A stretch of DNA of 64,000 nucleotides from Sedimentisphaerales bacterium (GCA_963663965.2 CAXXFK010000006.1:160001-224000), one strand, 5' to 3'. Shown: positions 1 to 64,000, counted from the first letter of the stretch. Made by a program: numbers and translations. Notes: generated from the sequence alone by a model not told the origin.

Positions 1-1371
1 TCGAATACCGGTGATCATTGCCGGCGCCGAATAATGAGCCAGGAGGAGGCTTTTGACATTGCGCGGGCTGCCCATGCCGTCATTCATCAGGTCCCAGTTG
101 AGACCATCCATTCGACCATCGGGATGGCAACTGGCGCAACTGAGCCATTTCTGATAGCAGGTGTTGCCGTCATTGAAATATTGTTCACCCAGTCGGGCCA
201 GGCTTGGTTGCTGAGGCTGGCCAAGCAGGAGTTTTTCCGATCTGGGATAGGCTTCAGTCAAATCAAAAGTATCCAGCGATTCAGAAAAATAATTGCCGAC
301 CCAGACACTGTTACCGGCCAGGGCCAGGCTGCGGGGGCCGTTGCCCGTAAGCTGTACTCTTTTACGCAGACCGGCAAGAAAACCAAGGTCGCCGGGAACA
401 TCATCGGCAGAGCTGGAAAAACCGCACGGAACCGCAGCGCCCGCGGCAACGCTGTCCAGCCGCTGATGCAAAGCGGGCCGGTCGATAACGCTGACTTCCA
501 TTGAGCCGCTATGGGTGACACAGAGATAGTTGCCTTCACTGCTGCAGGCAATGGCCCATGGATTGGCCGCGCCGGCATAAACATCATCAAGCAGAACCGT
601 ATTGACTTTTGTGCCATTGGCTATCTTGATAATACTGACAGCGTTATTCCACATCCAGCCACGTTCCAGTTGATTCGTAGGCATCTTGTAACGGCCGATC
701 AAATGAGTGATATAAGCATATATTCCATCTGGAGACACGCAAACGCCTCGACCGCCCGAGGCGCCGTCATAAAGCGGGATGGTATTTATTATAGATCGGG
801 TCGCGGTATTGATAATGGAAACCGTTATACTGGAATAATTATCGTCGGACGGTCCTTCGGGCAGATGGTGCACTACCACCAGCCGGGTTTCATCCGGAGT
901 TAGAGCCAGCGCGATAGGCTCACGGCCAACAGCAATTCTCGCTATTTCCTGGTTAAGGGATAGGTCAATGCAGGAGATACTATTGTCAAAACGGTTGCAG
1001 ACAAAAAGATTCTGGTTATTCAGGACCGGCGACATGGGCGTGTGACCCACCGGGATAATATGGGTGATGCCCTGGCTTGGATCCAGAACGAAGACTGCGC
1101 CGGAACTAACTCCTGCGGTTATATAAACCAGCCCGCTTTCCGACTGGGCGGTGATCCCCAATGGAGACGCCGGCAAGGGAAAGACGCAGGTAATCTGGCG
1201 CGTGTCAGTGGCGTATTCCAATATCTGGCGGCCGGTTTTATCTGCAATATAAAGCGTGTTGGCATCCAAGGTCATGCCTGCAGGGGAAATATAATCATCG
1301 GCCTGAGTTGTGAGTGTCAAGATCATTATATAGATCAGGCTGAGCAATAATGTCCATTGGGTCGGTTTCAT
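1..1371 (-). CDS. Secreted YVTN/YncE-type beta-propeller fused to a c-type cytochrome (cytochrome c peroxidase-like) domain; 3' end runs off the window
   Basis: Not in the ORF track; translated by hand. The frame is open from ATG 1371 (RBS AGGAG) to base 1. Signal peptide MKPTQWTLLLSLIYIMILTLTTQA; propeller blades (IPVGHTPMSP, IAVGREPIALALTPD, GRGVCVSPDG, GAANPWAIA, GNGPRSLAL); then GEQYFNDGNTCYQKWLSCASCHPDGRMDGLNWDLMNDG with a CxxCH motif. Confidence 0.88.
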   Translation of the reverse strand, partial: MKPTQWTLLLSLIYIMILTLTTQADDYISPAGMTLDANTLYIADKTGRQILEYATDTRQITCVFPLPASPLGITAQSESGLVYITAGVSSGAVFVLDPSQGITHIIPVGHTPMSPVLNNQNLFVCNRFDNSISCIDLSLNQEIARIAVGREPIALALTPDETRLVVVHHLPEGPSDDNYSSITVSIINTATRSIINTIPLYDGASGGRGVCVSPDGIYAYITHLIGRYKMPTNQLERGWMWNNAVSIIKIANGTKVNTVLLDDVYAGAANPWAIACSSEGNYLCVTHSGSMEVSVIDRPALHQRLDSVAAGAAVPCGFSSSADDVPGDLGFLAGLRKRVQLTGNGPRSLALAGNSVWVGNYFSESLDTFDLTEAYPRSEKLLLGQPQQPSLARLGEQYFNDGNTCYQKWLSCASCHPDGRMDGLNWDLMNDGMGSPRNVKSLLLAHYSAPAMITGIR

Positions 1372-1425
1372 GGTATTCTCCTTGATATATCACACAATGA
1401 TAATATTTTCAGTTGTTATCCGGTT

Positions 1426-4400
1426 TTATCTATGCCATTCAGGGGCGTACATACTGGTAGCCTCTTCAAAAGTCGGTCTGCGACGAAAATGGGGATCAGA
1501 GGACCAGTAGGAACTGTGTTTGCCGTAATAAGTGGAATAGAACTGATAATTGGTATCCATCCAGCGGCACAGTCTCATCAGTTCGATATCGGTCAGGAGT
1601 TTGTAATGTTGACTGGCGATGTCGGTGGTCAGCATTTTTGGCAGCAGTTTGTTCTTGGAACTGTAACAGCCCAGCGATCTGGGGGGTAGATAGTCTCCAT
1701 TGTCATTGCCGCCGCCCACACCGGGTGTTATGGAGCTGAATTCAGGAATGGCCCGGCCGGCGATTTCCTTTGAAAGCAGCTGCTGATAGGAAATGCTGTA
1801 ATTGTTTGTCAAAGTACCACTGAGGTCCAGGCTGCCGGAAGGAGTGGCACCGCTGTGACAAGTAATACAATTTTTGTCAAAGATGGGCTGAATATCGGTT
1901 GGATAGTGAATAACCTGTTCCGGCCGGCCGTCACCGCCGTTTTCCGCCAGGTCACAGGGTTGGGGCTGGGATTGACTGGGAGAGCGCAGTACTGCCAGGG
2001 GCGCTTCTGTGGGTATGGTTGAAGCGGCTCGTCCCGTTTGTTCATGGCAACCGGTACAAGAACGGATTTCGCCGGGTTTGTAATTTACATAAGTGCGTTC
2101 CCGCTGAATTTCGCGGAAATCTTCATCCAGCGCCTGGAAGAAAATATTCCGGTCGGCAGGGACCATGAAATTGGCTGAACCGTCTGGTTCAACCGGTACC
2201 ACTCCCCATTGCACCCTGGTCCAGAGCGCGGAATACCAGCTATTGCTGGTAAAGTCGTTGGACCAGCGTCGTCCGGTATCCCAGTAACGCGGTATGGCTT
2301 CATTAATTCGCAACCATTTTATCTCGCCGGGCTCCACACCATCCATGCCTTCGTAGACATTGACCATGATACACTGTGCCTGATTCTGTGCCGCGTAAGT
2401 CGGATGTCGGAAGCCATATATAACTGGCGGTTCTGGACGGGGTACCACCGGAGTGGGCTGCCAGCATGAAGTTGTTCCATCGGGATCACGGTAAACATAT
2501 CGGTGTTTGCCGTCCAAGTCGATCAGGAAAATGGAATATGCGCCGGGGATATCGCGATAATGGTTGTTCCAGTTTTGTTTATAGGTGACCAGGATCTGGG
2601 TGGGATTGATTGGATAGGGATAGGAATAGAGAGGGCCGCCTACACCGTCCAAGTGCAGGGTGGAAAAATTATCAAACGAAAAATACCATCCTTCCTGCGC
2701 AGATCCCATCCGGACATCGGGCGTGATGTTGGTCAGACCTGCGGATGACCGATTGTCTTTGTTCAGATCGAATATCTGAATGGGACCCAGCACGTTGCCT
2801 TGGGGATAGTGCTGGGCGCTGACGAAAACAATCCGGCCGTCATTGCCGGGCATTTCCTGCGGGAACATATGTGAGCCGGTATTGTAATAGGAATTGGAAA
2901 TGCCAAAGAGTTCCTGGCTCTTGCTGCCGTCCGGATTCATGGTCCAGATGGTTTTGGGAGTACGATGGCCCTTGTCAATGTATTCCCAGCGGTGGTACAT
3001 CACCCGGCCGTCGGCAAGGACTGTCGGACAGAATTCGCTGACCAGGCTTCTGGACAGCTGTTCCAGTCCGGATCCATCGGGATTCATGCGGTGCAGCACC
3101 GGGGCCACCAGATGGGCCGATCCGCCGCAGAGTATGGTATGTTCGCAACGGCTGGAGGAGAAAATGATGCTGCCGTCGGGCAGATAAGCTGGTTCAACAT
3201 CGTCGGTATGAAAGTTCGAGGCATGGTTCCAGCGGTAGATTTTTTCCGCTTCGTCGACCGGGGGTTGAAGCACCTGCCGCAGGCCGCTGCCGTCCAGATT
3301 GCATTCCCAGATACGAAAGCCGGCGCCGGTATTATCCCGGTAGTCAAAGACGGCTTTTGTCGCGTCAAACGACAGCGTGAATTTATTGATGATTCCTTTG
3401 CCGCTGCCGGGAATATCTGCCGCGGTAATGACCGGCCGTTCCTGTCCGGTGCGGACATTATACAGGTAGAGACCGTTTTCACTGGAAAACACCGATGAAG
3501 GAGTGCCGTTATTGATGTAGGTATAGTAATGGTCAGAACGCAACGGCACATGTTTGTTGAAAATGATTTCGTCGAAGCCCAGTTCATCCGCTGTAACCGG
3601 ATTGGGTTCGGTTTCAAAACTCCACTGTCTGCCGCGGATTTCCTGGCCGTTCATGGTGACATCGACACGCCAGAAATAGCGGGTGTTTTTGGCCAGCGGG
3701 GACGGCGTGGGCAGGCATTCAGCGGTTTCGATGGTTCCCCCAAACCATTTAAAGTTGAGGTATGCCTCGGTTTCCCGCCGTTCCTGATCGGTCAGCGCCC
3801 GGTCATAAATGATAATCTCGGCGATCTGCTGGCCGCCGGAGCGGTAACGGTTACGGTCGCTGCATAGATTACTGGCTTCCACATTACCGGTGGTCACCAG
3901 ACTGATGACCGAATAATTTTCGGGAAGCGGCGTGCCTGAGCCGTTAACAGGGCTGCCGTTGAGCCAGGTTGAACCGTTTTTGATATTGACATGTGTGTAA
4001 GTGGCGTGCCAGATATTGGAAGTTGCCTCGGTTTCCGGTGTGGCCCGGTGAAAATGATAGGTATTGTCATCGCCCAGCAGGAAATTGCCGCCTTTCAATA
4101 CCCAGAACACCGTTCGAATGGCGCTGATGTTCAGATTGGCGCCGTCGGCGTTCATAAACTGCATGGACATGCCGGTATAGTCGCTGAGAGCCGGCCCGAA
4201 ATTGACGATAGACTTGCCATTGATGGTGGCGCCTGGATTGTAGGCCGGTTGTTTGGCGGCATCGGTCTGAACGGCATAGTTGCCGTCACCGGTGACATTA
4301 TCCCAGCGGCTGACTTTCTGGTTGGCGTCTATGGTCAGGGTATCCATATTAGAGGCATCCAGCCAGAATACCGGATTGGCTGCCGGAGAGGCGGTCCCGT

Positions 4401-5169
4401 CGCCGGTGTCCGATACCGCAAATTCGTGGATCAGCTCGAGGTTGTTCGATTCGGTTCCGAAATAAACTTTCTGATGGGTGGTCAGGCTGTGATAATCCCA
4501 TTTCAAGCTGGTTGCGGACGATACCATCGCTGCATTGTCGACCGGTTGAGGATCGAAGGCCGGGACCAGTTCATATTCGTCATAGGTAAGATACTGGCCG
4601 TGAATGACGGCCGGAGTGGTCGAGGTGTCGCCGGGAATATCCCAGGCGACAGCCATGTTGTCGCCTCCGGTGTTTTCCTTGTGCAGAACCTGCAGATAAT
4701 ATTTCTGGCCGGCAACCAAATCAATCGTTGCCGATTTTTGCGAGCTGTATTTATCCCATACATATTGACCTGTCCACCCATAAACAGAAGCGATCTTGAC
4801 CATATTGACTTGTGACTGGTCTGTGCTGAGCCACAGTTCGCCATAATCATCACAGGCCAGCCAAAAGGTATATTGGCCTGTCACAGGAGCAATCAGATAG
4901 CCATACACTATTTCGCCATAGGTTTCGGCCCAGTTCATGGTAACGGTAGAATCGCTCCAGGATACCGCTTCCAGTCGGCTGAGCGTGTCGCGCCCATCTG
5001 GATTCATTGGGAAGTTCGCATTGGAAGTCAGGCTGGTTATATTGACACCGGATATGCCGGTCCACCATGCCCGGCGAATACCGGCGGGATCAGCCTGCAG
5101 GGTGTCATTGATTAGAAAAACTGCCATGCCCAGCGTAAGTAAAACCAGTCTTCTCCTGAGAGTGTTCAT
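1426..5169 (-). CDS. HzsA-like secreted protein: PA14 + LamG-like + Fn3-like + beta-propeller + hydrazine synthase alpha middle-domain-like region, two CxxCH motifs
   Basis: ORF track gives 1426..5184; the RBS GGAG favours ATG 5169. PA14 signature (GYLIAPVTGQYTFWLACDDYGELWLS); propeller motifs (DVEPAYLPDGSIIFSSSR, DGRVMYHRWEYIDK); GVVPVEPDGSANFMVPADRNIFFQALD; heme motifs CTGCH and CITCH. Confidence 0.85.
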   Translation of the reverse strand: MNTLRRRLVLLTLGMAVFLINDTLQADPAGIRRAWWTGISGVNITSLTSNANFPMNPDGRDTLSRLEAVSWSDSTVTMNWAETYGEIVYGYLIAPVTGQYTFWLACDDYGELWLSTDQSQVNMVKIASVYGWTGQYVWDKYSSQKSATIDLVAGQKYYLQVLHKENTGGDNMAVAWDIPGDTSTTPAVIHGQYLTYDEYELVPAFDPQPVDNAAMVSSATSLKWDYHSLTTHQKVYFGTESNNLELIHEFAVSDTGDGTASPAANPVFWLDASNMDTLTIDANQKVSRWDNVTGDGNYAVQTDAAKQPAYNPGATINGKSIVNFGPALSDYTGMSMQFMNADGANLNISAIRTVFWVLKGGNFLLGDDNTYHFHRATPETEATSNIWHATYTHVNIKNGSTWLNGSPVNGSGTPLPENYSVISLVTTGNVEASNLCSDRNRYRSGGQQIAEIIIYDRALTDQERRETEAYLNFKWFGGTIETAECLPTPSPLAKNTRYFWRVDVTMNGQEIRGRQWSFETEPNPVTADELGFDEIIFNKHVPLRSDHYYTYINNGTPSSVFSSENGLYLYNVRTGQERPVITAADIPGSGKGIINKFTLSFDATKAVFDYRDNTGAGFRIWECNLDGSGLRQVLQPPVDEAEKIYRWNHASNFHTDDVEPAYLPDGSIIFSSSRCEHTILCGGSAHLVAPVLHRMNPDGSGLEQLSRSLVSEFCPTVLADGRVMYHRWEYIDKGHRTPKTIWTMNPDGSKSQELFGISNSYYNTGSHMFPQEMPGNDGRIVFVSAQHYPQGNVLGPIQIFDLNKDNRSSAGLTNITPDVRMGSAQEGWYFSFDNFSTLHLDGVGGPLYSYPYPINPTQILVTYKQNWNNHYRDIPGAYSIFLIDLDGKHRYVYRDPDGTTSCWQPTPVVPRPEPPVIYGFRHPTYAAQNQAQCIMVNVYEGMDGVEPGEIKWLRINEAIPRYWDTGRRWSNDFTSNSWYSALWTRVQWGVVPVEPDGSANFMVPADRNIFFQALDEDFREIQRERTYVNYKPGEIRSCTGCHEQTGRAASTIPTEAPLAVLRSPSQSQPQPCDLAENGGDGRPEQVIHYPTDIQPIFDKNCITCHSGATPSGSLDLSGTLTNNYSISYQQLLSKEIAGRAIPEFSSITPGVGGGNDNGDYLPPRSLGCYSSKNKLLPKMLTTDIASQHYKLLTDIELMRLCRWMDTNYQFYSTYYGKHSSYWSSDPHFRRRPTFEEATSMYAPEWHR

Positions 5170-5219
5170 CGCATTCTCCTGCAAACTTATAGAGAGGTAA
5201 AATTGGAGTTCTTTATCGA

Positions 5220-8200
5220 TTACTTATGCCATTCCGGAGCAAACATACTGATCGCTTCTCCAAAAGTCGGCCGCCGTCTGAAATTGGGGTCTGAAGCCCA
5301 GGAATAATGATGTTTGGAGTAATAAGTGCCGTAGAACTGGTAGTTGGTATCCATCCACCGGCATAATCTCATCAATTCCATATCGGTCAGAAGATTGTGA
5401 TGCGGGTTGTCCGGATCATCGGTCAGCATTATGGGCAGCAGCTTATTCTGAGGGCCGTAGCAGCCCAGGCTCTTCGGCGGCAGATAAGCTCCGTTTTCGT
5501 TGCCCCGGTCTCCGCCTTGAATCTGGATGAATTCAGCTATGACTTTGCCGGCGAGCGATTTGGAGGTTAGTTGTTGATAGGAATTATTATAGTATAAAGT
5601 CAGTGTGTCAGAAAGATCTAGGCTGCCGGAAGGGGAGTCGCCGCCGTGACAGGAAACGCATTTGTTATTGAAAATCGGCTGAATGTCGGTTGGGTAATGG
5701 ATCACCTGTTCCGGTCGGCCGTCACCGCCGTTTTCTGTCAGGTCGCATGGCTGGGGTTGGAGCTTGCTTGGAGCCCGGGTCATCGCTATCGGAGTTTCTG
5801 TTCCGATGGAAGAAGGTGTTCGTCCCGATCGTTCATGGCAGCCGACACAGGAGCGGATTTCGCCCGCCCGGTAGTTGACAAAGGTTCTTTCGCGTTGGAT
5901 TTCGCGGAAATCTTTATCGAGCGCCTGGAAGAAAATGTTCCGATTGGCCGGAACCATGAAATTGGCCGAACCGTCGGTTTCGACGGGTACAACGCCCCAT
6001 TGCACGCGCGGCCACAGAGCCGATACCCATCCTGAACTGGATACGGACGGAGACCAGCGGCGTCCCGTATCCCAGTAACGCGGAATGGCTTCATTGATTC
6101 GCAGCCATTTCACTTCGCCGGATTGAATGTTATCCAGGCCTTCATAGACATTGATCACGATACATTGGGCCTGATTCTGGGCCTGGTATACCGGATGGCG
6201 GAAACTGAAGATGGCCGGCGGAGTCTTACGGGGACGCAGCGGGGTTGGATGCCAGCAGGACACCGTGCCGTCGGGATCCTGATAGACATAGCGGTGGTTG
6301 CCCTGCAGGTCGATCAGGTAGATCGCGTAGGCGCCCGGCACATTGCGATAGTGGGCGTTCCAGTCATGTTTGTAGGAAACCAGGATTTGTTCTGGATTAA
6401 CCGGATAGGGATGGTTGTAAAGCGGGCCGCCAACGCCGTCCTGATGCTGAGCGGAAAAATTGTCATAAGAGAAGAACCAGCCCGCTTCAGTGTTCTTCAT
6501 GGAGACATTCGGTGTAATATTGGTCAGCGGCGCCGAGGTGCGGGTATCTTTGTTTAAATCGGCGATCTGGATAGGGCCGACACAGTTGCCCTGCGGGAAG
6601 TGGGGGCCTGTGACAAAAACAATCCGGTTGTCGTTGCCGGGCATTTGCTGGGCGAACATGTGGGCGCCGGTATTCAGGTTCGAATCGGAGAGCCCAAAGA
6701 GCTCCTGGCTTTTGGAGCCGTCCGGATTCATTGACCAGATGGTCTTGCCAACCCGGGCGCCTTTGTCGATATATTCCCAGCGGTGGTACATCACGCGGCC
6801 GTCGTCCATAACTACCGGCGAAAATTCGCAGACCAGGCTCTTGGAAAGCTGTTCCAGATTCTGGCCCTGGGGGTCCATTCGGTAGAGGGCCGGAGAGGAA
6901 AGATGGGCCGAGCCGCCGCATAGAACCGTGTGTTCGCACCGGTTCGAAGAGAAAATGATATCGCCGTCAGGCAGATACGCCGGATCGATGTCATCGATAT
7001 GATAATTGGAGGAGCGATTCCAGCGGTAGATTTTTTCCGCTTCATCTTCAGGTTGCGCCAGGATCTGCCGCAGACCGGTTCCGTCCACATTGCACTCCCA
7101 GATCTTGAAGCCGTCTCCGGCGTGGTCACGGTAATCGAAGATGACTTTTGTGGCGTCGAAAGACAGAGTGAATTTCCCGGGAACACCTTTACCGCTGCCG
7201 GGAATCTGGGCGGCGGTTATGACGGGCCGTTCCTGTCGGGTCCTCAGATTGAAAATGTAGATTCCGTTTTCGGGCTGGAACAGCGAGCTGTTAGTACCGT
7301 TATCAATCACAGTATAGTAATGGTCCGAGGAATAAGGACGCCGTTTGATGAAAATGATTTCATCAAATCCCAGCTCTTCCGCGCTGACAGGCGCCAGTTC
7401 GGTCTGGAAAGACCATTCTTTTCCGATAGCGGTCTGATCGCCTCGCGATAGATCCACACGCCAGTAATAGCGGGTATCAAAGGCCAGTGGTGTCGGGTTG
7501 GGCATTATCTCCGCGGTTTGATAGGCGCCGCCAAACCATTTAAAGCTTAGGTAGGATTCGGTATCCAGCCGTTCCTGTTCGGTCAGGACCCGGTCATAGA
7601 TAATCACTTCGGCCACCTGCTGGCCGCCGGAACGGTATTGGTTACGGTCATTACATAGATTGCTGGCCTCTACATTGCCAGTCGTCACCACGCTGATAAC
7701 CGAATAAGTGTCCGGCAGCGCCGTTGACACGCCGTTGACGACTTGGCCGTTGAGGCATGTAACACCGTTTCTGATAGAGGCGTTTGCATAAGCGCCGCTC
7801 CAGATCGGCGCCGTCGAGCTTACATAAGGATCGCCCCGGTGAAAATGATAGCTGTTGTCATCTCCCAGCAGGAAATTACCCCCCTTAAGCACCCAGAATA
7901 CGGTTCGGATAGTATTGATATTCAGGTTGGTCCCGGCGGCGTTTTTAAACTGTAACCACGGACCGGTATTGTTGGCCAGAGCCGGGCCAAAATCGACAAT
8001 GGCATTGCCGTTAAGACTATCGGCTGCATAAAGGGGCTGCTTGTCGGATATGGTTTGTTCGGCATAGTTGCCGCTGTCTGTGGCGTCATACCAGCGGCTG
8101 ACCTTCTGTTCAGCGTCTTTCACAATCGTGTCTGACTTTGCCGCGTCCAGCCAGAACACTGCATGGGCAGCAGGAGTTCCGCCGCCAGTTCCGCCGCCGT

Positions 8201-9014
8201 TTAAAGGTCTTTCATCAATCAAAGTCAGATTGTCCGATTCCGTCCCAAAATAGACACGCTGATAGCTGGATGAACTGTGCCATGTCCATTTCAGACTGGT
8301 GTTAATTGAAGTCATGACGGCTTGGTTTTCCGGTTCAGGATTAAGCGCCGGGATTGGAGCCGAGCTGGCGCCCAGTTGATGAATGACCAGTCCGGTAACC
8401 TGGGGAGCCTTGCCGTTTGGATCCGATGAAATTGTGCAGGTTATCCCGGTAGCACCGCTAATCGTCGCGGTCAGCAGGGCAAAGGTCATATTTCCTCCGC
8501 CGAAATTATAGTCGATTCCGACCTGAGCGCCGGTGTTGTCAGCCAGTGTAATCAGACCCTCGTCAAATAATATATTCGAGCGCGGTTCATAGTTCATGAA
8601 TTGTAATCGGTAACTCTGGCTGCCGTCGAGGCCCGTAATGGTGACTTTAAGATTCTGGTCGCTGTTAGAAACATAGGCTTCTGTCGGCCAGACCGCCGGG
8701 CCCGAAGTGTTCAAATTATAATATCGAAAGCTGGCACCGCTGCCGGATTCCAGTTTAATGGCCAGGTTATCACCCTGAAAGACCGAACCACTGGTTAGCG
8801 GTTTCCAAGCTGTGAACGGTATGCCATCAAGGGTCGAATTAGCGCTGCCGCCCATATCAACCGCCTCCAGAAGCAGGCCGGTGTTGTCAAGTACCGGTTG
8901 TGAGTTGGATCCGTTGATCAGCGGAGGGGCATCAATTACGCCATGAACAGAAGTTAATAACACAGTCAGGATAAAACAAATGGCGATAATAGTACGATTT
9001 ATGATATTAGTCAT
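5220..9014 (-). CDS. Second HzsA-like secreted protein: unknown N-terminal domain + LamG-like + Fn3-like + beta-propeller + HZS-alpha-like region, two CxxCH motifs
   Basis: 1264 aa with a signal peptide. Co-linear paralogue of 1426..5169 over its C-terminal ~1000 aa. Heme motifs CVGCH and CVSCH. Confidence 0.85.
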   Translation of the reverse strand: MTNIINRTIIAICFILTVLLTSVHGVIDAPPLINGSNSQPVLDNTGLLLEAVDMGGSANSTLDGIPFTAWKPLTSGSVFQGDNLAIKLESGSGASFRYYNLNTSGPAVWPTEAYVSNSDQNLKVTITGLDGSQSYRLQFMNYEPRSNILFDEGLITLADNTGAQVGIDYNFGGGNMTFALLTATISGATGITCTISSDPNGKAPQVTGLVIHQLGASSAPIPALNPEPENQAVMTSINTSLKWTWHSSSSYQRVYFGTESDNLTLIDERPLNGGGTGGGTPAAHAVFWLDAAKSDTIVKDAEQKVSRWYDATDSGNYAEQTISDKQPLYAADSLNGNAIVDFGPALANNTGPWLQFKNAAGTNLNINTIRTVFWVLKGGNFLLGDDNSYHFHRGDPYVSSTAPIWSGAYANASIRNGVTCLNGQVVNGVSTALPDTYSVISVVTTGNVEASNLCNDRNQYRSGGQQVAEVIIYDRVLTEQERLDTESYLSFKWFGGAYQTAEIMPNPTPLAFDTRYYWRVDLSRGDQTAIGKEWSFQTELAPVSAEELGFDEIIFIKRRPYSSDHYYTVIDNGTNSSLFQPENGIYIFNLRTRQERPVITAAQIPGSGKGVPGKFTLSFDATKVIFDYRDHAGDGFKIWECNVDGTGLRQILAQPEDEAEKIYRWNRSSNYHIDDIDPAYLPDGDIIFSSNRCEHTVLCGGSAHLSSPALYRMDPQGQNLEQLSKSLVCEFSPVVMDDGRVMYHRWEYIDKGARVGKTIWSMNPDGSKSQELFGLSDSNLNTGAHMFAQQMPGNDNRIVFVTGPHFPQGNCVGPIQIADLNKDTRTSAPLTNITPNVSMKNTEAGWFFSYDNFSAQHQDGVGGPLYNHPYPVNPEQILVSYKHDWNAHYRNVPGAYAIYLIDLQGNHRYVYQDPDGTVSCWHPTPLRPRKTPPAIFSFRHPVYQAQNQAQCIVINVYEGLDNIQSGEVKWLRINEAIPRYWDTGRRWSPSVSSSGWVSALWPRVQWGVVPVETDGSANFMVPANRNIFFQALDKDFREIQRERTFVNYRAGEIRSCVGCHERSGRTPSSIGTETPIAMTRAPSKLQPQPCDLTENGGDGRPEQVIHYPTDIQPIFNNKCVSCHGGDSPSGSLDLSDTLTLYYNNSYQQLTSKSLAGKVIAEFIQIQGGDRGNENGAYLPPKSLGCYGPQNKLLPIMLTDDPDNPHHNLLTDMELMRLCRWMDTNYQFYGTYYSKHHYSWASDPNFRRRPTFGEAISMFAPEWHK

Positions 9015-9116
9015 TATGGTATTATATCAAAATGGGGGGTGTTGATTCAATAGGATTAAAAAGCCAATCGAATAATCAAGGAATAAAACGAGAACGCAAG
9101 ATGGTGTAGCAAGGTA

Positions 9117-9146
9117 AAGCCGGCGGTATGCAGTTACCGCCGGCTT
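9117..9146 (-). terminator. Stem-loop between the 9176 and 5220 genes (possible terminator or mRNA stabiliser)
   Basis: AAGCCGGCGGTA-tgcagt-TACCGCCGGCTT forms a perfect 12-bp stem; the U-tract on the minus strand is weak. Confidence 0.55.
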
Positions 9147-9175
9147 GGTATTGAAGTAGATTTAACATGTGGTCA

Positions 9176-11308
9176 TCATGGGGTGGCCCATTTCTCCTTG
9201 AGATAATTCTGGACGATGATGCGTTCCGGATCCGTCAGCGGACGATTGAAGATCAGAATTTCCGCGATCTGCTGGCCGCCGGTACGGATATTACCGCGGT
9301 CGCAGCATAGACGGCTGGCTTCCACATTACCGGTTGTAACCAGGCTGATCTGGGAATAGTTGGTGGCAGACAGACGGGTGTTCGTACCATTTACATTCGT
9401 GCTGTTCAGATAGGTCTTGCCGCCGCGGATATTACCCGAAGCATGGGAGCTATGCCAGATATAGCCATCGGGATTAATTTCGGTGGCTCCGCGATGGAAA
9501 TGATAGGCATCGTTGTCACCCAGCAGGAAGTTGCCGCCTTTCATCACCCAGAATACACTGCGGATGTTTTTCAGATCAGTGTCAGCGCCATCCGTATTTT
9601 TGAGCTGCATCCATTTGCCCGACGCGCTGTTGGCGTAGGCCGGGCCGAAATCGACAATACTCTTATCATTCAAACCGTCCGACACATAAGTCGGATTGCC
9701 GGCCGAACCGGCGGTGGCCATATAATAGCCGTTACCGGCCTTGTCATTCCAGCGGCTGACGCCGTTGGCGCCATCGATGGTCATCGTAGACGTGTCCGAG
9801 GCATCCAGCCAAAGCAATAACTCCACCTCGTTCAGAGTACCGGGATCGAACACGATATTCTCTTCGGCGTAATTGTGTTCCAGCCATTTGGCCGCGAACA
9901 GACTCATGTCGGTAAGATCCTCGATACAATCTTCATTGAAATCGTAGGCCAGATTCACATAGGGGACATTGGGATTGTGATGGGCGGCCTCGCAGGCGTC
10001 GGCATAAACGGTGATCTGGATCATATCGGTCTGATTAGGATTGACACCATCCGACCCTACCACCTTGAGCAGGTAAACGCCGGTATGGGTAATAAATACC
10101 CTGGGATTCAAAATGGTACTGTCTTCAAAAGTGACCGGAGGATCGGGAAATTCCGGGAAGTTAGAAGGAATGACTGACCAGGCAATCATTTCATCACCCT
10201 CGACTGGGTAGGCCAGGAAAGGTTTGTCCAGCACCAGCCCCGTTTCGGTTTGGGCCAGCCAGGTGACAATACTGGGACCTGCTTCAACCCGGGCCGGACT
10301 GTTTTGTGATTCGGTCTGGAAAGACCAGATCGCGCCGGTAATGGTGTTGGGATCGGGATTCCCGATAAGTTTGAACTGGGTATCCACTTTCCAGTAATAA
10401 ACCGTATCAAAGTCCAGATCGCCGGCTGGATCGAAAGAGGTTGCGGCATTGAAATCCCGGGTGAACGCACATCCGCTCCCGGCTTCTACTTTAGCCTGGT
10501 TGGGATCCAGGTAGACGCGATACAGGACAGAGTCGGCATCGACCAGTGAACTGCCTGAATCGTCCCACGAGAGAACCTGTTCAACCTTCACCGGGGTAAA
10601 CAGTGGATCATAGACATTGCTTGACAATCCCTGTCTGTCCGCCGGCACAGGTGTGTTGGCGCCGCCGGTTACATCATGGATGACCAGGCCGTCAAGCTGC
10701 GTACTCTTGCCGCTGACGCTGGCCGGCATGATAATGGTGAAACTGGTAGCCCCGTTGACCATGGCGGTCAATAATCCAAAGGCGTCGTTCAGACCTCCGA
10801 AGTTATAATCCACATCCACCGAAGCGCCTGTGCTGTCCTGCAAAGTAACTACCGGCACACTGTATACATGCGCGCCATTGCGACCGTCGTAATTCATATA
10901 CTGAATACGGTAAGCTTTGCCGGCATCGAGACCACTGATAATGGTTGTTATGGGGCCGTCAACATTACCGACATAATTTTCTGATCTCCAGACCGGAGCG
11001 CTGCCCAGGCCGGTATAGGTGCTGAAATTGCCACTGTAGCCATTGGTCACCGTAACGGTCAGATTCATGCCGGTATAAACCGCGCCGCTGGCCGCCGGAC
11101 TCCAGCCGTCAAAAGGAATGCCATCCAGTACGGTATCGGCCGTATCGCCAAAATCGATCGCTTCCAATAATGTACCGTTACTTTGCAGCACGGGTTGGGT
11201 TGCTGTGCCGTTGATAATGGATGCCACCTTGATATCCGCCCGGGCCCCGAGTGACAGGGATAATAGAAGGGTTAAAAACGCAATGATTGCATTCATTCTT
11301 CTTTTCAT
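9176..11308 (-). CDS. Secreted multidomain protein (unknown N-domain, Fn3-like, PKD-like, dockerin-like repeat, C-terminal LamG-like domain)
   Basis: 710 aa with signal peptide; YYWKVD module; YDFNEDCIEDLTDMSLFAAKWL; LWLDASD...FWVMKGGNFLLGD...YHFHRG. Confidence 0.8.
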   Translation of the reverse strand: MKRRMNAIIAFLTLLLSLSLGARADIKVASIINGTATQPVLQSNGTLLEAIDFGDTADTVLDGIPFDGWSPAASGAVYTGMNLTVTVTNGYSGNFSTYTGLGSAPVWRSENYVGNVDGPITTIISGLDAGKAYRIQYMNYDGRNGAHVYSVPVVTLQDSTGASVDVDYNFGGLNDAFGLLTAMVNGATSFTIIMPASVSGKSTQLDGLVIHDVTGGANTPVPADRQGLSSNVYDPLFTPVKVEQVLSWDDSGSSLVDADSVLYRVYLDPNQAKVEAGSGCAFTRDFNAATSFDPAGDLDFDTVYYWKVDTQFKLIGNPDPNTITGAIWSFQTESQNSPARVEAGPSIVTWLAQTETGLVLDKPFLAYPVEGDEMIAWSVIPSNFPEFPDPPVTFEDSTILNPRVFITHTGVYLLKVVGSDGVNPNQTDMIQITVYADACEAAHHNPNVPYVNLAYDFNEDCIEDLTDMSLFAAKWLEHNYAEENIVFDPGTLNEVELLLWLDASDTSTMTIDGANGVSRWNDKAGNGYYMATAGSAGNPTYVSDGLNDKSIVDFGPAYANSASGKWMQLKNTDGADTDLKNIRSVFWVMKGGNFLLGDNDAYHFHRGATEINPDGYIWHSSHASGNIRGGKTYLNSTNVNGTNTRLSATNYSQISLVTTGNVEASRLCCDRGNIRTGGQQIAEILIFNRPLTDPERIIVQNYLKEKWATP

Positions 11309-13428
11309 AATAATATCTCCATATTAGTAAATAAGCTTGATTCGTTAATCAATTGATGTTCTCAGATTGACCGGTTCTCAGGGCGTGCCCCATTTGGCTT
11401 TAAGGTAAGCTTCCACTTCAAGCCGTTCCTGGTCAAACAGAGGACGATTGAAAATCAGAATTTCGGCAATCTGTTGACCACCGCTACGATAAGTACGGTC
11501 ACTGCACAGGCGGCTGGATTCGATATTGCCCACGGTTACCAGACTGATCTGCGAGTAATCTACCGGAAGTCGGGTAGTGGTGCCATCAATCAGTTCGCCA
11601 TTTAAATAGGTGCTGCCGTTGCGGATGTTGCCAGACGAATAACTACCGCTCCAGATATATCCATCCGCTGCGGTTTCGGACACCCCGCGATGAAAATGAT
11701 ACGTGTTATCATCGCCCAGCAGGAAGTTGCCGCCTTTCATCACCCAGAATACCGTACGAATGTTGGAAATATTCAGGTTGCTGTCGTCTGCGGGATTCTT
11801 GAACTGCATCCATTTCGAGCTGGCATTGGCAGTGGCCGGGCCGAAATCGACAATGCCTCTGCTGTTCAGGGCGTCAGCCACATAGAGCGGATTGCCCGCA
11901 GTGCCGCCTGCGATCAGATAATAACCGTTGCCGGACTTGTCATTCCAGCGGGTGACTTCGCCGGTATTGGGATCTATGACCAGTGAAGAGGTGTCCGCGG
12001 CATCCAGCCAGAGGCTCAGGTCTTTTTCTGCAAGGATCGGATTAAAGTATACGTTCTCTTCGAGATAATTATAAGTCAGCCATTCGGTCGCCAGCAAGGT
12101 GAAATCAGACAGGCTTTCAATGCAGTCATTGTCGAAATCAAATTCCAGCTTCTCATAAGGCATTGCCGGATTATTCCGGGCCGCTTCGCAGGCGTTGGCA
12201 TAAACACGGAACTGCATCAGATCCGATTGATCCGGATTTTCACCGTCACTACCCATTACTTTGAGGGTAAAGGTGCCTGTCTGAGTTATGAATACTTTAG
12301 GATGCAAGGCGCCGGAATCGTCGAAAGATACATAATCCGAGGCTGATTCCATAAATCCAGGGATTATACCTGAAACGCACGACCACGCGAACGATTCATC
12401 ACCCTCGACAGGATAAATGAGAGAAGATCGATCCAGCACAATGCCTGTCTGACTGGCTTCCAGCCAGGTGATCAGACTCGGTCCGGCATCAATCATGGCT
12501 GGGTTGTTCAACGGTTTGGTTTTGAATGACCATATCAATCCGGTCAATTCGTTGGGGTCGCTCTGGTCGACAAATTTCAGCTTGACATCCACCCGCCAGT
12601 AATAGGTGGCACCGTTGACCAGGTCGGAGGGGGGATCGAACATTGTATTGGCGGAGTAATCCTGGAAATAAGTACAGTTGGCTGCGCCATCCTGAACTTT
12701 CACGACATTGGGATCGAGATAGAGCCGGTAATTAACCGGGTAGCCCGGATCGATTGCCGTGCTGCTGGGACCGGTCCAGGATACATTTTGAGAGATTTCC
12801 ACTTTATCAAACAGGGGAGAGGTTGGATCGGTAGCCAATCCCTGGCCATCTACCGGAACAGGGTTGGTCGCATATCCGGTGATTTCATGAATAACCAGGC
12901 CATCAAGCTGTGTGCTCTTACCGCTGGAACCAGCCGGCATGATAATCGTAAAACTGGTGGCCCCCGTAACCGTAGCGGTCAATAATCCAAAAGCATCAGC
13001 CAGCCCACCGAAGTTGTAATCCACATCCACTGAAGCGCCCGTACTGTCCTGCAGGGTAACTAACGGCACACTGTACACATACTGGCCATTGCGACCGTCG
13101 TAGTTCATATACTGAATGCGGTAGAGTCGGCCCGCATCGAGGCCACTGATAAGGGTGGTGATCGGACCGTTAGCGTTGCTGACATAATTCTCCGATTTCC
13201 AGACCGGGGCGCTGCCCAGACCGGTATAGGAGCTGAAATTACCCCCATAGCCATTGGTCACCGTCACGGTCAGATTGGCACCGGTATACACATCACCGCT
13301 GATCGCCGGGCTCCAGCCGTCAAAAGGAATGCCGTCCAGTACGGTATCGGCCGTATCGCCAAAATCGATCGCCTCTAATAATGTACCGTTACTTTGCAGC
13401 ACGGGTTGGGTTGCTGTGCCGTTGATAA
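11100..13428. repeat. 118-bp near-identical direct repeat pair (11100-11217 and 13311-13428) inside the two paralogues
   Basis: Manual alignment shows 3 mismatches in 118 bp, all synonymous. Confidence 0.85.
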
Positions 13429-13519
13429 CGGGGGAAACATCGATCGATCCCTGTACGCTGAGAGTTAGTGTCAGCAGTACATAAAACAACATCATCATTG
13501 CACTCATTCTTCTTTTCAT
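11378..13519 (-). CDS. Tandem paralogue of 9176..11308; secreted multidomain LamG-like/dockerin-like protein
   Basis: 713 aa, same domain order and near-identical N-terminal domain; RBS GGAG. Confidence 0.8.
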   Translation of the reverse strand: MKRRMSAMMMLFYVLLTLTLSVQGSIDVSPVINGTATQPVLQSNGTLLEAIDFGDTADTVLDGIPFDGWSPAISGDVYTGANLTVTVTNGYGGNFSSYTGLGSAPVWKSENYVSNANGPITTLISGLDAGRLYRIQYMNYDGRNGQYVYSVPLVTLQDSTGASVDVDYNFGGLADAFGLLTATVTGATSFTIIMPAGSSGKSTQLDGLVIHEITGYATNPVPVDGQGLATDPTSPLFDKVEISQNVSWTGPSSTAIDPGYPVNYRLYLDPNVVKVQDGAANCTYFQDYSANTMFDPPSDLVNGATYYWRVDVKLKFVDQSDPNELTGLIWSFKTKPLNNPAMIDAGPSLITWLEASQTGIVLDRSSLIYPVEGDESFAWSCVSGIIPGFMESASDYVSFDDSGALHPKVFITQTGTFTLKVMGSDGENPDQSDLMQFRVYANACEAARNNPAMPYEKLEFDFDNDCIESLSDFTLLATEWLTYNYLEENVYFNPILAEKDLSLWLDAADTSSLVIDPNTGEVTRWNDKSGNGYYLIAGGTAGNPLYVADALNSRGIVDFGPATANASSKWMQFKNPADDSNLNISNIRTVFWVMKGGNFLLGDDNTYHFHRGVSETAADGYIWSGSYSSGNIRNGSTYLNGELIDGTTTRLPVDYSQISLVTVGNIESSRLCSDRTYRSGGQQIAEILIFNRPLFDQERLEVEAYLKAKWGTP

Positions 13520-13692
13520 AAGTAGTTCTCCAATTTATAAGTCAAAACACACACTATTATCCGCTGTTTACATTACTTTCTGATACAAAATCCTCCTTAT
13601 TAAGTTTGTTCATTTTTATGACAATCGAAACATCTCGCTGTCTTTGTCAGTCGTATTTTTGTTATACTTAATATTGATTATCAGAGTGCCAT

Positions 13693-15387
13693 TTATTCCA
13701 GTTCCAGTCTGGGTTCGGCAAAAAACCCCCAGTCATTGCTGACAGACAGGTCAGAATCGGTGCTGACCAGCGTTAAAAAACGATCTTCTGGTTTTAGTTC
13801 CACCGCTATCTCAAGCAAACCCTGCTCAGGAGTAACATTTTTTATTGACTTCCGCTCCTGGCCATCCACCAGCACCCAGAAATCTTCCTGTGGTTTGAAT
13901 TGATCGTACTTCAAAGCGTCTTCGGTAATGCCGCAACTAGCTCGGAACCGCACAATTTCATATCTGGCCAGCGTTCTGCGGATCGTTTTAAGATCAAAGG
14001 TAATGCCAGCATTGGTATGGAGAGCCAGGGCCGGGTGTTCCCGGGTGCCATAATTCTGGCCGTTTGCAATCAAATTATGAGCATAAATACCGGGCATTTC
14101 ATGCCCGTTATAGATATTTTCATAAAATATCCCGCTGGTATTCGGGCAGTTCTTCCAAAAATGACCGGCGGAACTGACTTGAACAGGACCGTTTTCACCA
14201 TCCGGCGAAAAAACACCATCTACACCTAATATATTGCTGATTTCATGGTACAGATGATCTGACTGAGAATTTAATGGCCCATTTTTACGGGAAAACCTTG
14301 AACCAATCTGACCATTACAGAGGTCTGTCCATTGGTTGAGCTGACCACTGCCATAGCCATCCCCATTCCCATAAATATCTGCAAGATCGATAGATACAGG
14401 GCTACGCCAATAGCGATTCACACCCGAACTCAAATCCCGGATAAACAGGTTTTCCTGGATGGGGATTGGTTTTGTCTTCATTTCTTCCCCATTCATTTCA
14501 ACCGCGTTTCCGGATGTAATTGTTTCAAACTTGCTAGTCTTTTTATTCTGACCGGTTAGCATCATGACTTTACCTTTGAGAACATGCAATTCCAGATTGC
14601 CATTAACTCTCTCCTCCAGACCAAATTCGGTGCCAAGGTCAATGAATTTGGAGCGACTGGTTTTTACCGTGAAACCCCGCGCTTCCACAGGTACGGTTGA
14701 ATAGATTTTTCCGTAAGACAGATACATCGTATCTTCTGACTGTAAAGTCCACTGGGCTGGACCTTCAATCACTACCTGAGCGCCATTGTTAAAATGAATT
14801 TTCGCCAGTCCGGATTTCAAACCATAATGATCCTGAACCATGGCGCCGTTTTCTCGAGGCATTCGCAGGTATGTATCCCATTTTGCTCCAATCTCATCTT
14901 CCAGGCGAGCTACAACCTCACGGGTATGAACCGCCGATTCCCGCATCAACCACCGGTCCAAACCGATCAGTGCTAAACCGAAAAACAAGATAGCGGCCAT
15001 ATTGACCAAACCAAGAAAAACTTGCCTGCGGGTAGGGCGTTTACGCTGCAGTGCGAAATTTTGCTGTAACTCTTTTTCTGATAACTCGTTATTTACCTCC
15101 TGTTTAATGGCCCGTCGTATGACCGAATCGTCCAGATCTTTCTCTACTATATCCATGAAGCCCAGTTTGTCGGTTAACTCCATAGGCAATGACATCACTT
15201 CGGTAATACCACGATTTTTCTTTAACTTGAGATAAGTTGCCAGGAATTCCATGTAGTAATACCGGGCCGCCTTATTGTCGCGTAAAAGGGTTCCCATCTG
15301 CTGCCGTTCTTCTACCGTAATTGATCCATCCAGAGACCGGACTATCCATACGGCCAGGTCATTGCGGTTTACCCTCTGGTCATTCAT
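13693..15387 (-). CDS. FecR-like anti-sigma factor with a C-terminal NPCBM/NEW2-like carbohydrate-binding domain
   Basis: Single TM segment (VFLGLVNMAAILFFGLALIGL); FecR motifs GAQVVIEGPA and GFTVKTSRSKFIDLGTEFG; C-terminal FWVLVDG...RFLTLVSTD...DWGFFAEPRL; overlaps the sigma gene stop. Confidence 0.85.
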   Translation of the reverse strand: MNDQRVNRNDLAVWIVRSLDGSITVEERQQMGTLLRDNKAARYYYMEFLATYLKLKKNRGITEVMSLPMELTDKLGFMDIVEKDLDDSVIRRAIKQEVNNELSEKELQQNFALQRKRPTRRQVFLGLVNMAAILFFGLALIGLDRWLMRESAVHTREVVARLEDEIGAKWDTYLRMPRENGAMVQDHYGLKSGLAKIHFNNGAQVVIEGPAQWTLQSEDTMYLSYGKIYSTVPVEARGFTVKTSRSKFIDLGTEFGLEERVNGNLELHVLKGKVMMLTGQNKKTSKFETITSGNAVEMNGEEMKTKPIPIQENLFIRDLSSGVNRYWRSPVSIDLADIYGNGDGYGSGQLNQWTDLCNGQIGSRFSRKNGPLNSQSDHLYHEISNILGVDGVFSPDGENGPVQVSSAGHFWKNCPNTSGIFYENIYNGHEMPGIYAHNLIANGQNYGTREHPALALHTNAGITFDLKTIRRTLARYEIVRFRASCGITEDALKYDQFKPQEDFWVLVDGQERKSIKNVTPEQGLLEIAVELKPEDRFLTLVSTDSDLSVSNDWGFFAEPRLELE

Positions 15388-15985
15388 ACAAATCCCCTTT
15401 TTGCAGTTGTCGCCTCAAGCATTCCAGCAAGTTGTCATGGATGCGGGCGATTGTGCGATAAACCGTTTTCAGATTTCTACCCGTTCGGGATGAGATGTTT
15501 TTAATCGAATGATCTTCGAAATACCGCAAATAAATCAATTGTTGATCATTTTTACAAAGCTTGTCCAGGCATGCTTTTAAAATATCCAGGCTAGAATCGC
15601 TTTGTTTTATCATGTACAAAGAATCGGCTTCAAGGGCCTGTAGTACCTCGTCGTCAAAGAACATCATTGATTTCTGGCGCTTACGGGCGTCCAGCACTTC
15701 ATAACGGGCGATCGCCATGCCCCAGGCGACAAAATCTGTGCCCATTTCGAATTGCTTGAACTTTCTCCACATGACCATTGTGGTTTCCTGCATCAAATCT
15801 TCTGCATCAGTTTCGTTGGGTACCAGGCTGAGAATATATGCCAGTATCCGATAATGACACGTTGCATATAAATGAAGAAAAGCTTCGACTGTAGCATCTT
15901 GCCCATCATATTTACCCTCAGATTTTATCGATACATCTGACATCTTGACCGGTTCTTGATAATTAACAAACTCAACACGAAACAT
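15380..15985 (-). CDS. ECF sigma-70 factor (Planctomycete/Verrucomicrobia type)
   Basis: DAEDLMQET...GTDFVAWGMAIARY (region 2) and LIYLRY...SIKNIS...TVYRTIARI (region 4). Alternative start at 15943. Confidence 0.92.
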   Translation of the reverse strand: MFRVEFVNYQEPVKMSDVSIKSEGKYDGQDATVEAFLHLYATCHYRILAYILSLVPNETDAEDLMQETTMVMWRKFKQFEMGTDFVAWGMAIARYEVLDARKRQKSMMFFDDEVLQALEADSLYMIKQSDSSLDILKACLDKLCKNDQQLIYLRYFEDHSIKNISSRTGRNLKTVYRTIARIHDNLLECLRRQLQKGDLYE

Positions 15986-16327
15986 GTAATTGTATTTGCA
16001 TTATACTCAATTTGCAAACACTAAAGACTTATTCCCGGCATTTTGATTATGACAAATCCTATTTCTGAACCAAAAATATAATTTGTCATCCATTTCAAAT
16101 GAAACCGAGATATTGACCTAAGAATTTAGGCGTTATCCTACCATAAAACAGTTTTGCACCTCTTCAAACGGATCCGATTGGCAAGAACAGGTTCATCAGG
16201 TGCAGGTATTAATTAAACGGGAAAAAACATGAAAAATTCTCACATAATCTCGAAAAAAAATTGAAGATACTTTTTTCAGAGAGCAATAACGAACCTAAAC
16301 AAATGCCATCCCACCGTTTGGAATGTC

Positions 16328-16473
16328 AATGACACAGGGGCCCTATTTATACCATTTACGATTGAAAATGCCCGCTGGGCCGTGAACTAAGTATTTTGCG
16401 AGTAAAAACTTAACTTACGAGCGATCGGACAATTCCATACCCGATGGGTATAGAATATGGCCCCTGTGTCATT
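16328..16473. repeat. 146-bp element bounded by inverted repeats (REP/MITE-like)
   Basis: AATGACACAGGGGCC (16328-16342) and GGCCCCTGTGTCATT (16459-16473) form a perfect 15-bp inverted repeat that extends imperfectly inward to ~28 bp. Confidence 0.65.
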
Positions 16474-16488
16474 TTTGAAAAGCTCTGC

Positions 16489-18942
16489 TTATTCATATGT
16501 GAATAGGACTGTCGCGATTGTATCCAAATCGCTGGTGGCGCGTATCCAGTAAGCGCTAAAGCCATCCGGGAAGGCATAGTCAACCGTCTTGCCTGCTTTA
16601 AGACTAAAAGCTCGATATGGCACCCATAATCCGGTTCCGTCAACATCTACTTCCAGGGTGATCGTCGCTTCGACAGATGAAGTTAATGCGACTTTCTTTT
16701 TATCGTAACCGGTCATCAGATAGGGGTCGGAGGGTTGGTGAGCCTTGATTTCCATGTCTTTCCAAGGTCCGCCGGTACCCCTGGGTTTGCCAAGTTTCCA
16801 CAGGTCGTCTACCACGCCTGCCCAAACGGCTGCTTTTCCGTCATCACTGCGGAAAATGTTTTTGCTTTGGGTCTTTGGATCGATGCCGGTAAATAGCAGC
16901 AGGCCCATATGAGAGCAAAAATCATGAATAATCAGGTTGTGCGTGGCGATCGGGCGAATCTTGGCCAGGCCTTGCGCGTTCCGGGCCGGCAGTTCATAAA
17001 AGGTTCCATTCATGTTCAATAAATCGCGCTCGGTGGCTACTTCCCGACACATCCGTGGTGTACCAAAAGGCATTTCAGCTTGTGTATGTTTCGGCAAACG
17101 ATACCGTTTATCATCTTCGACAATTAAAACAGAAGCGGCGTCCTCCTGATACACCTCCTTCGGCGGACTGGCTGCTTCAATCAAATTCTTCATTGCCGCG
17201 GCATCGTCAACAGGGACCAGTTGCATGTTCTGATTTAATTCATAATAACCGCAAGGCTTGCCATTGGTGTCAAACGCAGTCAGTCCGAGTTTGCTGTGAC
17301 TCAGGCTTCGCATCAGACCGCCGGAAGACGCGGGTTTTTCGATGGTAGCGACTCCGGCGAAAATCGTGTCGGCCAGGGTCGGGCGATTGTCTTTATTGCG
17401 ATAATGAAAGTGTGCTGTAACACCAATGGCCTCTTTGTCGGTTTTTATGCGAATCCATGCGCCGCGGTCTTTGCTGTTGAATATCCGGTTGACGGCGCCT
17501 TTGGCAGGGACCATTATTTCACACAGCGGAGTCCATTTATCCGTGCCGTTCCTGTCTATCTCAATCATGAAAGTCACCGCTGTTTCTGTTTTGTGGCTGA
17601 GATTTAACTGGCGATAATCATATCCTGAAAACAGATAGGGTTCACTGGCGACTCCCGCTTTGACAGCATCGCGCAGCCAGATGGAACCGCGGCCGATAAC
17701 CGGTCCCAACTGATCAAGCTGTTCGGGGCGAATAAACCAGAGATTGGAATTCGATTCCTTGGGGCCGCCATATTCAGACTTAAAAGACCGTTTATTATAA
17801 AATTCAGATTTGGCCGAATCATCGCAACCAAAGACGATATGGTCGTTTAATCGGCAGAAGTCTCCGATGACTTTCAAATAGTTGGAGCGTGGGGCAATCC
17901 CTGTGGAATGGTTCTTTGAAAAGGTTGCCGGAAACCGCCAAAAGGTGCCGTGCATGGTTGCCAGAAGATCTTTTTCTCCGATCTCGCGGATCCGCGGCCA
18001 TTCCGTATTCCAGCCATGCGATCCGTCATAACTGTGACTGCCTTTGGGCAACCGGTAATAATGCCATTCATTATTATCTAATAATGCCAAAATGAGTGAG
18101 CGAGCATCCCACCCCATGGACCAGATTGGATCTGTTTCAGGATTCCGGCTGCCGTAAATGCCGTCTGGGCCGGTAACCTCCGTAAACTGATTTCGCCGAA
18201 CAAGTTGCCAGTCGTCCTGGCCGAACCACTGGGCCAATGCTCCGGATGTCAGGGTGGGGTCAGTGGTTACATTGGAATGGCGCTCACCGTTGTTGGCATA
18301 GACAACCCGCCTCTGTCCCGAATACATACCTTTGCCATGGTAGCCGGGCAGTTTCGTTATGATGCCAGCGTCTGGAGCGCCTCTGTTCCCGTCCCGGATA
18401 ATACAGGTTACTTCCAAGGTGTTAACATCTACTTCGTAGAGCCCTTCTTCCATGGTGGCATAATAGATTTTGTTTTCAGGATCAGTCAGGTGGCGGGCGT
18501 TAGCGGTCAGGCGGCCAAACATTCTATCCGGCCCGAGAACACGGATATTCTTTTGATTATCAATCAGATATGGGCCGATAATCAGTTGTCCGGATTCCGT
18601 GTGGATCATACGGTTGGCTGGAGTCCCTCCAACACTGCCGGCAAATATTTTCTGCTGCAAATCCTTTGTTATCTCGTAGAGTTTATCGGTAGAGCCGCCC
18701 GGGCAGTGGGGGGCATAGGTGATGACCCATAAACTGTTCTGCCATGGCACAATGGCCCCGGCGCCACACTCCCCTTCGGCATTCCACATGGTCAGATGAG
18801 GGTAGATGCCGGAGATGTTCAATCGATCCTCAATGGAATGGGTTGCCCTGGGATTGCTGATAGCGGCAAGGCATATCGGTTGAATTAAAAGTGCAAAAGT
18901 CAAAAGCCATAGGTATAAAATTTGAATTCTGTTACAGGTCAT
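16489..18942 (-). CDS. Secreted uncharacterised ~800-aa protein (probable beta-propeller fold); paralogue of the C-terminal part of 27449..30970
   Basis: ORF track gives 16489..18963; the RBS AGGAG favours ATG 18942. Signal peptide; motifs SGIYPHL, ECGxGAIVxW, GGTPANRMIH, GWxTEWPRIRE and REVxTER are shared with the 27449 gene. Confidence 0.8.
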   Translation of the reverse strand: MTCNRIQILYLWLLTFALLIQPICLAAISNPRATHSIEDRLNISGIYPHLTMWNAEGECGAGAIVPWQNSLWVITYAPHCPGGSTDKLYEITKDLQQKIFAGSVGGTPANRMIHTESGQLIIGPYLIDNQKNIRVLGPDRMFGRLTANARHLTDPENKIYYATMEEGLYEVDVNTLEVTCIIRDGNRGAPDAGIITKLPGYHGKGMYSGQRRVVYANNGERHSNVTTDPTLTSGALAQWFGQDDWQLVRRNQFTEVTGPDGIYGSRNPETDPIWSMGWDARSLILALLDNNEWHYYRLPKGSHSYDGSHGWNTEWPRIREIGEKDLLATMHGTFWRFPATFSKNHSTGIAPRSNYLKVIGDFCRLNDHIVFGCDDSAKSEFYNKRSFKSEYGGPKESNSNLWFIRPEQLDQLGPVIGRGSIWLRDAVKAGVASEPYLFSGYDYRQLNLSHKTETAVTFMIEIDRNGTDKWTPLCEIMVPAKGAVNRIFNSKDRGAWIRIKTDKEAIGVTAHFHYRNKDNRPTLADTIFAGVATIEKPASSGGLMRSLSHSKLGLTAFDTNGKPCGYYELNQNMQLVPVDDAAAMKNLIEAASPPKEVYQEDAASVLIVEDDKRYRLPKHTQAEMPFGTPRMCREVATERDLLNMNGTFYELPARNAQGLAKIRPIATHNLIIHDFCSHMGLLLFTGIDPKTQSKNIFRSDDGKAAVWAGVVDDLWKLGKPRGTGGPWKDMEIKAHQPSDPYLMTGYDKKKVALTSSVEATITLEVDVDGTGLWVPYRAFSLKAGKTVDYAFPDGFSAYWIRATSDLDTIATVLFTYE

Positions 18943-19450
18943 TGGATCTCCTGATAATACCATGGATTGTTAATATTATTTGCTGATTAGTAAAAAGTTT
19001 TTTATCAATATACTCAAGTTCGCTTTGATCTCCATATTATAATAACATCAGGGTGTTGCAGGGCAATTCAATTTTTGGGGGTGCGGCATCATCCCTATCC
19101 GCTAGTACCCGTGTATTCCGATGAATTGCAGGGGCCAAAGTTGCCAATCGATCAATGGCTCTGGGTAAACATGCCTTTTCGCGCGTCCATTGTTGGCAGT
19201 CAGGATTGACTTTACCATAAGGTGGATGCAGATTTTTGCCCCTTGTCTTGCCCGAAATCGCCGGATCTTTGGTCAATCGGTTTGATTTTACGGCTACGGT
19301 TCGACGCGAGAGCCTGCTTTGGCATCAGATTTCTTCCGATATTCTGCCTAATCATAAGAGCGTACCCTGGCTCGAACATTCCCCGAAGCTGGAATAATGG
19401 GTGATGCCACATTATTCTTTATGGAATATGGTTGTTGTGGGATATATAAG

Positions 19451-19483
19451 AAAAGCAGGCCGGCCATCAGGCTGGCCTGCTTT
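19451..19483 (-). terminator. Rho-independent terminator of the 19514 gene
   Basis: On the minus strand, AAAGCAGGCCAGCC-tgat-GGCCGGCCTGCTTTT, about 30 nt after the stop codon. Confidence 0.75.
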
Positions 19484-19513
19484 CAAAAAGCTAAATTGAA
19501 ATCAAGCTGGGGA

Positions 19514-21577
19514 TTACTGGCAATTATCAACCGGGTAAACACCACAAGTGAGCCAGCCGGTGGTCATTTCAGCCAGGTCCAGCAGATTCACCACGCAGTC
19601 TCCGTTAATATCGCCTGGGCCAACCTTCTCAGGATAAAGACAGGGGGTGATATCTGGGTCTACCAGGCGGTTGTATTCATCAACCACATCCGCTGCGCTG
19701 ATGGCATAGTTGTAAATCCGCAGGTCGTCGATTGCGCCATTGAACCAGCGGTCGGGATGGTTTTCGGCCCGGCCAATCCAGATGGGATCATTAACGCCGG
19801 CGCCAAAAGTGAAGTTACCGGTACCCGCCTGCAAACCGTTGACATAGGCGCGTGTGACGTCAGATCCCACAGTCATGCAGATGAATTCCCATTGGTCAAC
19901 ATGAATGGTTACATTAGGACCATAACTGTTGTTGCGATACCACTGCAAGACGGCTTGATTATTGAGGGTACGCCATGACCAGCAATTGGTGGTGCCCCAG
20001 GAATCGGCTTTGCCGATAATACCCTGGTATCCCCCGACATTGGACATTTTGACCCAACAACTGACAGTAAGCTGGTTACTGGTGCTGGATGGATTCCAGG
20101 CGCCGGCGTTGGCGACACTGGCGGCATCCATCTGGATGGCATCACTGTCGATACCATCGACATAAGTCAGGACATGATTGGGATCAAGCAGCAAACCGTT
20201 GTGGTCTTCGGCCGAGTCGGTGTATATACCGGCCTGATCGGTGTCACGGTCAAATTTCCAATGGGCCATCAGCCGTTTAACGGTCAACGACGCCTTGTCA
20301 GAACCCGGATCGGCAGGACCGGCACCGTTTTGCGGCACGCAGTGATACCAGCCTTCATCGGCATTGTCAATGGCCAGAACCGTCAAGGCGTTGGTGTCGG
20401 CGCCGGTGTAGCCTGCGTCGCTGGCCAATATCAGCGTATCATTCTTGTACCACGCGTACGAGGCGGCGTCTGATGCCGTGACGCTGAAAGTCGCATCGAT
20501 GCCCGGATCGGCCAGAACGCTGACCGGCTGCTCGATCACTACCGGGGTAGGCGGCAGAGTGGTGAAGGACCAGATAGTCCCTTCAGTCATCAGGGGGGCG
20601 ATATCATTGGGTTCATAGGTGTCTACGCGCCAGTAATAAGTGGTGCCTTTGAGTAACGTGGTTCCCCAGGGACTGGTCGGGCTGGCGGGGTCGATCTCGG
20701 TGACATTTTGCATGTTGACCAGTTGTTTGCAAGTGGCGCCTGGGGTCAGGTTGGGATCAGTGCCGAACCAGACATCGTAATAGAGTACCGGGTACTCAGA
20801 CGGGATAAATTCCCATTTCAGCATGGTATCCAGCGGTACATTCTCCGAACCGGCACCGGCGCCCGGTTCAATCTGTAAAATGGTGGGTTTGTAATTGATT
20901 TGAATATTATCGACCCGCAGGGCATCGTTGGCGGAAGTGAACGCGAAATAGGTTGTTTCAGGCAGGGTAATCGTTGCCGTCATAGAACTGACGACGGTTC
21001 CGTCAGCTTTGGTTACATTATTGCTGAAAGTACCGGTAGTGCCGCTGGTGGGAACCCAGGTGAAAGCGCATTGATACCAGGTATTCCAGGAAATCTGGTT
21101 ACCCCCTTGAGCCAGAACGGGAGCGTTTCCTGACGGATAAGCGCTTTTTTGTATTACAGCGGGATATCCAGAACCATTATTCTGGTACTTTACATAGAAA
21201 AAGTCAGTAGTGTACCCGTTCAGGATATCGCCGAACAACATTATACCGTCGGTAAAAGCTCCTTCATCCTCCAGTTTGAAATCATAGCTGCCATTGATGG
21301 CCAGCGCCGGATTGAGTCCGGTCGTGTTGAGCAGGTATCCCGGAGCGTAGATCGAGTTAACGACGACATCGCATTTAACGCGCCCGACATTGCCGCCATT
21401 GTCCGCAACCACCTCATAGTAGGTTCCGGCCTGACTGACTACATTGACGAAAGTCCAGCCGGCCGGCGGTTCGTTTTTGGAAGGGATCGCCTGACCCTCA
21501 AAATCCTCGCTGAAACCCCATACTGCCGGACTGGCAACCAATAAAGCCCAAATCAAAAATCGCACATTCTTCTTCAT
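19514..21577 (-). CDS. Secreted protein: lectin-like N-domain, Fn3-like, Ig-like, LamG, C-terminal dockerin-like repeat
   Basis: ORF track gives 19514..21592; the RBS GGAGG favours ATG 21577. YYWRVD; Ig motif DEGWYHC; LamG motifs AHWKFD and FNGAIDDLRIYN; GDINGDCVVNLLDLAEMTTGWL. Confidence 0.82.
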   Translation of the reverse strand: MKKNVRFLIWALLVASPAVWGFSEDFEGQAIPSKNEPPAGWTFVNVVSQAGTYYEVVADNGGNVGRVKCDVVVNSIYAPGYLLNTTGLNPALAINGSYDFKLEDEGAFTDGIMLFGDILNGYTTDFFYVKYQNNGSGYPAVIQKSAYPSGNAPVLAQGGNQISWNTWYQCAFTWVPTSGTTGTFSNNVTKADGTVVSSMTATITLPETTYFAFTSANDALRVDNIQINYKPTILQIEPGAGAGSENVPLDTMLKWEFIPSEYPVLYYDVWFGTDPNLTPGATCKQLVNMQNVTEIDPASPTSPWGTTLLKGTTYYWRVDTYEPNDIAPLMTEGTIWSFTTLPPTPVVIEQPVSVLADPGIDATFSVTASDAASYAWYKNDTLILASDAGYTGADTNALTVLAIDNADEGWYHCVPQNGAGPADPGSDKASLTVKRLMAHWKFDRDTDQAGIYTDSAEDHNGLLLDPNHVLTYVDGIDSDAIQMDAASVANAGAWNPSSTSNQLTVSCWVKMSNVGGYQGIIGKADSWGTTNCWSWRTLNNQAVLQWYRNNSYGPNVTIHVDQWEFICMTVGSDVTRAYVNGLQAGTGNFTFGAGVNDPIWIGRAENHPDRWFNGAIDDLRIYNYAISAADVVDEYNRLVDPDITPCLYPEKVGPGDINGDCVVNLLDLAEMTTGWLTCGVYPVDNCQ

Positions 21578-21731
21578 ACTTGCGTCCTCCAAAAAATTGG
21601 ATAAGAGATTAATAAATGCTCAAGTATAACTACATTCCTGCATGCAGGATTAAATGGCATTTGTTCAGTCTAACGGTACCTTACGTGTTCAAATGTATCT
21701 GAAGTATAAGGTCATTTCGGTTGTACAGCAA

Positions 21732-21766
21732 CGCCATATTGCGAAAAATAATCGCCAAAATGCGAA
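21732..21766 (-). promoter_or_regulatory. Putative XylR/AraC operator (tandem half-sites, 21-bp period)
   Basis: On the minus strand, TTCGCATTTTGGCG-N7-TTCGCAATATGGCG upstream of the 21577 gene. Confidence 0.6.
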
Positions 21767-21844
21767 CGCCAAGGGGCGTTATAGTATAAGGAGGGATGGC
21801 AGGTTCTGAAATGAAGGAGGGGGAAACAGGGCCGAATATTCGGA

Positions 21845-22996
21845 TCATATACGGTGAATTTTGCGGTATTGAAGTGGGGTGATCCCCATAATTTTGCTGA
21901 AGGAGCGGGAAAAATGGTTATCGGACGGATAGCCGGCGTTGCGGGCGATTTCCGCAATCGACAGGTTAGTTGAGACCAGCATCTCGGCCACCAGGTGCAA
22001 TTTAACCGATACGATTTCGTCATAGATTGATCTTTTCAATAGTTGTCGAAATCGCTTTTCAAGAATTCGTCGCGACAGACAGGTGGCCCGTACCACATTG
22101 TCCACCCCAATTGGCTCGCGGGCATGATTGCGTATAAAATTAATGGCGGCAGCAAGTTCGGGATCTTCTATGGCGAGAATATGGGTGGATTGACGCGTTA
22201 CGACATGAGTTGGCAGGGTAACGATTTCCAATTCGCCGACCGACTTGCCACACATCATACGATCCAGCAATTCGGCGGCCAGAAAACCAGTCTTTTCAAA
22301 ATCCAGCACGATACTAGACAGCGGTGGATCAGACAATTCACAGATTTGCGGATCGTTGTCAACTCCCAGAACAGCCACTTCTTCAGGAATGTTAATTCCG
22401 GTGATTTTCCCTGCCTCCACAATCTGGCGGGCCCGGTCATCATTACAGGTAAACAAGCCAATCGGCTTGGGTAATGACTGGAGCCATTTAGCCAGTTGGC
22501 CCTGTTCCGTCTGGACTGATATGCGTCGTTGGTAATGTGGCGATTGATAGATTTCAACGGAATAACCAGCCTGACGTACCTGTTTTTCAAATAAGGTTTT
22601 CCGTTCATCTGACCAATCCACCTGATTAAAACCACAAAAGGCAAATCGGGTAAATCCACGTTGGATAAAATGTTGACAAGCCATCGTGACAATTTTGCCG
22701 GAATCGGCAGAGATGTGGGGACAGTTGGGAATGGTCAGACCACGGGTTACCGCAGGCAAACCGCTGGCGATGATTTTGCGGGCAGTGGTATCAGTGGGAT
22801 TATGAGCGATGATGCCATGAGCCCCCCAATTTTTCAGTTTAGGAATGGAGTTTTGGCGGCCACCCGGATCGCTATAAAATGACCAGGGGCCATGCAGCCG
22901 GGAATAGCGGGCTATCCCGCAGGCCAGCGAGCGATCCACGCCTCGGGCCATCTCCAAAATCAATATCACTTTTTTTACGTCGGCCATATTTGCCAA
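21845..22996 (-). CDS. XylR-family transcriptional regulator (periplasmic-binding-protein-like domain + AraC HTH)
   Basis: GIARYSRLHGPWSFY, LPKPIGLFTCNDDRARQI, PEEVAVLGVDND, VVTRQST, and a C-terminal AraC HTH (FSRSFSKIMGITPLQYR). Confidence 0.93.
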   Translation of the reverse strand: MANMADVKKVILILEMARGVDRSLACGIARYSRLHGPWSFYSDPGGRQNSIPKLKNWGAHGIIAHNPTDTTARKIIASGLPAVTRGLTIPNCPHISADSGKIVTMACQHFIQRGFTRFAFCGFNQVDWSDERKTLFEKQVRQAGYSVEIYQSPHYQRRISVQTEQGQLAKWLQSLPKPIGLFTCNDDRARQIVEAGKITGINIPEEVAVLGVDNDPQICELSDPPLSSIVLDFEKTGFLAAELLDRMMCGKSVGELEIVTLPTHVVTRQSTHILAIEDPELAAAINFIRNHAREPIGVDNVVRATCLSRRILEKRFRQLLKRSIYDEIVSVKLHLVAEMLVSTNLSIAEIARNAGYPSDNHFSRSFSKIMGITPLQYRKIHRI

Positions 22997-23042
22997 TATA
23001 TCTCTTTAGCCAGATAAAGTCCAGTTATTAATTCATTTTATA

Positions 23043-23077
23043 TTCGCAAATTGGAGAAAATGTTTCGCAAAGTGGTG
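23043..23077 (+). promoter_or_regulatory. Putative XylR/AraC operator in the divergent intergenic region
   Basis: TTCGCAAATTGGAG at 23043 and TTCGCAAAGTGGTG at 23064, 21 bp apart. Confidence 0.62.
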
Positions 23078-23194
23078 TGGTTTTCTCAGAGGAAATGGCG
23101 CATAATACATATGTAAATCTACGATTTTGTTATTAATAAAACCGGCAAGCTGGCAACTGCAAAGCCAATAGAGCTATCGTTTGAGGGACTTGAT

Positions 23195-24022
23195 ATGAGA
23201 CAAAACTAGGTTTTGCCTTAATTGAGCTTTTGGTGGTGATTTCGATTATCACCTTGCTGGTGCCGATTTTAATGCCGGCATTGGGCAAGGAACGTGACTA
23301 GGCCAAGAATTCATTGTCTGGCCAATATGCATCAATGGGGAGTGATATTCAACATGTATACAAATGACTACGATGGCTCCTTCATGCGAGGCTATGTCAA
23401 TGGTCTGGCTGATGTCGTCGATATGTGGGTGTATGCCACACAAAAATATTATCATGATCCCAAAATTTTATTATGTTCACGTGCTGACAAGACTGAATAT
23501 GAAGAGGGGCGACTGCCTTGGGCGACCTGGTATTTCAACAACGATCCAACCCTGAGACCAAGCTTTTATAATAGTCCCTTGTCCCAACCGGGCAGCAAAT
23601 TGATTAATATCCCAGGGAGCTATGGTATCAATTGGTTTATTAACAATCGTAATGTCGATGCAGGTGTTTATAAACACACGTTAAACTGGAAAAAATCCAA
23701 TCAAAGGAACGGTAATAATATTCCGGTTCTGCCCGATGCTGGATTTCCACTGGCCCGTCCGAGTGACACTGACAGCCCCAGTGGAGATGAAAAGGGTGAT
23801 TATATCTGGCCCCCGACAGGCGGTGAAATAAACCGTGTATGTCATAACCGACATTTCGGGGGAGTGAACGTTTTATTTCTGGACTGGTCGGTCCGCAGAG
23901 TATCGGTCAAGGAGCTATGGACACTAAAGTGTCATCGGGAGTTTGACACCCAATCTTGGAGTACTGTCCCATGGAAATGGCCCGACTGGATGAACAAAGT
24001 GGATGGATCGCTGTCCAAATAA
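23195..24022 (+). pseudogene. Prepilin-type N-terminal cleavage/methylation + H-X9-DG-type protein (DUF1559-like), disrupted at the 5' end
   Basis: ATG 23195 is out of frame with GFALIELLVVISIITLLVPILMPALGKERD (23209-23298). In-frame TAG at 23299, then a second shift to IHCLANMHQWG. C-terminal RHFGGVNVLFLDWSV. Confidence 0.85.
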
Positions 24023-24209
24023 TGGTTGGCTAAATGTGAAGACCATTTTGACTGGAATTTATGGCGAGTATCTTGCTTGCCAAATGTCCGACCAAGCCAT
24101 AGAATGAGGAGCGATCCCAATGCCGTTAAAATGACGATTCTTTTTTCTGATTGCCTATACCCATAAATGAAAAGAGAATAACCGGTTTGATTTTAACAAA
24201 GGATTTGTT

Positions 24210-26425
24210 GTGTTAATTTTGGTAAAACCGACTGATAAAAACAAACTTAAAACCGTTAACCTGACCTGCGATCTGGCCATTGCCGGCGGCGGTTTGGCGG
24301 GTGTTTGCTGCGCAATTACAGCGGCCCGCGCCGGACTCAATGTGGTGTTAATTCAAGACCGTCCGGTTCTGGGGGGCAATTCTTCCAGTGAGGTACGGCT
24401 CTGGGCCCTGGGTGCAACCTCCCATATGGGCAATAACAACCGCTGGGCGCGAGAAGGTGGGTTGATCGATGAAATTTTGGTCGAGAATTTATATCGCAAT
24501 TCCGAGGGCAATCCGGTTCTTTACGACACTGTATTGTTGGAAAAGGTAATGGAAGAGTCCAATATTACCCTGCTGTTGAATACCGCTGTTTACGACCTGG
24601 AAAAGTCGGGCCCAGATACCATTCAGACGCTTTTGGCGTTCTGCCCTCAGAATTCCACCCGTTACGAAGTAAGATCACCGCGATTTTGCGATGCCAGTGG
24701 CGACGGGATTGTGGGGTTTCTGGCGGGGGCGGCGTTTCGCATGGGGGCAGAAACCCTGGCGGAGTTTGGCGAGAAGTTCGCACCCTCGCAGGAATATGGT
24801 GCCCTGATGGGCCACTCGATCTTCTTTTATTCCAAGGATATTGGGGTGCCGGTCAACTATGTGCCGCCCAGTTTTGCATTGAAAGACATCACCCAGATAC
24901 CGCGTTATCGTCATTTCAAGAAAAACGAGCATGGCTGCCAGTTGTGGTGGATTAAATACGGGGGCCGGCTGGATACCATTCACGACAGCGAAGCGATCAA
25001 GTGGGAACTCTGGAAGATTGTTTACGGGGTTTGGGATTACATCAAAAACTCAGGTGAGTTTCCAGACGCGCGGACCATGACCCTGGAATGGGTGGGTACC
25101 ATACCGGGCAAACGGGAAAGTCGCCGGTACGAGGGCGATACCATTCTAACCCAGTTGGACATTGTCGAGCAACGTACCCATTACGACTCGGTTTCGTATG
25201 GCGGGTGGGCGATCGATCTGCATCCGGCCGACGGGATTTACAGTAACAAGCCAGGTTGCGATCAATGGCATTCCAAGGGGATCTATCAGATTCCCTACCG
25301 CTGTCTCTACAGCCGTAATATCGCCAATCTGTTTCTGGCGGGTCGGATTATCAGCGCTTCCCATGTTGCTTGTGGTTCGACACGTGTGATGATGACCTGC
25401 GCACATAACGCCCAAGCAGTGGCAATGGCGGCGGTTCTCTGCAAGCGGGACAATCTGCTTCCACGCGATCTGAGCGCGCCGGAGCGGATCGGAACATTGC
25501 AACGGGAATTGCTAAAGCGGGGTCAATATATTCCCGGAATACGTCTTAACGACCCTGAGGACCTGGTACGAATGGCATTGATATCGGTCAGTAGCGAATA
25601 TCGGTTGGACGTTTTGTCGCCGAATGGCCCCTGGCTACCTCTGAACGATTCCCGGGCCATGTTGCTGCGGTCAAGCCAGGCAAAATATCCCGATTTCACC
25701 TTCTCGTTCAGGTCGCCCATCCGGCAGAACTTGAATGTGAACTGCGAGTATGCAGCCGCGTTGACAGTTTTACGCCGGACACCATTTTGGAAACCGTTCG
25801 AGTCGCCCTCAAGCCTGAAATTCAGCATGACAAAGTGATGGTGGTCAGTCCTGTCACCAATCGGAAGGCTCAGGCCCCAGAATCGATGGACAATCACCCG
25901 GTCCAGATGGAAATTGCGGAAAGCACAGATTTAATCCGGGTGCCCAAGACCGCCGTTCAAACCATGACGATCGAATTTTCCACCCGGATCGAAACAGAGC
26001 AATATGCATTTGTCTGTCTTAAGGCGAACCGGGATGTCTCGGTGGCCACCGGCCAGATGCGGGTGACTGGAATCATGGCGCTGGCTTTTCAATCCAATGA
26101 CCGGGTCAGTAAAAACATGGTACAGAAACCTGAGGGCGATATCGGGGTTGACACCCTGGAATTCTGGATTCCCCAGCGTTATCCCGAAGGGCGCAATTTG
26201 GCCATACGATTCGATGAGCCGCTTGCCGGTTTTGGTCTGGACAATCTTATCAACGGCATTATCCGCCCGGTCGGCCGGCCCAATGCGTGGGTGGCCGATT
26301 CCGCCGATCGACAGCCTACCCTGACGCTAAGCTGGATTGAGCCTCAGGCGATTCGGCGCATCGAGCTGGATCATCCCGGCAGTGGATGGCCGGCCGCTTT
26401 GTTTGAGGTTCGCTGTTATGCCTGA
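24210..26425 (+). pseudogene. FAD-dependent oxidoreductase (FAD_oxidored type), frameshifted near 25668
   Basis: DLAIAGGGLAGVCCAITAARAG, DRPVLGGNSSSE, DASGDG, GKRESRR, GSTRVM. The frame of ORF 25787..26425 is open back to 25670, so a one-base loss joins the two ORFs. Confidence 0.82.
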
Positions 26426-26534
26426 TCGGCAGTGCCGGGCCCGACATAGGTTTTTTCTGGCAGATTCCCTGTCCAAACTATTGACTGTTTGACGCTGGAT
26501 CTTTACAGGATCTGGTTCACAGGACTACTATAGC

Positions 26535-27452
26535 ATGCAAGTTTCTGATTATATTGTTCTGATTTGTTACCTGCTGGGTATACTGGCGGTGGGGATGGTT
26601 TTCACCGGCAAGAATAAGAGCGCTTCGGATATGTTTGCTGCCGGCGGCCAGTCGCCCTGGTGGACCAGTGGTCTCAGCGCTTTTATGACCATGTTCTCGG
26701 CCACTGCCAGTATGGTCAGTTCCCAGTTAAATGTCTTTTCCGGCGTGCTCACCAGCGATATCTATCGGCCGTTCAAATCATTGGCGCCATCTGATGCCCA
26801 TAGGGTTTGGGCCGGCCGGTTCTTTACTATTCTGCTGGGTATCTTGCTGATCGGGCTCGCTTTGCTGATTCGGCATCTGGGCGGCGCCGAAAAGGTGATT
26901 GTGTCGATTACCGAAATCATGTCGGTAGCCCTGCTCGCGCCGACTCTCTGGGGGCTTTTCAGCCGCAGGGTCAACAGCAGTGCGGTCTGGATTACTGCCG
27001 CCGTCGGTTTTCCGGTTGGTTTCCTGGTGAGGTTTGGTTTGGCGCAGGATGGTTTTCTGGCCGATACCCCCGCTTTTTCCGGTCTGGCCGCCTGGGTTCA
27101 AGCCAATATGTCAACGGCCAAAACCTTTACCGGCGTTGTTTTGCCGTTGGTCATTCTTGCGGTCATTCAGATGGGGGCCGCACAGCGGATGGATGAAGTT
27201 TTTTTACGAATTCAGCAATTAGGAACCGCCGAATTGGCGCTGGAAAGCAATGGGCGCGTCAAGGCCAGCCGGCTGCCGGCCATTGTTGTTGCCTGGAGCA
27301 TCGGGCTCTGCGGTCTGATGATGGCGGTCCTGGCTGTCGTTGATGGCGATTCCGTTCGGATTATGGGGATCGTTGCCGCGGCGTTGTTCATTATAACCGC
27401 GGCTATTGGACTGGGTGTGAAACTGTTACCGAAGGAAACGAAAGGAAAATGA
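26535..27452 (+). pseudogene. Sodium:solute symporter with a large in-frame internal deletion
   Basis: The SSS N-terminus (DMFAAGGQSPWWTSGLSAFMTMFSA) joins directly to the late-helix motif (TASMVSSQLNVFSGVLTSDIY); only 305 aa. Confidence 0.8.
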
Positions 27453-30400
27453 TGGTGAATCGTTTACGAAAACAAATGGTACTGATAGCCGTATGGCTCA
27501 TATGGAATTCCTGGGCTCAGGCAATGATACTGGATGATTTTGAATCGGGCGCTTTTGATCCCGGTTGGGCCGCCACTTCCAGAGCTGTAGTGCAGTTCAA
27601 TCCAGGAAATGCGAGCGATGGCAGTGATTATTATGCCGTTATGACCAACGCCGCCGAAAATGGCGATGCGCTGGGCGCCTGGCTGGGTCGGGACGCAGAT
27701 GAAACCTGTGCCGACTTCAGCATAGCATTCGATTTCCGCTTTACTGATACCAATCAGCGTCAGATGAATATCCAGATTGGCCCTTCCAGTGTGGCGGTCA
27801 ACAATAATACCGGCAGTAATATTTGTATCAATTTTGCCTATGATGGTGTGGATAACCGATTCGAAGCTTACAATGGCTCCTGGCAGCCCTTGACCAGTCT
27901 GCCCACGAACCTGCCGGATAATGTCTGGCATCGTGTTGTGATAACCGGTCGCCATTTCGGCACCAATGGCGCTCAATACGATATTACCGTAAATGGCATT
28001 ACCCAGACTGGAATAACTTATTTTCACGGAGCTGTCGTTGCACAAACCCATCAGATTGGAGGTTTCAATTTTAATGACCGGTTCGGCGACAATCCCGGAT
28101 TCGATGTTGATAATGTCAAGGGCTGGGCTGTTCTGCCGCCTGCCGTATCGGTGACAGAAACCGCAGGCGGCACCAAAGTGTTCGAAGCGGGTGAAACTTC
28201 CGATACTTTTTCATTGTCTCTTACCGCGCAACCGAAAGCCCCGGTTACGGTCACTCTAAAGATTCTGGATCATCCGGATCAGGTGAACCTGGATAAAACG
28301 GTTCTGACATATACTCCTGACAACTTTCGATATTTCCAGGTTGTAACGGTAACGGCGATCGATGACGCCGTCGCGGAAGCCCGCTATCATAATGTCCGAA
28401 TTGGCTTTTCCGTTACCAGTGCGGACCCTGATTATCATAATATGGGGGTTGCCGATCTGCCGGTGACAGTCGTCGACGATGAGACCGGGCCGGATTTTCC
28501 TGGCTTCAGTGGAATCTATCCCCATCTGGCGGTGACCAACAATACCGCCAATGAATGCGGGATCGGTGCGATTGTCGCCTGGGCCGGTTCGCTCTGGTAT
28601 GTTACCTATTCACCGCACGCGCCTGCCGGCAGCAGCGGAGACAAGCTTTATCAGCTTCGTACCGATCTGGAGCCGGTTATCCGGCCCGAAAGCATAGGCG
28701 GCACACCGGCCAATCGCATGATCCATCCGGAATCCGATCAATTGATCATTTCCAATTATCTGATTGACGGCCAGGCCAATGTCCGGACCATTCCTTTTAC
28801 CTCGCTTTATGGCCGCATGACCGCCAATGCCCGCCATCTGACCGATCCGGCCAATAAAGTGTATTACTTTACAATGGAAGATGGTTTGTATGAAGTGGAT
28901 GTCAATACCCTTGCCGTGACGGAACTGCACCGCGACCGCAACCGCGGCGGCGATGATATGGTTCCGGGCGATCACGGTAAAGGCGCATATTCGGGGCAGG
29001 GCCGGCTGGTGGTTGCCAACAACGGTCTCGATAACGGCGGCGACGGCACGCTTTCGGAATGGAATGGCGTGGGCGATCCGGATACGCCGTCAAGCTGGGT
29101 CGAAATCGACCGCAATCAATATACCGAAGTGACCGGTCCGGGAGGAATCTATGGCAACCTCAATAACGACGATCCGCTCTGGAGTCTTGGCTGGGATCAT
29201 AAATCCGTACTGCTTCAAGTCTGCGACAACGGTGCCTGGAAACAGTTCCGGTTGCCCAAGGGCAGTTATACGCAGGATGACGCTGACGGCTGGTATACCG
29301 AGTGGCCCCGCATCCGCGAGGCGGCCCCGGACCGGTTGATGATGGATATGCACTGCCTTCTTTATGAGTTTCCCATTACTTTCAGACATGCCAATACGGC
29401 CGGAATTATGCCGCTGTCTTCCCACCTGACGATGATTGTCGATTGGGAACAGTGGAATGACCGGCTGGTTCTGGCTTGTAACGATGTCTCGCCATTCGGT
29501 TCGTCTCTGCTTGGTGGTATCACCCAATCTAATCTCCGTTTTACCTCGATGGATGAACTGGATGGACTGGGCCGCCCCCTGGGGTGGGGCGGGCCCTGGG
29601 TCAAAGAACCGGTGGCGGCCAACCAAGCTTCCGAACCGTTTCTGATCAACGGCTTTACCCACCGCGTCATTCACTTTGCCCATACGAATCCGGTATCGGT
29701 GACTTTATCCATTGAACTGGATCGGAACGGCGATAGTCAGTGGGTTGATTTCGATTCTTTTGCAGTTGGTCCGGCCGGTTATGGTTATTATCTTCTGCCC
29801 GCGGACTTACAAGCTCAATGGATTCGTTTCAGGATCGATACCGCCGTTAACTCGGCCACCGTATTCCTCTATTGCAGCACGGATTCACAAAAGGTGGATG
29901 GCTCCATGTTCCGAAGCCTGGCGGATAGCGGAACGGCCCGTTCTTATTCATCGGGAATTCTGCATCCAATCAACAGCAGCGATTTAAAGCTTGAATTTGC
30001 CGCTGATATTGTTGACGATTCCGGTAATATTATCGAAACAGGTTATTATGTTGTCGGCCAGGATATGAAACTGGCCCGCGTTGACAATCCGGTCGCGGAA
30101 TCGGCTGTCCGTACCAGTTTTAAAACCCGGCTTGAGTTTTCCGAAGATGATGCCTCCGTTATCGTGGGCGGATTCCGGTTGCCCAAGTCCGATCCGGATT
30201 ATGCAAGTCCCTTTGCTTCCGGCTGGCCTCGCGGCATTCGCGAGGTGGTTACCGAGCGGAATCTCATGAATATTCACGGTACTTTTTATGAATATCCCAC
30301 CGCGCTAGACGGTACCGATGTCTTACTGAAGATTCGTCCGATTACCACGCATCATAAAAAGATTTTCGATTTCTGTTCCTGGCGCGGCATGCTGGTTCTA

Positions 30401-30970
30401 TCCGGCAATTTCGCCGCCGCCGAAAACGACGTCCATTATGTGCCTTCCACCGATGGCAAAACCGGGCTTTGGTTTGGCAATGTTGACGATCTGTTTGCGC
30501 TGGGTGTTCCCGGCGGATGGGGTGGCCCCTGGAAGAATACACCGGTTTTAGCCAATAATCCCTCCGATCCCTATCTGATGACCGGGTACGACCATAAGCG
30601 GGTCAGTTTATCTCACAATCTGGACGAACCGGTAACCATGACCATCCAGGTTGATTTCCTGGCCAACGGCACTTGGTGCGATTATGGTTCTTTTGTTGTA
30701 CCGCCCGGCCAGACGGTTGAGCATGTTTTTCCCGATGGCTATCAGGCCCATTGGGTGCGGCTCAAAACCAACAAAGCCAGTACCGCAACCGCCTGGTTTG
30801 TTTATAATCCGCCATGCGATGGCAGCGAGGGGCTGGCTGATCTGGTGTGTCTGGCCCGACAATGGCTCTCGGCCGGCTGTGGTTACTGTGAAGGTGTCGA
30901 TCTGACACTGGATGGCCGGGTCAATCTGCAAGACTGGGCGGTAATGGCCCTCCACTGGTTGCAAATTTGA
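27449..30970 (+). CDS. Secreted protein: lectin-like N-domain + Calx-beta-like + uncharacterised ~780-aa domain + dockerin-like tail
   Basis: 1173 aa with signal peptide; VSVTETAGGTKVFEAG...VTVTAIDD; core paralogous to 16489..18942; VDLTLDGRVNLQDWAVMALHWL; ATGA overlap with the symporter stop. Confidence 0.82.
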   Translation: MMVNRLRKQMVLIAVWLIWNSWAQAMILDDFESGAFDPGWAATSRAVVQFNPGNASDGSDYYAVMTNAAENGDALGAWLGRDADETCADFSIAFDFRFTDTNQRQMNIQIGPSSVAVNNNTGSNICINFAYDGVDNRFEAYNGSWQPLTSLPTNLPDNVWHRVVITGRHFGTNGAQYDITVNGITQTGITYFHGAVVAQTHQIGGFNFNDRFGDNPGFDVDNVKGWAVLPPAVSVTETAGGTKVFEAGETSDTFSLSLTAQPKAPVTVTLKILDHPDQVNLDKTVLTYTPDNFRYFQVVTVTAIDDAVAEARYHNVRIGFSVTSADPDYHNMGVADLPVTVVDDETGPDFPGFSGIYPHLAVTNNTANECGIGAIVAWAGSLWYVTYSPHAPAGSSGDKLYQLRTDLEPVIRPESIGGTPANRMIHPESDQLIISNYLIDGQANVRTIPFTSLYGRMTANARHLTDPANKVYYFTMEDGLYEVDVNTLAVTELHRDRNRGGDDMVPGDHGKGAYSGQGRLVVANNGLDNGGDGTLSEWNGVGDPDTPSSWVEIDRNQYTEVTGPGGIYGNLNNDDPLWSLGWDHKSVLLQVCDNGAWKQFRLPKGSYTQDDADGWYTEWPRIREAAPDRLMMDMHCLLYEFPITFRHANTAGIMPLSSHLTMIVDWEQWNDRLVLACNDVSPFGSSLLGGITQSNLRFTSMDELDGLGRPLGWGGPWVKEPVAANQASEPFLINGFTHRVIHFAHTNPVSVTLSIELDRNGDSQWVDFDSFAVGPAGYGYYLLPADLQAQWIRFRIDTAVNSATVFLYCSTDSQKVDGSMFRSLADSGTARSYSSGILHPINSSDLKLEFAADIVDDSGNIIETGYYVVGQDMKLARVDNPVAESAVRTSFKTRLEFSEDDASVIVGGFRLPKSDPDYASPFASGWPRGIREVVTERNLMNIHGTFYEYPTALDGTDVLLKIRPITTHHKKIFDFCSWRGMLVLSGNFAAAENDVHYVPSTDGKTGLWFGNVDDLFALGVPGGWGGPWKNTPVLANNPSDPYLMTGYDHKRVSLSHNLDEPVTMTIQVDFLANGTWCDYGSFVVPPGQTVEHVFPDGYQAHWVRLKTNKASTATAWFVYNPPCDGSEGLADLVCLARQWLSAGCGYCEGVDLTLDGRVNLQDWAVMALHWLQI

Positions 30971-31001
30971 ATTGAAACAACGGCACAAGGAGTCCGCTTA
31001 A

Positions 31002-33359
31002 ATGAGACCTTTCACACTGACTTGCCATTTGATTACTGCGATCATTCTGGTCGGTATTGGACTTGTCAACGCCCAATCCGGTCCGGTTCCCATCGCGCCG
31101 GTATCGGCGACCGCGAGCAGCAGTCGTGACTCTTATCCAGCCGCCAAAGCGATCGATGGCAAAATCAGCGATGCATCCCGTTGGGTCAGTGAGGCCTCGG
31201 CCAGTCCAGCTTGGCTTGAGATTGATCTGGGTGCCAGTCGCAAGTTGGCGGGCATTCATCTTTATTCCGGTTACGGCGACCGGGATCCCATCCAGGATTT
31301 TGCGGTTCAGTTTTGGACCGAGGGGCAGTGGCGCGACATCCCATCCGCTCAAATCAAAAATAACAGATCCGTGGCGCTGGCGATTCCTTTCGATGATACG
31401 CTGGCCGTAACAGCCGACCGGATTCGTCTCTGGATTACCGCCAGCCATCAGGATACCGCGCGTGTCAAAGAGGTGGTGATCTGGCCGGCCGGACAGGGTG
31501 ATTTGCCGCCCATACTGCAGGCCAACAACCCATCCGGCGAAGTTATGCCTCCTCTTATCTATCTCAACCAGAGCGGTTTTGACAGCGGCAAACCCAAGCG
31601 GTTTACCGCGCCAACCCTGCCGGATGGCACCTCTTTTTCGATCCAGGTTGCCGGGGGTGGGCCTGACCTGTTCGCGGGGGTAATCATCAAGCACATTGGG
31701 GATTTTTCCCCCTTTGAACCCAATGACAACCGGGAGTATGCGGTGGTGGCGGCCGGTATCCGCTCGGTTCCGTTTCGCATCGGCAACTGGTGGCTGGAGC
31801 GGGTGACCTATCAGAACGCCGTCAATTTTATGATTGACAGCCGCCACTATGTCGGCAATGAACGTGCGACTTGCGCCGGTTCTTTCGGCTGGCGCGACGA
31901 CCATCATTTTGGCTGGGAACTTCACACCCTGATACCCCAATATCTGTCCAACCCCTCCGCCTATGACCGCATGCCCCGTCAGGTCCGTTATGAGCAGCCG
32001 GATAATCGCAAACTCTGGGGCGCGCTGGAACCCTATAAAGACGATGCCCCTGATATTGTCAAATTGATCCACTGGGGTGCCGATGTTATTGTTACCCAGG
32101 GTGTGACCCATGAAATGCTGAAAGCGCAGCTTGCCTATTTTCTGTATGCCTGGCCGGCGCTGGAGCCGTACCTGTCGCAACAGAATTACCGTGTTGTGCA
32201 TGATTTTGTCTTTGCTCATTGGGCTGATTCCGCTTGTGATCGCAAATACCCCTATGATGAAAGTCCGGAACACAACCTGCTGGTCTTGAAGACCAAGGTT
32301 GGTTCCACCAAAGGGGCTTATCCGCCGGGATTTTCCATTCAACCCAACCTGTTGCTTTATGAGGTAGCACGTAGCGAGAACCGATCTGATGCCGGCAAAT
32401 ATTTTCAGGCGGCATATAATCAGGCCGAATGGATCATCGCCAATCTGGACTGGAACGATCCACAGACCACCAAAGGCCAGCGGATGAGCGAATTCATTAC
32501 TATGACCGGTCTGGTTTATTTTCTGCGGCAGTATCCTGAACGCGCGCCTGCCGGGCTGACTGACAAGATCGAGCAGTGGGCCCGAGTTGTTTTGCGCCGT
32601 TCAGACAATATGTGGGATTTTCGCAAACTGGATGATGGTGACAAATGGACCCCGATGGGCGATCAGCCCACCATGTGGAATGAACCGGGCAATGTGGTGG
32701 GGCTGCCCGCAGCTTTACTGGCTGCCCAGTTGGTTGTTAAGGATCCTGCCATCTTAGCCCGTCTGAAAATCCTGGTCTGGTCCCATTTTGATAACGCATT
32801 TGGCCGTAATCCAGTCGGGCGCCACTTTTCCTATGACGCACCTCGTGAAATCGAAGGGGTTGAACATGGCTGGTTCAGGTTCTATCCCGGCGGTATCGGC
32901 CGACTGGCTGCCGCCCGTTTTGTCTTGGACGGCAGCCCCAAAGATACTCATTACCCATATCATCCCGAAAAAGGGGACATCGGCTGGACCGAAGGCTGGG
33001 TTCAGTTCAATACACCCTTTAATCTCAGTCTGGCTTATCTGGCACTGGCCGACACTCATATTACTCTCTCTCAGAACGATGATCTTCTGACCGTTAGTTT
33101 GCAGTCCCCATTGAATTTTGATTATGATCGAGTGGAATATGGCACCGTATTACTCACCAGCGGCAGCGGTGACCGAGAATATCTCAAGGTCATGGAAGAT
33201 ACACCCAACGCCAAGATATTTACTGGATATCAGACATTTCAATTGTCAAATTCGCCTGTGCAATTGGATGGTGTTCTTCAAGCGAAGCTAGGAGATCAGA
33301 TTGAAGTGAGTTATGGTTATGGTTGTTGGGGCCATCGAGCCGACATCATTCTTCGCTGA
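31002..33359 (+). CDS. Secreted F5/8 type C (discoidin) + cellulase N-terminal Ig-like + putative (alpha/alpha)6 domain protein (GH9-like architecture)
   Basis: AKAIDG...SRWVS...WLEIDLG; IYLNQSGFDSGKPKRFTAP; SHFDNAFGRNPVG; WTEGWVQFN; RBS AGGAG. Confidence 0.72.
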   Translation: MRPFTLTCHLITAIILVGIGLVNAQSGPVPIAPVSATASSSRDSYPAAKAIDGKISDASRWVSEASASPAWLEIDLGASRKLAGIHLYSGYGDRDPIQDFAVQFWTEGQWRDIPSAQIKNNRSVALAIPFDDTLAVTADRIRLWITASHQDTARVKEVVIWPAGQGDLPPILQANNPSGEVMPPLIYLNQSGFDSGKPKRFTAPTLPDGTSFSIQVAGGGPDLFAGVIIKHIGDFSPFEPNDNREYAVVAAGIRSVPFRIGNWWLERVTYQNAVNFMIDSRHYVGNERATCAGSFGWRDDHHFGWELHTLIPQYLSNPSAYDRMPRQVRYEQPDNRKLWGALEPYKDDAPDIVKLIHWGADVIVTQGVTHEMLKAQLAYFLYAWPALEPYLSQQNYRVVHDFVFAHWADSACDRKYPYDESPEHNLLVLKTKVGSTKGAYPPGFSIQPNLLLYEVARSENRSDAGKYFQAAYNQAEWIIANLDWNDPQTTKGQRMSEFITMTGLVYFLRQYPERAPAGLTDKIEQWARVVLRRSDNMWDFRKLDDGDKWTPMGDQPTMWNEPGNVVGLPAALLAAQLVVKDPAILARLKILVWSHFDNAFGRNPVGRHFSYDAPREIEGVEHGWFRFYPGGIGRLAAARFVLDGSPKDTHYPYHPEKGDIGWTEGWVQFNTPFNLSLAYLALADTHITLSQNDDLLTVSLQSPLNFDYDRVEYGTVLLTSGSGDREYLKVMEDTPNAKIFTGYQTFQLSNSPVQLDGVLQAKLGDQIEVSYGYGCWGHRADIILR

Positions 33360-33462
33360 TTCAGTTTTTAAATTGTAACATCGAATTGTGATCGTGAGAG
33401 GTTTTCAATCCAAACCGTCTGGTTACGGAATACAAAGAAAAAAAATCGTTAAAGGAGTCATT

Positions 33463-33536
33463 ATGAATCGTATTGTTATCATCCTAATCGCGAGCCTTTT
33501 GTTCTGCGGTTGATTATATGCTCAAGTCTCGGCCTA
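33463..33536 (+). pseudogene. Signal-peptide-only gene remnant
   Basis: Strong RBS AAAGGAG, then MNRIVIILIASLLFCG*LYAQVSA, ending at an IS-end-like sequence. Confidence 0.5.
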
Positions 33537-33605
33537 GTGTTCTGTAAAAACTAAATATTCCCATATAGTATGTTCGATAATAACTCCGTAAACCGATTTT
33601 TATGG
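33534..33605 (+). mobile_element. Isolated left end of an IS630-family element related to the copy at 38057
   Basis: CTAG-TGTTCTGTAAAAACTAAATATTCCCATATAGTATGTTCGATAATAACTCCGTAAACCGATTTTTATGG aligns without gaps to 38053-38124. Confidence 0.8.
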
Positions 33606-33828
33606 CCTACGGTGCAAAAACGTATCCACGACTAACTCATTGTCGTCAACAACCTTACTTTTCAGAAATTAGGCCGAGATCCATATCCCCTGTTTCCTAG
33701 TGCCCAAAGTCTATCAAATCAGCAAGAAACCGCAATCAGGTTCATTCGAACTTTCTTTAGGTGTATGTTTACAAGTAAATCATGGAATGTTAAATTTTGT
33801 GCACTAAGGGAGACTTGGCAGGCGTCCA

Positions 33829-33863
33829 TTCGTAAAAAGGGGATAATAATTCGCATATTGGAG
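33829..33863 (+). promoter_or_regulatory. Putative XylR/AraC operator upstream of GH95
   Basis: TTCGTAAAAAGGGG at 33829 (degenerate) and TTCGCATATTGGAG at 33850, 21 bp apart. Confidence 0.5.
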
Positions 33864-33972
33864 TTTTATTGGGGAATTCGTTTCACTATACTGTGGGAAT
33901 TCAATTTGTGATTTACAGGATAGATGGATCCTTGTTCTATTGACACCCATTGTATTGAAGGATGCCAGGTAG

Positions 33973-36234
33973 ATGACAAAGCGTAGCCATAATTTGTCAC
34001 TTGGAAAACCGTTCGGATTTTTGGTAGGGATATGGGTGGGCTGTGGGATAACTTTAGCCGGTGAAGATCCTGCCTCTGAACTGAAGATGTGGTACGACCG
34101 GCCGGCGGCCCAGTGGCAGGAGGCGCTGCCGGTGGGCAATGGCTATCTGGGTGGGATGGTTTTTGGCGATCCGAGTCAAGAGCGTATTCAATTTAACGAA
34201 CAGACTCTTTGGCTGGGGGATGAGATGGATATGGGCAGTTATCAGCCGTTTGGCGATCTGTTTATCGATCTGGCGGGAATGGAGGGATTTACGGACTATC
34301 GCCGTGAACTTGATCTGGGAGAGGCCATTCATCGAGTGTCCTATATTGCCAATGGGGTCCGGTATGGCCGCGAGACATTTTCCAGCCATCCCGATCGGGT
34401 GATTGCGATACGTTTGACAGCGGACCGACCGGGGGCGATCAGCGGCACCGTTAGATTAACTGACCGGCATCAAGCCGGGATTATAGCCAGGGATAACCGG
34501 ATTTACGCCAGCGGGGTGTTAGAGAATGGTTTGGCTTATGATGCCCAGGTCCTGGTGTTCAATGAGCAGGGAGCCATCAGGACTGGTGATAAGGGCATCT
34601 CCGTAGAGAATGCGGATCGGGTATCGATCCTTTTGGCGGCTGGAACGGCGTTTGTCAATGATCCACAAGCTGGATGGAGAGGCAAACATCCACATGAGGC
34701 AGTAACCGGACAGTTAACGAGTGCGTCCCGAAAAAAGTATATTGACCTTCTTGCCGATCATGTGGCCGATTATCAGTCGTTGTTTGGACGGGTGGGAATG
34801 GAGTTGGGTCCAGGGCGTGACGAAAAGCCCACCGATGCCCGGCTGAAAATCGCTCAACAGGAAGGTGGTGATCCTGCATTGGATGCCTTGTTGTTTCAAT
34901 ATGGCCGTTATCTCTTGATCGGGAGTTCCCGGCCCGGCGGTTTGCCGGCTAACCTGCAGGGTATCTGGAATCAAGATATTAAACCGGCTTGGTATAGCGG
35001 TTATACCACTAACATCAATATTGAGATGAACTACTGGCTGGCCGGTTCCACCGCTTTGTCCGAGTGTCAGGAACCCTTGATGACCTGGATTGGTCATTTG
35101 GCCGAAGTCCGAAAAAGGGGGGAGCAACCTGCGCTGCATACCCGGCGAGGCTGGATTATCTATAGCACTAACAACCCAATGGGGGGCAATTCCACCTGGG
35201 CCATCCATCGGCCGGGAAGCGCCTGGCTGAGCCAGCATTTTTGGAGTCATTATGAATATGAAGGCGACCGGAACTGGTTGAAGACCGTCGGTTATCCAAT
35301 CCTGAAGGAATTAGTGGAGTATTGGGAAGATTATCTGGTGGTGGGGCCGAAAGGACGGTTGATAACGCCGGCCGGCTGGTCACCAGAACATGCGCCGGGT
35401 CTCAAGGAAGGGGATCGAACGACCTATCCGGGAGTGTCGTACGACCAGCAGATCGTTTGGGACTTGTTCAATAATTATGTCAGCGCGGCGCGGGTGCTGG
35501 ACCTCGATCCGGATTATCGCGCAAAAATTGAATCCATGCGGGATCAGTTGCTGAGTCCACAGATTGGCAAGTGGGGGCAATTGCAGGAATGGATGGAGGA
35601 TGTAGACAATCCAAAGGATCAACATCGCCATATCTCCCATCTATTTGCCCTGCATCCCGGCCGACAGATTGATCCGGTCGCCACACCTGAGTGGTCTCAG
35701 GCGGCTCGGGTATCGCTGGATGCGCGGGGCGATGGCGGTACCGGATGGAGCATGGCCTGGAAGATTAATTTTTGGGCCCGACTCAAGGATGGCGACCGGG
35801 CGCACCGGTTGTTACGCAACCTGCTCAAGCCGGTTACGGGCCGAAACGGGGGAACCTATCCGAACCTGTTTAATGCTCATCCGCCCTTTCAGATAGACGG
35901 CAACTTTGGTGCGACCGCCGGCATCGCCGAGATGCTACTGCAAAGTCATGTCCAGACCGATAACGGCTATCTGGTTGAGTTGTTACCAGCGTTGCCAAAG
36001 GCCTGGTCCAATGGCCGGGTGACCGGGCTGCGCGCCCGAGGCGGATTCGAGGTCGATATCGAGTGGGAAAATGGGAAACTGCTTACCGCTCGGATTCGTT
36101 CGCGGCGTGGTGAACCACTGATGATACGCTGTCAAGAGCAGGAACTTAAGCTGAAGACCAAGACCGGACAGGTCATTTGTTTCGACGCGCAATTCAATGC
36201 TATCGCGTTGTCTGATCCAGAGAAACAACCTTAA
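33973..36234 (+). CDS. Glycoside hydrolase family 95 (alpha-L-fucosidase/alpha-L-galactosidase-like)
   Basis: [85 protein letters not shown]. Confidence 0.95.
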
Positions 36235-36341
36235 ACGACCCCGCGCACTTAAAAGTTGAAAATCGTTTTTTCGTTAACCCATCCGAATCAACTGAGAACG
36301 TAATTTCCAGATATAGACAAACTTACTACAGACTCATTACT

Positions 36342-37214
36342 TTGAACCGGACTATCATTATCATACTCGAGAACCTCTTGTTCAACGGTTATTTGATCCT
36401 GGACGATACCCAAAACATCAAACGCACCAAAATGATACAGACCGCCGGCAATGCCGAATATCGCGCGGTGCTGAATGTGCAGGACGACTGCGTAACTGCT
36501 ATCGGTCTGGGTGTGCTGGTTGCCGCCAAGCGACACCCCAACCTCAACGAACGCACCTATCTGGGCAAAGACCTGCATCACCAGCTTTCGGGCAAGCGGC
36601 GTATGCAAAAACGCGTCAACGAGGTCGAACGGCTGGGCCGCTGGGCGCGCGTCGCCCCGGCGTTTCCGGCCGGACAGGGCTGTTATCTGGCCGCCGCCCT
36701 GCTCGAACAGATCATGGCCGGCCATCTTCTGGTCCCGCAAACCATTAGAGTGTGTTCCGGGCCGGTTGTCGTACGCCAGTCCACCGATATCATGGCTATC
36801 GAAGATCAGCTTGTCGCCCATGCTGCGCGCTACATTCGCGTCAATGCCTGCCAGATCACTTCGGTTCAACAGGTTGCCCGGGCCATGTGCCTTTCCCTGC
36901 GGCAGCTCCAAAAGCGATTTCACAAGGCGCTGGCCGTCACCCTGCGTCAGGAAATTCGCCGCCATCGCATACGCGCCGCGGCCCGGATGCTGCTCGAATC
37001 CGACCTTTCAATCGCGTATATTACCCGACGGATTGGCTATGATAATCCTGCCAATGTGGCCCGCGCGTTCCGCAATGAAATGGGCATTACTCCGCGTGAC
37101 TATCGCCAGCGCTATAGTCTCCAGAACGACCTGAGTTTTACCAATCATGGGGAAGACACCACCAACGGATCTTGTGGAACCCAAACCGTGGTTGAGCAAG
37201 ACAGAACGAACTGA
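36342..37214 (+). pseudogene. 5'-truncated, chimeric XylR-family regulator (C-terminal half intact)
   Basis: From about 36680 it reads AAALLEQIMAG...VVVRQSTDIMAIED...AraC HTH, matching the C-terminal half of 21845..22996. The upstream part is unrelated to XylR. Confidence 0.7.
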
Positions 37215-37295
37215 CTGGACGGGAGAAGAAAACCGGAAACATTTGACTTTCTCGGATTCACCCATTATTGCGGAGTGAGCCGTAAAGGACAATTT
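37215..37295 (+). mobile_element. Group II intron reverse transcriptase/maturase fragment
   Basis: Translates to LDGRRKPETFDFLGFTHYCGVSRKGQF, the RT domain-7 FDFLGF motif. Confidence 0.75.
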
Positions 37296-38056
37296 AGCCC
37301 AAGTTCAACACTTGTAAGTTTTTATTTGCTATTTCACAGCCATCCCATAGACTACTAAATTTCAAGTAGTTATTTCAAAATAGGATGACATAAGTTACAC
37401 TGTAATTATCACAAAAACAGGAGTAACTTATGCCACCAAGTAAACATAACTATACCATTCTCAAACAGATATGCCAGCATATTCCAGCTTTTCTTGTGCC
37501 TAGACTTGCCCGTGACTATGGAGTAGATAAGCAGTCCCGGTCGTTTTCGCCATGGTCCCATGTAGTATCAATGCTGCATATCCAGATAGCACATAGTTTA
37601 TCTCTCAATGACGTAGCAGATACCTTACGGAATCATGCCGGTTCTCTGGCGACTATCCGAAACGCAACCCCTCCAAGCCGCAACGGACTTTCCAACGCTA
37701 ACAAGGAACGTAATCCGGCTATGGCAGAAGCGTTATTCTGGCAGGTGCTGTCCCATATCCAGGACCAGCATAAGTGTTTCGGTTTTAGCGGCAAATATTC
37801 CGGGCTTCCCAGACGATTCAAGCGAACGATTTATGCCATTGATTCCACGACAATAAAGCTTGTGGCCAATTGTATGGATTGGGCAAAGCATCGCAGACGT
37901 AAGGCGGCAGCAAAATGTCACATGCAGCTTAATCTGCAAACCTTTCTGCCTCAGTTTGCTATTGTCAAGAATGCGTCAACCCACGATTCTACAGAAGCTT
38001 ATCAACTTTGCGGGAATCTTAAAAGTGGCGAAATAGCCGTTTTTGACAAGGCCTAC

Positions 38057-39273
38057 TGCTCTGTAAAAACTAAATATTCTTATATAGCATGTCCGATAAT
38101 AACTCCATAAACCGAATATTTATGGAGTTTGTTATGAAAAAGTACATCGTTCGTCTCACTGACGCAGAACGGAAAGAGCTGCTTGAAGTTGTTACAAAAC
38201 TCAAGGGCACCTCGCAAAAAGTCAAACGGGCTCAAATCTTGCTTAAGGCGGATGCGGACGGTCCCAACTGGTCCTGCAATCAAATTGCCGACGCTTTTTT
38301 GTGTCGTCTCAGGACCGTAACCAAAGTTCGTAAATCGCTGGTAGAAAGAGGGTTTGACATCACATTGAACGGTAAGCAGCGTGACACGCCGCCTCGCGCC
38401 AAGCTGCTGGATGGCGAGCAGGAGGCAAAGATCATTGCCCTGAGGCTGAGCGATCCGCCGGAAGGTTACAGTAACTGGTCGTTGCGTTTGATCGCCGACA
38501 AAGCGGTGGAATTGGGAATCGTAGAATCCATCAGTCACACCACCGTTGCCACGACGCTTAAAAAAATGAAATAACGAACCGAAAGATACAGTACTGGGTG
38601 ATACCGCCGGCGCAAAACAGTGAATTTGTCGCGTGCATGGAAGATGTCCTGAATGTCTATTCCCTGCCGTATGACCCGGATTTTCCGGCGCTCTGCATGG
38701 ATGAACAGCCGGTGCAATTGCTCAAGGAAACTCGCACTCCGATGGCCGCGACCTTGCATCATCCTCGTCGAGTGGACTATGAATATGAACGTGCCGGAAC
38801 CGCCAGCCTATTCATGTTCACAGAACCAAAATCCGGCTGGCGTGGGGTGAGCGTTCGTCCACAACGGAAAAAGGTTGACTGGGCCGTTGAAATGGCAGAG
38901 TTGCTGGAGGGCCGCTATGCCCAAGCGAAACGAGTGCTTCTGGTGTGCGACAATTTGAATACTCATACCAAGGGAGCTTTTTACGAGGTTTTTCCTCCGG
39001 AGCAGGCGCGCTGGTATGTGGAAAAAATTGAATTTCATTACACGCCCAAGCATGGCAGTTGGCTCAATGTGGCCGAAAATGAACTGAGTGCGATGACCCG
39101 GCAATGTCTGAAGGATCGAAAAATGACCGACATGGATAGGCTGAAAAAAGAGACGAAAGCATGGGCCACCCACTCCAACGAAAAGCAACGAGGCGTTAAC
39201 TGGCAATTTAAAGTGGAAGATGCCAGGTGTAAATTGAGATCACTATATCCGAATATTTAATCTTTACAGAGCA
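38057..39273 (+). mobile_element. Complete IS630-family insertion sequence
   Basis: TIRs TGCTCTGTAAAAACTAAATATTC and GAATATTTAATCTTTACAGAGCA (21/23 match), flanked by CTAC on both sides (TA core). Confidence 0.93.
38134..39260 (+). CDS. IS630 transposase, two ORFs joined by a probable -1 frameshift at A7 (38560-38566)
   Basis: OrfA MKKYIVRLTDAER...WSLRLIA; OrfB LCMDEQP, DYEYERAGT, LVCDNLNTH, YTPKHGSWLNVAENE. The -1 frame reads LKKNEITNRKIQYWVIPP. Confidence 0.9.
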
Positions 39274-40048
39274 CTACGTTGATTTCAAGCATCTGGCTGA
39301 ACTTGATAGTCGGGGGGTATTCTGGGTTACACGAGCTAAAGACAACATGGCTTATCGAATCATCAAACCGCTTAGCGAACCTAAAGGTAATATTATCAGC
39401 GATGTGTTAGTCGAACTTGAAACCCCCAAAAGCTATGAGGCTTACCCCAAGTTTATACGGATGGTGACTGCTGATGTGGAAATTGATGGTAAAGAAAAAC
39501 GCATATCATTTATTACCAACAACATAGACTGGGCCCCCAGTAGCATTTGCGACCTATATAAATGTCGTTGGGGCGTAGAAGTATTCTTTAAGCAGATCAA
39601 GCAGACATTGCAGTTAGCTGACTTTGTGGGCCATAGTCAGAATGCTATTCTCTGGCAGGTCTGGATGGCTCTGCTGGCATATGTTCTGATCCGTTTTGTG
39701 GGTTATCTTGGTAAATGGCAAGGAACTTTCAAACGGCTTTTTACACTATTGAGAGGTGTCATGTTTAGTCGCCTGGATATATATAGCGTCATGGATTCCT
39801 GTGGGATAGCACGTGGCTCCCCAAGAATGGTCGGAAGCCCTCAGCAGGCCTATTTGCCCGGTTTTGAGTTGCGTTGAGGATTTCAGACAGAAATAGCCGG
39901 GGCAAAAATACGGGAGTAACACCCTCACCAGAACGGTTTGGCGATTAAGGCCAAAAAAAGTCAGAACTTCCCATTCAAATACTCCCGACAAAAAGGCTGT
40001 TTTTAATGTAAAAATACAGTCCTTGCGGAGAATCCATAGACTTATGGG

Positions 40049-40555
40049 ATGACTGTGATTAAATTTGAAGCATGTAAAGATGAGGATGATGGAGAAATCA
40101 AATGGAAATGGTTTTATACCAAATATGAGCCAACAGAATACGAGGATTACCCTGAAGTCTCACGAAAACAGCATGATTCATTGGGGTATTTCCGAATTCG
40201 ACCTGTTGTATCAGATGGGGCTTTTACGCTTGGGCAATATTCAGCATTAGGAAGGCATCTTAGAAAACTAAATTACAAGCTTGGAAAACTACCTGACAGA
40301 ATAAAGCCTACACACAAGTTACCTGAATGTATATTAAATATGGACGAATGCGACACATGTGAACACAAAGATAACTGTGAAAACATCAGTCCCGACCTAA
40401 ATGAAACTCGTTCAATTGGAAAACTTCTACAAGAGATCACATCAAATGCTGAAAACATGTTAGGAAGCGGCTCTTGGAATGAAGTATCTGGGAGCCTTGG
40501 GCCTCGCTTTGGAGGTCTGCAATCTTCACTTTCAGAGGGGATACACAATTTCTGA
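40049..40555 (+). CDS. Hypothetical protein, probably the 3' part of a gene cut by IS4
   Basis: 168-aa AT-rich ORF whose ATG lies inside the IS4 right TIR; Cys cluster ECDTCEHKDNC. Confidence 0.4.
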   Translation: MTVIKFEACKDEDDGEIKWKWFYTKYEPTEYEDYPEVSRKQHDSLGYFRIRPVVSDGAFTLGQYSALGRHLRKLNYKLGKLPDRIKPTHKLPECILNMDECDTCEHKDNCENISPDLNETRSIGKLLQEITSNAENMLGSGSWNEVSGSLGPRFGGLQSSLSEGIHNF

Positions 40556-40679
40556 CACTTGCAGAGTCATGGGAAAAACTCACAGAGAGCCAGAAAATTG
40601 CAGTGAATGGTATTGTTCAGGTGATAATGACACTTTGATACTTTTTGAAACGAACGGATTGTAGATATTATTCCGCATA

Positions 40680-41138
40680 GGAACCACCCTCCGCAGGAAC
40701 CGCTTGACGCTGTCATAACTGCCGTCAAACCCCTGTTCCCGCTGTAAATCCTGAAAGATCCGTTGCCCGGAATGCCCCTGACTGAGCTTGGTCTCGATGA
40801 TCGAGGCATACCGCTCACACTGACTCCGGCGGCCACTCGACCCGGCGGGCGAAAGGGTCGTTTTTGGCCCTTCTCCTTCCGAAGAGCCGGGGGGCGAAAT
40901 AGTCGATTTTGTCGCCGCACGCCCCAACCGCACATAGCGGCTGACCGTCTGGCGATGCAAACCAAGCCTGCGGCCCACCAATTCCAGGTCGTCTCCCCGG
41001 AGCAACCGCAACACCGCTTGCTCCTTGACTTGAACACTTTTACGGGTTTTCTTGACTTTCATCGGGATATCTCCTTGGACAATGGGGCTATCATACCAAT
41101 TCTAATTCGCTGTCCAAGATAATTGCGGCCGCCCCGCA
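40680..41138 (-). mobile_element. Chimeric IS remnant: IS3-like left end and orfA start fused to an IS21 istA N-terminal fragment
   Basis: End-like TGCGGGGCGGCCGCAATTATCTTGGACA at 41138; KEQAVLRLLRGDDLELV; then LGLHRQTVSRY...GRRSQCERY..IIETKL...SGQRIFQDL...GFDGSYDSVKRFLR. Confidence 0.7.
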
Positions 41139-41436
41139 GAACCTCTTAAGGAGATGTATTCAAAAAACTGCGATAAGGGTTGAGCCAGCAACTGGACCAT
41201 CGTTATATATTTTGGTACCTGGGGCGTATAGATAGCCGAATTCTTTGAATCTGTTGAAAAGGAATCACAATGTTAAAGTTTTATTTTACACCTTAACTTC
41301 ATGTAATAAAGGGACTTAAGTGGATTTGAATAAGTTGAGTTTTCCAAAAAGATTTTTGGGTGTGTGAAATTGAGATTTTGTGATATTGCTAAATAGATGG
41401 TACGATAACATTCTCATCTGTATTTAGGCAGTATTT

Positions 41437-41952
41437 ATGACAAGCGATCAAAGAAATAGTGTTTTTGTTGAGTTATTCAGCTCAAATTACAACAGGATCA
41501 AGTCCTTTATTCTAACTCTTGTTCCTAATACTTCAGATGCCGAAGACATCCTGCAGGAAACCTCTAAAGTCATGTGGGAGAAATTCGAAGAATTTAAGAT
41601 AGGCACTAATTTTGCTTCGTGGGCTATAACCATTGCCAAATTCCAAGTATTGTCTTATCGGAGAAAATTCAACACTAAGGTTCCTCTAAGCGGAGATATA
41701 ATCGAACTTTTGGCTGATGAATCAGTCGAACCTTTGAAAAAAGAGAATGAGCGACTTAATGCTCTTAGAGATTGCAAAAAAAAACTCAAGGATAAGGATG
41801 CCAAGTTACTTAACTATCGTTTTGTAAACAGGAAAACCGCTAAAGAACTTTCGAAGCAAATTGGTGTTTCCATGAATACTATCTATCGTAATGAAGCAAG
41901 AATACTCTCTTTGCTGCTTGACTGTGTTAAAAGGGAATTAAGGATAAGTTAA
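41437..41952 (+). CDS. ECF sigma-70 factor (Planctomycete/Verrucomicrobia type)
   Basis: DAEDILQET, GTNFASWAITIAKFQV and a region-4 HTH; paralogous to 15380..15985. Confidence 0.92.
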   Translation: MTSDQRNSVFVELFSSNYNRIKSFILTLVPNTSDAEDILQETSKVMWEKFEEFKIGTNFASWAITIAKFQVLSYRRKFNTKVPLSGDIIELLADESVEPLKKENERLNALRDCKKKLKDKDAKLLNYRFVNRKTAKELSKQIGVSMNTIYRNEARILSLLLDCVKRELRIS

Positions 41953-41954
41953 TA

Positions 41955-43622
41955 TTGGATACTCAGTCATATAAAAAACAGTTAAATGAGCTTAGGGTGT
42001 TGATTACCCGATCTCTTGACGGCAGCATATCATGTGAAGGAGTGGACTGCATAGAGAAAATTCTTGCTTCAGATGCCAGCTTTAGAAAATACTATAGAGA
42101 ATTCTTAGCCCTTTACTGTGATGTGGAAACTGTGCTTGGCGGTGACCAACAGAATCTGACAGACACCGACGGTTTAATTTTTAGTTATGATTTTTGGCAG
42201 GAACTTTCGGATTATGAAAAAATTTCTCCCAGGATTGAACTTCCTCCAAAGCAAAGCCCTGAACAAGTTGGACCTGTTGTTATTCATCCGGCACGAGATA
42301 AAAAGTCTGTAAGTAAGTTTTCGATATTTACTTTTATTTGCAGTGCTGCTGCATTGATCTTTATTGTTCTGTTTTTAGAGTTCTCTCCTGAACCTTACCC
42401 GAGGGTCGAAGTTGCCACACTTGTTGAACAAGCCAATGCCAAGTGGTCTGATTCTGATGGGTCTTTTGAAAATGGCTATCGTTTTTGGACTAATGATATA
42501 CCGAAATTATTGAAAAGTGGAGTCATTCGTATTCAATATGACAGCGGTGTAGAGGTCTTGATTGAAGGACCGGCAAATTTTGAGATCGAACGACAGGGGG
42601 TGTTCTTTGACTACGGACGTGTCTACTGTACTGTTCCGAATACAGGTTCAGGTTTCAGTATTGAGAGCTCAAACTGCCGCTTTCTTGATCTGGGGACGGA
42701 ATTTGGTGTCCAGGTGGATATTGATGGTTCATCTGAGTTGCATGTATTTAAGGGAATCGTTGAGCTATTTGCGGGTACCAAGCAAAAAGAAAAAAACCGT
42801 CAAACGATTCGGGAGAACAGTGCCGTCAAGTTCGAAGCAGACATGAATACAGTCAGGAACATTCCGATTCAAAAGAGAAAATTTATCAGCAGGATGCCTT
42901 TGACGAGTGAAATGATCGTACAAAACTACAGACCTTATGCCTATTGGCAGTTCGACACAGATAACGACCGTCAATGTATCGACACAATGGGAACGACCCA
43001 ACCGGGTGTGAAAACCGGTCGTTTGCAGAACATACCGGGTCCCCGACTTTGGGATTCAGGTGCGAATCGTGCGCTGCAATTTTCAGACTATCAGAGCAAC
43101 GTGTCAGTTTCCGGCATCAACAGAGATGCATTTATGGGAACCGGTTATACAATCGCTGCATGGGTGAGGATTGATCAGTTAAGGACCCAAAATATACTCT
43201 CAAGTATCATAACGGCATATGAAATGCCCAATGGTCATGTAGAAAAGTTGCTGGGGGTGGATTATCAAGGACATTTTTATTTCAATTATATATATAGAGC
43301 GGGGGTCACTGCTTTGAAAGGGAGGACAAAAGTCAAGCTTGGACAATGGTATCATGTTGTCCTTGTGCTTGATATTCATGGTAGTGCGAAGCGTTTATAC
43401 ATCAATGGCAAAGTAGATGCTGAACTCGTGCCGTCTAAAGAAGAATCCCCAGACAATATCATGAAACAGTTGCCTATTGATAAGTTATCTTTTGGTGATG
43501 TGATAGACTCTGCATTGGGGGAGGGCTTTAAAGGGGCCTTGGATGAGATTTTAATTTTCGACAAAGTGCTTAATTTTCAGGAGATCGAATCACTGTATCA
43601 ATTGACTGTAATCGAGCGATAG
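41955..43622 (+). CDS. FecR-like anti-sigma factor with a C-terminal LamG domain
   Basis: TM segment FSIFTFICSAAALIFIVLFL; GVEVLIEGPA, DLGTEFGV; LamG motifs AYWQFD, QWYHVVLV and FKGALDEILIFDKVL. Confidence 0.87.
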   Translation: MDTQSYKKQLNELRVLITRSLDGSISCEGVDCIEKILASDASFRKYYREFLALYCDVETVLGGDQQNLTDTDGLIFSYDFWQELSDYEKISPRIELPPKQSPEQVGPVVIHPARDKKSVSKFSIFTFICSAAALIFIVLFLEFSPEPYPRVEVATLVEQANAKWSDSDGSFENGYRFWTNDIPKLLKSGVIRIQYDSGVEVLIEGPANFEIERQGVFFDYGRVYCTVPNTGSGFSIESSNCRFLDLGTEFGVQVDIDGSSELHVFKGIVELFAGTKQKEKNRQTIRENSAVKFEADMNTVRNIPIQKRKFISRMPLTSEMIVQNYRPYAYWQFDTDNDRQCIDTMGTTQPGVKTGRLQNIPGPRLWDSGANRALQFSDYQSNVSVSGINRDAFMGTGYTIAAWVRIDQLRTQNILSSIITAYEMPNGHVEKLLGVDYQGHFYFNYIYRAGVTALKGRTKVKLGQWYHVVLVLDIHGSAKRLYINGKVDAELVPSKEESPDNIMKQLPIDKLSFGDVIDSALGEGFKGALDEILIFDKVLNFQEIESLYQLTVIER

Positions 43623-43702
43623 GGCTATTGCGAGTGCCATTAAATCAGGGGACAAATAATTGTTGTCACCAGGAATATTTGAAAAAGGGAAAGGTAGATA
43701 AT

Positions 43703-43761
43703 ATGAAAAGAAAAGCGTTTACACTCATTATACGGTGTTTCGATTACTTGACGGCCATTAA
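43703..43761 (+). pseudogene. Collapsed remnant of a prepilin/H-X9-DG gene
   Basis: A purine-rich RBS precedes MKRKAFTLI; LLDGH* follows about 15 nt later in another frame. Confidence 0.5.
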
Positions 43762-44025
43762 CGGTTGCCGAGTTAGTTCGTAGGTAAATGGTAAATGAAT
43801 GGTGATAAGAATGAAAAGATTAAAAACATGTGGTATTCATGAAAGGGGGTGTGACCAAAGATAGATGGCTGTAGTTTCGTATATGAAGTGTGTGTGATGG
43901 ATCGATTGCGTGTCAACGGAGTAATGAAGAAACAAAAGAAATGGTAAATGGTAAATTGCCGGTTGTTTTTAAGTCTGTGGGAATGACAGGCAATCAATGA
44001 AAACACAGACTGGAGGTAATCTTTA

Positions 44026-46617
44026 ATGAGACATGTATGTTTATTTTTAATGATTGCAATGTTCGTGGTGGCCTCGGCACCCGCTGAGACGGTGGTGATA
44101 CCTACGACCTTCGGTATCGGTGCGGATGCAGGTGCTGGCGAAGAAGTTGGTGGAGACAGTGGCAATGCTGTGGGCAATTCCATAGGCGTTCGGTATAACG
44201 GTAATGACCGACACTCGGACATGTTCGTACGGTTCGATCTGTCACAGATTGTGCCCGGCTCAATCACCAGCGCAGAAATGCACCTGTTTACCTGGCGTTC
44301 TCAAACAACTCAGCAGCATAACGTCTGGGGCCTCAACGACGGCGTGTCCGACGGCTACAACACAGGGGACGGCTTGACCAGCCACCAGGGAGAGTTCTGG
44401 GCGGAAGACGGAACGTTTAAGTGGAGTACCGCCCCGGAAATGGTGGTTGATGGTAGTTCAGTACGAGCCGAGACCTTCGCCAACAGCGCCAATCTGGGCA
44501 ACTTCACTGCCCCAGGGTCTCAGGGCGCTAATTTTATTGCCCTTAGCGGAACAAATCTGGTCAATTTTCTCAATGCCGACACCAACGGCGTTGTCACGAT
44601 GATTATCGAGCGGATCAGCTCCTCCGGCGGCAATTATGTTGTTTACACGACGAAGGAGACCACGACTCTCAACAGCGGCGCCAGCGTTCCTGCCGGGTCA
44701 ATGGCACCCTATCTTGTACTGGAGGCCCAGTCGTATGCGGTAAGTAATCCGTTACCGGCCGATAATGCGGCGGACGTCGATGCGGCAGGGTTAACGTTGA
44801 GCTGGGATGCGCCCAGTGCGCCGGGAACCTTTACGTATGATGTCTATATGTCTTCGCCGTCTGATCCGTCTGATCCAAACCTGTTGCTGGTATCCGGTGA
44901 CCAGAGCGGCACAAGCTACACTCCATCGCCTCAACTGGCTTATCAGCAGGGATACAACTGGCGTGTGGATTCTCGGCAGGGCGGCTCAGTCGTTGCTGCC
45001 GGCAACGAGTGGTCATTTGAGACGGGCGGCGGCGTTTCCAATCTGTCTCCGACCGACGGCAGCGAAAAGGTCGGCTACGCGAAAGTCCTGCTGGACTGGG
45101 ACGCTGCTGACTGGGTGTCCAGCTTTGATGTGTACTTTAGTGACAATCCGGGCGACCTGGGCACGCCGGTCAACACGACCGAGACCGAGCTTCTGGTTGC
45201 CGTGGATCCGAATACCGTTTATTACTGGGCGGTGGATACCAAGGATGCCGGCGGTTCGGTGATCCTGGCCGGTGAGACCTTGAGTTTCTCGTCCGGTGTG
45301 ATGATCGCCCATTGGAAACTGGACGAGACCAGCGGTACGGTCGCGGCCGATTCGTCCGGCAACGGCTATGACATGGATGTCTCCGCTGTGGATCCGAATG
45401 GTACGGCCTGGACGGACGCCGTTATCCGCGGCGGTTTGGAAATGGTCCCGCCTCCGGATTATGCTGCTGTTAATACTAGCATCGGCATGGGCGATTTGGA
45501 TCAGGTTTCGGCAAGTGTATGGCTCAACAGGTCTGATTTTGCTGAGAGAACGAATCAGTATCCTTTTAATATTCGCGGCTTACATGAGCTTACAGTTGGT
45601 ATAACGACTGATGATAATGGGCTCTTTGTTTGGTTCATTGACGACGGTGTCAGAACTACTTGGACGCCAGGTATTACGATCCAGGCCGAAGAGTGGTATC
45701 ACGTGGTGGTTACTTACGACCTGAACAGCAGTCCCCGGTGTAAATTATATCTGAACGGCAGCTACGTCGCGGGAACCAATATGTCATCGACACCGAAAAC
45801 GCTGGACACATTCCAGTTTGGCGGCCGCGTGGGCGGCCCGATGGATGATGCCCGGGTTTACAACGCGGCGCTGTCGGCGCAGGATGTAGCAGACCTGTAT
45901 GCCGAAGACGCCCGTGCCAAGAATCCGGACCCGGCCGATACCGAAGACCGCACGCCCTCGGATGTGGTCTGTGCGTGGGATCCCGGGTACGATATCACGG
46001 GTCAGACGTTCCAGATCTCCGAGACGGACGATTTCAGTACGCTGCTTGACAGCGCCACACTGGCGGCCGGCGCCACCAGCTACGATCCGCTGGGCGGAAC
46101 CAATCTGGACTTGGATACGGTGTACTACTGGCGTATCCTTTCCGAGCAGGGCAGCGGTACCTGGACCGTTGAAGGTACGACCTGGTCGTTTAAGACGATT
46201 GGCCCGGTCGCGACCGATCCGGACCCGGCTGATACCGAAGTAGATGTGGCTCAAAACAAGGTCCTCGGCTGGCTGGCCGGAGCCAACTATAATCCCAACA
46301 CCACCGATGAGCACCAGGTGTATATTGCCGCCGGGACGACAGAGGCGGCTCTGCCGCCGTTCCCGACTGCAACGGTTCAATCCAATGCGTTTGATCCGGA
46401 CCTGGATTATGAAACGGCGTATGTCTGGCGTGTGGATGAACTGATCGGCGGAACGCTGTACACCGGCGATGTGTGGTCCTTTACGACCGGTGCGCGGATT
46501 TGCGATCCGGAACTGGCCGGTGATACCAACGGCGACTGCGTGGTGGATATGACGGACTTTGCGAATATGGTTGCCAACTGGCTGGAGTGCACCCTGGTCA
46601 ACGGGGATTGCCCCTAA
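44026..46617 (+). CDS. Secreted, apparently non-catalytic modular protein: DNRLRE/CBM96-like + Fn3-like repeats + LamG + dockerin-like tail
   Basis: RBS GGAGG; signal peptide; FVRFDLS...LHLF; four YxWxVD-type modules; AHWKLDE and MDDARVYN; GDTNGDCVVDMTDFANMVANWL..GDCP. Confidence 0.83.
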   Translation: MRHVCLFLMIAMFVVASAPAETVVIPTTFGIGADAGAGEEVGGDSGNAVGNSIGVRYNGNDRHSDMFVRFDLSQIVPGSITSAEMHLFTWRSQTTQQHNVWGLNDGVSDGYNTGDGLTSHQGEFWAEDGTFKWSTAPEMVVDGSSVRAETFANSANLGNFTAPGSQGANFIALSGTNLVNFLNADTNGVVTMIIERISSSGGNYVVYTTKETTTLNSGASVPAGSMAPYLVLEAQSYAVSNPLPADNAADVDAAGLTLSWDAPSAPGTFTYDVYMSSPSDPSDPNLLLVSGDQSGTSYTPSPQLAYQQGYNWRVDSRQGGSVVAAGNEWSFETGGGVSNLSPTDGSEKVGYAKVLLDWDAADWVSSFDVYFSDNPGDLGTPVNTTETELLVAVDPNTVYYWAVDTKDAGGSVILAGETLSFSSGVMIAHWKLDETSGTVAADSSGNGYDMDVSAVDPNGTAWTDAVIRGGLEMVPPPDYAAVNTSIGMGDLDQVSASVWLNRSDFAERTNQYPFNIRGLHELTVGITTDDNGLFVWFIDDGVRTTWTPGITIQAEEWYHVVVTYDLNSSPRCKLYLNGSYVAGTNMSSTPKTLDTFQFGGRVGGPMDDARVYNAALSAQDVADLYAEDARAKNPDPADTEDRTPSDVVCAWDPGYDITGQTFQISETDDFSTLLDSATLAAGATSYDPLGGTNLDLDTVYYWRILSEQGSGTWTVEGTTWSFKTIGPVATDPDPADTEVDVAQNKVLGWLAGANYNPNTTDEHQVYIAAGTTEAALPPFPTATVQSNAFDPDLDYETAYVWRVDELIGGTLYTGDVWSFTTGARICDPELAGDTNGDCVVDMTDFANMVANWLECTLVNGDCP

Positions 46618-46655
46618 CATAGTATTTGATGTAATGTGAACGCATATTTATTTAA

Positions 46656-46690
46656 GCGGTCCTTCTCACTTCCTCGGCGGGAAGGACCGC
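46656..46690 (+). terminator. Stem-loop after the 44026 gene
   Basis: GCGGTCCTTC...GAAGGACCGC 10-bp stem; weak U-tract. Confidence 0.55.
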
Positions 46691-46740
46691 ATGCTTAATC
46701 GGCCGGGTGTTATTTTTATAACTTATCGAAAAGTAACAAT

Positions 46741-48432
46741 ATGTGCAACGTAATGAGAGCTTTTGTTTACAGTCTTTTTTCCCTGTTTCTGGTTCTTCCA
46801 GGTGTCGGTATGAGCGACATCAGCGTCGTGTGTGTTGGGGACTCGATTGTCGCAACGTACCCGGATACGGATTACCACCAGGGATGGGGTGAATCTATTA
46901 AAGAAAAACTCGTCAACACGACAGTTTACAACCATGCTGCGGGCGGGCGAAGTTCCAAGAGTTTTATTAATGAAGGTCTCTGGGCGAACGCCTTAGATCG
47001 GGTGGACAGCACATCAGCCGCATATGTCTTTATCGAGTTCGGTCACAATGACAATCCCGGCAAGGGGGAAGATCGTGAAACGGACCCCGGCGTCGATGGT
47101 GATTTCCGCGATTACATTCGGCAATATATTGATGACTCACGGGCACATGGAGCCATTCCGATTCTGGTAACGCCGCCACCCCGTCGATGGTTCAGCGGAG
47201 GCGTAGTCGGTGACACAGGCAACCTGCCCTATGCGGAAGCTATGATTGCCGTGGCCGCTGAAAAATCATGCAGTGTTGTCGATCTGAACACGCAAGTCCG
47301 GGACCTGTATAACAGTCTCGGTGAAGCTGGCAGCGACTATCTGATGGGAACATCATCATTATCGTACTGGACAAAAGATAATACACATTTTTCACATGCC
47401 GGGGCAATGATTCTGGCGGGCATGATTGTTGATGATTTATTGAGCCAAGAGGCTGGCCTGGTATCTTATATCGATTCCGATGGCGGCCCCGGTGCGATTG
47501 GCCCAGCCGTTTCACCGGTTCCAACTGATGAAGCGGTCGGAATTGATATCGAACCGACACTTTCATGGACCGCCGGGGCGAATGCATTGGGCCATGCGAT
47601 TAATTTCGGAACGACCAATCCCCCACCCTTTATCGGCAATATCACCGTCAATACACCCACACGCTATACGCCTGGCACATTAGAGCCGGGTGTTACTTAT
47701 TATTGGCAAATCGATTCGGTCAATCAGCGGGGATGGATGACTGGAAGCGTCTGGAGCTTTACGACATCACCGTACATTGAAATCAGGACCACGTACGCGA
47801 CAGACAGTAGCCGAACTGCCATTCAAACACCAAATACCGTTGTGGGGGGTGGAGAGAAACTCAGCGTACGGTCAGATGCCAGCGCGTTCAAATCGTGGAT
47901 CAAGTTTGACGTTAGCGGTTTGGATGTTGGTTCTCTGACAAGTGCTAAATTGAGATTAACGGTGTATGATAACCCGAGGTCAGTCTGTAATTTGTCGGTA
48001 ATTAATGACACCTATACAACGAATATCGGATGGACCTCTGCGGATCTGACATGGAACAATGCGCCGGGCAATAGTACCGGCAGTTATACGTCACTTGATT
48101 CGTCAGCAGCGACACTGGTTAAAACCTTTAATTATAGCAGTGCTACGCCGGGGGATCAGCTTTTCTTTGATGTGCTTCCGCTTCTTCAGGCTGATACGGA
48201 TGGGATTGTACAGTTTGTTTTGCATGGATCAAATGGGTGGACAAACTTTTACTCAGATGTCGCTGCCGGTGGCGAAGCTTATTATCCTGCGCTGGTAACC
48301 ACCAGTGTGCGAATCTGCGGTCCGCCGCTGGCCGGTGATACCAACGGCGACTGCGTGGTGGATATGACGGACTTTGCGAATATGGTTGCCAACTGGCTGG
48401 AGTGCACCCTGGCCAACGGAGATTGTCCCTAA
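46741..48432 (+). CDS. Rhamnogalacturonan acetylesterase-like SGNH esterase (CE12) + Fn3-like + DNRLRE-like + dockerin-like tail
   Basis: VGDS, GWG, NHAAGGRSSKSF, FIEFGHND, DNTHFSHAGA. Confidence 0.88.
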   Translation: MCNVMRAFVYSLFSLFLVLPGVGMSDISVVCVGDSIVATYPDTDYHQGWGESIKEKLVNTTVYNHAAGGRSSKSFINEGLWANALDRVDSTSAAYVFIEFGHNDNPGKGEDRETDPGVDGDFRDYIRQYIDDSRAHGAIPILVTPPPRRWFSGGVVGDTGNLPYAEAMIAVAAEKSCSVVDLNTQVRDLYNSLGEAGSDYLMGTSSLSYWTKDNTHFSHAGAMILAGMIVDDLLSQEAGLVSYIDSDGGPGAIGPAVSPVPTDEAVGIDIEPTLSWTAGANALGHAINFGTTNPPPFIGNITVNTPTRYTPGTLEPGVTYYWQIDSVNQRGWMTGSVWSFTTSPYIEIRTTYATDSSRTAIQTPNTVVGGGEKLSVRSDASAFKSWIKFDVSGLDVGSLTSAKLRLTVYDNPRSVCNLSVINDTYTTNIGWTSADLTWNNAPGNSTGSYTSLDSSAATLVKTFNYSSATPGDQLFFDVLPLLQADTDGIVQFVLHGSNGWTNFYSDVAAGGEAYYPALVTTSVRICGPPLAGDTNGDCVVDMTDFANMVANWLECTLANGDCP

Positions 48433-48470
48433 CGTAGTGTTTGATGTAATGTGAACGCATATTTATTTAA

Positions 48471-48505
48471 GCGGTCCTTCTCACTTCCTCGGCGGGAAGG
48501 ACCGC
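48471..48505 (+). terminator. Stem-loop after the CE12 gene (identical to 46656-46690)
   Basis: Same 10-bp stem. Confidence 0.55.
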
Positions 48506-48573
48506 ATGCTTAAAAACAGTGAAATACAAGTCTTTTATCTCTGCCATATTCGGGGATAACAGATAGCGGAGAA

Positions 48574-48801
48574 ATGAGAATGATCAAGTTTAGCTGCGGT
48601 GAATGTGGGAAAGTTTTCCGTATTTCTGATCAATACGCCGGAAAACGTGTCAGATGTAAGGGGTGTAACCGAGTTAATACGATTCCTTGGCCGCAAGATG
48701 AAGCACTGGGCAAGGGTGATAGCGTTGCGATGTATAACGCTCTTCTGAGAGAGTTGGCAAAGGCTGAAGAATCAGCGCCAACGGTAGAGATCGAGACTTA
48801 A
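48574..48801 (+). CDS. Small zinc-ribbon protein
   Basis: MIKFSCGECGKVFRISDQYAGKRVRCKGC (CxxC-X17-CxxC-like); RBS GGAG. Confidence 0.7.
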   Translation: MRMIKFSCGECGKVFRISDQYAGKRVRCKGCNRVNTIPWPQDEALGKGDSVAMYNALLRELAKAEESAPTVEIET

Positions 48802-48934
48802 AGCGGCACTTTAATAAAGAATGGCGACTCTATTTGGCTACAAGCGTATGAGGCATACGAGCAAGGCCAGGGTTGCTTTATGACTGTAACATGAGACTCT
48901 AAACAGGCATGATTTATCGTATAGTGGGGTAACA

Positions 48935-51865
48935 ATGACTTCTAAAATGTATAGAATTATATTTTTAATCTTAGCCGCAGCGTTCATCGGACAGGTTGCA
49001 AATGCCGAGACGGTGATTCTTAAGACCACCTATGGCAACGGGGCTGACGCTTCAGCCAGTGAGAGTTATAGTACTGATGCCGGCAATGCGCTGGGAACCC
49101 AAATGGCGGTTATGTATAACGACGTCACGGGCCATGCGATCGGCTTTGTACGGTTCGATCTGTCACAGATTGTTCCCGGCTCGATCACGGGTGCCGAGCT
49201 GCACCTTTTTCCATGGCGTGACCAAACGACATTGGAACACACTGTTTGGGGGCTCAATGACGGGTATAGCGCTGCCGGTACGCATCAGGGAGAATTCTGG
49301 GCAGAAGACGAAACGTTTACCTGGAGTACCGCTCCGGAAACCGTGGTCGATGGCGATGTTGTCCGTGGGGAGACTTTTTCCAACAGCACATCCCTTGGGA
49401 CCTTTACGGCGCCGCAATCTGCGGGCACCGATTTCACGGCTCTTAGCGGGGCGAATCTGGTTAATTTTCTGAATGCCGATACCAACGGTGTGGTCACATT
49501 TATCATCGAACGAATCAGTTCGGTCGGGGGCAACTACATCGTTTATACGACCAAAGAGACCACGGATTTGGTGTACTCCGTCCAGACAGCCGAAGCCGGA
49601 ACGTGGGCTCCTTACCTGGAGTTGGAGGCCCAGTCGTATGCGGTGAGTAACCCTTCTGTGGAGCTTCATGCGGATGAGATTGATCCGGCCGGTCTGACAT
49701 TGAGCTGGGATGCGCCCAGCGCTCCGGGAACCTTTACGTATGACGTCTATATGAGCTCGGCGTTAGACCCAACCTTGCAGTTGGTGTCCGGCGACCAGGA
49801 GGGGACGAGTTATACGCCGTCGCCGGAACTGGCCTATGGAGCAACGTATTACTGGCGAGTGGACAGTCGGCAGAATGGTTCGATCGCGACCGTTGGTACA
49901 GAGTGGTTGTTTACTACCGGTGGCGGCGCAGAAAATCCGTTTCCGGCTGATGGCCAGAGGGTCTATGATCATATGCCCGTCTTGTGCTGGGATGCGACCT
50001 TAGCAAGCTATTATGATGTTTATATCAGCAACGCCCCCGCAGATATGGGAAGCCCGATCCAAACGACGGGTAACTCGCTTCGGGCCTATGGCGATCTCAG
50101 TTCACAGGTTTCGTATTTTCCATATTACTGGCGTGTGGATACGCGTAATGCCCAAGGCGATCTGATGGCGGTCGGCCCGGTCTGGCGTTTTGACATCGGC
50201 CGGCGTATACCGGCTTTTCCATCGGCTGAAGGTGCGGGCCGCTATGCTGAAGGCGGACGCGGCGGCGATGTGTATCATGTAACGAATCTGGATGACGATG
50301 GTCCCGGATCGCTGCGTTATGGGCTGGACAATCCATCCGGACCTTGCACGATTGTCTTTGACGTTAGCGGTAATATTCAGCTGCAAAGCCCCTTGTCAAT
50401 TGGCTCAGATATCACGATTGCCGGCCAGACCGCTCCCGGCGAGGGCATTACCATCTGTGGCTGGCAGACGGATATTAGCGACGCAGAGAATGTCATCATT
50501 CGCTACCTGCGGTTTCGACCCGGGGATACGAATTGTCCTGATTATCAGGCAGATTCGCTAAGTGCGACTAATAGCAGTCATGTGATGATCGATCATGTCA
50601 GTGCTTCCTGGTCGATGGATGAAACCTTATCCGTTACTAAAAATGTTCGTGATTCGACGGTGCAATGGTCGATGATCACCGAGTCGCTGAAATGCTCCTG
50701 TCATCTAAAGGGCTGTCATGGCTATGGATCACTTATTGACGGTGGCGATATTACCTACCACCACAACCTTTATGCGCACCACTCAGGACGCAATCCGCGA
50801 CCTGGAGCCACCGGCCCAGTCAGTACACGGCTGGACTTTGTCAATAACGTCATCTATAATCCCGGCTGGTCCTATGGTTATACGACATCGAATCCTGCCG
50901 GGTTATATATGAACTATGTTGGTAACTATGGTATCAGCGGATTGAATACCACCAACTCGGCATTGTTTGATTGTACGGATACGACGACCCATATCTATCA
51001 GTCCGGCAATCTGATGGATACCAATAAAAATGGTGTTCTTGACGGTACCAACCAGGGCTGGAATACATTCACTGGCCCGGAAGTACAGCATGCTCAGCGG
51101 TTTGACCTGCCGCCGGTCGAAACGCGCAGCGCTGAAGATGCCTATAACCTGGTATTGGATTATGCGGGTGCATCACTGGTTCGTGATGCCGTGGACACAC
51201 GGGTGGTTAACTCCGTGCTGAATCAGACTGGCGGTCAAATCAATTCCCAGGATGATGTCGGCGGATGGCCGGTACTGACGTCACTACCGGCGCCGACCGA
51301 TACGGATCAGGATGGTATGCCGGATGCATGGGAAATCGCCCAGGGACTGAATCCCACTAATCCTGAGGACCGCAATGGAATCGATCTTTTAGACGGGGGG
51401 TATACCCATCTGGAAGTCTATTTGAACACGCTGGCTGGTGGCGGATGGCCCCAGATTGCTTCCGGTGCGCATCCGGCCAACGGAGCCGAAAATGTGGCCC
51501 GCAACGCCATGCTGGGCTGGCTGGCCGGTTCGGGTTTCGATGGCGAGGCGGGCGATACGCATCAGATGTATATTGCTGCGGGTTCTTTGGGAACCGATTT
51601 GCCCGGCTCTCCAACAGCTTCAGTGAGTGCCCCTGTTTTTGATCCGGACTTGGCATTTGAAACCCAATACGTCTGGCGTGTGGATGAAACGATTGACGGG
51701 ACGACCTATACGGGCGATGTGTGGACCTTTACCACCGGTTCACCGCTGTGTGACCCGCCGCTGGCTGGTGATGCCAACGGCGACTGTGTGGTGAATATGA
51801 CGGATTTGGCCCAGCTCGTTGCTGACTGGCTGATGTGTACACATATCAGTGGTAATTGTCCCTGA
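48935..51865 (+). CDS. Secreted pectate lyase (PL1-like) with DNRLRE-like and Fn3-like modules and a dockerin-like tail
   Basis: PAFPSAEGAGRYAEGGRGGDVYHVTNLDDDGPGSLR, TIAGQTAPG, NVIIRYLRFR, IDHVSASWSMDE, HHNLYAHHSGRNPR, DTDQDGMPDAWE. Confidence 0.9.
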   Translation: MTSKMYRIIFLILAAAFIGQVANAETVILKTTYGNGADASASESYSTDAGNALGTQMAVMYNDVTGHAIGFVRFDLSQIVPGSITGAELHLFPWRDQTTLEHTVWGLNDGYSAAGTHQGEFWAEDETFTWSTAPETVVDGDVVRGETFSNSTSLGTFTAPQSAGTDFTALSGANLVNFLNADTNGVVTFIIERISSVGGNYIVYTTKETTDLVYSVQTAEAGTWAPYLELEAQSYAVSNPSVELHADEIDPAGLTLSWDAPSAPGTFTYDVYMSSALDPTLQLVSGDQEGTSYTPSPELAYGATYYWRVDSRQNGSIATVGTEWLFTTGGGAENPFPADGQRVYDHMPVLCWDATLASYYDVYISNAPADMGSPIQTTGNSLRAYGDLSSQVSYFPYYWRVDTRNAQGDLMAVGPVWRFDIGRRIPAFPSAEGAGRYAEGGRGGDVYHVTNLDDDGPGSLRYGLDNPSGPCTIVFDVSGNIQLQSPLSIGSDITIAGQTAPGEGITICGWQTDISDAENVIIRYLRFRPGDTNCPDYQADSLSATNSSHVMIDHVSASWSMDETLSVTKNVRDSTVQWSMITESLKCSCHLKGCHGYGSLIDGGDITYHHNLYAHHSGRNPRPGATGPVSTRLDFVNNVIYNPGWSYGYTTSNPAGLYMNYVGNYGISGLNTTNSALFDCTDTTTHIYQSGNLMDTNKNGVLDGTNQGWNTFTGPEVQHAQRFDLPPVETRSAEDAYNLVLDYAGASLVRDAVDTRVVNSVLNQTGGQINSQDDVGGWPVLTSLPAPTDTDQDGMPDAWEIAQGLNPTNPEDRNGIDLLDGGYTHLEVYLNTLAGGGWPQIASGAHPANGAENVARNAMLGWLAGSGFDGEAGDTHQMYIAAGSLGTDLPGSPTASVSAPVFDPDLAFETQYVWRVDETIDGTTYTGDVWTFTTGSPLCDPPLAGDANGDCVVNMTDLAQLVADWLMCTHISGNCP

Positions 51866-51893
51866 TGGAAAACAGAATTTTTGGAGATATATT

Positions 51894-54652
51894 ATGTTAA
51901 GACAAATACCATCGTCACGAAATATTTTATCTGTGGTTGCGATCCTTATATCCATTAGCGCCTTGGCCGAGGGGATAACAGTGACCACCTTCTTTCCGCA
52001 GACCGGCACATCGGATTTGTGTCCTGATACACCACTGCAGATAACATTCAACGAGGCGCCTTATCTCGGGACAAGCGGCCGCCTTCGTATTTTCAATGCG
52101 GCAGACGATTCCGTTGTTGACACGATTGATTTGTCGGTCTCTCTGCAGCAAAAATACATTGGCGGTGTATTATATAATTATTATCCGGTTATCATTTCGG
52201 GCAATACCGCCAGCATCTATCTGCACGCAAGCGATGTTCTTTCATACGGCCAGACGTATTATGTTCTGACCGATTCCGGAGTTTTTAGGAATTCGGTTGG
52301 TGTACCTTTTGCGGGGATTACGGATCCAATGATGTGGCGGTTTACGATCCGGGCTGCGGGGCCTGCTGCAGGTACGACGTCTCTGTTTGTTGCCGCCGAT
52401 GGTTCCGGTGATTTCTGTACCCTTCAAGGGGCGATTGATTTTGTGCCTGATGACAATAGCGCCCCGACGCTGATCAATGTCAAGAGCGGTATCTATCCGG
52501 AGATTGTACGGGTCCCAGTCGGTAAAGATGCTTTAACCATCCAGGGCGATGGCCGCGATACAACCCGGGTTACCTATTCGAATAATGCTAATTTTAATGG
52601 CGGTACAGATGTTCGCGGTCTTTTTCGTGTCGCCGCGGATGATTTTACGCTGTATGACATAACCCTGCACAACACCACGCCTCAAGGTGGCTCTCAGGCT
52701 GAGTCACTGGTGTTTACCGGGAATCGTGGTTTTATTCAGCAATGCACTTTATTGAGCTATCAGGACACGATTCTTGCTACGGGCCCGGTATATTTTCGTG
52801 ATTGTGTAATCGAAGGAGATGTTGACTTTATGTGGGGTTCTGGCAGATGCTTCTATCAGAACTGTACGATTAAATGCCTGCGTTCTGTCGGGGTGTATCA
52901 CACAAATCCGTAATAATGCCGAGGGCAACGGGAACATTTATGTGGATTGTACGCTGACGGCTTCTCCGGGTGTTTCCGGTGTTTATCTGTCTCGAATTGA
53001 TCCTGTTCAGTTTTCCCTATAGTCAGGTCGTGTGGATTGACTGTGTCATGGGGTCTTTTATCCATCCGGCCGGCTGGTCGATCTCATCCGGAAGTACATC
53101 GAACCTTCAGTTCTGGGAATATCACAGTACGAATCAGAGCGGTGCGTTAATTAATGTTTCACAGCGGCATGCGGCATCGCGTCAACTGACTGATACAGAA
53201 GCGGCCTTCTGGCGCGCCCCTCAGAATGTTCTGGGATGGGTGCCGGTCCCCATACTGCGTATGGCATACAATCCGTTCCCGGCAAATAAGGAAACAGATG
53301 TCGGTAAGGAGACTGCTTTAAGCTGGTCTGCCGGTCTTGACTTCGATGCAGATACAGGCGATGTTCATGAGGTTTATTTAGCGGCCGGCTCCTTAGAATC
53401 CGATCTGCCCGAGTCGCCGACCGTCACTCTCAGTTCCGCCAGTTATGAGCCCATGTTGGAATATGACACGCAGTATGTCTGGCGTGTCGATGAAGTCATC
53501 GATGGGGTCACATATCCTGGCTCTGTGTGGACCTTTACCATTCTTGAACCCATTGCTCTGGCTCCAAACCCAAACAACGGTCAAATAAATGTTCCTCTAA
53601 ACCAGATTCTCAGCTGGCAAGCCGGTCAGGGGTATGATCCCAATACCACCGATGAACATCAAGTATATTTTGCACTTGGCAGTAGCCAGTCGGATTTGCC
53701 TTCCATTCCAACGGCCACGGTCAAATCGGCAGTATTTGATCCTAATTTGCAATGGCTGTCGCAATACGTCTGGCGTGTGGATGAGATTATCGACGGCACG
53801 CGGTATCCCGGCGATGTGTGGAGTTTCACGACGGGGTCACTGCCTGGGGCCGTTGGGCACTGGACACTGGATGACGGTAGCGGTGTGGTTGCGACGGATT
53901 CAACCGACAACCGTTTTGATGCCCTCTTAAACGATGGATCAGACTGGACGGCCGGTCTTTTTGATGGCGCGTTATTGTATTCCTTGGATGCATCGCCAAC
54001 CCTTGCAGAACCCCATCTGATCAGTGTTGATGAATTGTCATTTAGTGCCTGGTTCAATCATGCAGAAACAAGCTCCCATCAGTTTTTTGGGGCAGGCATC
54101 AATAACGGCAGCAACGAATGGTATATTTATCGGTATGGCGGTTACGGGCACATTCAAATTGATACGCCCAGCGACAGTTCCAACACCTGGTACACGGGGG
54201 TGACCCCCTCGGATAACCAGTGGCATCATTTGGTGGTCACTTTTGACCGAACAGCCCGGACAATCCGGCTGTATCTGGACGGAGTCCAGCGGGCTCAAAC
54301 GGTTAAATCAGCGATGAGGCCTAAAACCCTGTATCAGCTTGAATGGGGGGAGGGCATGAACGGCATCATGGATGATATTCAGATTTATGATAAGGTGCTG
54401 ACTGCGCAGGATGTGGCGGGTTTGTATCTTTGCGGCGAAATACCGTCCTTGGCGGATATAAACGGCGATTGCATTGTGGATTTGACAGACCTTTCGCAAA
54501 TGGCGGTTGAGTGGCTTATGGATGTGAATCCGTCGTGCGATCCGCCGCTGGCCGGGGATACCAATGGCGACTGCGTGGTGGATATGACGGATTTGGCTCA
54601 ACTCGCTGCTGACTGGCTGATATGTAGGCATATCAGCGGTAATTGTCCCTGA
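51894..54652 (+). pseudogene. Pectin methylesterase (CE8) with Ig-like, Fn3-like, LamG and two dockerin-like repeats; two frameshifts
   Basis: VAADGSGDFCTLQGAID, GSQAESL, SYQDTI, IEGDVDFMWG, YLSR, GW. Extra bases in GGGG (52890-52893) and TTTT (53011-53014) split it into three frames. Confidence 0.85.
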
Positions 54653-54880
54653 TGAAACATCTTACAAATAAATTTCATGAGTGGATCAGAAAAAACGATA
54701 AAGCTATAGACTTGTTTTCAGACTTATACGCCTGTTTTTATGGATAGCGCCGCTTCCCTGTGTTGCAGTTGTCAAGGAGGGAGTTTAACAGGAAATCTTG
54801 ATGTTAACGATGGCTCAATAAACAGCAGTATCACTGATTATATTGATATAGAGAAAAATTTCAGAGAAAGAGTGAGTATT

Positions 54881-56209
54881 ATGAAAATAATCGAATTACT
54901 TCGGATGATAACAATTGTCATGCTTTTAGGAATTGCTTGTCCGCTTCAGGCATATCCAGCCGATTTTATATTCAAAGACGACACCTTGATAGGTGGTAAC
55001 TTCCAGAGCCATAATCAGAAAGTCGTCTATACGGCTAACGGCATATTTCGCACTGCCGAGGGCGGGCGTGTCTATCACAGTACCGACGGCGGCAGCAGCT
55101 TTAACATGATCTATAACGCCAACATCACCGATCTTAGGTCCCCGACCATTGAGGCGGATGAAGACAATAATGTTTATGTGATTTACCCTGAAGGCGAGTA
55201 CCGTAGGACGCGATTTCTAAAGTTCAGTCCGTCCAACGACTATGCCGCACCGGTGGTCAACAAGGCCCATACGCAGGCCTTTAGCGCCGCAAAATTCGCC
55301 TCATTTTACGATCCGACCCGCTCGGTGATTTATCACGTAACCCAATGGGGCTACTTGTTTACCTTCGATATGGACGGCAATTTCGTTCGCGGCAAGCAGC
55401 TTTTTACAGACGGATCGACCGGTTCGGCTCCGTCCTATCCTCACCTGTTTGTTGATGTTGACGGCATCATTCACTATGGCCTGACGACTCACGATGCCGC
55501 TGGAGCCATCCCTTATGAGACGATTCGCTACCTGAAGTCGCTCGATGGTGGCATAACTTGGAAGAAAATGGACGGCACGACGGTCTCGACTCCAGCCAGC
55601 TCTGATCCTGACAGTACCGGCTCGACACGGATCAATCCAGCCAATAAAACGGCTTACACGACCTGGCTGGCCAATATGCACGCCAAGAACGGCAAGGTGC
55701 ATTTTGTCTGGTATGTGCGCAATTGTGAAGGGCAGCCGACGATTACACAGTATATGCATTATAAGCGATACGATATTGACACCGGCATCTGCGATGTCGA
55801 CAGTTCGCCAAACGGCACCGCCGGTGGGGACCCCCAATGGAAAGGGCAGGATTTAGCACTGATGAATTATTCGGCGGCGTTCGCTTCCAATCCAGACACC
55901 CAAGGCGGACCTCTTTTGGTGGTCGGACATGAAGGCATCCAGCGGCTCATTGCATTGATTAGTTATGACGATGGACAAACCTGGAACGACTATGCTTATT
56001 CTCGCTGGTTTTCACAGTGTTATGATGTTGGATTAGCACGTGCGATAACGGCGCTGAGGATGGCTATCGTGCAGCCGGCAGGAGTCAGAACGCCTCTTAC
56101 CCCAGGATTTCAAACGAGTTTTCGATGCCGATTGAGGGCAGCAGCGGAAAACTACGGGGCTGGAAAGGACAGCTTTATGAAGGCGGCATACGGGTACCGG
56201 CAGTGGTGA
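54881..56209 (+). pseudogene. Secreted BNR/Asp-box (sialidase-like) beta-propeller protein, probably 3'-truncated near 56049 with a read-through tail
   Basis: Signal peptide from MKIIELL (54881); Asp boxes HSTDGGSSF, KSLDGGITW and ISYDDGQTW; the tail overlaps a sulfatase frame. Confidence 0.68.
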
Positions 56210-56592
56210 GCTATCCAAAATTGTTGAAATCGGGCAAGGTTGAACAGCCGGTTCATATTGTGGATTGGATGCCGACACTGTGTGCAGTTGCCGGTTGCAG
56301 ATTACCGGACAATGTCCAGGTCGATGGACAAAATATATGGCCCTGTATCACTGGTCAGAAAACACGAGATGAGCCGAGAGTCTTGTATTGGAGGACTCCT
56401 GATCAGATGGCGCTGCGAAAGGGGGATTGGAAGCTTATTATTCATACCGCCATTGACTCCCAAGCCGAGTTGTATAATATTCAGGCCGATCCCTTTGAAA
56501 AGGACAATTTAGCTGATACGTATCCAGAACGGGTAAAGCAGTTACAGGCATTACTCAATCAAGAACGGAACCAAGACAGTAACAAAAGTTAG
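56044..56592 (+). pseudogene. C-terminal fragment of an arylsulfatase-like (S1) sulfatase
   Basis: The frame starts at DNG (56044), then LRGWKGQLYEGGIRVP, HIVDWMPTL, GDWKL and ELYNIQADPFE; no N-terminal CxPxR motif. Confidence 0.85.
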
Positions 56593-56720
56593 AGGCTGTG
56601 ATGTATCGCTTGATCAGCCCGCTTTGAAATTACAGAACATAAAATGGAAATGCATTTGAGTCTGTTTGCTTTCTACAAATACAGACAATAAAGTTAATGA
56701 AATACATAATTGGAGACAGT

Positions 56721-59700
56721 ATGAAGCAGAGAAAAAAAATTACTGCATTATGCCAGCTCAGCGTTTACCTGATGTTTTCAATCACCGTTCAATCCCTTCA
56801 TGCAGAAAAAGAAGGGTTTACTGAGGATGATTTAACTGGACCAGGTAATATGATGAGTCGTTATCTCTTGGATCAGTCTGACGCTGCTTGGCAGCAGTGG
56901 CAGTTAAATTTTGAAGACGTCAAAACACCAGAGGAAATCCAGGCTTATCAGGAACGGATGCGACCCCTTTTTTTGAAAAGTCTGGGTGATTTCCCAGAAC
57001 GCACGCCGCTTAATGCGCAGGTGGTTGGTACACTGCAGCGGCCGGGATACCGAGTTGAAAAGATTCTTTTCGAAAGCCAGCCCCGGTTTCATGTGACCGG
57101 ATCACTGTTTATTCCCGATTCCGATAAATGGCCCGCTCCTTATCCAGGGGTATTGGTACCCTGTGGTCACACCGAGAACGGAAAAGCGTGGGATGAGTAC
57201 CAGTCCATGGGGGCTCTGTTAGCGCTGAATGGCATGGTTGCGTTGGTTTACGATCCGGTGGATCAGGGCGAACGCATGCAAATAGTCAATAAGGACGGCA
57301 TATACCCTTTTTGGGGCACACGAGGGCACACGATGGCTGGGATTGGCTGTATCCTGCTGGCTCGAAATACGGCCACCTATGAGATATGGGACGGAATGCG
57401 TGCAATCGACTATCTGCAATCCCGGCCGGAGGTCGATCCTGAACGGATCGGCTGTACCGGCAACAGCGGCGGGGGCACACAAACCTCAATGTTGATGGCT
57501 TTGGATCCACGCATCAAAGCAGCGGCACCAAGTTGCTGGATCGAAACCAAAGCAAGACAGTTGCAAGGTCCAACAGGAGATGCAGAACAAAATATTTATG
57601 CAGGACTCAAGAACGGACTAGAGCATGCGGACTTCATTATGATGTGTGCGCCTAGTCCGGTGCTGGTGTGTGCGGCTACCAAAGATTTCTTTGACATTAG
57701 GGCTACATGGGAGGCCTTTCGTTACGCCAAACGTCGCTTTACCACTATGGGACATGCGGAAAAAGTGGATATTCTCGAAAATGATGCCGGTCATAATTAT
57801 AATCGAACCCAACGGGAAGGGGTGGCTCGTTGGATGGCACGATGGCTTCAAGATCGTGTGGTAACGATTACTGAACCTGAGCTTGATTTGTTTTCAGAAA
57901 AAGAGTTGCAGTGTACTCCACGAGGGCAGGTGATGCTGCTGGCCGGTGAACGGTCTATGTACGATATAAATAAGGAGATGGAAACACAGTATGCCGGCTT
58001 GCGTGCAAAGCGACTCAAAGAAATGACATTGGAGGAGATACAGTCAAAAATTCGGAACATTGCGGTTATTCGCAAATTGGAACAACTGCCGCCTCCCAAA
58101 GTTGAAAAGCATCAGACAACGCAATCGGATGGTGGTAGTGTTTGCTATTATACTATTTGGCCGGAAGATGGTATCTGGCTGCCGGCGGTATTGTACTGTC
58201 CCGCAACAGTTGAAAAGGATCCTATTTTGTTACTGCATGAAAATGGGAAAAAGGCTGTCGAAGAGGAATCGCTTCGTCGAATGAAAAGTGGTCAACCGGT
58301 ACTGGCTGTCGACCTGCGGGGCACGGGTGAGACTGAACAGACGGCACAAACCAAATTTGGCAAACTAATAGGTTTGGACTGGGAGGATTATTACAGGGGC
58401 TATGTATTGGGCCGATCGTATGTCGGTATGCGTGCTGAAGATATTTTGATCTGTGCCCGCTGGCTTGGGAGCCAGTATCAAACGGATGCGGTCGCGGTTG
58501 ATGCGACGGGGCATATTGGTGTTCCTGCATTGCATGCGGCCGCGTTGGAACCCCATCTGATCAAAACGCTGCATCTTGATCAGACCTTAGCATCCTGGCG
58601 TATTGTCGTTTCTCAACGCCCAACCTATAATCAATTAATCAATACGATTCATGGAGCACTGCGGGTTTATGATCTGCCGGATCTGGCGGCCTTAGTGCCG
58701 GATCGGATCACGATCGAGCATCCTGTTGATGCTCAACGCAATCCACTGCAACAATTACAGCAATCTTATACGGTTGTCCGGGATTCAAAAGAATCAACTT
58801 TCGATATTACTGATTATGGTGCGGTTGCCGGAGGCGAACAATTATGTACTGCAGCGATTCAAAAGACCGTCGATGCGTGTCATCAGGCTGGCGGCGGACA
58901 AGTTATTGTGCCGAAGGGGACTTTCTTGTGCGGCGGCTTGATTCTCAAAAGCAATGTTAATTTGTATTTGGCCGAGGGGGCTCGACTTCTCGGTAGTGCA
59001 AATCTTGAAGATTATCCGATCAAGATTCCGGAATTCAAATCTCGGACTAACGATCTTTATGTCAATCGGAGCATTCTTTATGCTGAAAAAGCGAAAAATG
59101 TATCGGTGACTGGCCTGGGGATAATCGATGGCAATGGGCGTGATCCAGCGTTTAGCCGCACCTATCCTCAGAAAAATCGACCGTTTGTGGCTCGTTTTGT
59201 TGAATGTGAAAATCTGACCATCCGGAATGTATCGATGTTGGAGTCGGCAAACTGGACCTGTCATCTGCTTGGTTGTGATCAGGTGACAGTTGATGGTCTA
59301 AAGATTCGCAACTCTGTTCGTGCTAACCGCGACGGACTTGATATTGACAGCAGTCGAAATGTGTCGGTGACCAATTGCCAAATATATTCCCAAGATGACG
59401 CGATTGTACTCAAGAGTACGTCTTACGAGCCGGCCAAGCAGATCCTGATAGAAAATTGTGAAGTCTCTTCTCATGCCTCCGGGATTAAAATGGGAACCGA
59501 ATCCAGCCGCGGTTTTGAAGATGTCATTATCCGCCACTGCAAGATACGGGATGTGCCAAATGTCTCAGGACTGGGTTTTATGATTGTCGATGGAGGTTCA
59601 ATCCGGAATATCCAGGTCAGTGACATTGTAATGGATCGTGTCAATGTGCCCATCTTCCTGCGTCTGGGTAAACGATCCCGTCCTGTTGCCGCGGGCGATC

Positions 59701-60620
59701 CGGTTCCGGGGGTTGGTATTGTCGAAGATGTTTCTTTTTCAAATATTACCGCAAAACATGCGGGATATCCCTGTAATATATCCGGCCTGCATGAACGAAA
59801 AATTGACAGCATTTCATTCAAAAATATTTCACTGCAGTTTGATTACCAGGGCCAGACCGATCCGGTAGCTTATAATAAAGTTCCGTTCAAAGAACAGTCT
59901 TATCCCTACGGCAACCTCTATGGAGACAGTATTCCGGCATCGGCATTTTATTTTCGGAATGTATCCAATCTAAGCCTGCAAGATATCAATATTGAAATAA
60001 CCGGTCGAAACGAACGCGTACCATTTGTGCTGGACAGGATTAAGGATGCAAAGTTGCGTAATTGTAATATTGAAAGCTCAATCGATCTGGAATCTTTTTT
60101 CTATATTAGGAATGCCGCAAATGTAAGCCTTCAGGGGCGTAATCGAAAAAACGGGCTTGCCTATGTGATTTATGAAAAAGACAACTGCTACGATTTAAGG
60201 TTGAAAGAGATGCCGGGCGATGGAATGTTGGGTTACCGTGAAGTGGAATCTTTGCCGGATAAAACATACGAAGATGTTTCGGCTTACTCTCGCGTGAAAT
60301 TCGAGGGGGATACCTACCGAGGAAAATCCTGTATAAAGCTGGATCAGAAAAACACGTTTACCCTTGATGCTAAAAAGGGAAGTCCGTGTCAGATTCTTTT
60401 TTTAGCTGCCTGTGAGCAGGACGAAGCTCAGAGAGTTGAGTTACTTATCAATCAAAAGCGATGCAACATCGAAGTTGATTCGGCGGAATGGAGATGGAGT
60501 TCCATTTATATTCTGGAGCCGCTTGAAACATCAACGGTGACCTTGGAACTGCTTGGCAAACTGCAATCCTGTGTTCGTATTGCCGAAGCGGCTCTGGTTT
60601 GTAAAGCGATAACGGATTAA
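56721..60620 (+). CDS. Fusion: acetylxylan-esterase-like alpha/beta hydrolase (tandem domains) + GH28 family hydrolase
   Basis: ORF track gives 56697; the RBS GGAG favours 56721. Esterase motifs PGVLVPCGH, RAIDYL..RPEVDPERIGCTGNSGGG, DFF and GHNY; GH28 motifs FDITDYGA, ANRDGLDID, QDDAIVLK and GIKMGTES. Confidence 0.85.
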   Translation: MKQRKKITALCQLSVYLMFSITVQSLHAEKEGFTEDDLTGPGNMMSRYLLDQSDAAWQQWQLNFEDVKTPEEIQAYQERMRPLFLKSLGDFPERTPLNAQVVGTLQRPGYRVEKILFESQPRFHVTGSLFIPDSDKWPAPYPGVLVPCGHTENGKAWDEYQSMGALLALNGMVALVYDPVDQGERMQIVNKDGIYPFWGTRGHTMAGIGCILLARNTATYEIWDGMRAIDYLQSRPEVDPERIGCTGNSGGGTQTSMLMALDPRIKAAAPSCWIETKARQLQGPTGDAEQNIYAGLKNGLEHADFIMMCAPSPVLVCAATKDFFDIRATWEAFRYAKRRFTTMGHAEKVDILENDAGHNYNRTQREGVARWMARWLQDRVVTITEPELDLFSEKELQCTPRGQVMLLAGERSMYDINKEMETQYAGLRAKRLKEMTLEEIQSKIRNIAVIRKLEQLPPPKVEKHQTTQSDGGSVCYYTIWPEDGIWLPAVLYCPATVEKDPILLLHENGKKAVEEESLRRMKSGQPVLAVDLRGTGETEQTAQTKFGKLIGLDWEDYYRGYVLGRSYVGMRAEDILICARWLGSQYQTDAVAVDATGHIGVPALHAAALEPHLIKTLHLDQTLASWRIVVSQRPTYNQLINTIHGALRVYDLPDLAALVPDRITIEHPVDAQRNPLQQLQQSYTVVRDSKESTFDITDYGAVAGGEQLCTAAIQKTVDACHQAGGGQVIVPKGTFLCGGLILKSNVNLYLAEGARLLGSANLEDYPIKIPEFKSRTNDLYVNRSILYAEKAKNVSVTGLGIIDGNGRDPAFSRTYPQKNRPFVARFVECENLTIRNVSMLESANWTCHLLGCDQVTVDGLKIRNSVRANRDGLDIDSSRNVSVTNCQIYSQDDAIVLKSTSYEPAKQILIENCEVSSHASGIKMGTESSRGFEDVIIRHCKIRDVPNVSGLGFMIVDGGSIRNIQVSDIVMDRVNVPIFLRLGKRSRPVAAGDPVPGVGIVEDVSFSNITAKHAGYPCNISGLHERKIDSISFKNISLQFDYQGQTDPVAYNKVPFKEQSYPYGNLYGDSIPASAFYFRNVSNLSLQDINIEITGRNERVPFVLDRIKDAKLRNCNIESSIDLESFFYIRNAANVSLQGRNRKNGLAYVIYEKDNCYDLRLKEMPGDGMLGYREVESLPDKTYEDVSAYSRVKFEGDTYRGKSCIKLDQKNTFTLDAKKGSPCQILFLAACEQDEAQRVELLINQKRCNIEVDSAEWRWSSIYILEPLETSTVTLELLGKLQSCVRIAEAALVCKAITD

Positions 60621-60654
60621 TAAAAATTCAAAAGGTAAGGAAAGGCACGTAGAA

Positions 60655-63600
60655 ATGGCAGTCAAACAACTTATATGGATTACAGCGATAACCGCAAGCT
60701 TAAGTTTTCAATCTATTTTTGCGAGGGAGGCTTCAAATCTACAGATACCTGAGGAGATTATGCCGATCCAGGCGCCGTTTAGGATGCCGCAATTGAAACG
60801 GCCACAGTTTCCGGACCGGACGTTTGATATTCGTGATTATGGAGCAGTTCAATGCAAGTGGGATGCGGATAAACAGCAGAAAAGTACCGATGCGATTGGC
60901 AAGGCGATTGAAGCCTGCCACCAGGCCGGCGGCGGTAAAGTCCTGATCCCCGCAGGGGATTGGATAACCGGAGCGATCCATTTAAAAAGCCATGTCAATT
61001 TGTATATTGCCGAAGGGGCGGTGGTTCATTTTAGTAATGACCTGAAGGATTATTTGCCGATGGTTCACATTCGTTCTGAAGGGGTGGAGTGTTATAATTA
61101 CTCTCCTTTGATCTATGCCCCTCACACTGAGAATATCGCCATTACCGGCAAGGGCACGTTCCACGGTCATGGCCGCTGGTGGTGGTCCTGGTTTAAAAAG
61201 AATTACCGCATGGACCGCAGCAAAGCCTCTAAGGTTGCCCTGAAAGATCGCCCGTTTGGCAAAGGGGCCGGTCTGGAGGGGATGCGGCCGTCCTTTATTA
61301 TGCCCTGGAAGTCCAAGAACATCCTAATCGAAGGAATCACGCTGATCGAGTCTCCCATGTGGAACGTTCACCCTGTTTACAGCGAGAATATCATTGTTCG
61401 TGGGATCACGATTCACAGCCTTGATTCCCCGAACGGCGATGGAATTAATCCCGACTCGTGTAAAAATGTCCTGATTGAATACAATCATCTTCAAACGGGT
61501 GATGACGCGGTTACGATCAAGTCCGGCTTAAATGAAGACGGACTTAATATTGGTATCCCCTGTGAAAATATCGTTGTCCGAAATTTTGTCGCGCGTGATG
61601 TGCGAACCGGCAGCGGAGGAATTGTTTTCGGCAGTGAAACCTCCGGTGGGATTCGCAATGTGTATGTCCATAACGCTCTATTTGAGGGCTGTGACCGGGG
61701 CATTCGTTTTAAGACAGCACGCGGTCGCGGCAATGTCGTTGAGAATATTTACATTCGTGATGTCCAAATGAACGACATCAAATATTCGGCCATTAACATT
61801 AACTCCTACTATGAACGCAATGCAATGGGTAAATCCCCGCTGTTCCGGAATATGGTCATTCGTGATATTCAGGTCGACGGCGCCCGTATTGCGATTGAGG
61901 TGACGGGTTTGCCTGAAAAGTGGATAGAAAACATTAATATCAAGGATGCAGTTTTCAAAAATGTTGACGGCGGTGCTGATTTTCATCGGGTTAAAGAATT
62001 GTCGCTTGAAAATGTGACAATTGATTCAAAAGGACGTCCGATTGATCTTGAGGATGTATTTGCAGTGTCGATTAAAAATGTTGAACTAAACGGAGAAAAG
62101 CAAGTCCCTCCCATTCAAATTCGTGGTTCAGAAAGTGGGGCAATTACTATTGAAGGATTAGCTCCTGAACAAGTTGAGTGTTCGAGTGAGATCCGGAAAA
62201 ATGGAATTAAAATTAGCGACGGTCTGGGAAGAGCCCCTTGGTCAAAGCAGGGTGTTGCAGGATTCAGGAAGGACTTAGCCAAGCAAGAGAGGCTTGAAAG
62301 TCAGCTGACTTCGAACATATCTATCGAGGATTCCGCCGATTTACTTGAATTTAGCGATAGTGCCGTCGGCCTTATTGCGGCCAAGTCTGCAAGGGGGACG
62401 TTGAAGGGGCAAACGTGCCAACTGAAAACACAAACCGACAACCAGCGAACCGGGGTGTCACTGGAAGTCAATGGACAGGTTTTACTAACTTCGCCGCCGG
62501 AAGGGCTTTGGTCGGTGGCGACCGGATGGGAAGATGACTGGCCTACTGACTGGGTACATGGATCGCCTGAGATGATCGAACAGCAGGGGCCATGGCTGGT
62601 GATGAACGGTTCGGTTGGGACGGATGAAGGTGACTGGAAAATCCGGGATGCTTATATTGCCGAAGGCCGCCTGATTCGCGGTGTGCGGCGATGGACCTGG
62701 ACGGGCAAAAGGCCTGCTAAAAAAGTGTCGCTGTCAGTGCGTTTTCAGTCGCCGGATTCCGGTGCCGCGATCTTTATGCCGGGGATTTGTTACTACGGCA
62801 ATCCCGCCGATAAGCCGCCGCGAGTGGCAAAATTCAGCGGCAAACCAGGTGAGGAACTGCTGTGTGAGGAACACCGGTTCGGGATGCCGTTTGCCTCACT
62901 GGAGTGGGATTTAAATCAGCAGTGTTACGGCGTGGCCCTTCACACTATGCCGTCGTTGACGCCGTTTGCCAACGTGGCCGATCAGTGGTGGTCTTTGGGG
63001 GGGATCGGTCGTGACAATGCGACGGAGTTGACATTATTAAGCGGTCCCTGTTCGCTGAACGGTCAGCGCAGCTTTGTCAAGGCCAATCAGGACCGATCGC
63101 TGAAGTATCCGGATATGTGGATGGATGTTCCGCCAGGGGCGGTGATTGAAAAGACGTTCTACCTGGAGGCCTATCCGGTTGCCGCCAAAGGCAAGGGCTT
63201 CCAGCATTCAATCCGGTCGTCGGTCGAGCTGTTTCATCCGTACAGTACGGACGGTATGCCGACATTTGATGAAATCATTGAAGGCAAGTACCGGTTTACG
63301 GTGTCCCGCTGGCATGAGGACACCGAGTCGGCGGGGATCCGCAAGTATCCGCATAACAATGACTATGTGATGGGTTGGGCCGGCCAGTCGGATGCGCCGG
63401 GATATGCGCTTCTGGCACTATCTGAACGTTTGGGTGACCCGAAGGCCATGGAGATGGCCCAGCGGCTGATGGATCATCTGACGACTTCCCCGTTTAATGA
63501 AGACGGTTTTATGGTTCGTTACAATCCGGACAAGAATCAGTGGCATAGTCAGGATCCTATTTCACAGGGCCAGGCGATGGAAAGTCTTGGGCGGGCAATT

Positions 63601-64000
63601 CTGATCGGCCAAACCATGGATAAGATTGATACCTCAAAATGGGAAGCATTTTTGAAAAAGGCCTGTGATATTCACGCTGCCCGGATCTTGGATTCAGCGT
63701 GGCGACCGCGGTCAACCAATCAAGGTTTTTTGGTTTCGCCTCTGTGCAAGGCTTATCGACTGTTTGGAAATGAGGTTTATAAACGGGCCGCGACCAAAGC
63801 TACCGAGCATTACGCCGCTCGTCACTTGGATATGACCGAACCGTACTGGGGTGGTACGCTGGACGCCCGCTGCGAGGACAAGGAAGGGGCCTGGGCGGGT
63901 TTTCAGGCATTTTTAGCCATGTACGAGATGACCAAAGAGAAAAAATATCTGGACTGGGCCGAACACGCGATGGATGTGACGCTCAGCTATACCGTGGTGT
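60655..64000 (+). CDS. GH28 polygalacturonase-family domain fused to a large uncharacterised C-terminal region; runs off the window end
   Basis: Not in the ORF track. Starts at ATG 60655 (MAVKQLIWITA...); FDIRDYGA, GAIHLKS, SPNGDGINPDS, GDDAVTIKSG, FGSETSGG, GIRFKT; the same frame continues through PEGLWSVATGW and PYWGGTLDARCEDKEGAW. Confidence 0.85.
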   Translation, partial: MAVKQLIWITAITASLSFQSIFAREASNLQIPEEIMPIQAPFRMPQLKRPQFPDRTFDIRDYGAVQCKWDADKQQKSTDAIGKAIEACHQAGGGKVLIPAGDWITGAIHLKSHVNLYIAEGAVVHFSNDLKDYLPMVHIRSEGVECYNYSPLIYAPHTENIAITGKGTFHGHGRWWWSWFKKNYRMDRSKASKVALKDRPFGKGAGLEGMRPSFIMPWKSKNILIEGITLIESPMWNVHPVYSENIIVRGITIHSLDSPNGDGINPDSCKNVLIEYNHLQTGDDAVTIKSGLNEDGLNIGIPCENIVVRNFVARDVRTGSGGIVFGSETSGGIRNVYVHNALFEGCDRGIRFKTARGRGNVVENIYIRDVQMNDIKYSAININSYYERNAMGKSPLFRNMVIRDIQVDGARIAIEVTGLPEKWIENINIKDAVFKNVDGGADFHRVKELSLENVTIDSKGRPIDLEDVFAVSIKNVELNGEKQVPPIQIRGSESGAITIEGLAPEQVECSSEIRKNGIKISDGLGRAPWSKQGVAGFRKDLAKQERLESQLTSNISIEDSADLLEFSDSAVGLIAAKSARGTLKGQTCQLKTQTDNQRTGVSLEVNGQVLLTSPPEGLWSVATGWEDDWPTDWVHGSPEMIEQQGPWLVMNGSVGTDEGDWKIRDAYIAEGRLIRGVRRWTWTGKRPAKKVSLSVRFQSPDSGAAIFMPGICYYGNPADKPPRVAKFSGKPGEELLCEEHRFGMPFASLEWDLNQQCYGVALHTMPSLTPFANVADQWWSLGGIGRDNATELTLLSGPCSLNGQRSFVKANQDRSLKYPDMWMDVPPGAVIEKTFYLEAYPVAAKGKGFQHSIRSSVELFHPYSTDGMPTFDEIIEGKYRFTVSRWHEDTESAGIRKYPHNNDYVMGWAGQSDAPGYALLALSERLGDPKAMEMAQRLMDHLTTSPFNEDGFMVRYNPDKNQWHSQDPISQGQAMESLGRAILIGQTMDKIDTSKWEAFLKKACDIHAARILDSAWRPRSTNQGFLVSPLCKAYRLFGNEVYKRAATKATEHYAARHLDMTEPYWGGTLDARCEDKEGAWAGFQAFLAMYEMTKEKKYLDWAEHAMDVTLSYTVV

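What the first reader, a model, noticed from the sequence alone, without database searches (positions are those of the whole stretch)
1..9014. Hydrazine-synthase-like heme/beta-propeller gene trio in a glycan-utilisation locus
Seen: three co-oriented secreted proteins separated by ~50 bp. Two have a beta-propeller, a middle domain and two CxxCH motifs (CTGCH ~2044-2058, CITCH ~1855-1869; CVGCH ~5835-5849, CVSCH ~5646-5660). The third, missed by the ORF track, is a YVTN-type propeller fused to a cytochrome c domain (CASCH ~124-138). Established: anammox hydrazine synthase has an alpha subunit (propeller + two c hemes), a beta subunit (propeller) and a gamma subunit (cytochrome c peroxidase/MauG-like), with beta and gamma fused in some genera. 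Inference: this is an alpha + alpha + beta-gamma-like complex in a heterotroph, carrying sugar-binding modules and lying downstream of an ECF sigma with a glycan-sensing anti-sigma. It may be an uncharacterised extracytoplasmic heme redox system acting on or near polysaccharides.
Basis: partly seen in the sequence, partly recalled or inferred. Interest (0 to 1): 0.9.

Follow-up and report, generated by a model that had tools for sequence, protein, structure and literature searches.

The report
Hydrazine-synthase-like haem proteins, glutamate variant
Three neighbouring genes encode exported haem proteins that are true but distant relatives of the anammox enzyme hydrazine synthase; they lack its hydrazine-making residues, belong to an already published family of unknown function, and here look like two interchangeable alpha subunits that dock on one shared beta-gamma partner.

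Summary
Observation confirmed: all five CxxCH motifs are at the stated coordinates. The third gene continues left (695 aa, second CxxCH, dockerin-like tail). Both long proteins are full relatives of hydrazine synthase (HZS) alpha, and the third is a fused beta-gamma relative (Pfam, PDB profiles, Foldseek). They are not HZS: alpha-Tyr591, gamma-Cys165, Asp168 and His144 are missing, and NCBIfam scores are about 6-10% of cut-off. The pairing is in print (2023-2025), and this scan found it at least 11 times on other DNA. A complex is well supported: the two gene types co-occur in 39 of 42 positive genomes, 50 single-chain alpha-beta-gamma fusions exist, and a model scored 0.68 against 0.00 for controls (possibly memorised from 5C2V). 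Best reading: a modular exported haem oxidoreductase, substrate unknown.

The parts
1..1371 (-). 5' part of the fused beta-gamma-like gene (whole gene G000:C6:159284-161371, 695 aa): seven-bladed propeller, di-haem gamma domain, dockerin-like tail
7..24 (-). PAMITG motif: Met452 (99 of 101 homologues) at the Phe position of the peroxidase QFWDG motif; Ile453 where peroxidases have the bridging Trp and HZS-gamma has His144
124..138 (-). CASCH, haem gamma-I motif (residue 412); the second motif CGFCH (residue 521) lies left of the window
649..693 (-). Propeller insertion loop (about residues 227-241, containing PTNQLERGW), same length as the HZS-beta loop; low confidence in the monomer model, in the interface of the complex model
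1426..5169 (-). Alpha-like gene A1 (likely ATG start 5169; longest ORF to 5184): PA14 domain, LamG-like module, six-bladed propeller, HZS_alpha middle domain, two CxxCH
1855..1869 (-). CITCH, haem alpha-II motif of A1; its distal His partner (H1193, equivalent to HZS alpha-His772) is kept
2044..2058 (-). CTGCH, haem alpha-I motif of A1, with no Tyr591 equivalent after it
2092..2106 (-). QRERT motif of A1: Glu1029 where 58 of 64 family members have Met and HZS has Ala
4618..5052 (-). PA14 domain of A1
   Evidence: Pfam PF07691 E 2.4e-10
5220..9014 (-). Alpha-like gene A2 (1264 aa; core 72% identical to A1): unnamed N-terminal module, LamG-like module, propeller, HZS_alpha domain, two CxxCH
5646..5660 (-). 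CVSCH, haem alpha-II motif of A2
5835..5849 (-). CVGCH, haem alpha-I motif of A2
5883..5897 (-). QRERT motif of A2 (Glu1042)
8367..8939 (-). N-terminal module of A2, found in this genome only here and in the two upstream genes; weak Atlas leads to galactose-binding-like and malectin folds (0.89, 0.86)
9176..11308 (-). Secreted 710-aa protein with no Pfam or NCBIfam hit; shares its N-terminal module with A2 and its C-terminal LamG-like module with A1 and A2
11378..13519 (-). Secreted 713-aa paralogue (63% identical) of the gene above, same shared modules
13693..15387 (-). FecR-like anti-sigma candidate; FecR and NPCBM hits both below cut-off
15380..15985 (-). ECF sigma factor, Rhodopirellula/Verrucomicrobium family (TIGR02989, 135 bits, cut-off 124.55)

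Best explanation
An exported c-type haem oxidoreductase built on the HZS scaffold but not making hydrazine. Each alpha protein docks on the beta-gamma protein as in HZS (homology shown; binding supported by genomics and a model, not shown). Beta-gamma is the shared, conserved part, serving electron transfer: haem gamma-II keeps its second His, and haem gamma-I has lost the HZS and peroxidase catalytic residues and may be capped by the near-invariant Met452 (inferred). Alpha is the variable, substrate-selecting part, of which a genome carries many. In the clade to which A1 and A2 belong, Glu replaces the family's Met beside haem alpha-I. I infer that this opens that haem as the catalytic site, with Glu as acid-base, next to invariant propeller residues (Cys686, His792, RWEYxD). 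A1 and A2 arose by local duplication, took on modules shared with neighbouring secreted proteins, and probably act as alternative partners of the dockerin-tagged beta-gamma. Most likely substrate class: a small soluble organic product of the glycans this locus helps degrade, oxidised or reduced outside the cytoplasm. My odds: complex about 0.8; alpha catalytic with beta-gamma as electron module about 0.45; glycan-derived substrate about 0.35.
For: Homology: Pfam HZS_alpha E 1.9e-21 and 2e-19; alpha profile to 5c2v_A E 1.2e-48; beta-gamma to 5c2v_B and 5c2v_C E 4.4e-20 and 9.7e-20; Foldseek top hits 5c2v_A (TM 0.65) and 5c2v_B (TMt 0.88); VIA Z 41.5, rmsd 1.9, 332 aligned, next hit Z 32.4. Partnership: of 151 genomes of the order, 39 have both gene types, 2 alpha only, 1 beta-gamma only, 109 neither. 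Alpha is directly upstream of or fused to beta-gamma in 25 of 40 order-level loci. 50 of 74 long homologues are single-chain fusions, 38 alpha-first and 12 beta-gamma-first, involving several alpha subfamilies. Complex model of A2 with beta-gamma: score 0.68, best of 3 controls 0.00; that mark was reached by 116 of 157 solved and 2 of 215 mismatched pairs; runs share at least 87% of contacts; partner pLDDT at least 85; the beta loop and the residues flanking the haem alpha-I motif are in the interface. Asymmetry: 15 alpha-like loci against 2 beta-gamma in this genome; 1-30 alpha matches against 1-5 beta-gamma matches per genome. Residues: Met 58, Glu 5, Ile 1 of 64 at position 1029; Glu in 120 of 120 best hits to A1; Glu sequences form one clade, FastTree local support 1.0; Met452 in 99 of 101. 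The genome has cytochrome c assembly genes. Local context: a GH29 gene follows co-oriented 189 bp downstream, with GH27, GH43, GH127, GH106 and a second GH29 beyond it on the other strand.
Against: No activity data exist. The Met-for-Phe alignment to a peroxidase rests on a 10.8-bit stretch; a Met there could be simple packing. The Glu clade is usually not near beta-gamma: 4 of 80 metagenome loci, which are two near-duplicate pairs (3 of the 44 loci with at least 2.5 kb downstream), and none of the 50 fusions has the Glu motif. GTDB-wide, alpha is directly upstream in only 13 of 59 beta-gamma loci. The complex model may pass from memory of 5C2V, and only A2 was modelled. In HZS haem alpha-II is not within electron-transfer distance of the other haems (PMC12607021), so a continuous wire is not assured. 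Glycan genes are not significantly enriched beside homologues (8 of 67 versus 6 of 89, p 0.27). Related genomes are not independent observations.
Confidence: 0.45

Rival explanations
1. A two-site channelling enzyme doing nitrogen chemistry on organic amines or amino sugars: as in HZS, one haem makes a reactive small intermediate that travels past the beta loop to the other, and a cytoplasmic tandem Rid-family protein hydrolyses the imine or enamine product.
For: The HZS-beta tunnel loop is kept at full length with near-invariant Gln234 and Trp239. The commonest other neighbour is a tandem Rid/L-PSP (FkbO/Hyg5-like) gene: 16 of 99 loci across several phyla, 15 of them directly downstream of beta-gamma; it also follows this genome's second beta-gamma gene. 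That Rid proteins hydrolyse imines is recalled knowledge.
Against: This locus has no Rid gene. The Rid protein lacks an evident signal peptide while the haem proteins have one (read from sequence). The gamma-I catalytic Cys165/Asp168 segment is deleted.
Confidence: 0.2
2. A detoxifying or respiratory enzyme for peroxide, NO or hydroxylamine outside the cytoplasm of anaerobes; the sugar context is incidental.
For: The gamma domain belongs to the CcP/MauG fold family. The genome has an nrfH/nrfA-like multihaem locus at C21:143981-145979 (named from motif counts and sequence, not from a family scan). No glycan enrichment beside homologues.
Against: The bridging Trp is missing in the family and no conserved Glu aligns with the peroxidase EM motif. 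A detox enzyme does not obviously need up to 30 divergent alpha paralogues.
Confidence: 0.15
3. Not an enzyme for organic substrates: the alphas are a repertoire of ligand-binding or sensing propellers whose haems report to, or exchange electrons with, beta-gamma on the cell surface.
For: If all four haems of typical members are six-coordinate (His/Met and bis-His), none is catalytic (inference). The paralogue expansion and swapped modules (PA14, LamG, F5/8, FGE-sulfatase-like) resemble binding-protein repertoires.
Against: Invariant polar clusters in the propeller (Cys686, His792, RWEYxD) and the clade-wide Met-to-Glu change look like a catalytic site. No signalling output domain or conserved transducer gene was found among neighbours.
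Confidence: 0.12
4. A genuine hydrazine synthase in a new anammox lineage, as proposed for similar genes in PMC10732223 and PMC11828985.
For: All three subunit folds, four haem motifs, the beta loop and the predicted assembly are kept.
Against: Alpha-Tyr591, gamma-Cys165, Asp168 and His144 are absent. NCBIfam HZS models score 54 and 49 of 800, and 121 of 1250. Fifteen divergent alpha loci in a CAZyme-rich genome. No PF13447 match (that search had no working control, completeness 94.6%).
Confidence: 0.02

Closest known systems
Hydrazine synthase HzsA/HzsB/HzsC of Ca. Kuenenia stuttgartiensis (PDB 5C2V); fused HzsBC of Scalindua (NCBIfam NF052342)
   Same: Six-bladed propeller, middle domain and two-haem alpha; seven-bladed propeller with the blade-6 loop; di-haem gamma; second His ligands of haems alpha-II and gamma-II; predicted alpha/beta-gamma contact near haem alpha-I.
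   Different: About 18-24% structural-alignment identity; no Tyr591, Cys303, Cys165, Asp168 or His144; Glu (family: Met) at the Ala569 position; shorter spacing between the alpha haem motifs; extra N-terminal modules and a dockerin-like tail; many alpha paralogues per genome.
Co-located non-anammox HZS alpha and beta-gamma homologues, clade IV of Hagglund et al. 2025 (PMC12758564); hzs-like genes of Suarez et al. 2023 (PMC10732223); 'previously undescribed HzsA' of PMC11828985
   Same: Alpha upstream of a fused two-haem beta-gamma in Planctomycetota including Phycisphaerae; no FG-GAP or ABC-binding-protein genes nearby; HZS catalytic residues missing; function unknown.
   Different: The GBE main text gives its detailed residue comparisons mainly for clades I-III, where gamma keeps a Trp and clade I lacks His772; here Trp is absent and the His is kept. 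In the parts I read I found no mention of the Met/Glu position, of single-chain alpha-beta-gamma fusions, of the alpha-to-beta-gamma excess, or of sugar-type modules. I did not place these proteins in their tree.
Bacterial di-haem cytochrome c peroxidase / MauG / MbnH superfamily (PF03150; PDB 2C1U, 3L4M, 6E1C)
   Same: Di-haem fold and motif spacing; residues at the calcium-site positions kept (Asn438, Thr569, Pro571; their role is recalled).
   Different: No bridging Trp, no conserved distal Glu, His rather than Met or Tyr (recalled ligands) as second ligand of the C-terminal haem, fused to a propeller; much closer to HZS-gamma (E 1.5e-33) than to any peroxidase (E 3.9e-12).

Membership tests
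Anammox hydrazine synthase | Homology and fold of alpha, beta and gamma subunits | tested here: met
   Pfam, PDB profile, Foldseek and VIA hits to 5C2V
Anammox hydrazine synthase | NCBIfam equivalog cut-offs (NF052339, NF052342) | tested here: not met
   54.1 and 48.9 of 800 bits; 121.1 of 1250 bits
Anammox hydrazine synthase | Alpha-Tyr591 as proximal ligand of haem alpha-I | tested here: not met
   No Tyr after the CxxCH motif: gap or Arg in the alignments
Anammox hydrazine synthase | Alpha-Cys303 zinc ligand | tested here: not met
   Aligns to Ser763 of A1 by my count; PMC12758564 notes it is also absent in Scalinduaceae, so it is a weak criterion
Anammox hydrazine synthase | Gamma-Cys165 (third haem link), gamma-Asp168, gamma-His144 | tested here: not met
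   12-residue deletion over Cys165/Asp168; Ile at His144
Anammox hydrazine synthase | Bis-His haems alpha-II and gamma-II | tested here: met
   H1193 aligns with alpha-His772 (58 of 64 and 120 of 120); H594 aligns with the HG of HZS-gamma. Ligation itself not observed
Anammox hydrazine synthase | Blade-6 loop of beta with its Mg-binding Glu | tested here: inconclusive
   Loop kept at the same length; one Glu is Gln234 (100 of 101), the next is kept as Glu/Asp; which Glu binds Mg is recalled
Anammox hydrazine synthase | Anammox genome context (HDH/HAO octahaem set) | tested here: inconclusive
   No PF13447 match but no control rang; four ORFs with 7-9 CxxCH were not identified
Anammox hydrazine synthase | Hydrazine formation | not testable with these tools
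   needs enzyme assay
Non-anammox HZS-like pairs, clade IV (PMC12758564) | Co-located two-haem alpha and fused two-haem beta-gamma without extra N-terminal haems | tested here: met
Non-anammox HZS-like pairs, clade IV (PMC12758564) | No FG-GAP/CRTAC1 or ABC substrate-binding genes in the neighbourhood | tested here: met
   Pfam scans of the flanking genes
Non-anammox HZS-like pairs, clade IV (PMC12758564) | Falls in clade IV of the published trees | not tested
   My tree holds none of their named reference sequences
CcP/MauG di-haem peroxidases | PF03150 domain with two CxxCH | tested here: inconclusive
   24.7 bits, cut-off 25.6, E 4.2e-5; several close homologues pass
CcP/MauG di-haem peroxidases | Inter-haem Trp | tested here: not met
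   Position 453 is Ile, Ala, Ser or Val in the four commonest states among 101 homologues; aligned
CcP/MauG di-haem peroxidases | Distal catalytic Glu (EM motif) | tested here: inconclusive
   No conserved Glu in that stretch, but the alignment to 2C1U is only 10.8 bits
Glycan-utilisation locus component | Glycoside hydrolase genes next to the module at this locus | tested here: met
   GH29, GH27, GH43, GH127, GH106 downstream
Glycan-utilisation locus component | Glycan genes enriched beside homologues | tested here: inconclusive
   8 of 67 versus 6 of 89, p 0.27; small sample, my classification

The most novel reading that the evidence does not exclude
The HZS scaffold is a widespread hub-and-spoke enzyme system of heterotrophic anaerobes: one or a few beta-gamma electron modules serve up to dozens of interchangeable alpha subunits, sometimes fused into one four-haem chain. 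The residue beside haem alpha-I sets the chemistry: Met (closed, electron transfer) in most, Glu (open, acid-base) in this clade, Ala with a Tyr ligand in anammox. This locus would be a version fitted with lectin-like modules and a dockerin tag for redox chemistry on glycan breakdown products, and the family would show the ancestral state from which N-N bond formation evolved.
Probability: 0.3. Interest if true: 0.75.

Novelty: new variant of a known kind. Interest (0 to 1): 0.45.

Why it matters
The origin of hydrazine synthase is an open question, and its non-anammox relatives have no known reaction. This work points to specific testable positions (Met452; Met/Glu1029) and to natural single-chain fusions that would be simpler to express than a multi-subunit complex. 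It also bears on nitrogen-cycle surveys: PMC11828985 counted such genes as anammox potential in ten phyla, whereas one CAZyme-rich genome here has 15 alpha-like loci lacking the catalytic Tyr, so such counts probably overstate anammox. The basic gene pair is already published, which limits surprise.

Tried and rejected
True HZS: rejected on residues and NCBIfam scores. Canonical peroxidase: rejected, no bridging Trp. A conserved glycan-gene partner: none found; the most recurrent neighbours of beta-gamma were Rid (16 of 99 loci), then sulfatase and Gfo/Idh/MocA (8 each), alongside several clusters of 7-8 loci from one group of near-identical rumen genomes; beside Glu-clade alphas no neighbour cluster exceeded 8 of 80 loci. 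Obligate linkage of the Glu clade to beta-gamma: not found. Phylum-wide search with the A2 core at E<=1e-200 hit 3 of 401 genomes, with only 2 candidates scored per genome, so it was not used for distribution. HAO search had no working control. Promoter and terminator scan: 9 and 8 sites against shuffle means of 5.3 and 4.6, nothing conclusive. Sequencing runs: no RNA holder listed. Atlas searches of A2's two modules gave unnamed clusters, a LamG-like lead (0.96; PF13385 on 64% of members) and sub-0.9 leads. Foldseek and VIA lists for beta-gamma were filled by the propeller, so the gamma fold was tested only by sequence profile. Distances from Met452 or Glu1029 to the haem site could not be measured because model coordinates are not provided. 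Dietl et al. 2015 is not held, and searches for its distal residues found nothing. Rows dropped: alpha alignment left out 7 ORFs that were truncated or had another haem-motif spacing; 6 near-identical rumen beta-gamma sequences were left out of alignment A1; 40 of the 60 non-own matches (the strongest) were fetched.
Full report
OBSERVATION. The window is G000:C6:160001-224000. On the minus strand lie A2 (5220-9014, 1264 aa), A1 (1426-5184, 1252 aa; likelier ATG start at 5169) and a gene cut by the window edge. The cut gene is 695 aa with a second motif, CGFCH at residue 521, and a tail resembling a GC-type dockerin (26.2 bits, cut-off 29). The organism is probably a Sedimentisphaerales planctomycete. 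This is inferred from the closest named hit, a Sedimentisphaerales MAG with 62% identity over the whole beta-gamma protein (L002).

HOMOLOGY. Both long proteins pass Pfam HZS_alpha (E 1.9e-21, 2e-19). A profile of 130 alpha cores hits only 5c2v_A strongly (E 1.2e-48; next 8.6e-8). The A2 core model (pLDDT 88.3) matches 5c2v_A best (E 4.9e-30, TM 0.65). The third protein hits HZS-beta (E 4.4e-20) and HZS-gamma (E 9.7e-20), and MbnH only weakly; an archaeal YVTN surface protein scores higher on repeat similarity. Its model (pLDDT 89.6) matches 5c2v_B best by Foldseek (TMt 0.88) and by VIA (Z 41.5, rmsd 1.9, 332 aligned; next Z 32.4). The gamma profile is far closer to HZS-gamma (E 1.5e-33) than to any peroxidase (3.9e-12).

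NOT A HYDRAZINE SYNTHASE. NCBIfam HZS models score 54 and 49 of 800 bits, and 121 of 1250. Tyr591, the haem alpha-I ligand (PMC12607021, passages), has no equivalent. The segment holding gamma-Cys165 and Asp168 is deleted and His144 is Ile. Kept are the second His ligands of haems alpha-II (H1193) and gamma-II (H594), and the blade-6 loop of beta at full length. No HAO-family match was found, but that search had no working control. Cytochrome c assembly genes are present.

DO THEY FORM A COMPLEX? In 151 genomes of the order, beta-gamma was found in 40 and HZS_alpha in 41; 39 have both and 109 neither. Kin are not independent, and two of the 39 carry a fusion. Among the 40 strongest of 60 non-own beta-gamma matches, alpha is directly upstream or fused in 25 (23 of 32 with at least 3 kb upstream). 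GTDB-wide the figure is 13 of 59 (12 of 39). Of 74 long homologues, 50 are single chains with alpha, beta and gamma, 38 alpha-first and 12 beta-gamma-first, from several alpha subfamilies, which implies repeated fusion. A model of A2 residues 551-1075 with beta-gamma residues 27-499 scored 0.68, best of three controls 0.00. That mark was reached by 116 of 157 solved and 2 of 215 mismatched pairs; runs shared at least 87% of contacts, and partner pLDDT was at least 85. The interface includes the beta loop (residues 227-236), which was low-confidence in the monomer, and residues flanking the haem alpha-I motif. Because 5C2V is solved, this pass may come from memory. A1 was not modelled, nor a three-chain assembly.

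MANY ALPHAS, FEW BETA-GAMMAS. This genome has 13 alpha ORFs with both haem motifs, one alpha in pieces (C40) and one cut by a contig end (C21), against two beta-gamma genes. The second beta-gamma has no alpha nearby. Contamination is 5.4%. Across the order, alpha matches per positive genome run from 1 to 30 (median 4) and beta-gamma from 1 to 5; matches are not strict copy numbers. Two or three alphas upstream of one beta-gamma recur (L071, L074, L077, L086, L096). A1 and A2 are sister branches (support 0.93) and 72% identical in the core, so a local duplication. They depart from their clade's consensus at 28 and 24 of 281 conserved columns.

A MET/GLU SWITCH. At A1 position 1029, 58 of 64 alpha cores have Met, 5 Glu and 1 Ile; HZS has Ala569 there. 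All 120 best hits to A1 have Glu, in the motif QRERT or a close variant; these hits were chosen by similarity to A1. The Glu sequences form one clade nested among Met sequences (FastTree, 73 sequences, local support 1.0, midpoint root). The clade also changes the family's His-His pair to His-Phe/Tyr and keeps Cys686 and RWEYxD. I recall from Dietl et al. 2015 that Ala569 lines the distal pocket of haem alpha-I, but could not open that paper. If so, Met would be a sixth ligand in most relatives and Glu would leave an open site with an acid-base residue. In beta-gamma, Met452 is present in 99 of 101 sequences at the Phe position of the peroxidase QFWDG motif, and the Trp is lost. It may cap haem gamma-I. 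Both ligation claims are inference.

RESULTS AGAINST THE SIMPLE PICTURE. Glu-clade alphas lie near beta-gamma in only 4 of 80 metagenome loci (two near-duplicate pairs; 3 of the 44 loci with at least 2.5 kb downstream), and 14 of 80 loci hold more than one alpha ORF. None of the 50 fusions has the Glu motif. The closest relatives (L002, L138, L139) do have a module-bearing Glu alpha directly before a beta-gamma, with the same tail in L002 and L138. So the arrangement is real but specific to a lineage; elsewhere the clade must work in trans or alone.

THE GLYCAN LINK. Locally it is real. A GH29 gene follows 189 bp downstream, with GH27, GH43, GH127, GH106 and another GH29 beyond. An ECF sigma and a FecR-like gene lie upstream. 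A1 has PA14. A1, A2 and the two upstream secreted proteins share a LamG-like module (50-57% identity), and A2 shares its N-terminal module (42-43%) with only those two. It is not general. 109 of the 120 best hits are 900 aa or shorter (search range 688-2191 aa). Nearest neighbours of 40 homologous loci were glycan-related in 8 of 67 cases, against 6 of 89 genes from distant control regions of 15 of the same genomes including this one (Fisher p 0.27; 0.13 if three rhamnosidase pieces count once; my classification after seeing the hits, E<=1e-15). This test is too small to exclude a two-fold enrichment. The most recurrent neighbour is instead a tandem Rid-family gene (16 of 99 loci), which this locus lacks.

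MECHANISM. Best reading (0.45): an exported haem oxidoreductase with beta-gamma as shared electron module and alpha as the variable catalytic subunit, haem alpha-I being open in this clade; a glycan-derived substrate is possible (about 0.35) but not shown. Rivals: HZS-like channelling with amine chemistry and Rid (0.2), peroxide or NO detoxification (0.15), a non-catalytic binding repertoire (0.12), true HZS (0.02). A caution for any electron-wire model is that haem alpha-II in HZS is out of transfer range of the other haems (PMC12607021).

WHAT IS KNOWN. PMC10732223 (passages) reported hzsA-like genes upstream of fused hzsBC-like genes in Phycisphaerae and suggested a broader family with other substrates. 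PMC11828985 (passages and section 10) found 265 hzsA genes in 94 MAGs, predicted heterotrimers and read them as anammox potential. PMC12758564 (abstract, introduction, most of the results, first part of the discussion, term searches) defined four clades of co-located homologues and rejected HZS function. Its clade IV fits this locus by gene content; I did not test it by tree. In those parts, and in paper searches (listings only unless named above), I found no account of the Met/Glu position, single-chain fusions or the alpha excess. I searched the GBE supplement only for three names and did not see its Fig. S7 alignment or the Nature Communications supplements, which may bear on this. Earlier notes of this scan list the same module in at least 11 genomes.

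VERDICT. Real, correctly recognised and already published as a gene pair of unknown function. This copy is a distinct variant: Glu clade, tandem duplication, modules shared within the locus, dockerin-tagged partner. Interest 0.45.

Noticed in passing
P0121-P0194; L092:6154-10692, L095:6250-10695: 50 of 74 long beta-gamma homologues are single-chain alpha-beta-gamma fusions with four (one with five) CxxCH, in both domain orders; some exceed 3000 aa with PKD, LamG, PA14 or FGE-sulfatase-like domains.
   Followed up: partly
G000:C22:59245-62240 (L113); 16 of L002-L100; L193, L194: A tandem Rid/L-PSP (FkbO/Hyg5-like) gene without evident signal peptide often sits directly downstream of beta-gamma across Planctomycetota, Bacteroidota and Armatimonadota.
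   Followed up: partly
G000:C21:1-8236 (L112): A second locus with the same design: two secreted module proteins and a prepilin-type gene upstream of an alpha-like gene (cut by the contig end) that shares its N-terminal module (53% identity) with one of them.
   Followed up: partly
G000:C40:35676-37106 and C22:16861-20270: One alpha paralogue is in several ORF pieces near a transposase-like gene; another appears to lack its 5' end next to a transposase-like ORF.
   Followed up: no
window 16489-18963 (-): 824-aa secreted-looking protein upstream of the sigma factor with no Pfam or NCBIfam hit.
   Followed up: no
G000 C7:147871-150030, C10:276025-278409, C1:329700-331694, C15:288107-290437: Four ORFs with 7-9 CxxCH motifs, not identified; possible electron partners. 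An nrfH/nrfA-like locus (nrfA in two ORFs) lies about 4 kb upstream of the C21:150343 alpha gene.
   Followed up: no
window 41955-64000 (+): A separate run of pectin-type genes (pectate-lyase-like, pectinesterase, two GH28, GDSL esterase, CBM96, LamG/dockerin proteins) beyond transposase remnants at 37430-39260.
   Followed up: no
L023, L025, L028, L029, L031, L034, L041, L053: Rumen Thermoguttaceae beta-gamma genes stand without a nearby alpha and have HE in place of the HG at the gamma-II distal His.
   Followed up: no
L083:7713-10826: A 1037-aa beta-gamma with dockerin, PASTA and CE2_N-like domains, directly after a Glu-type alpha.
   Followed up: no
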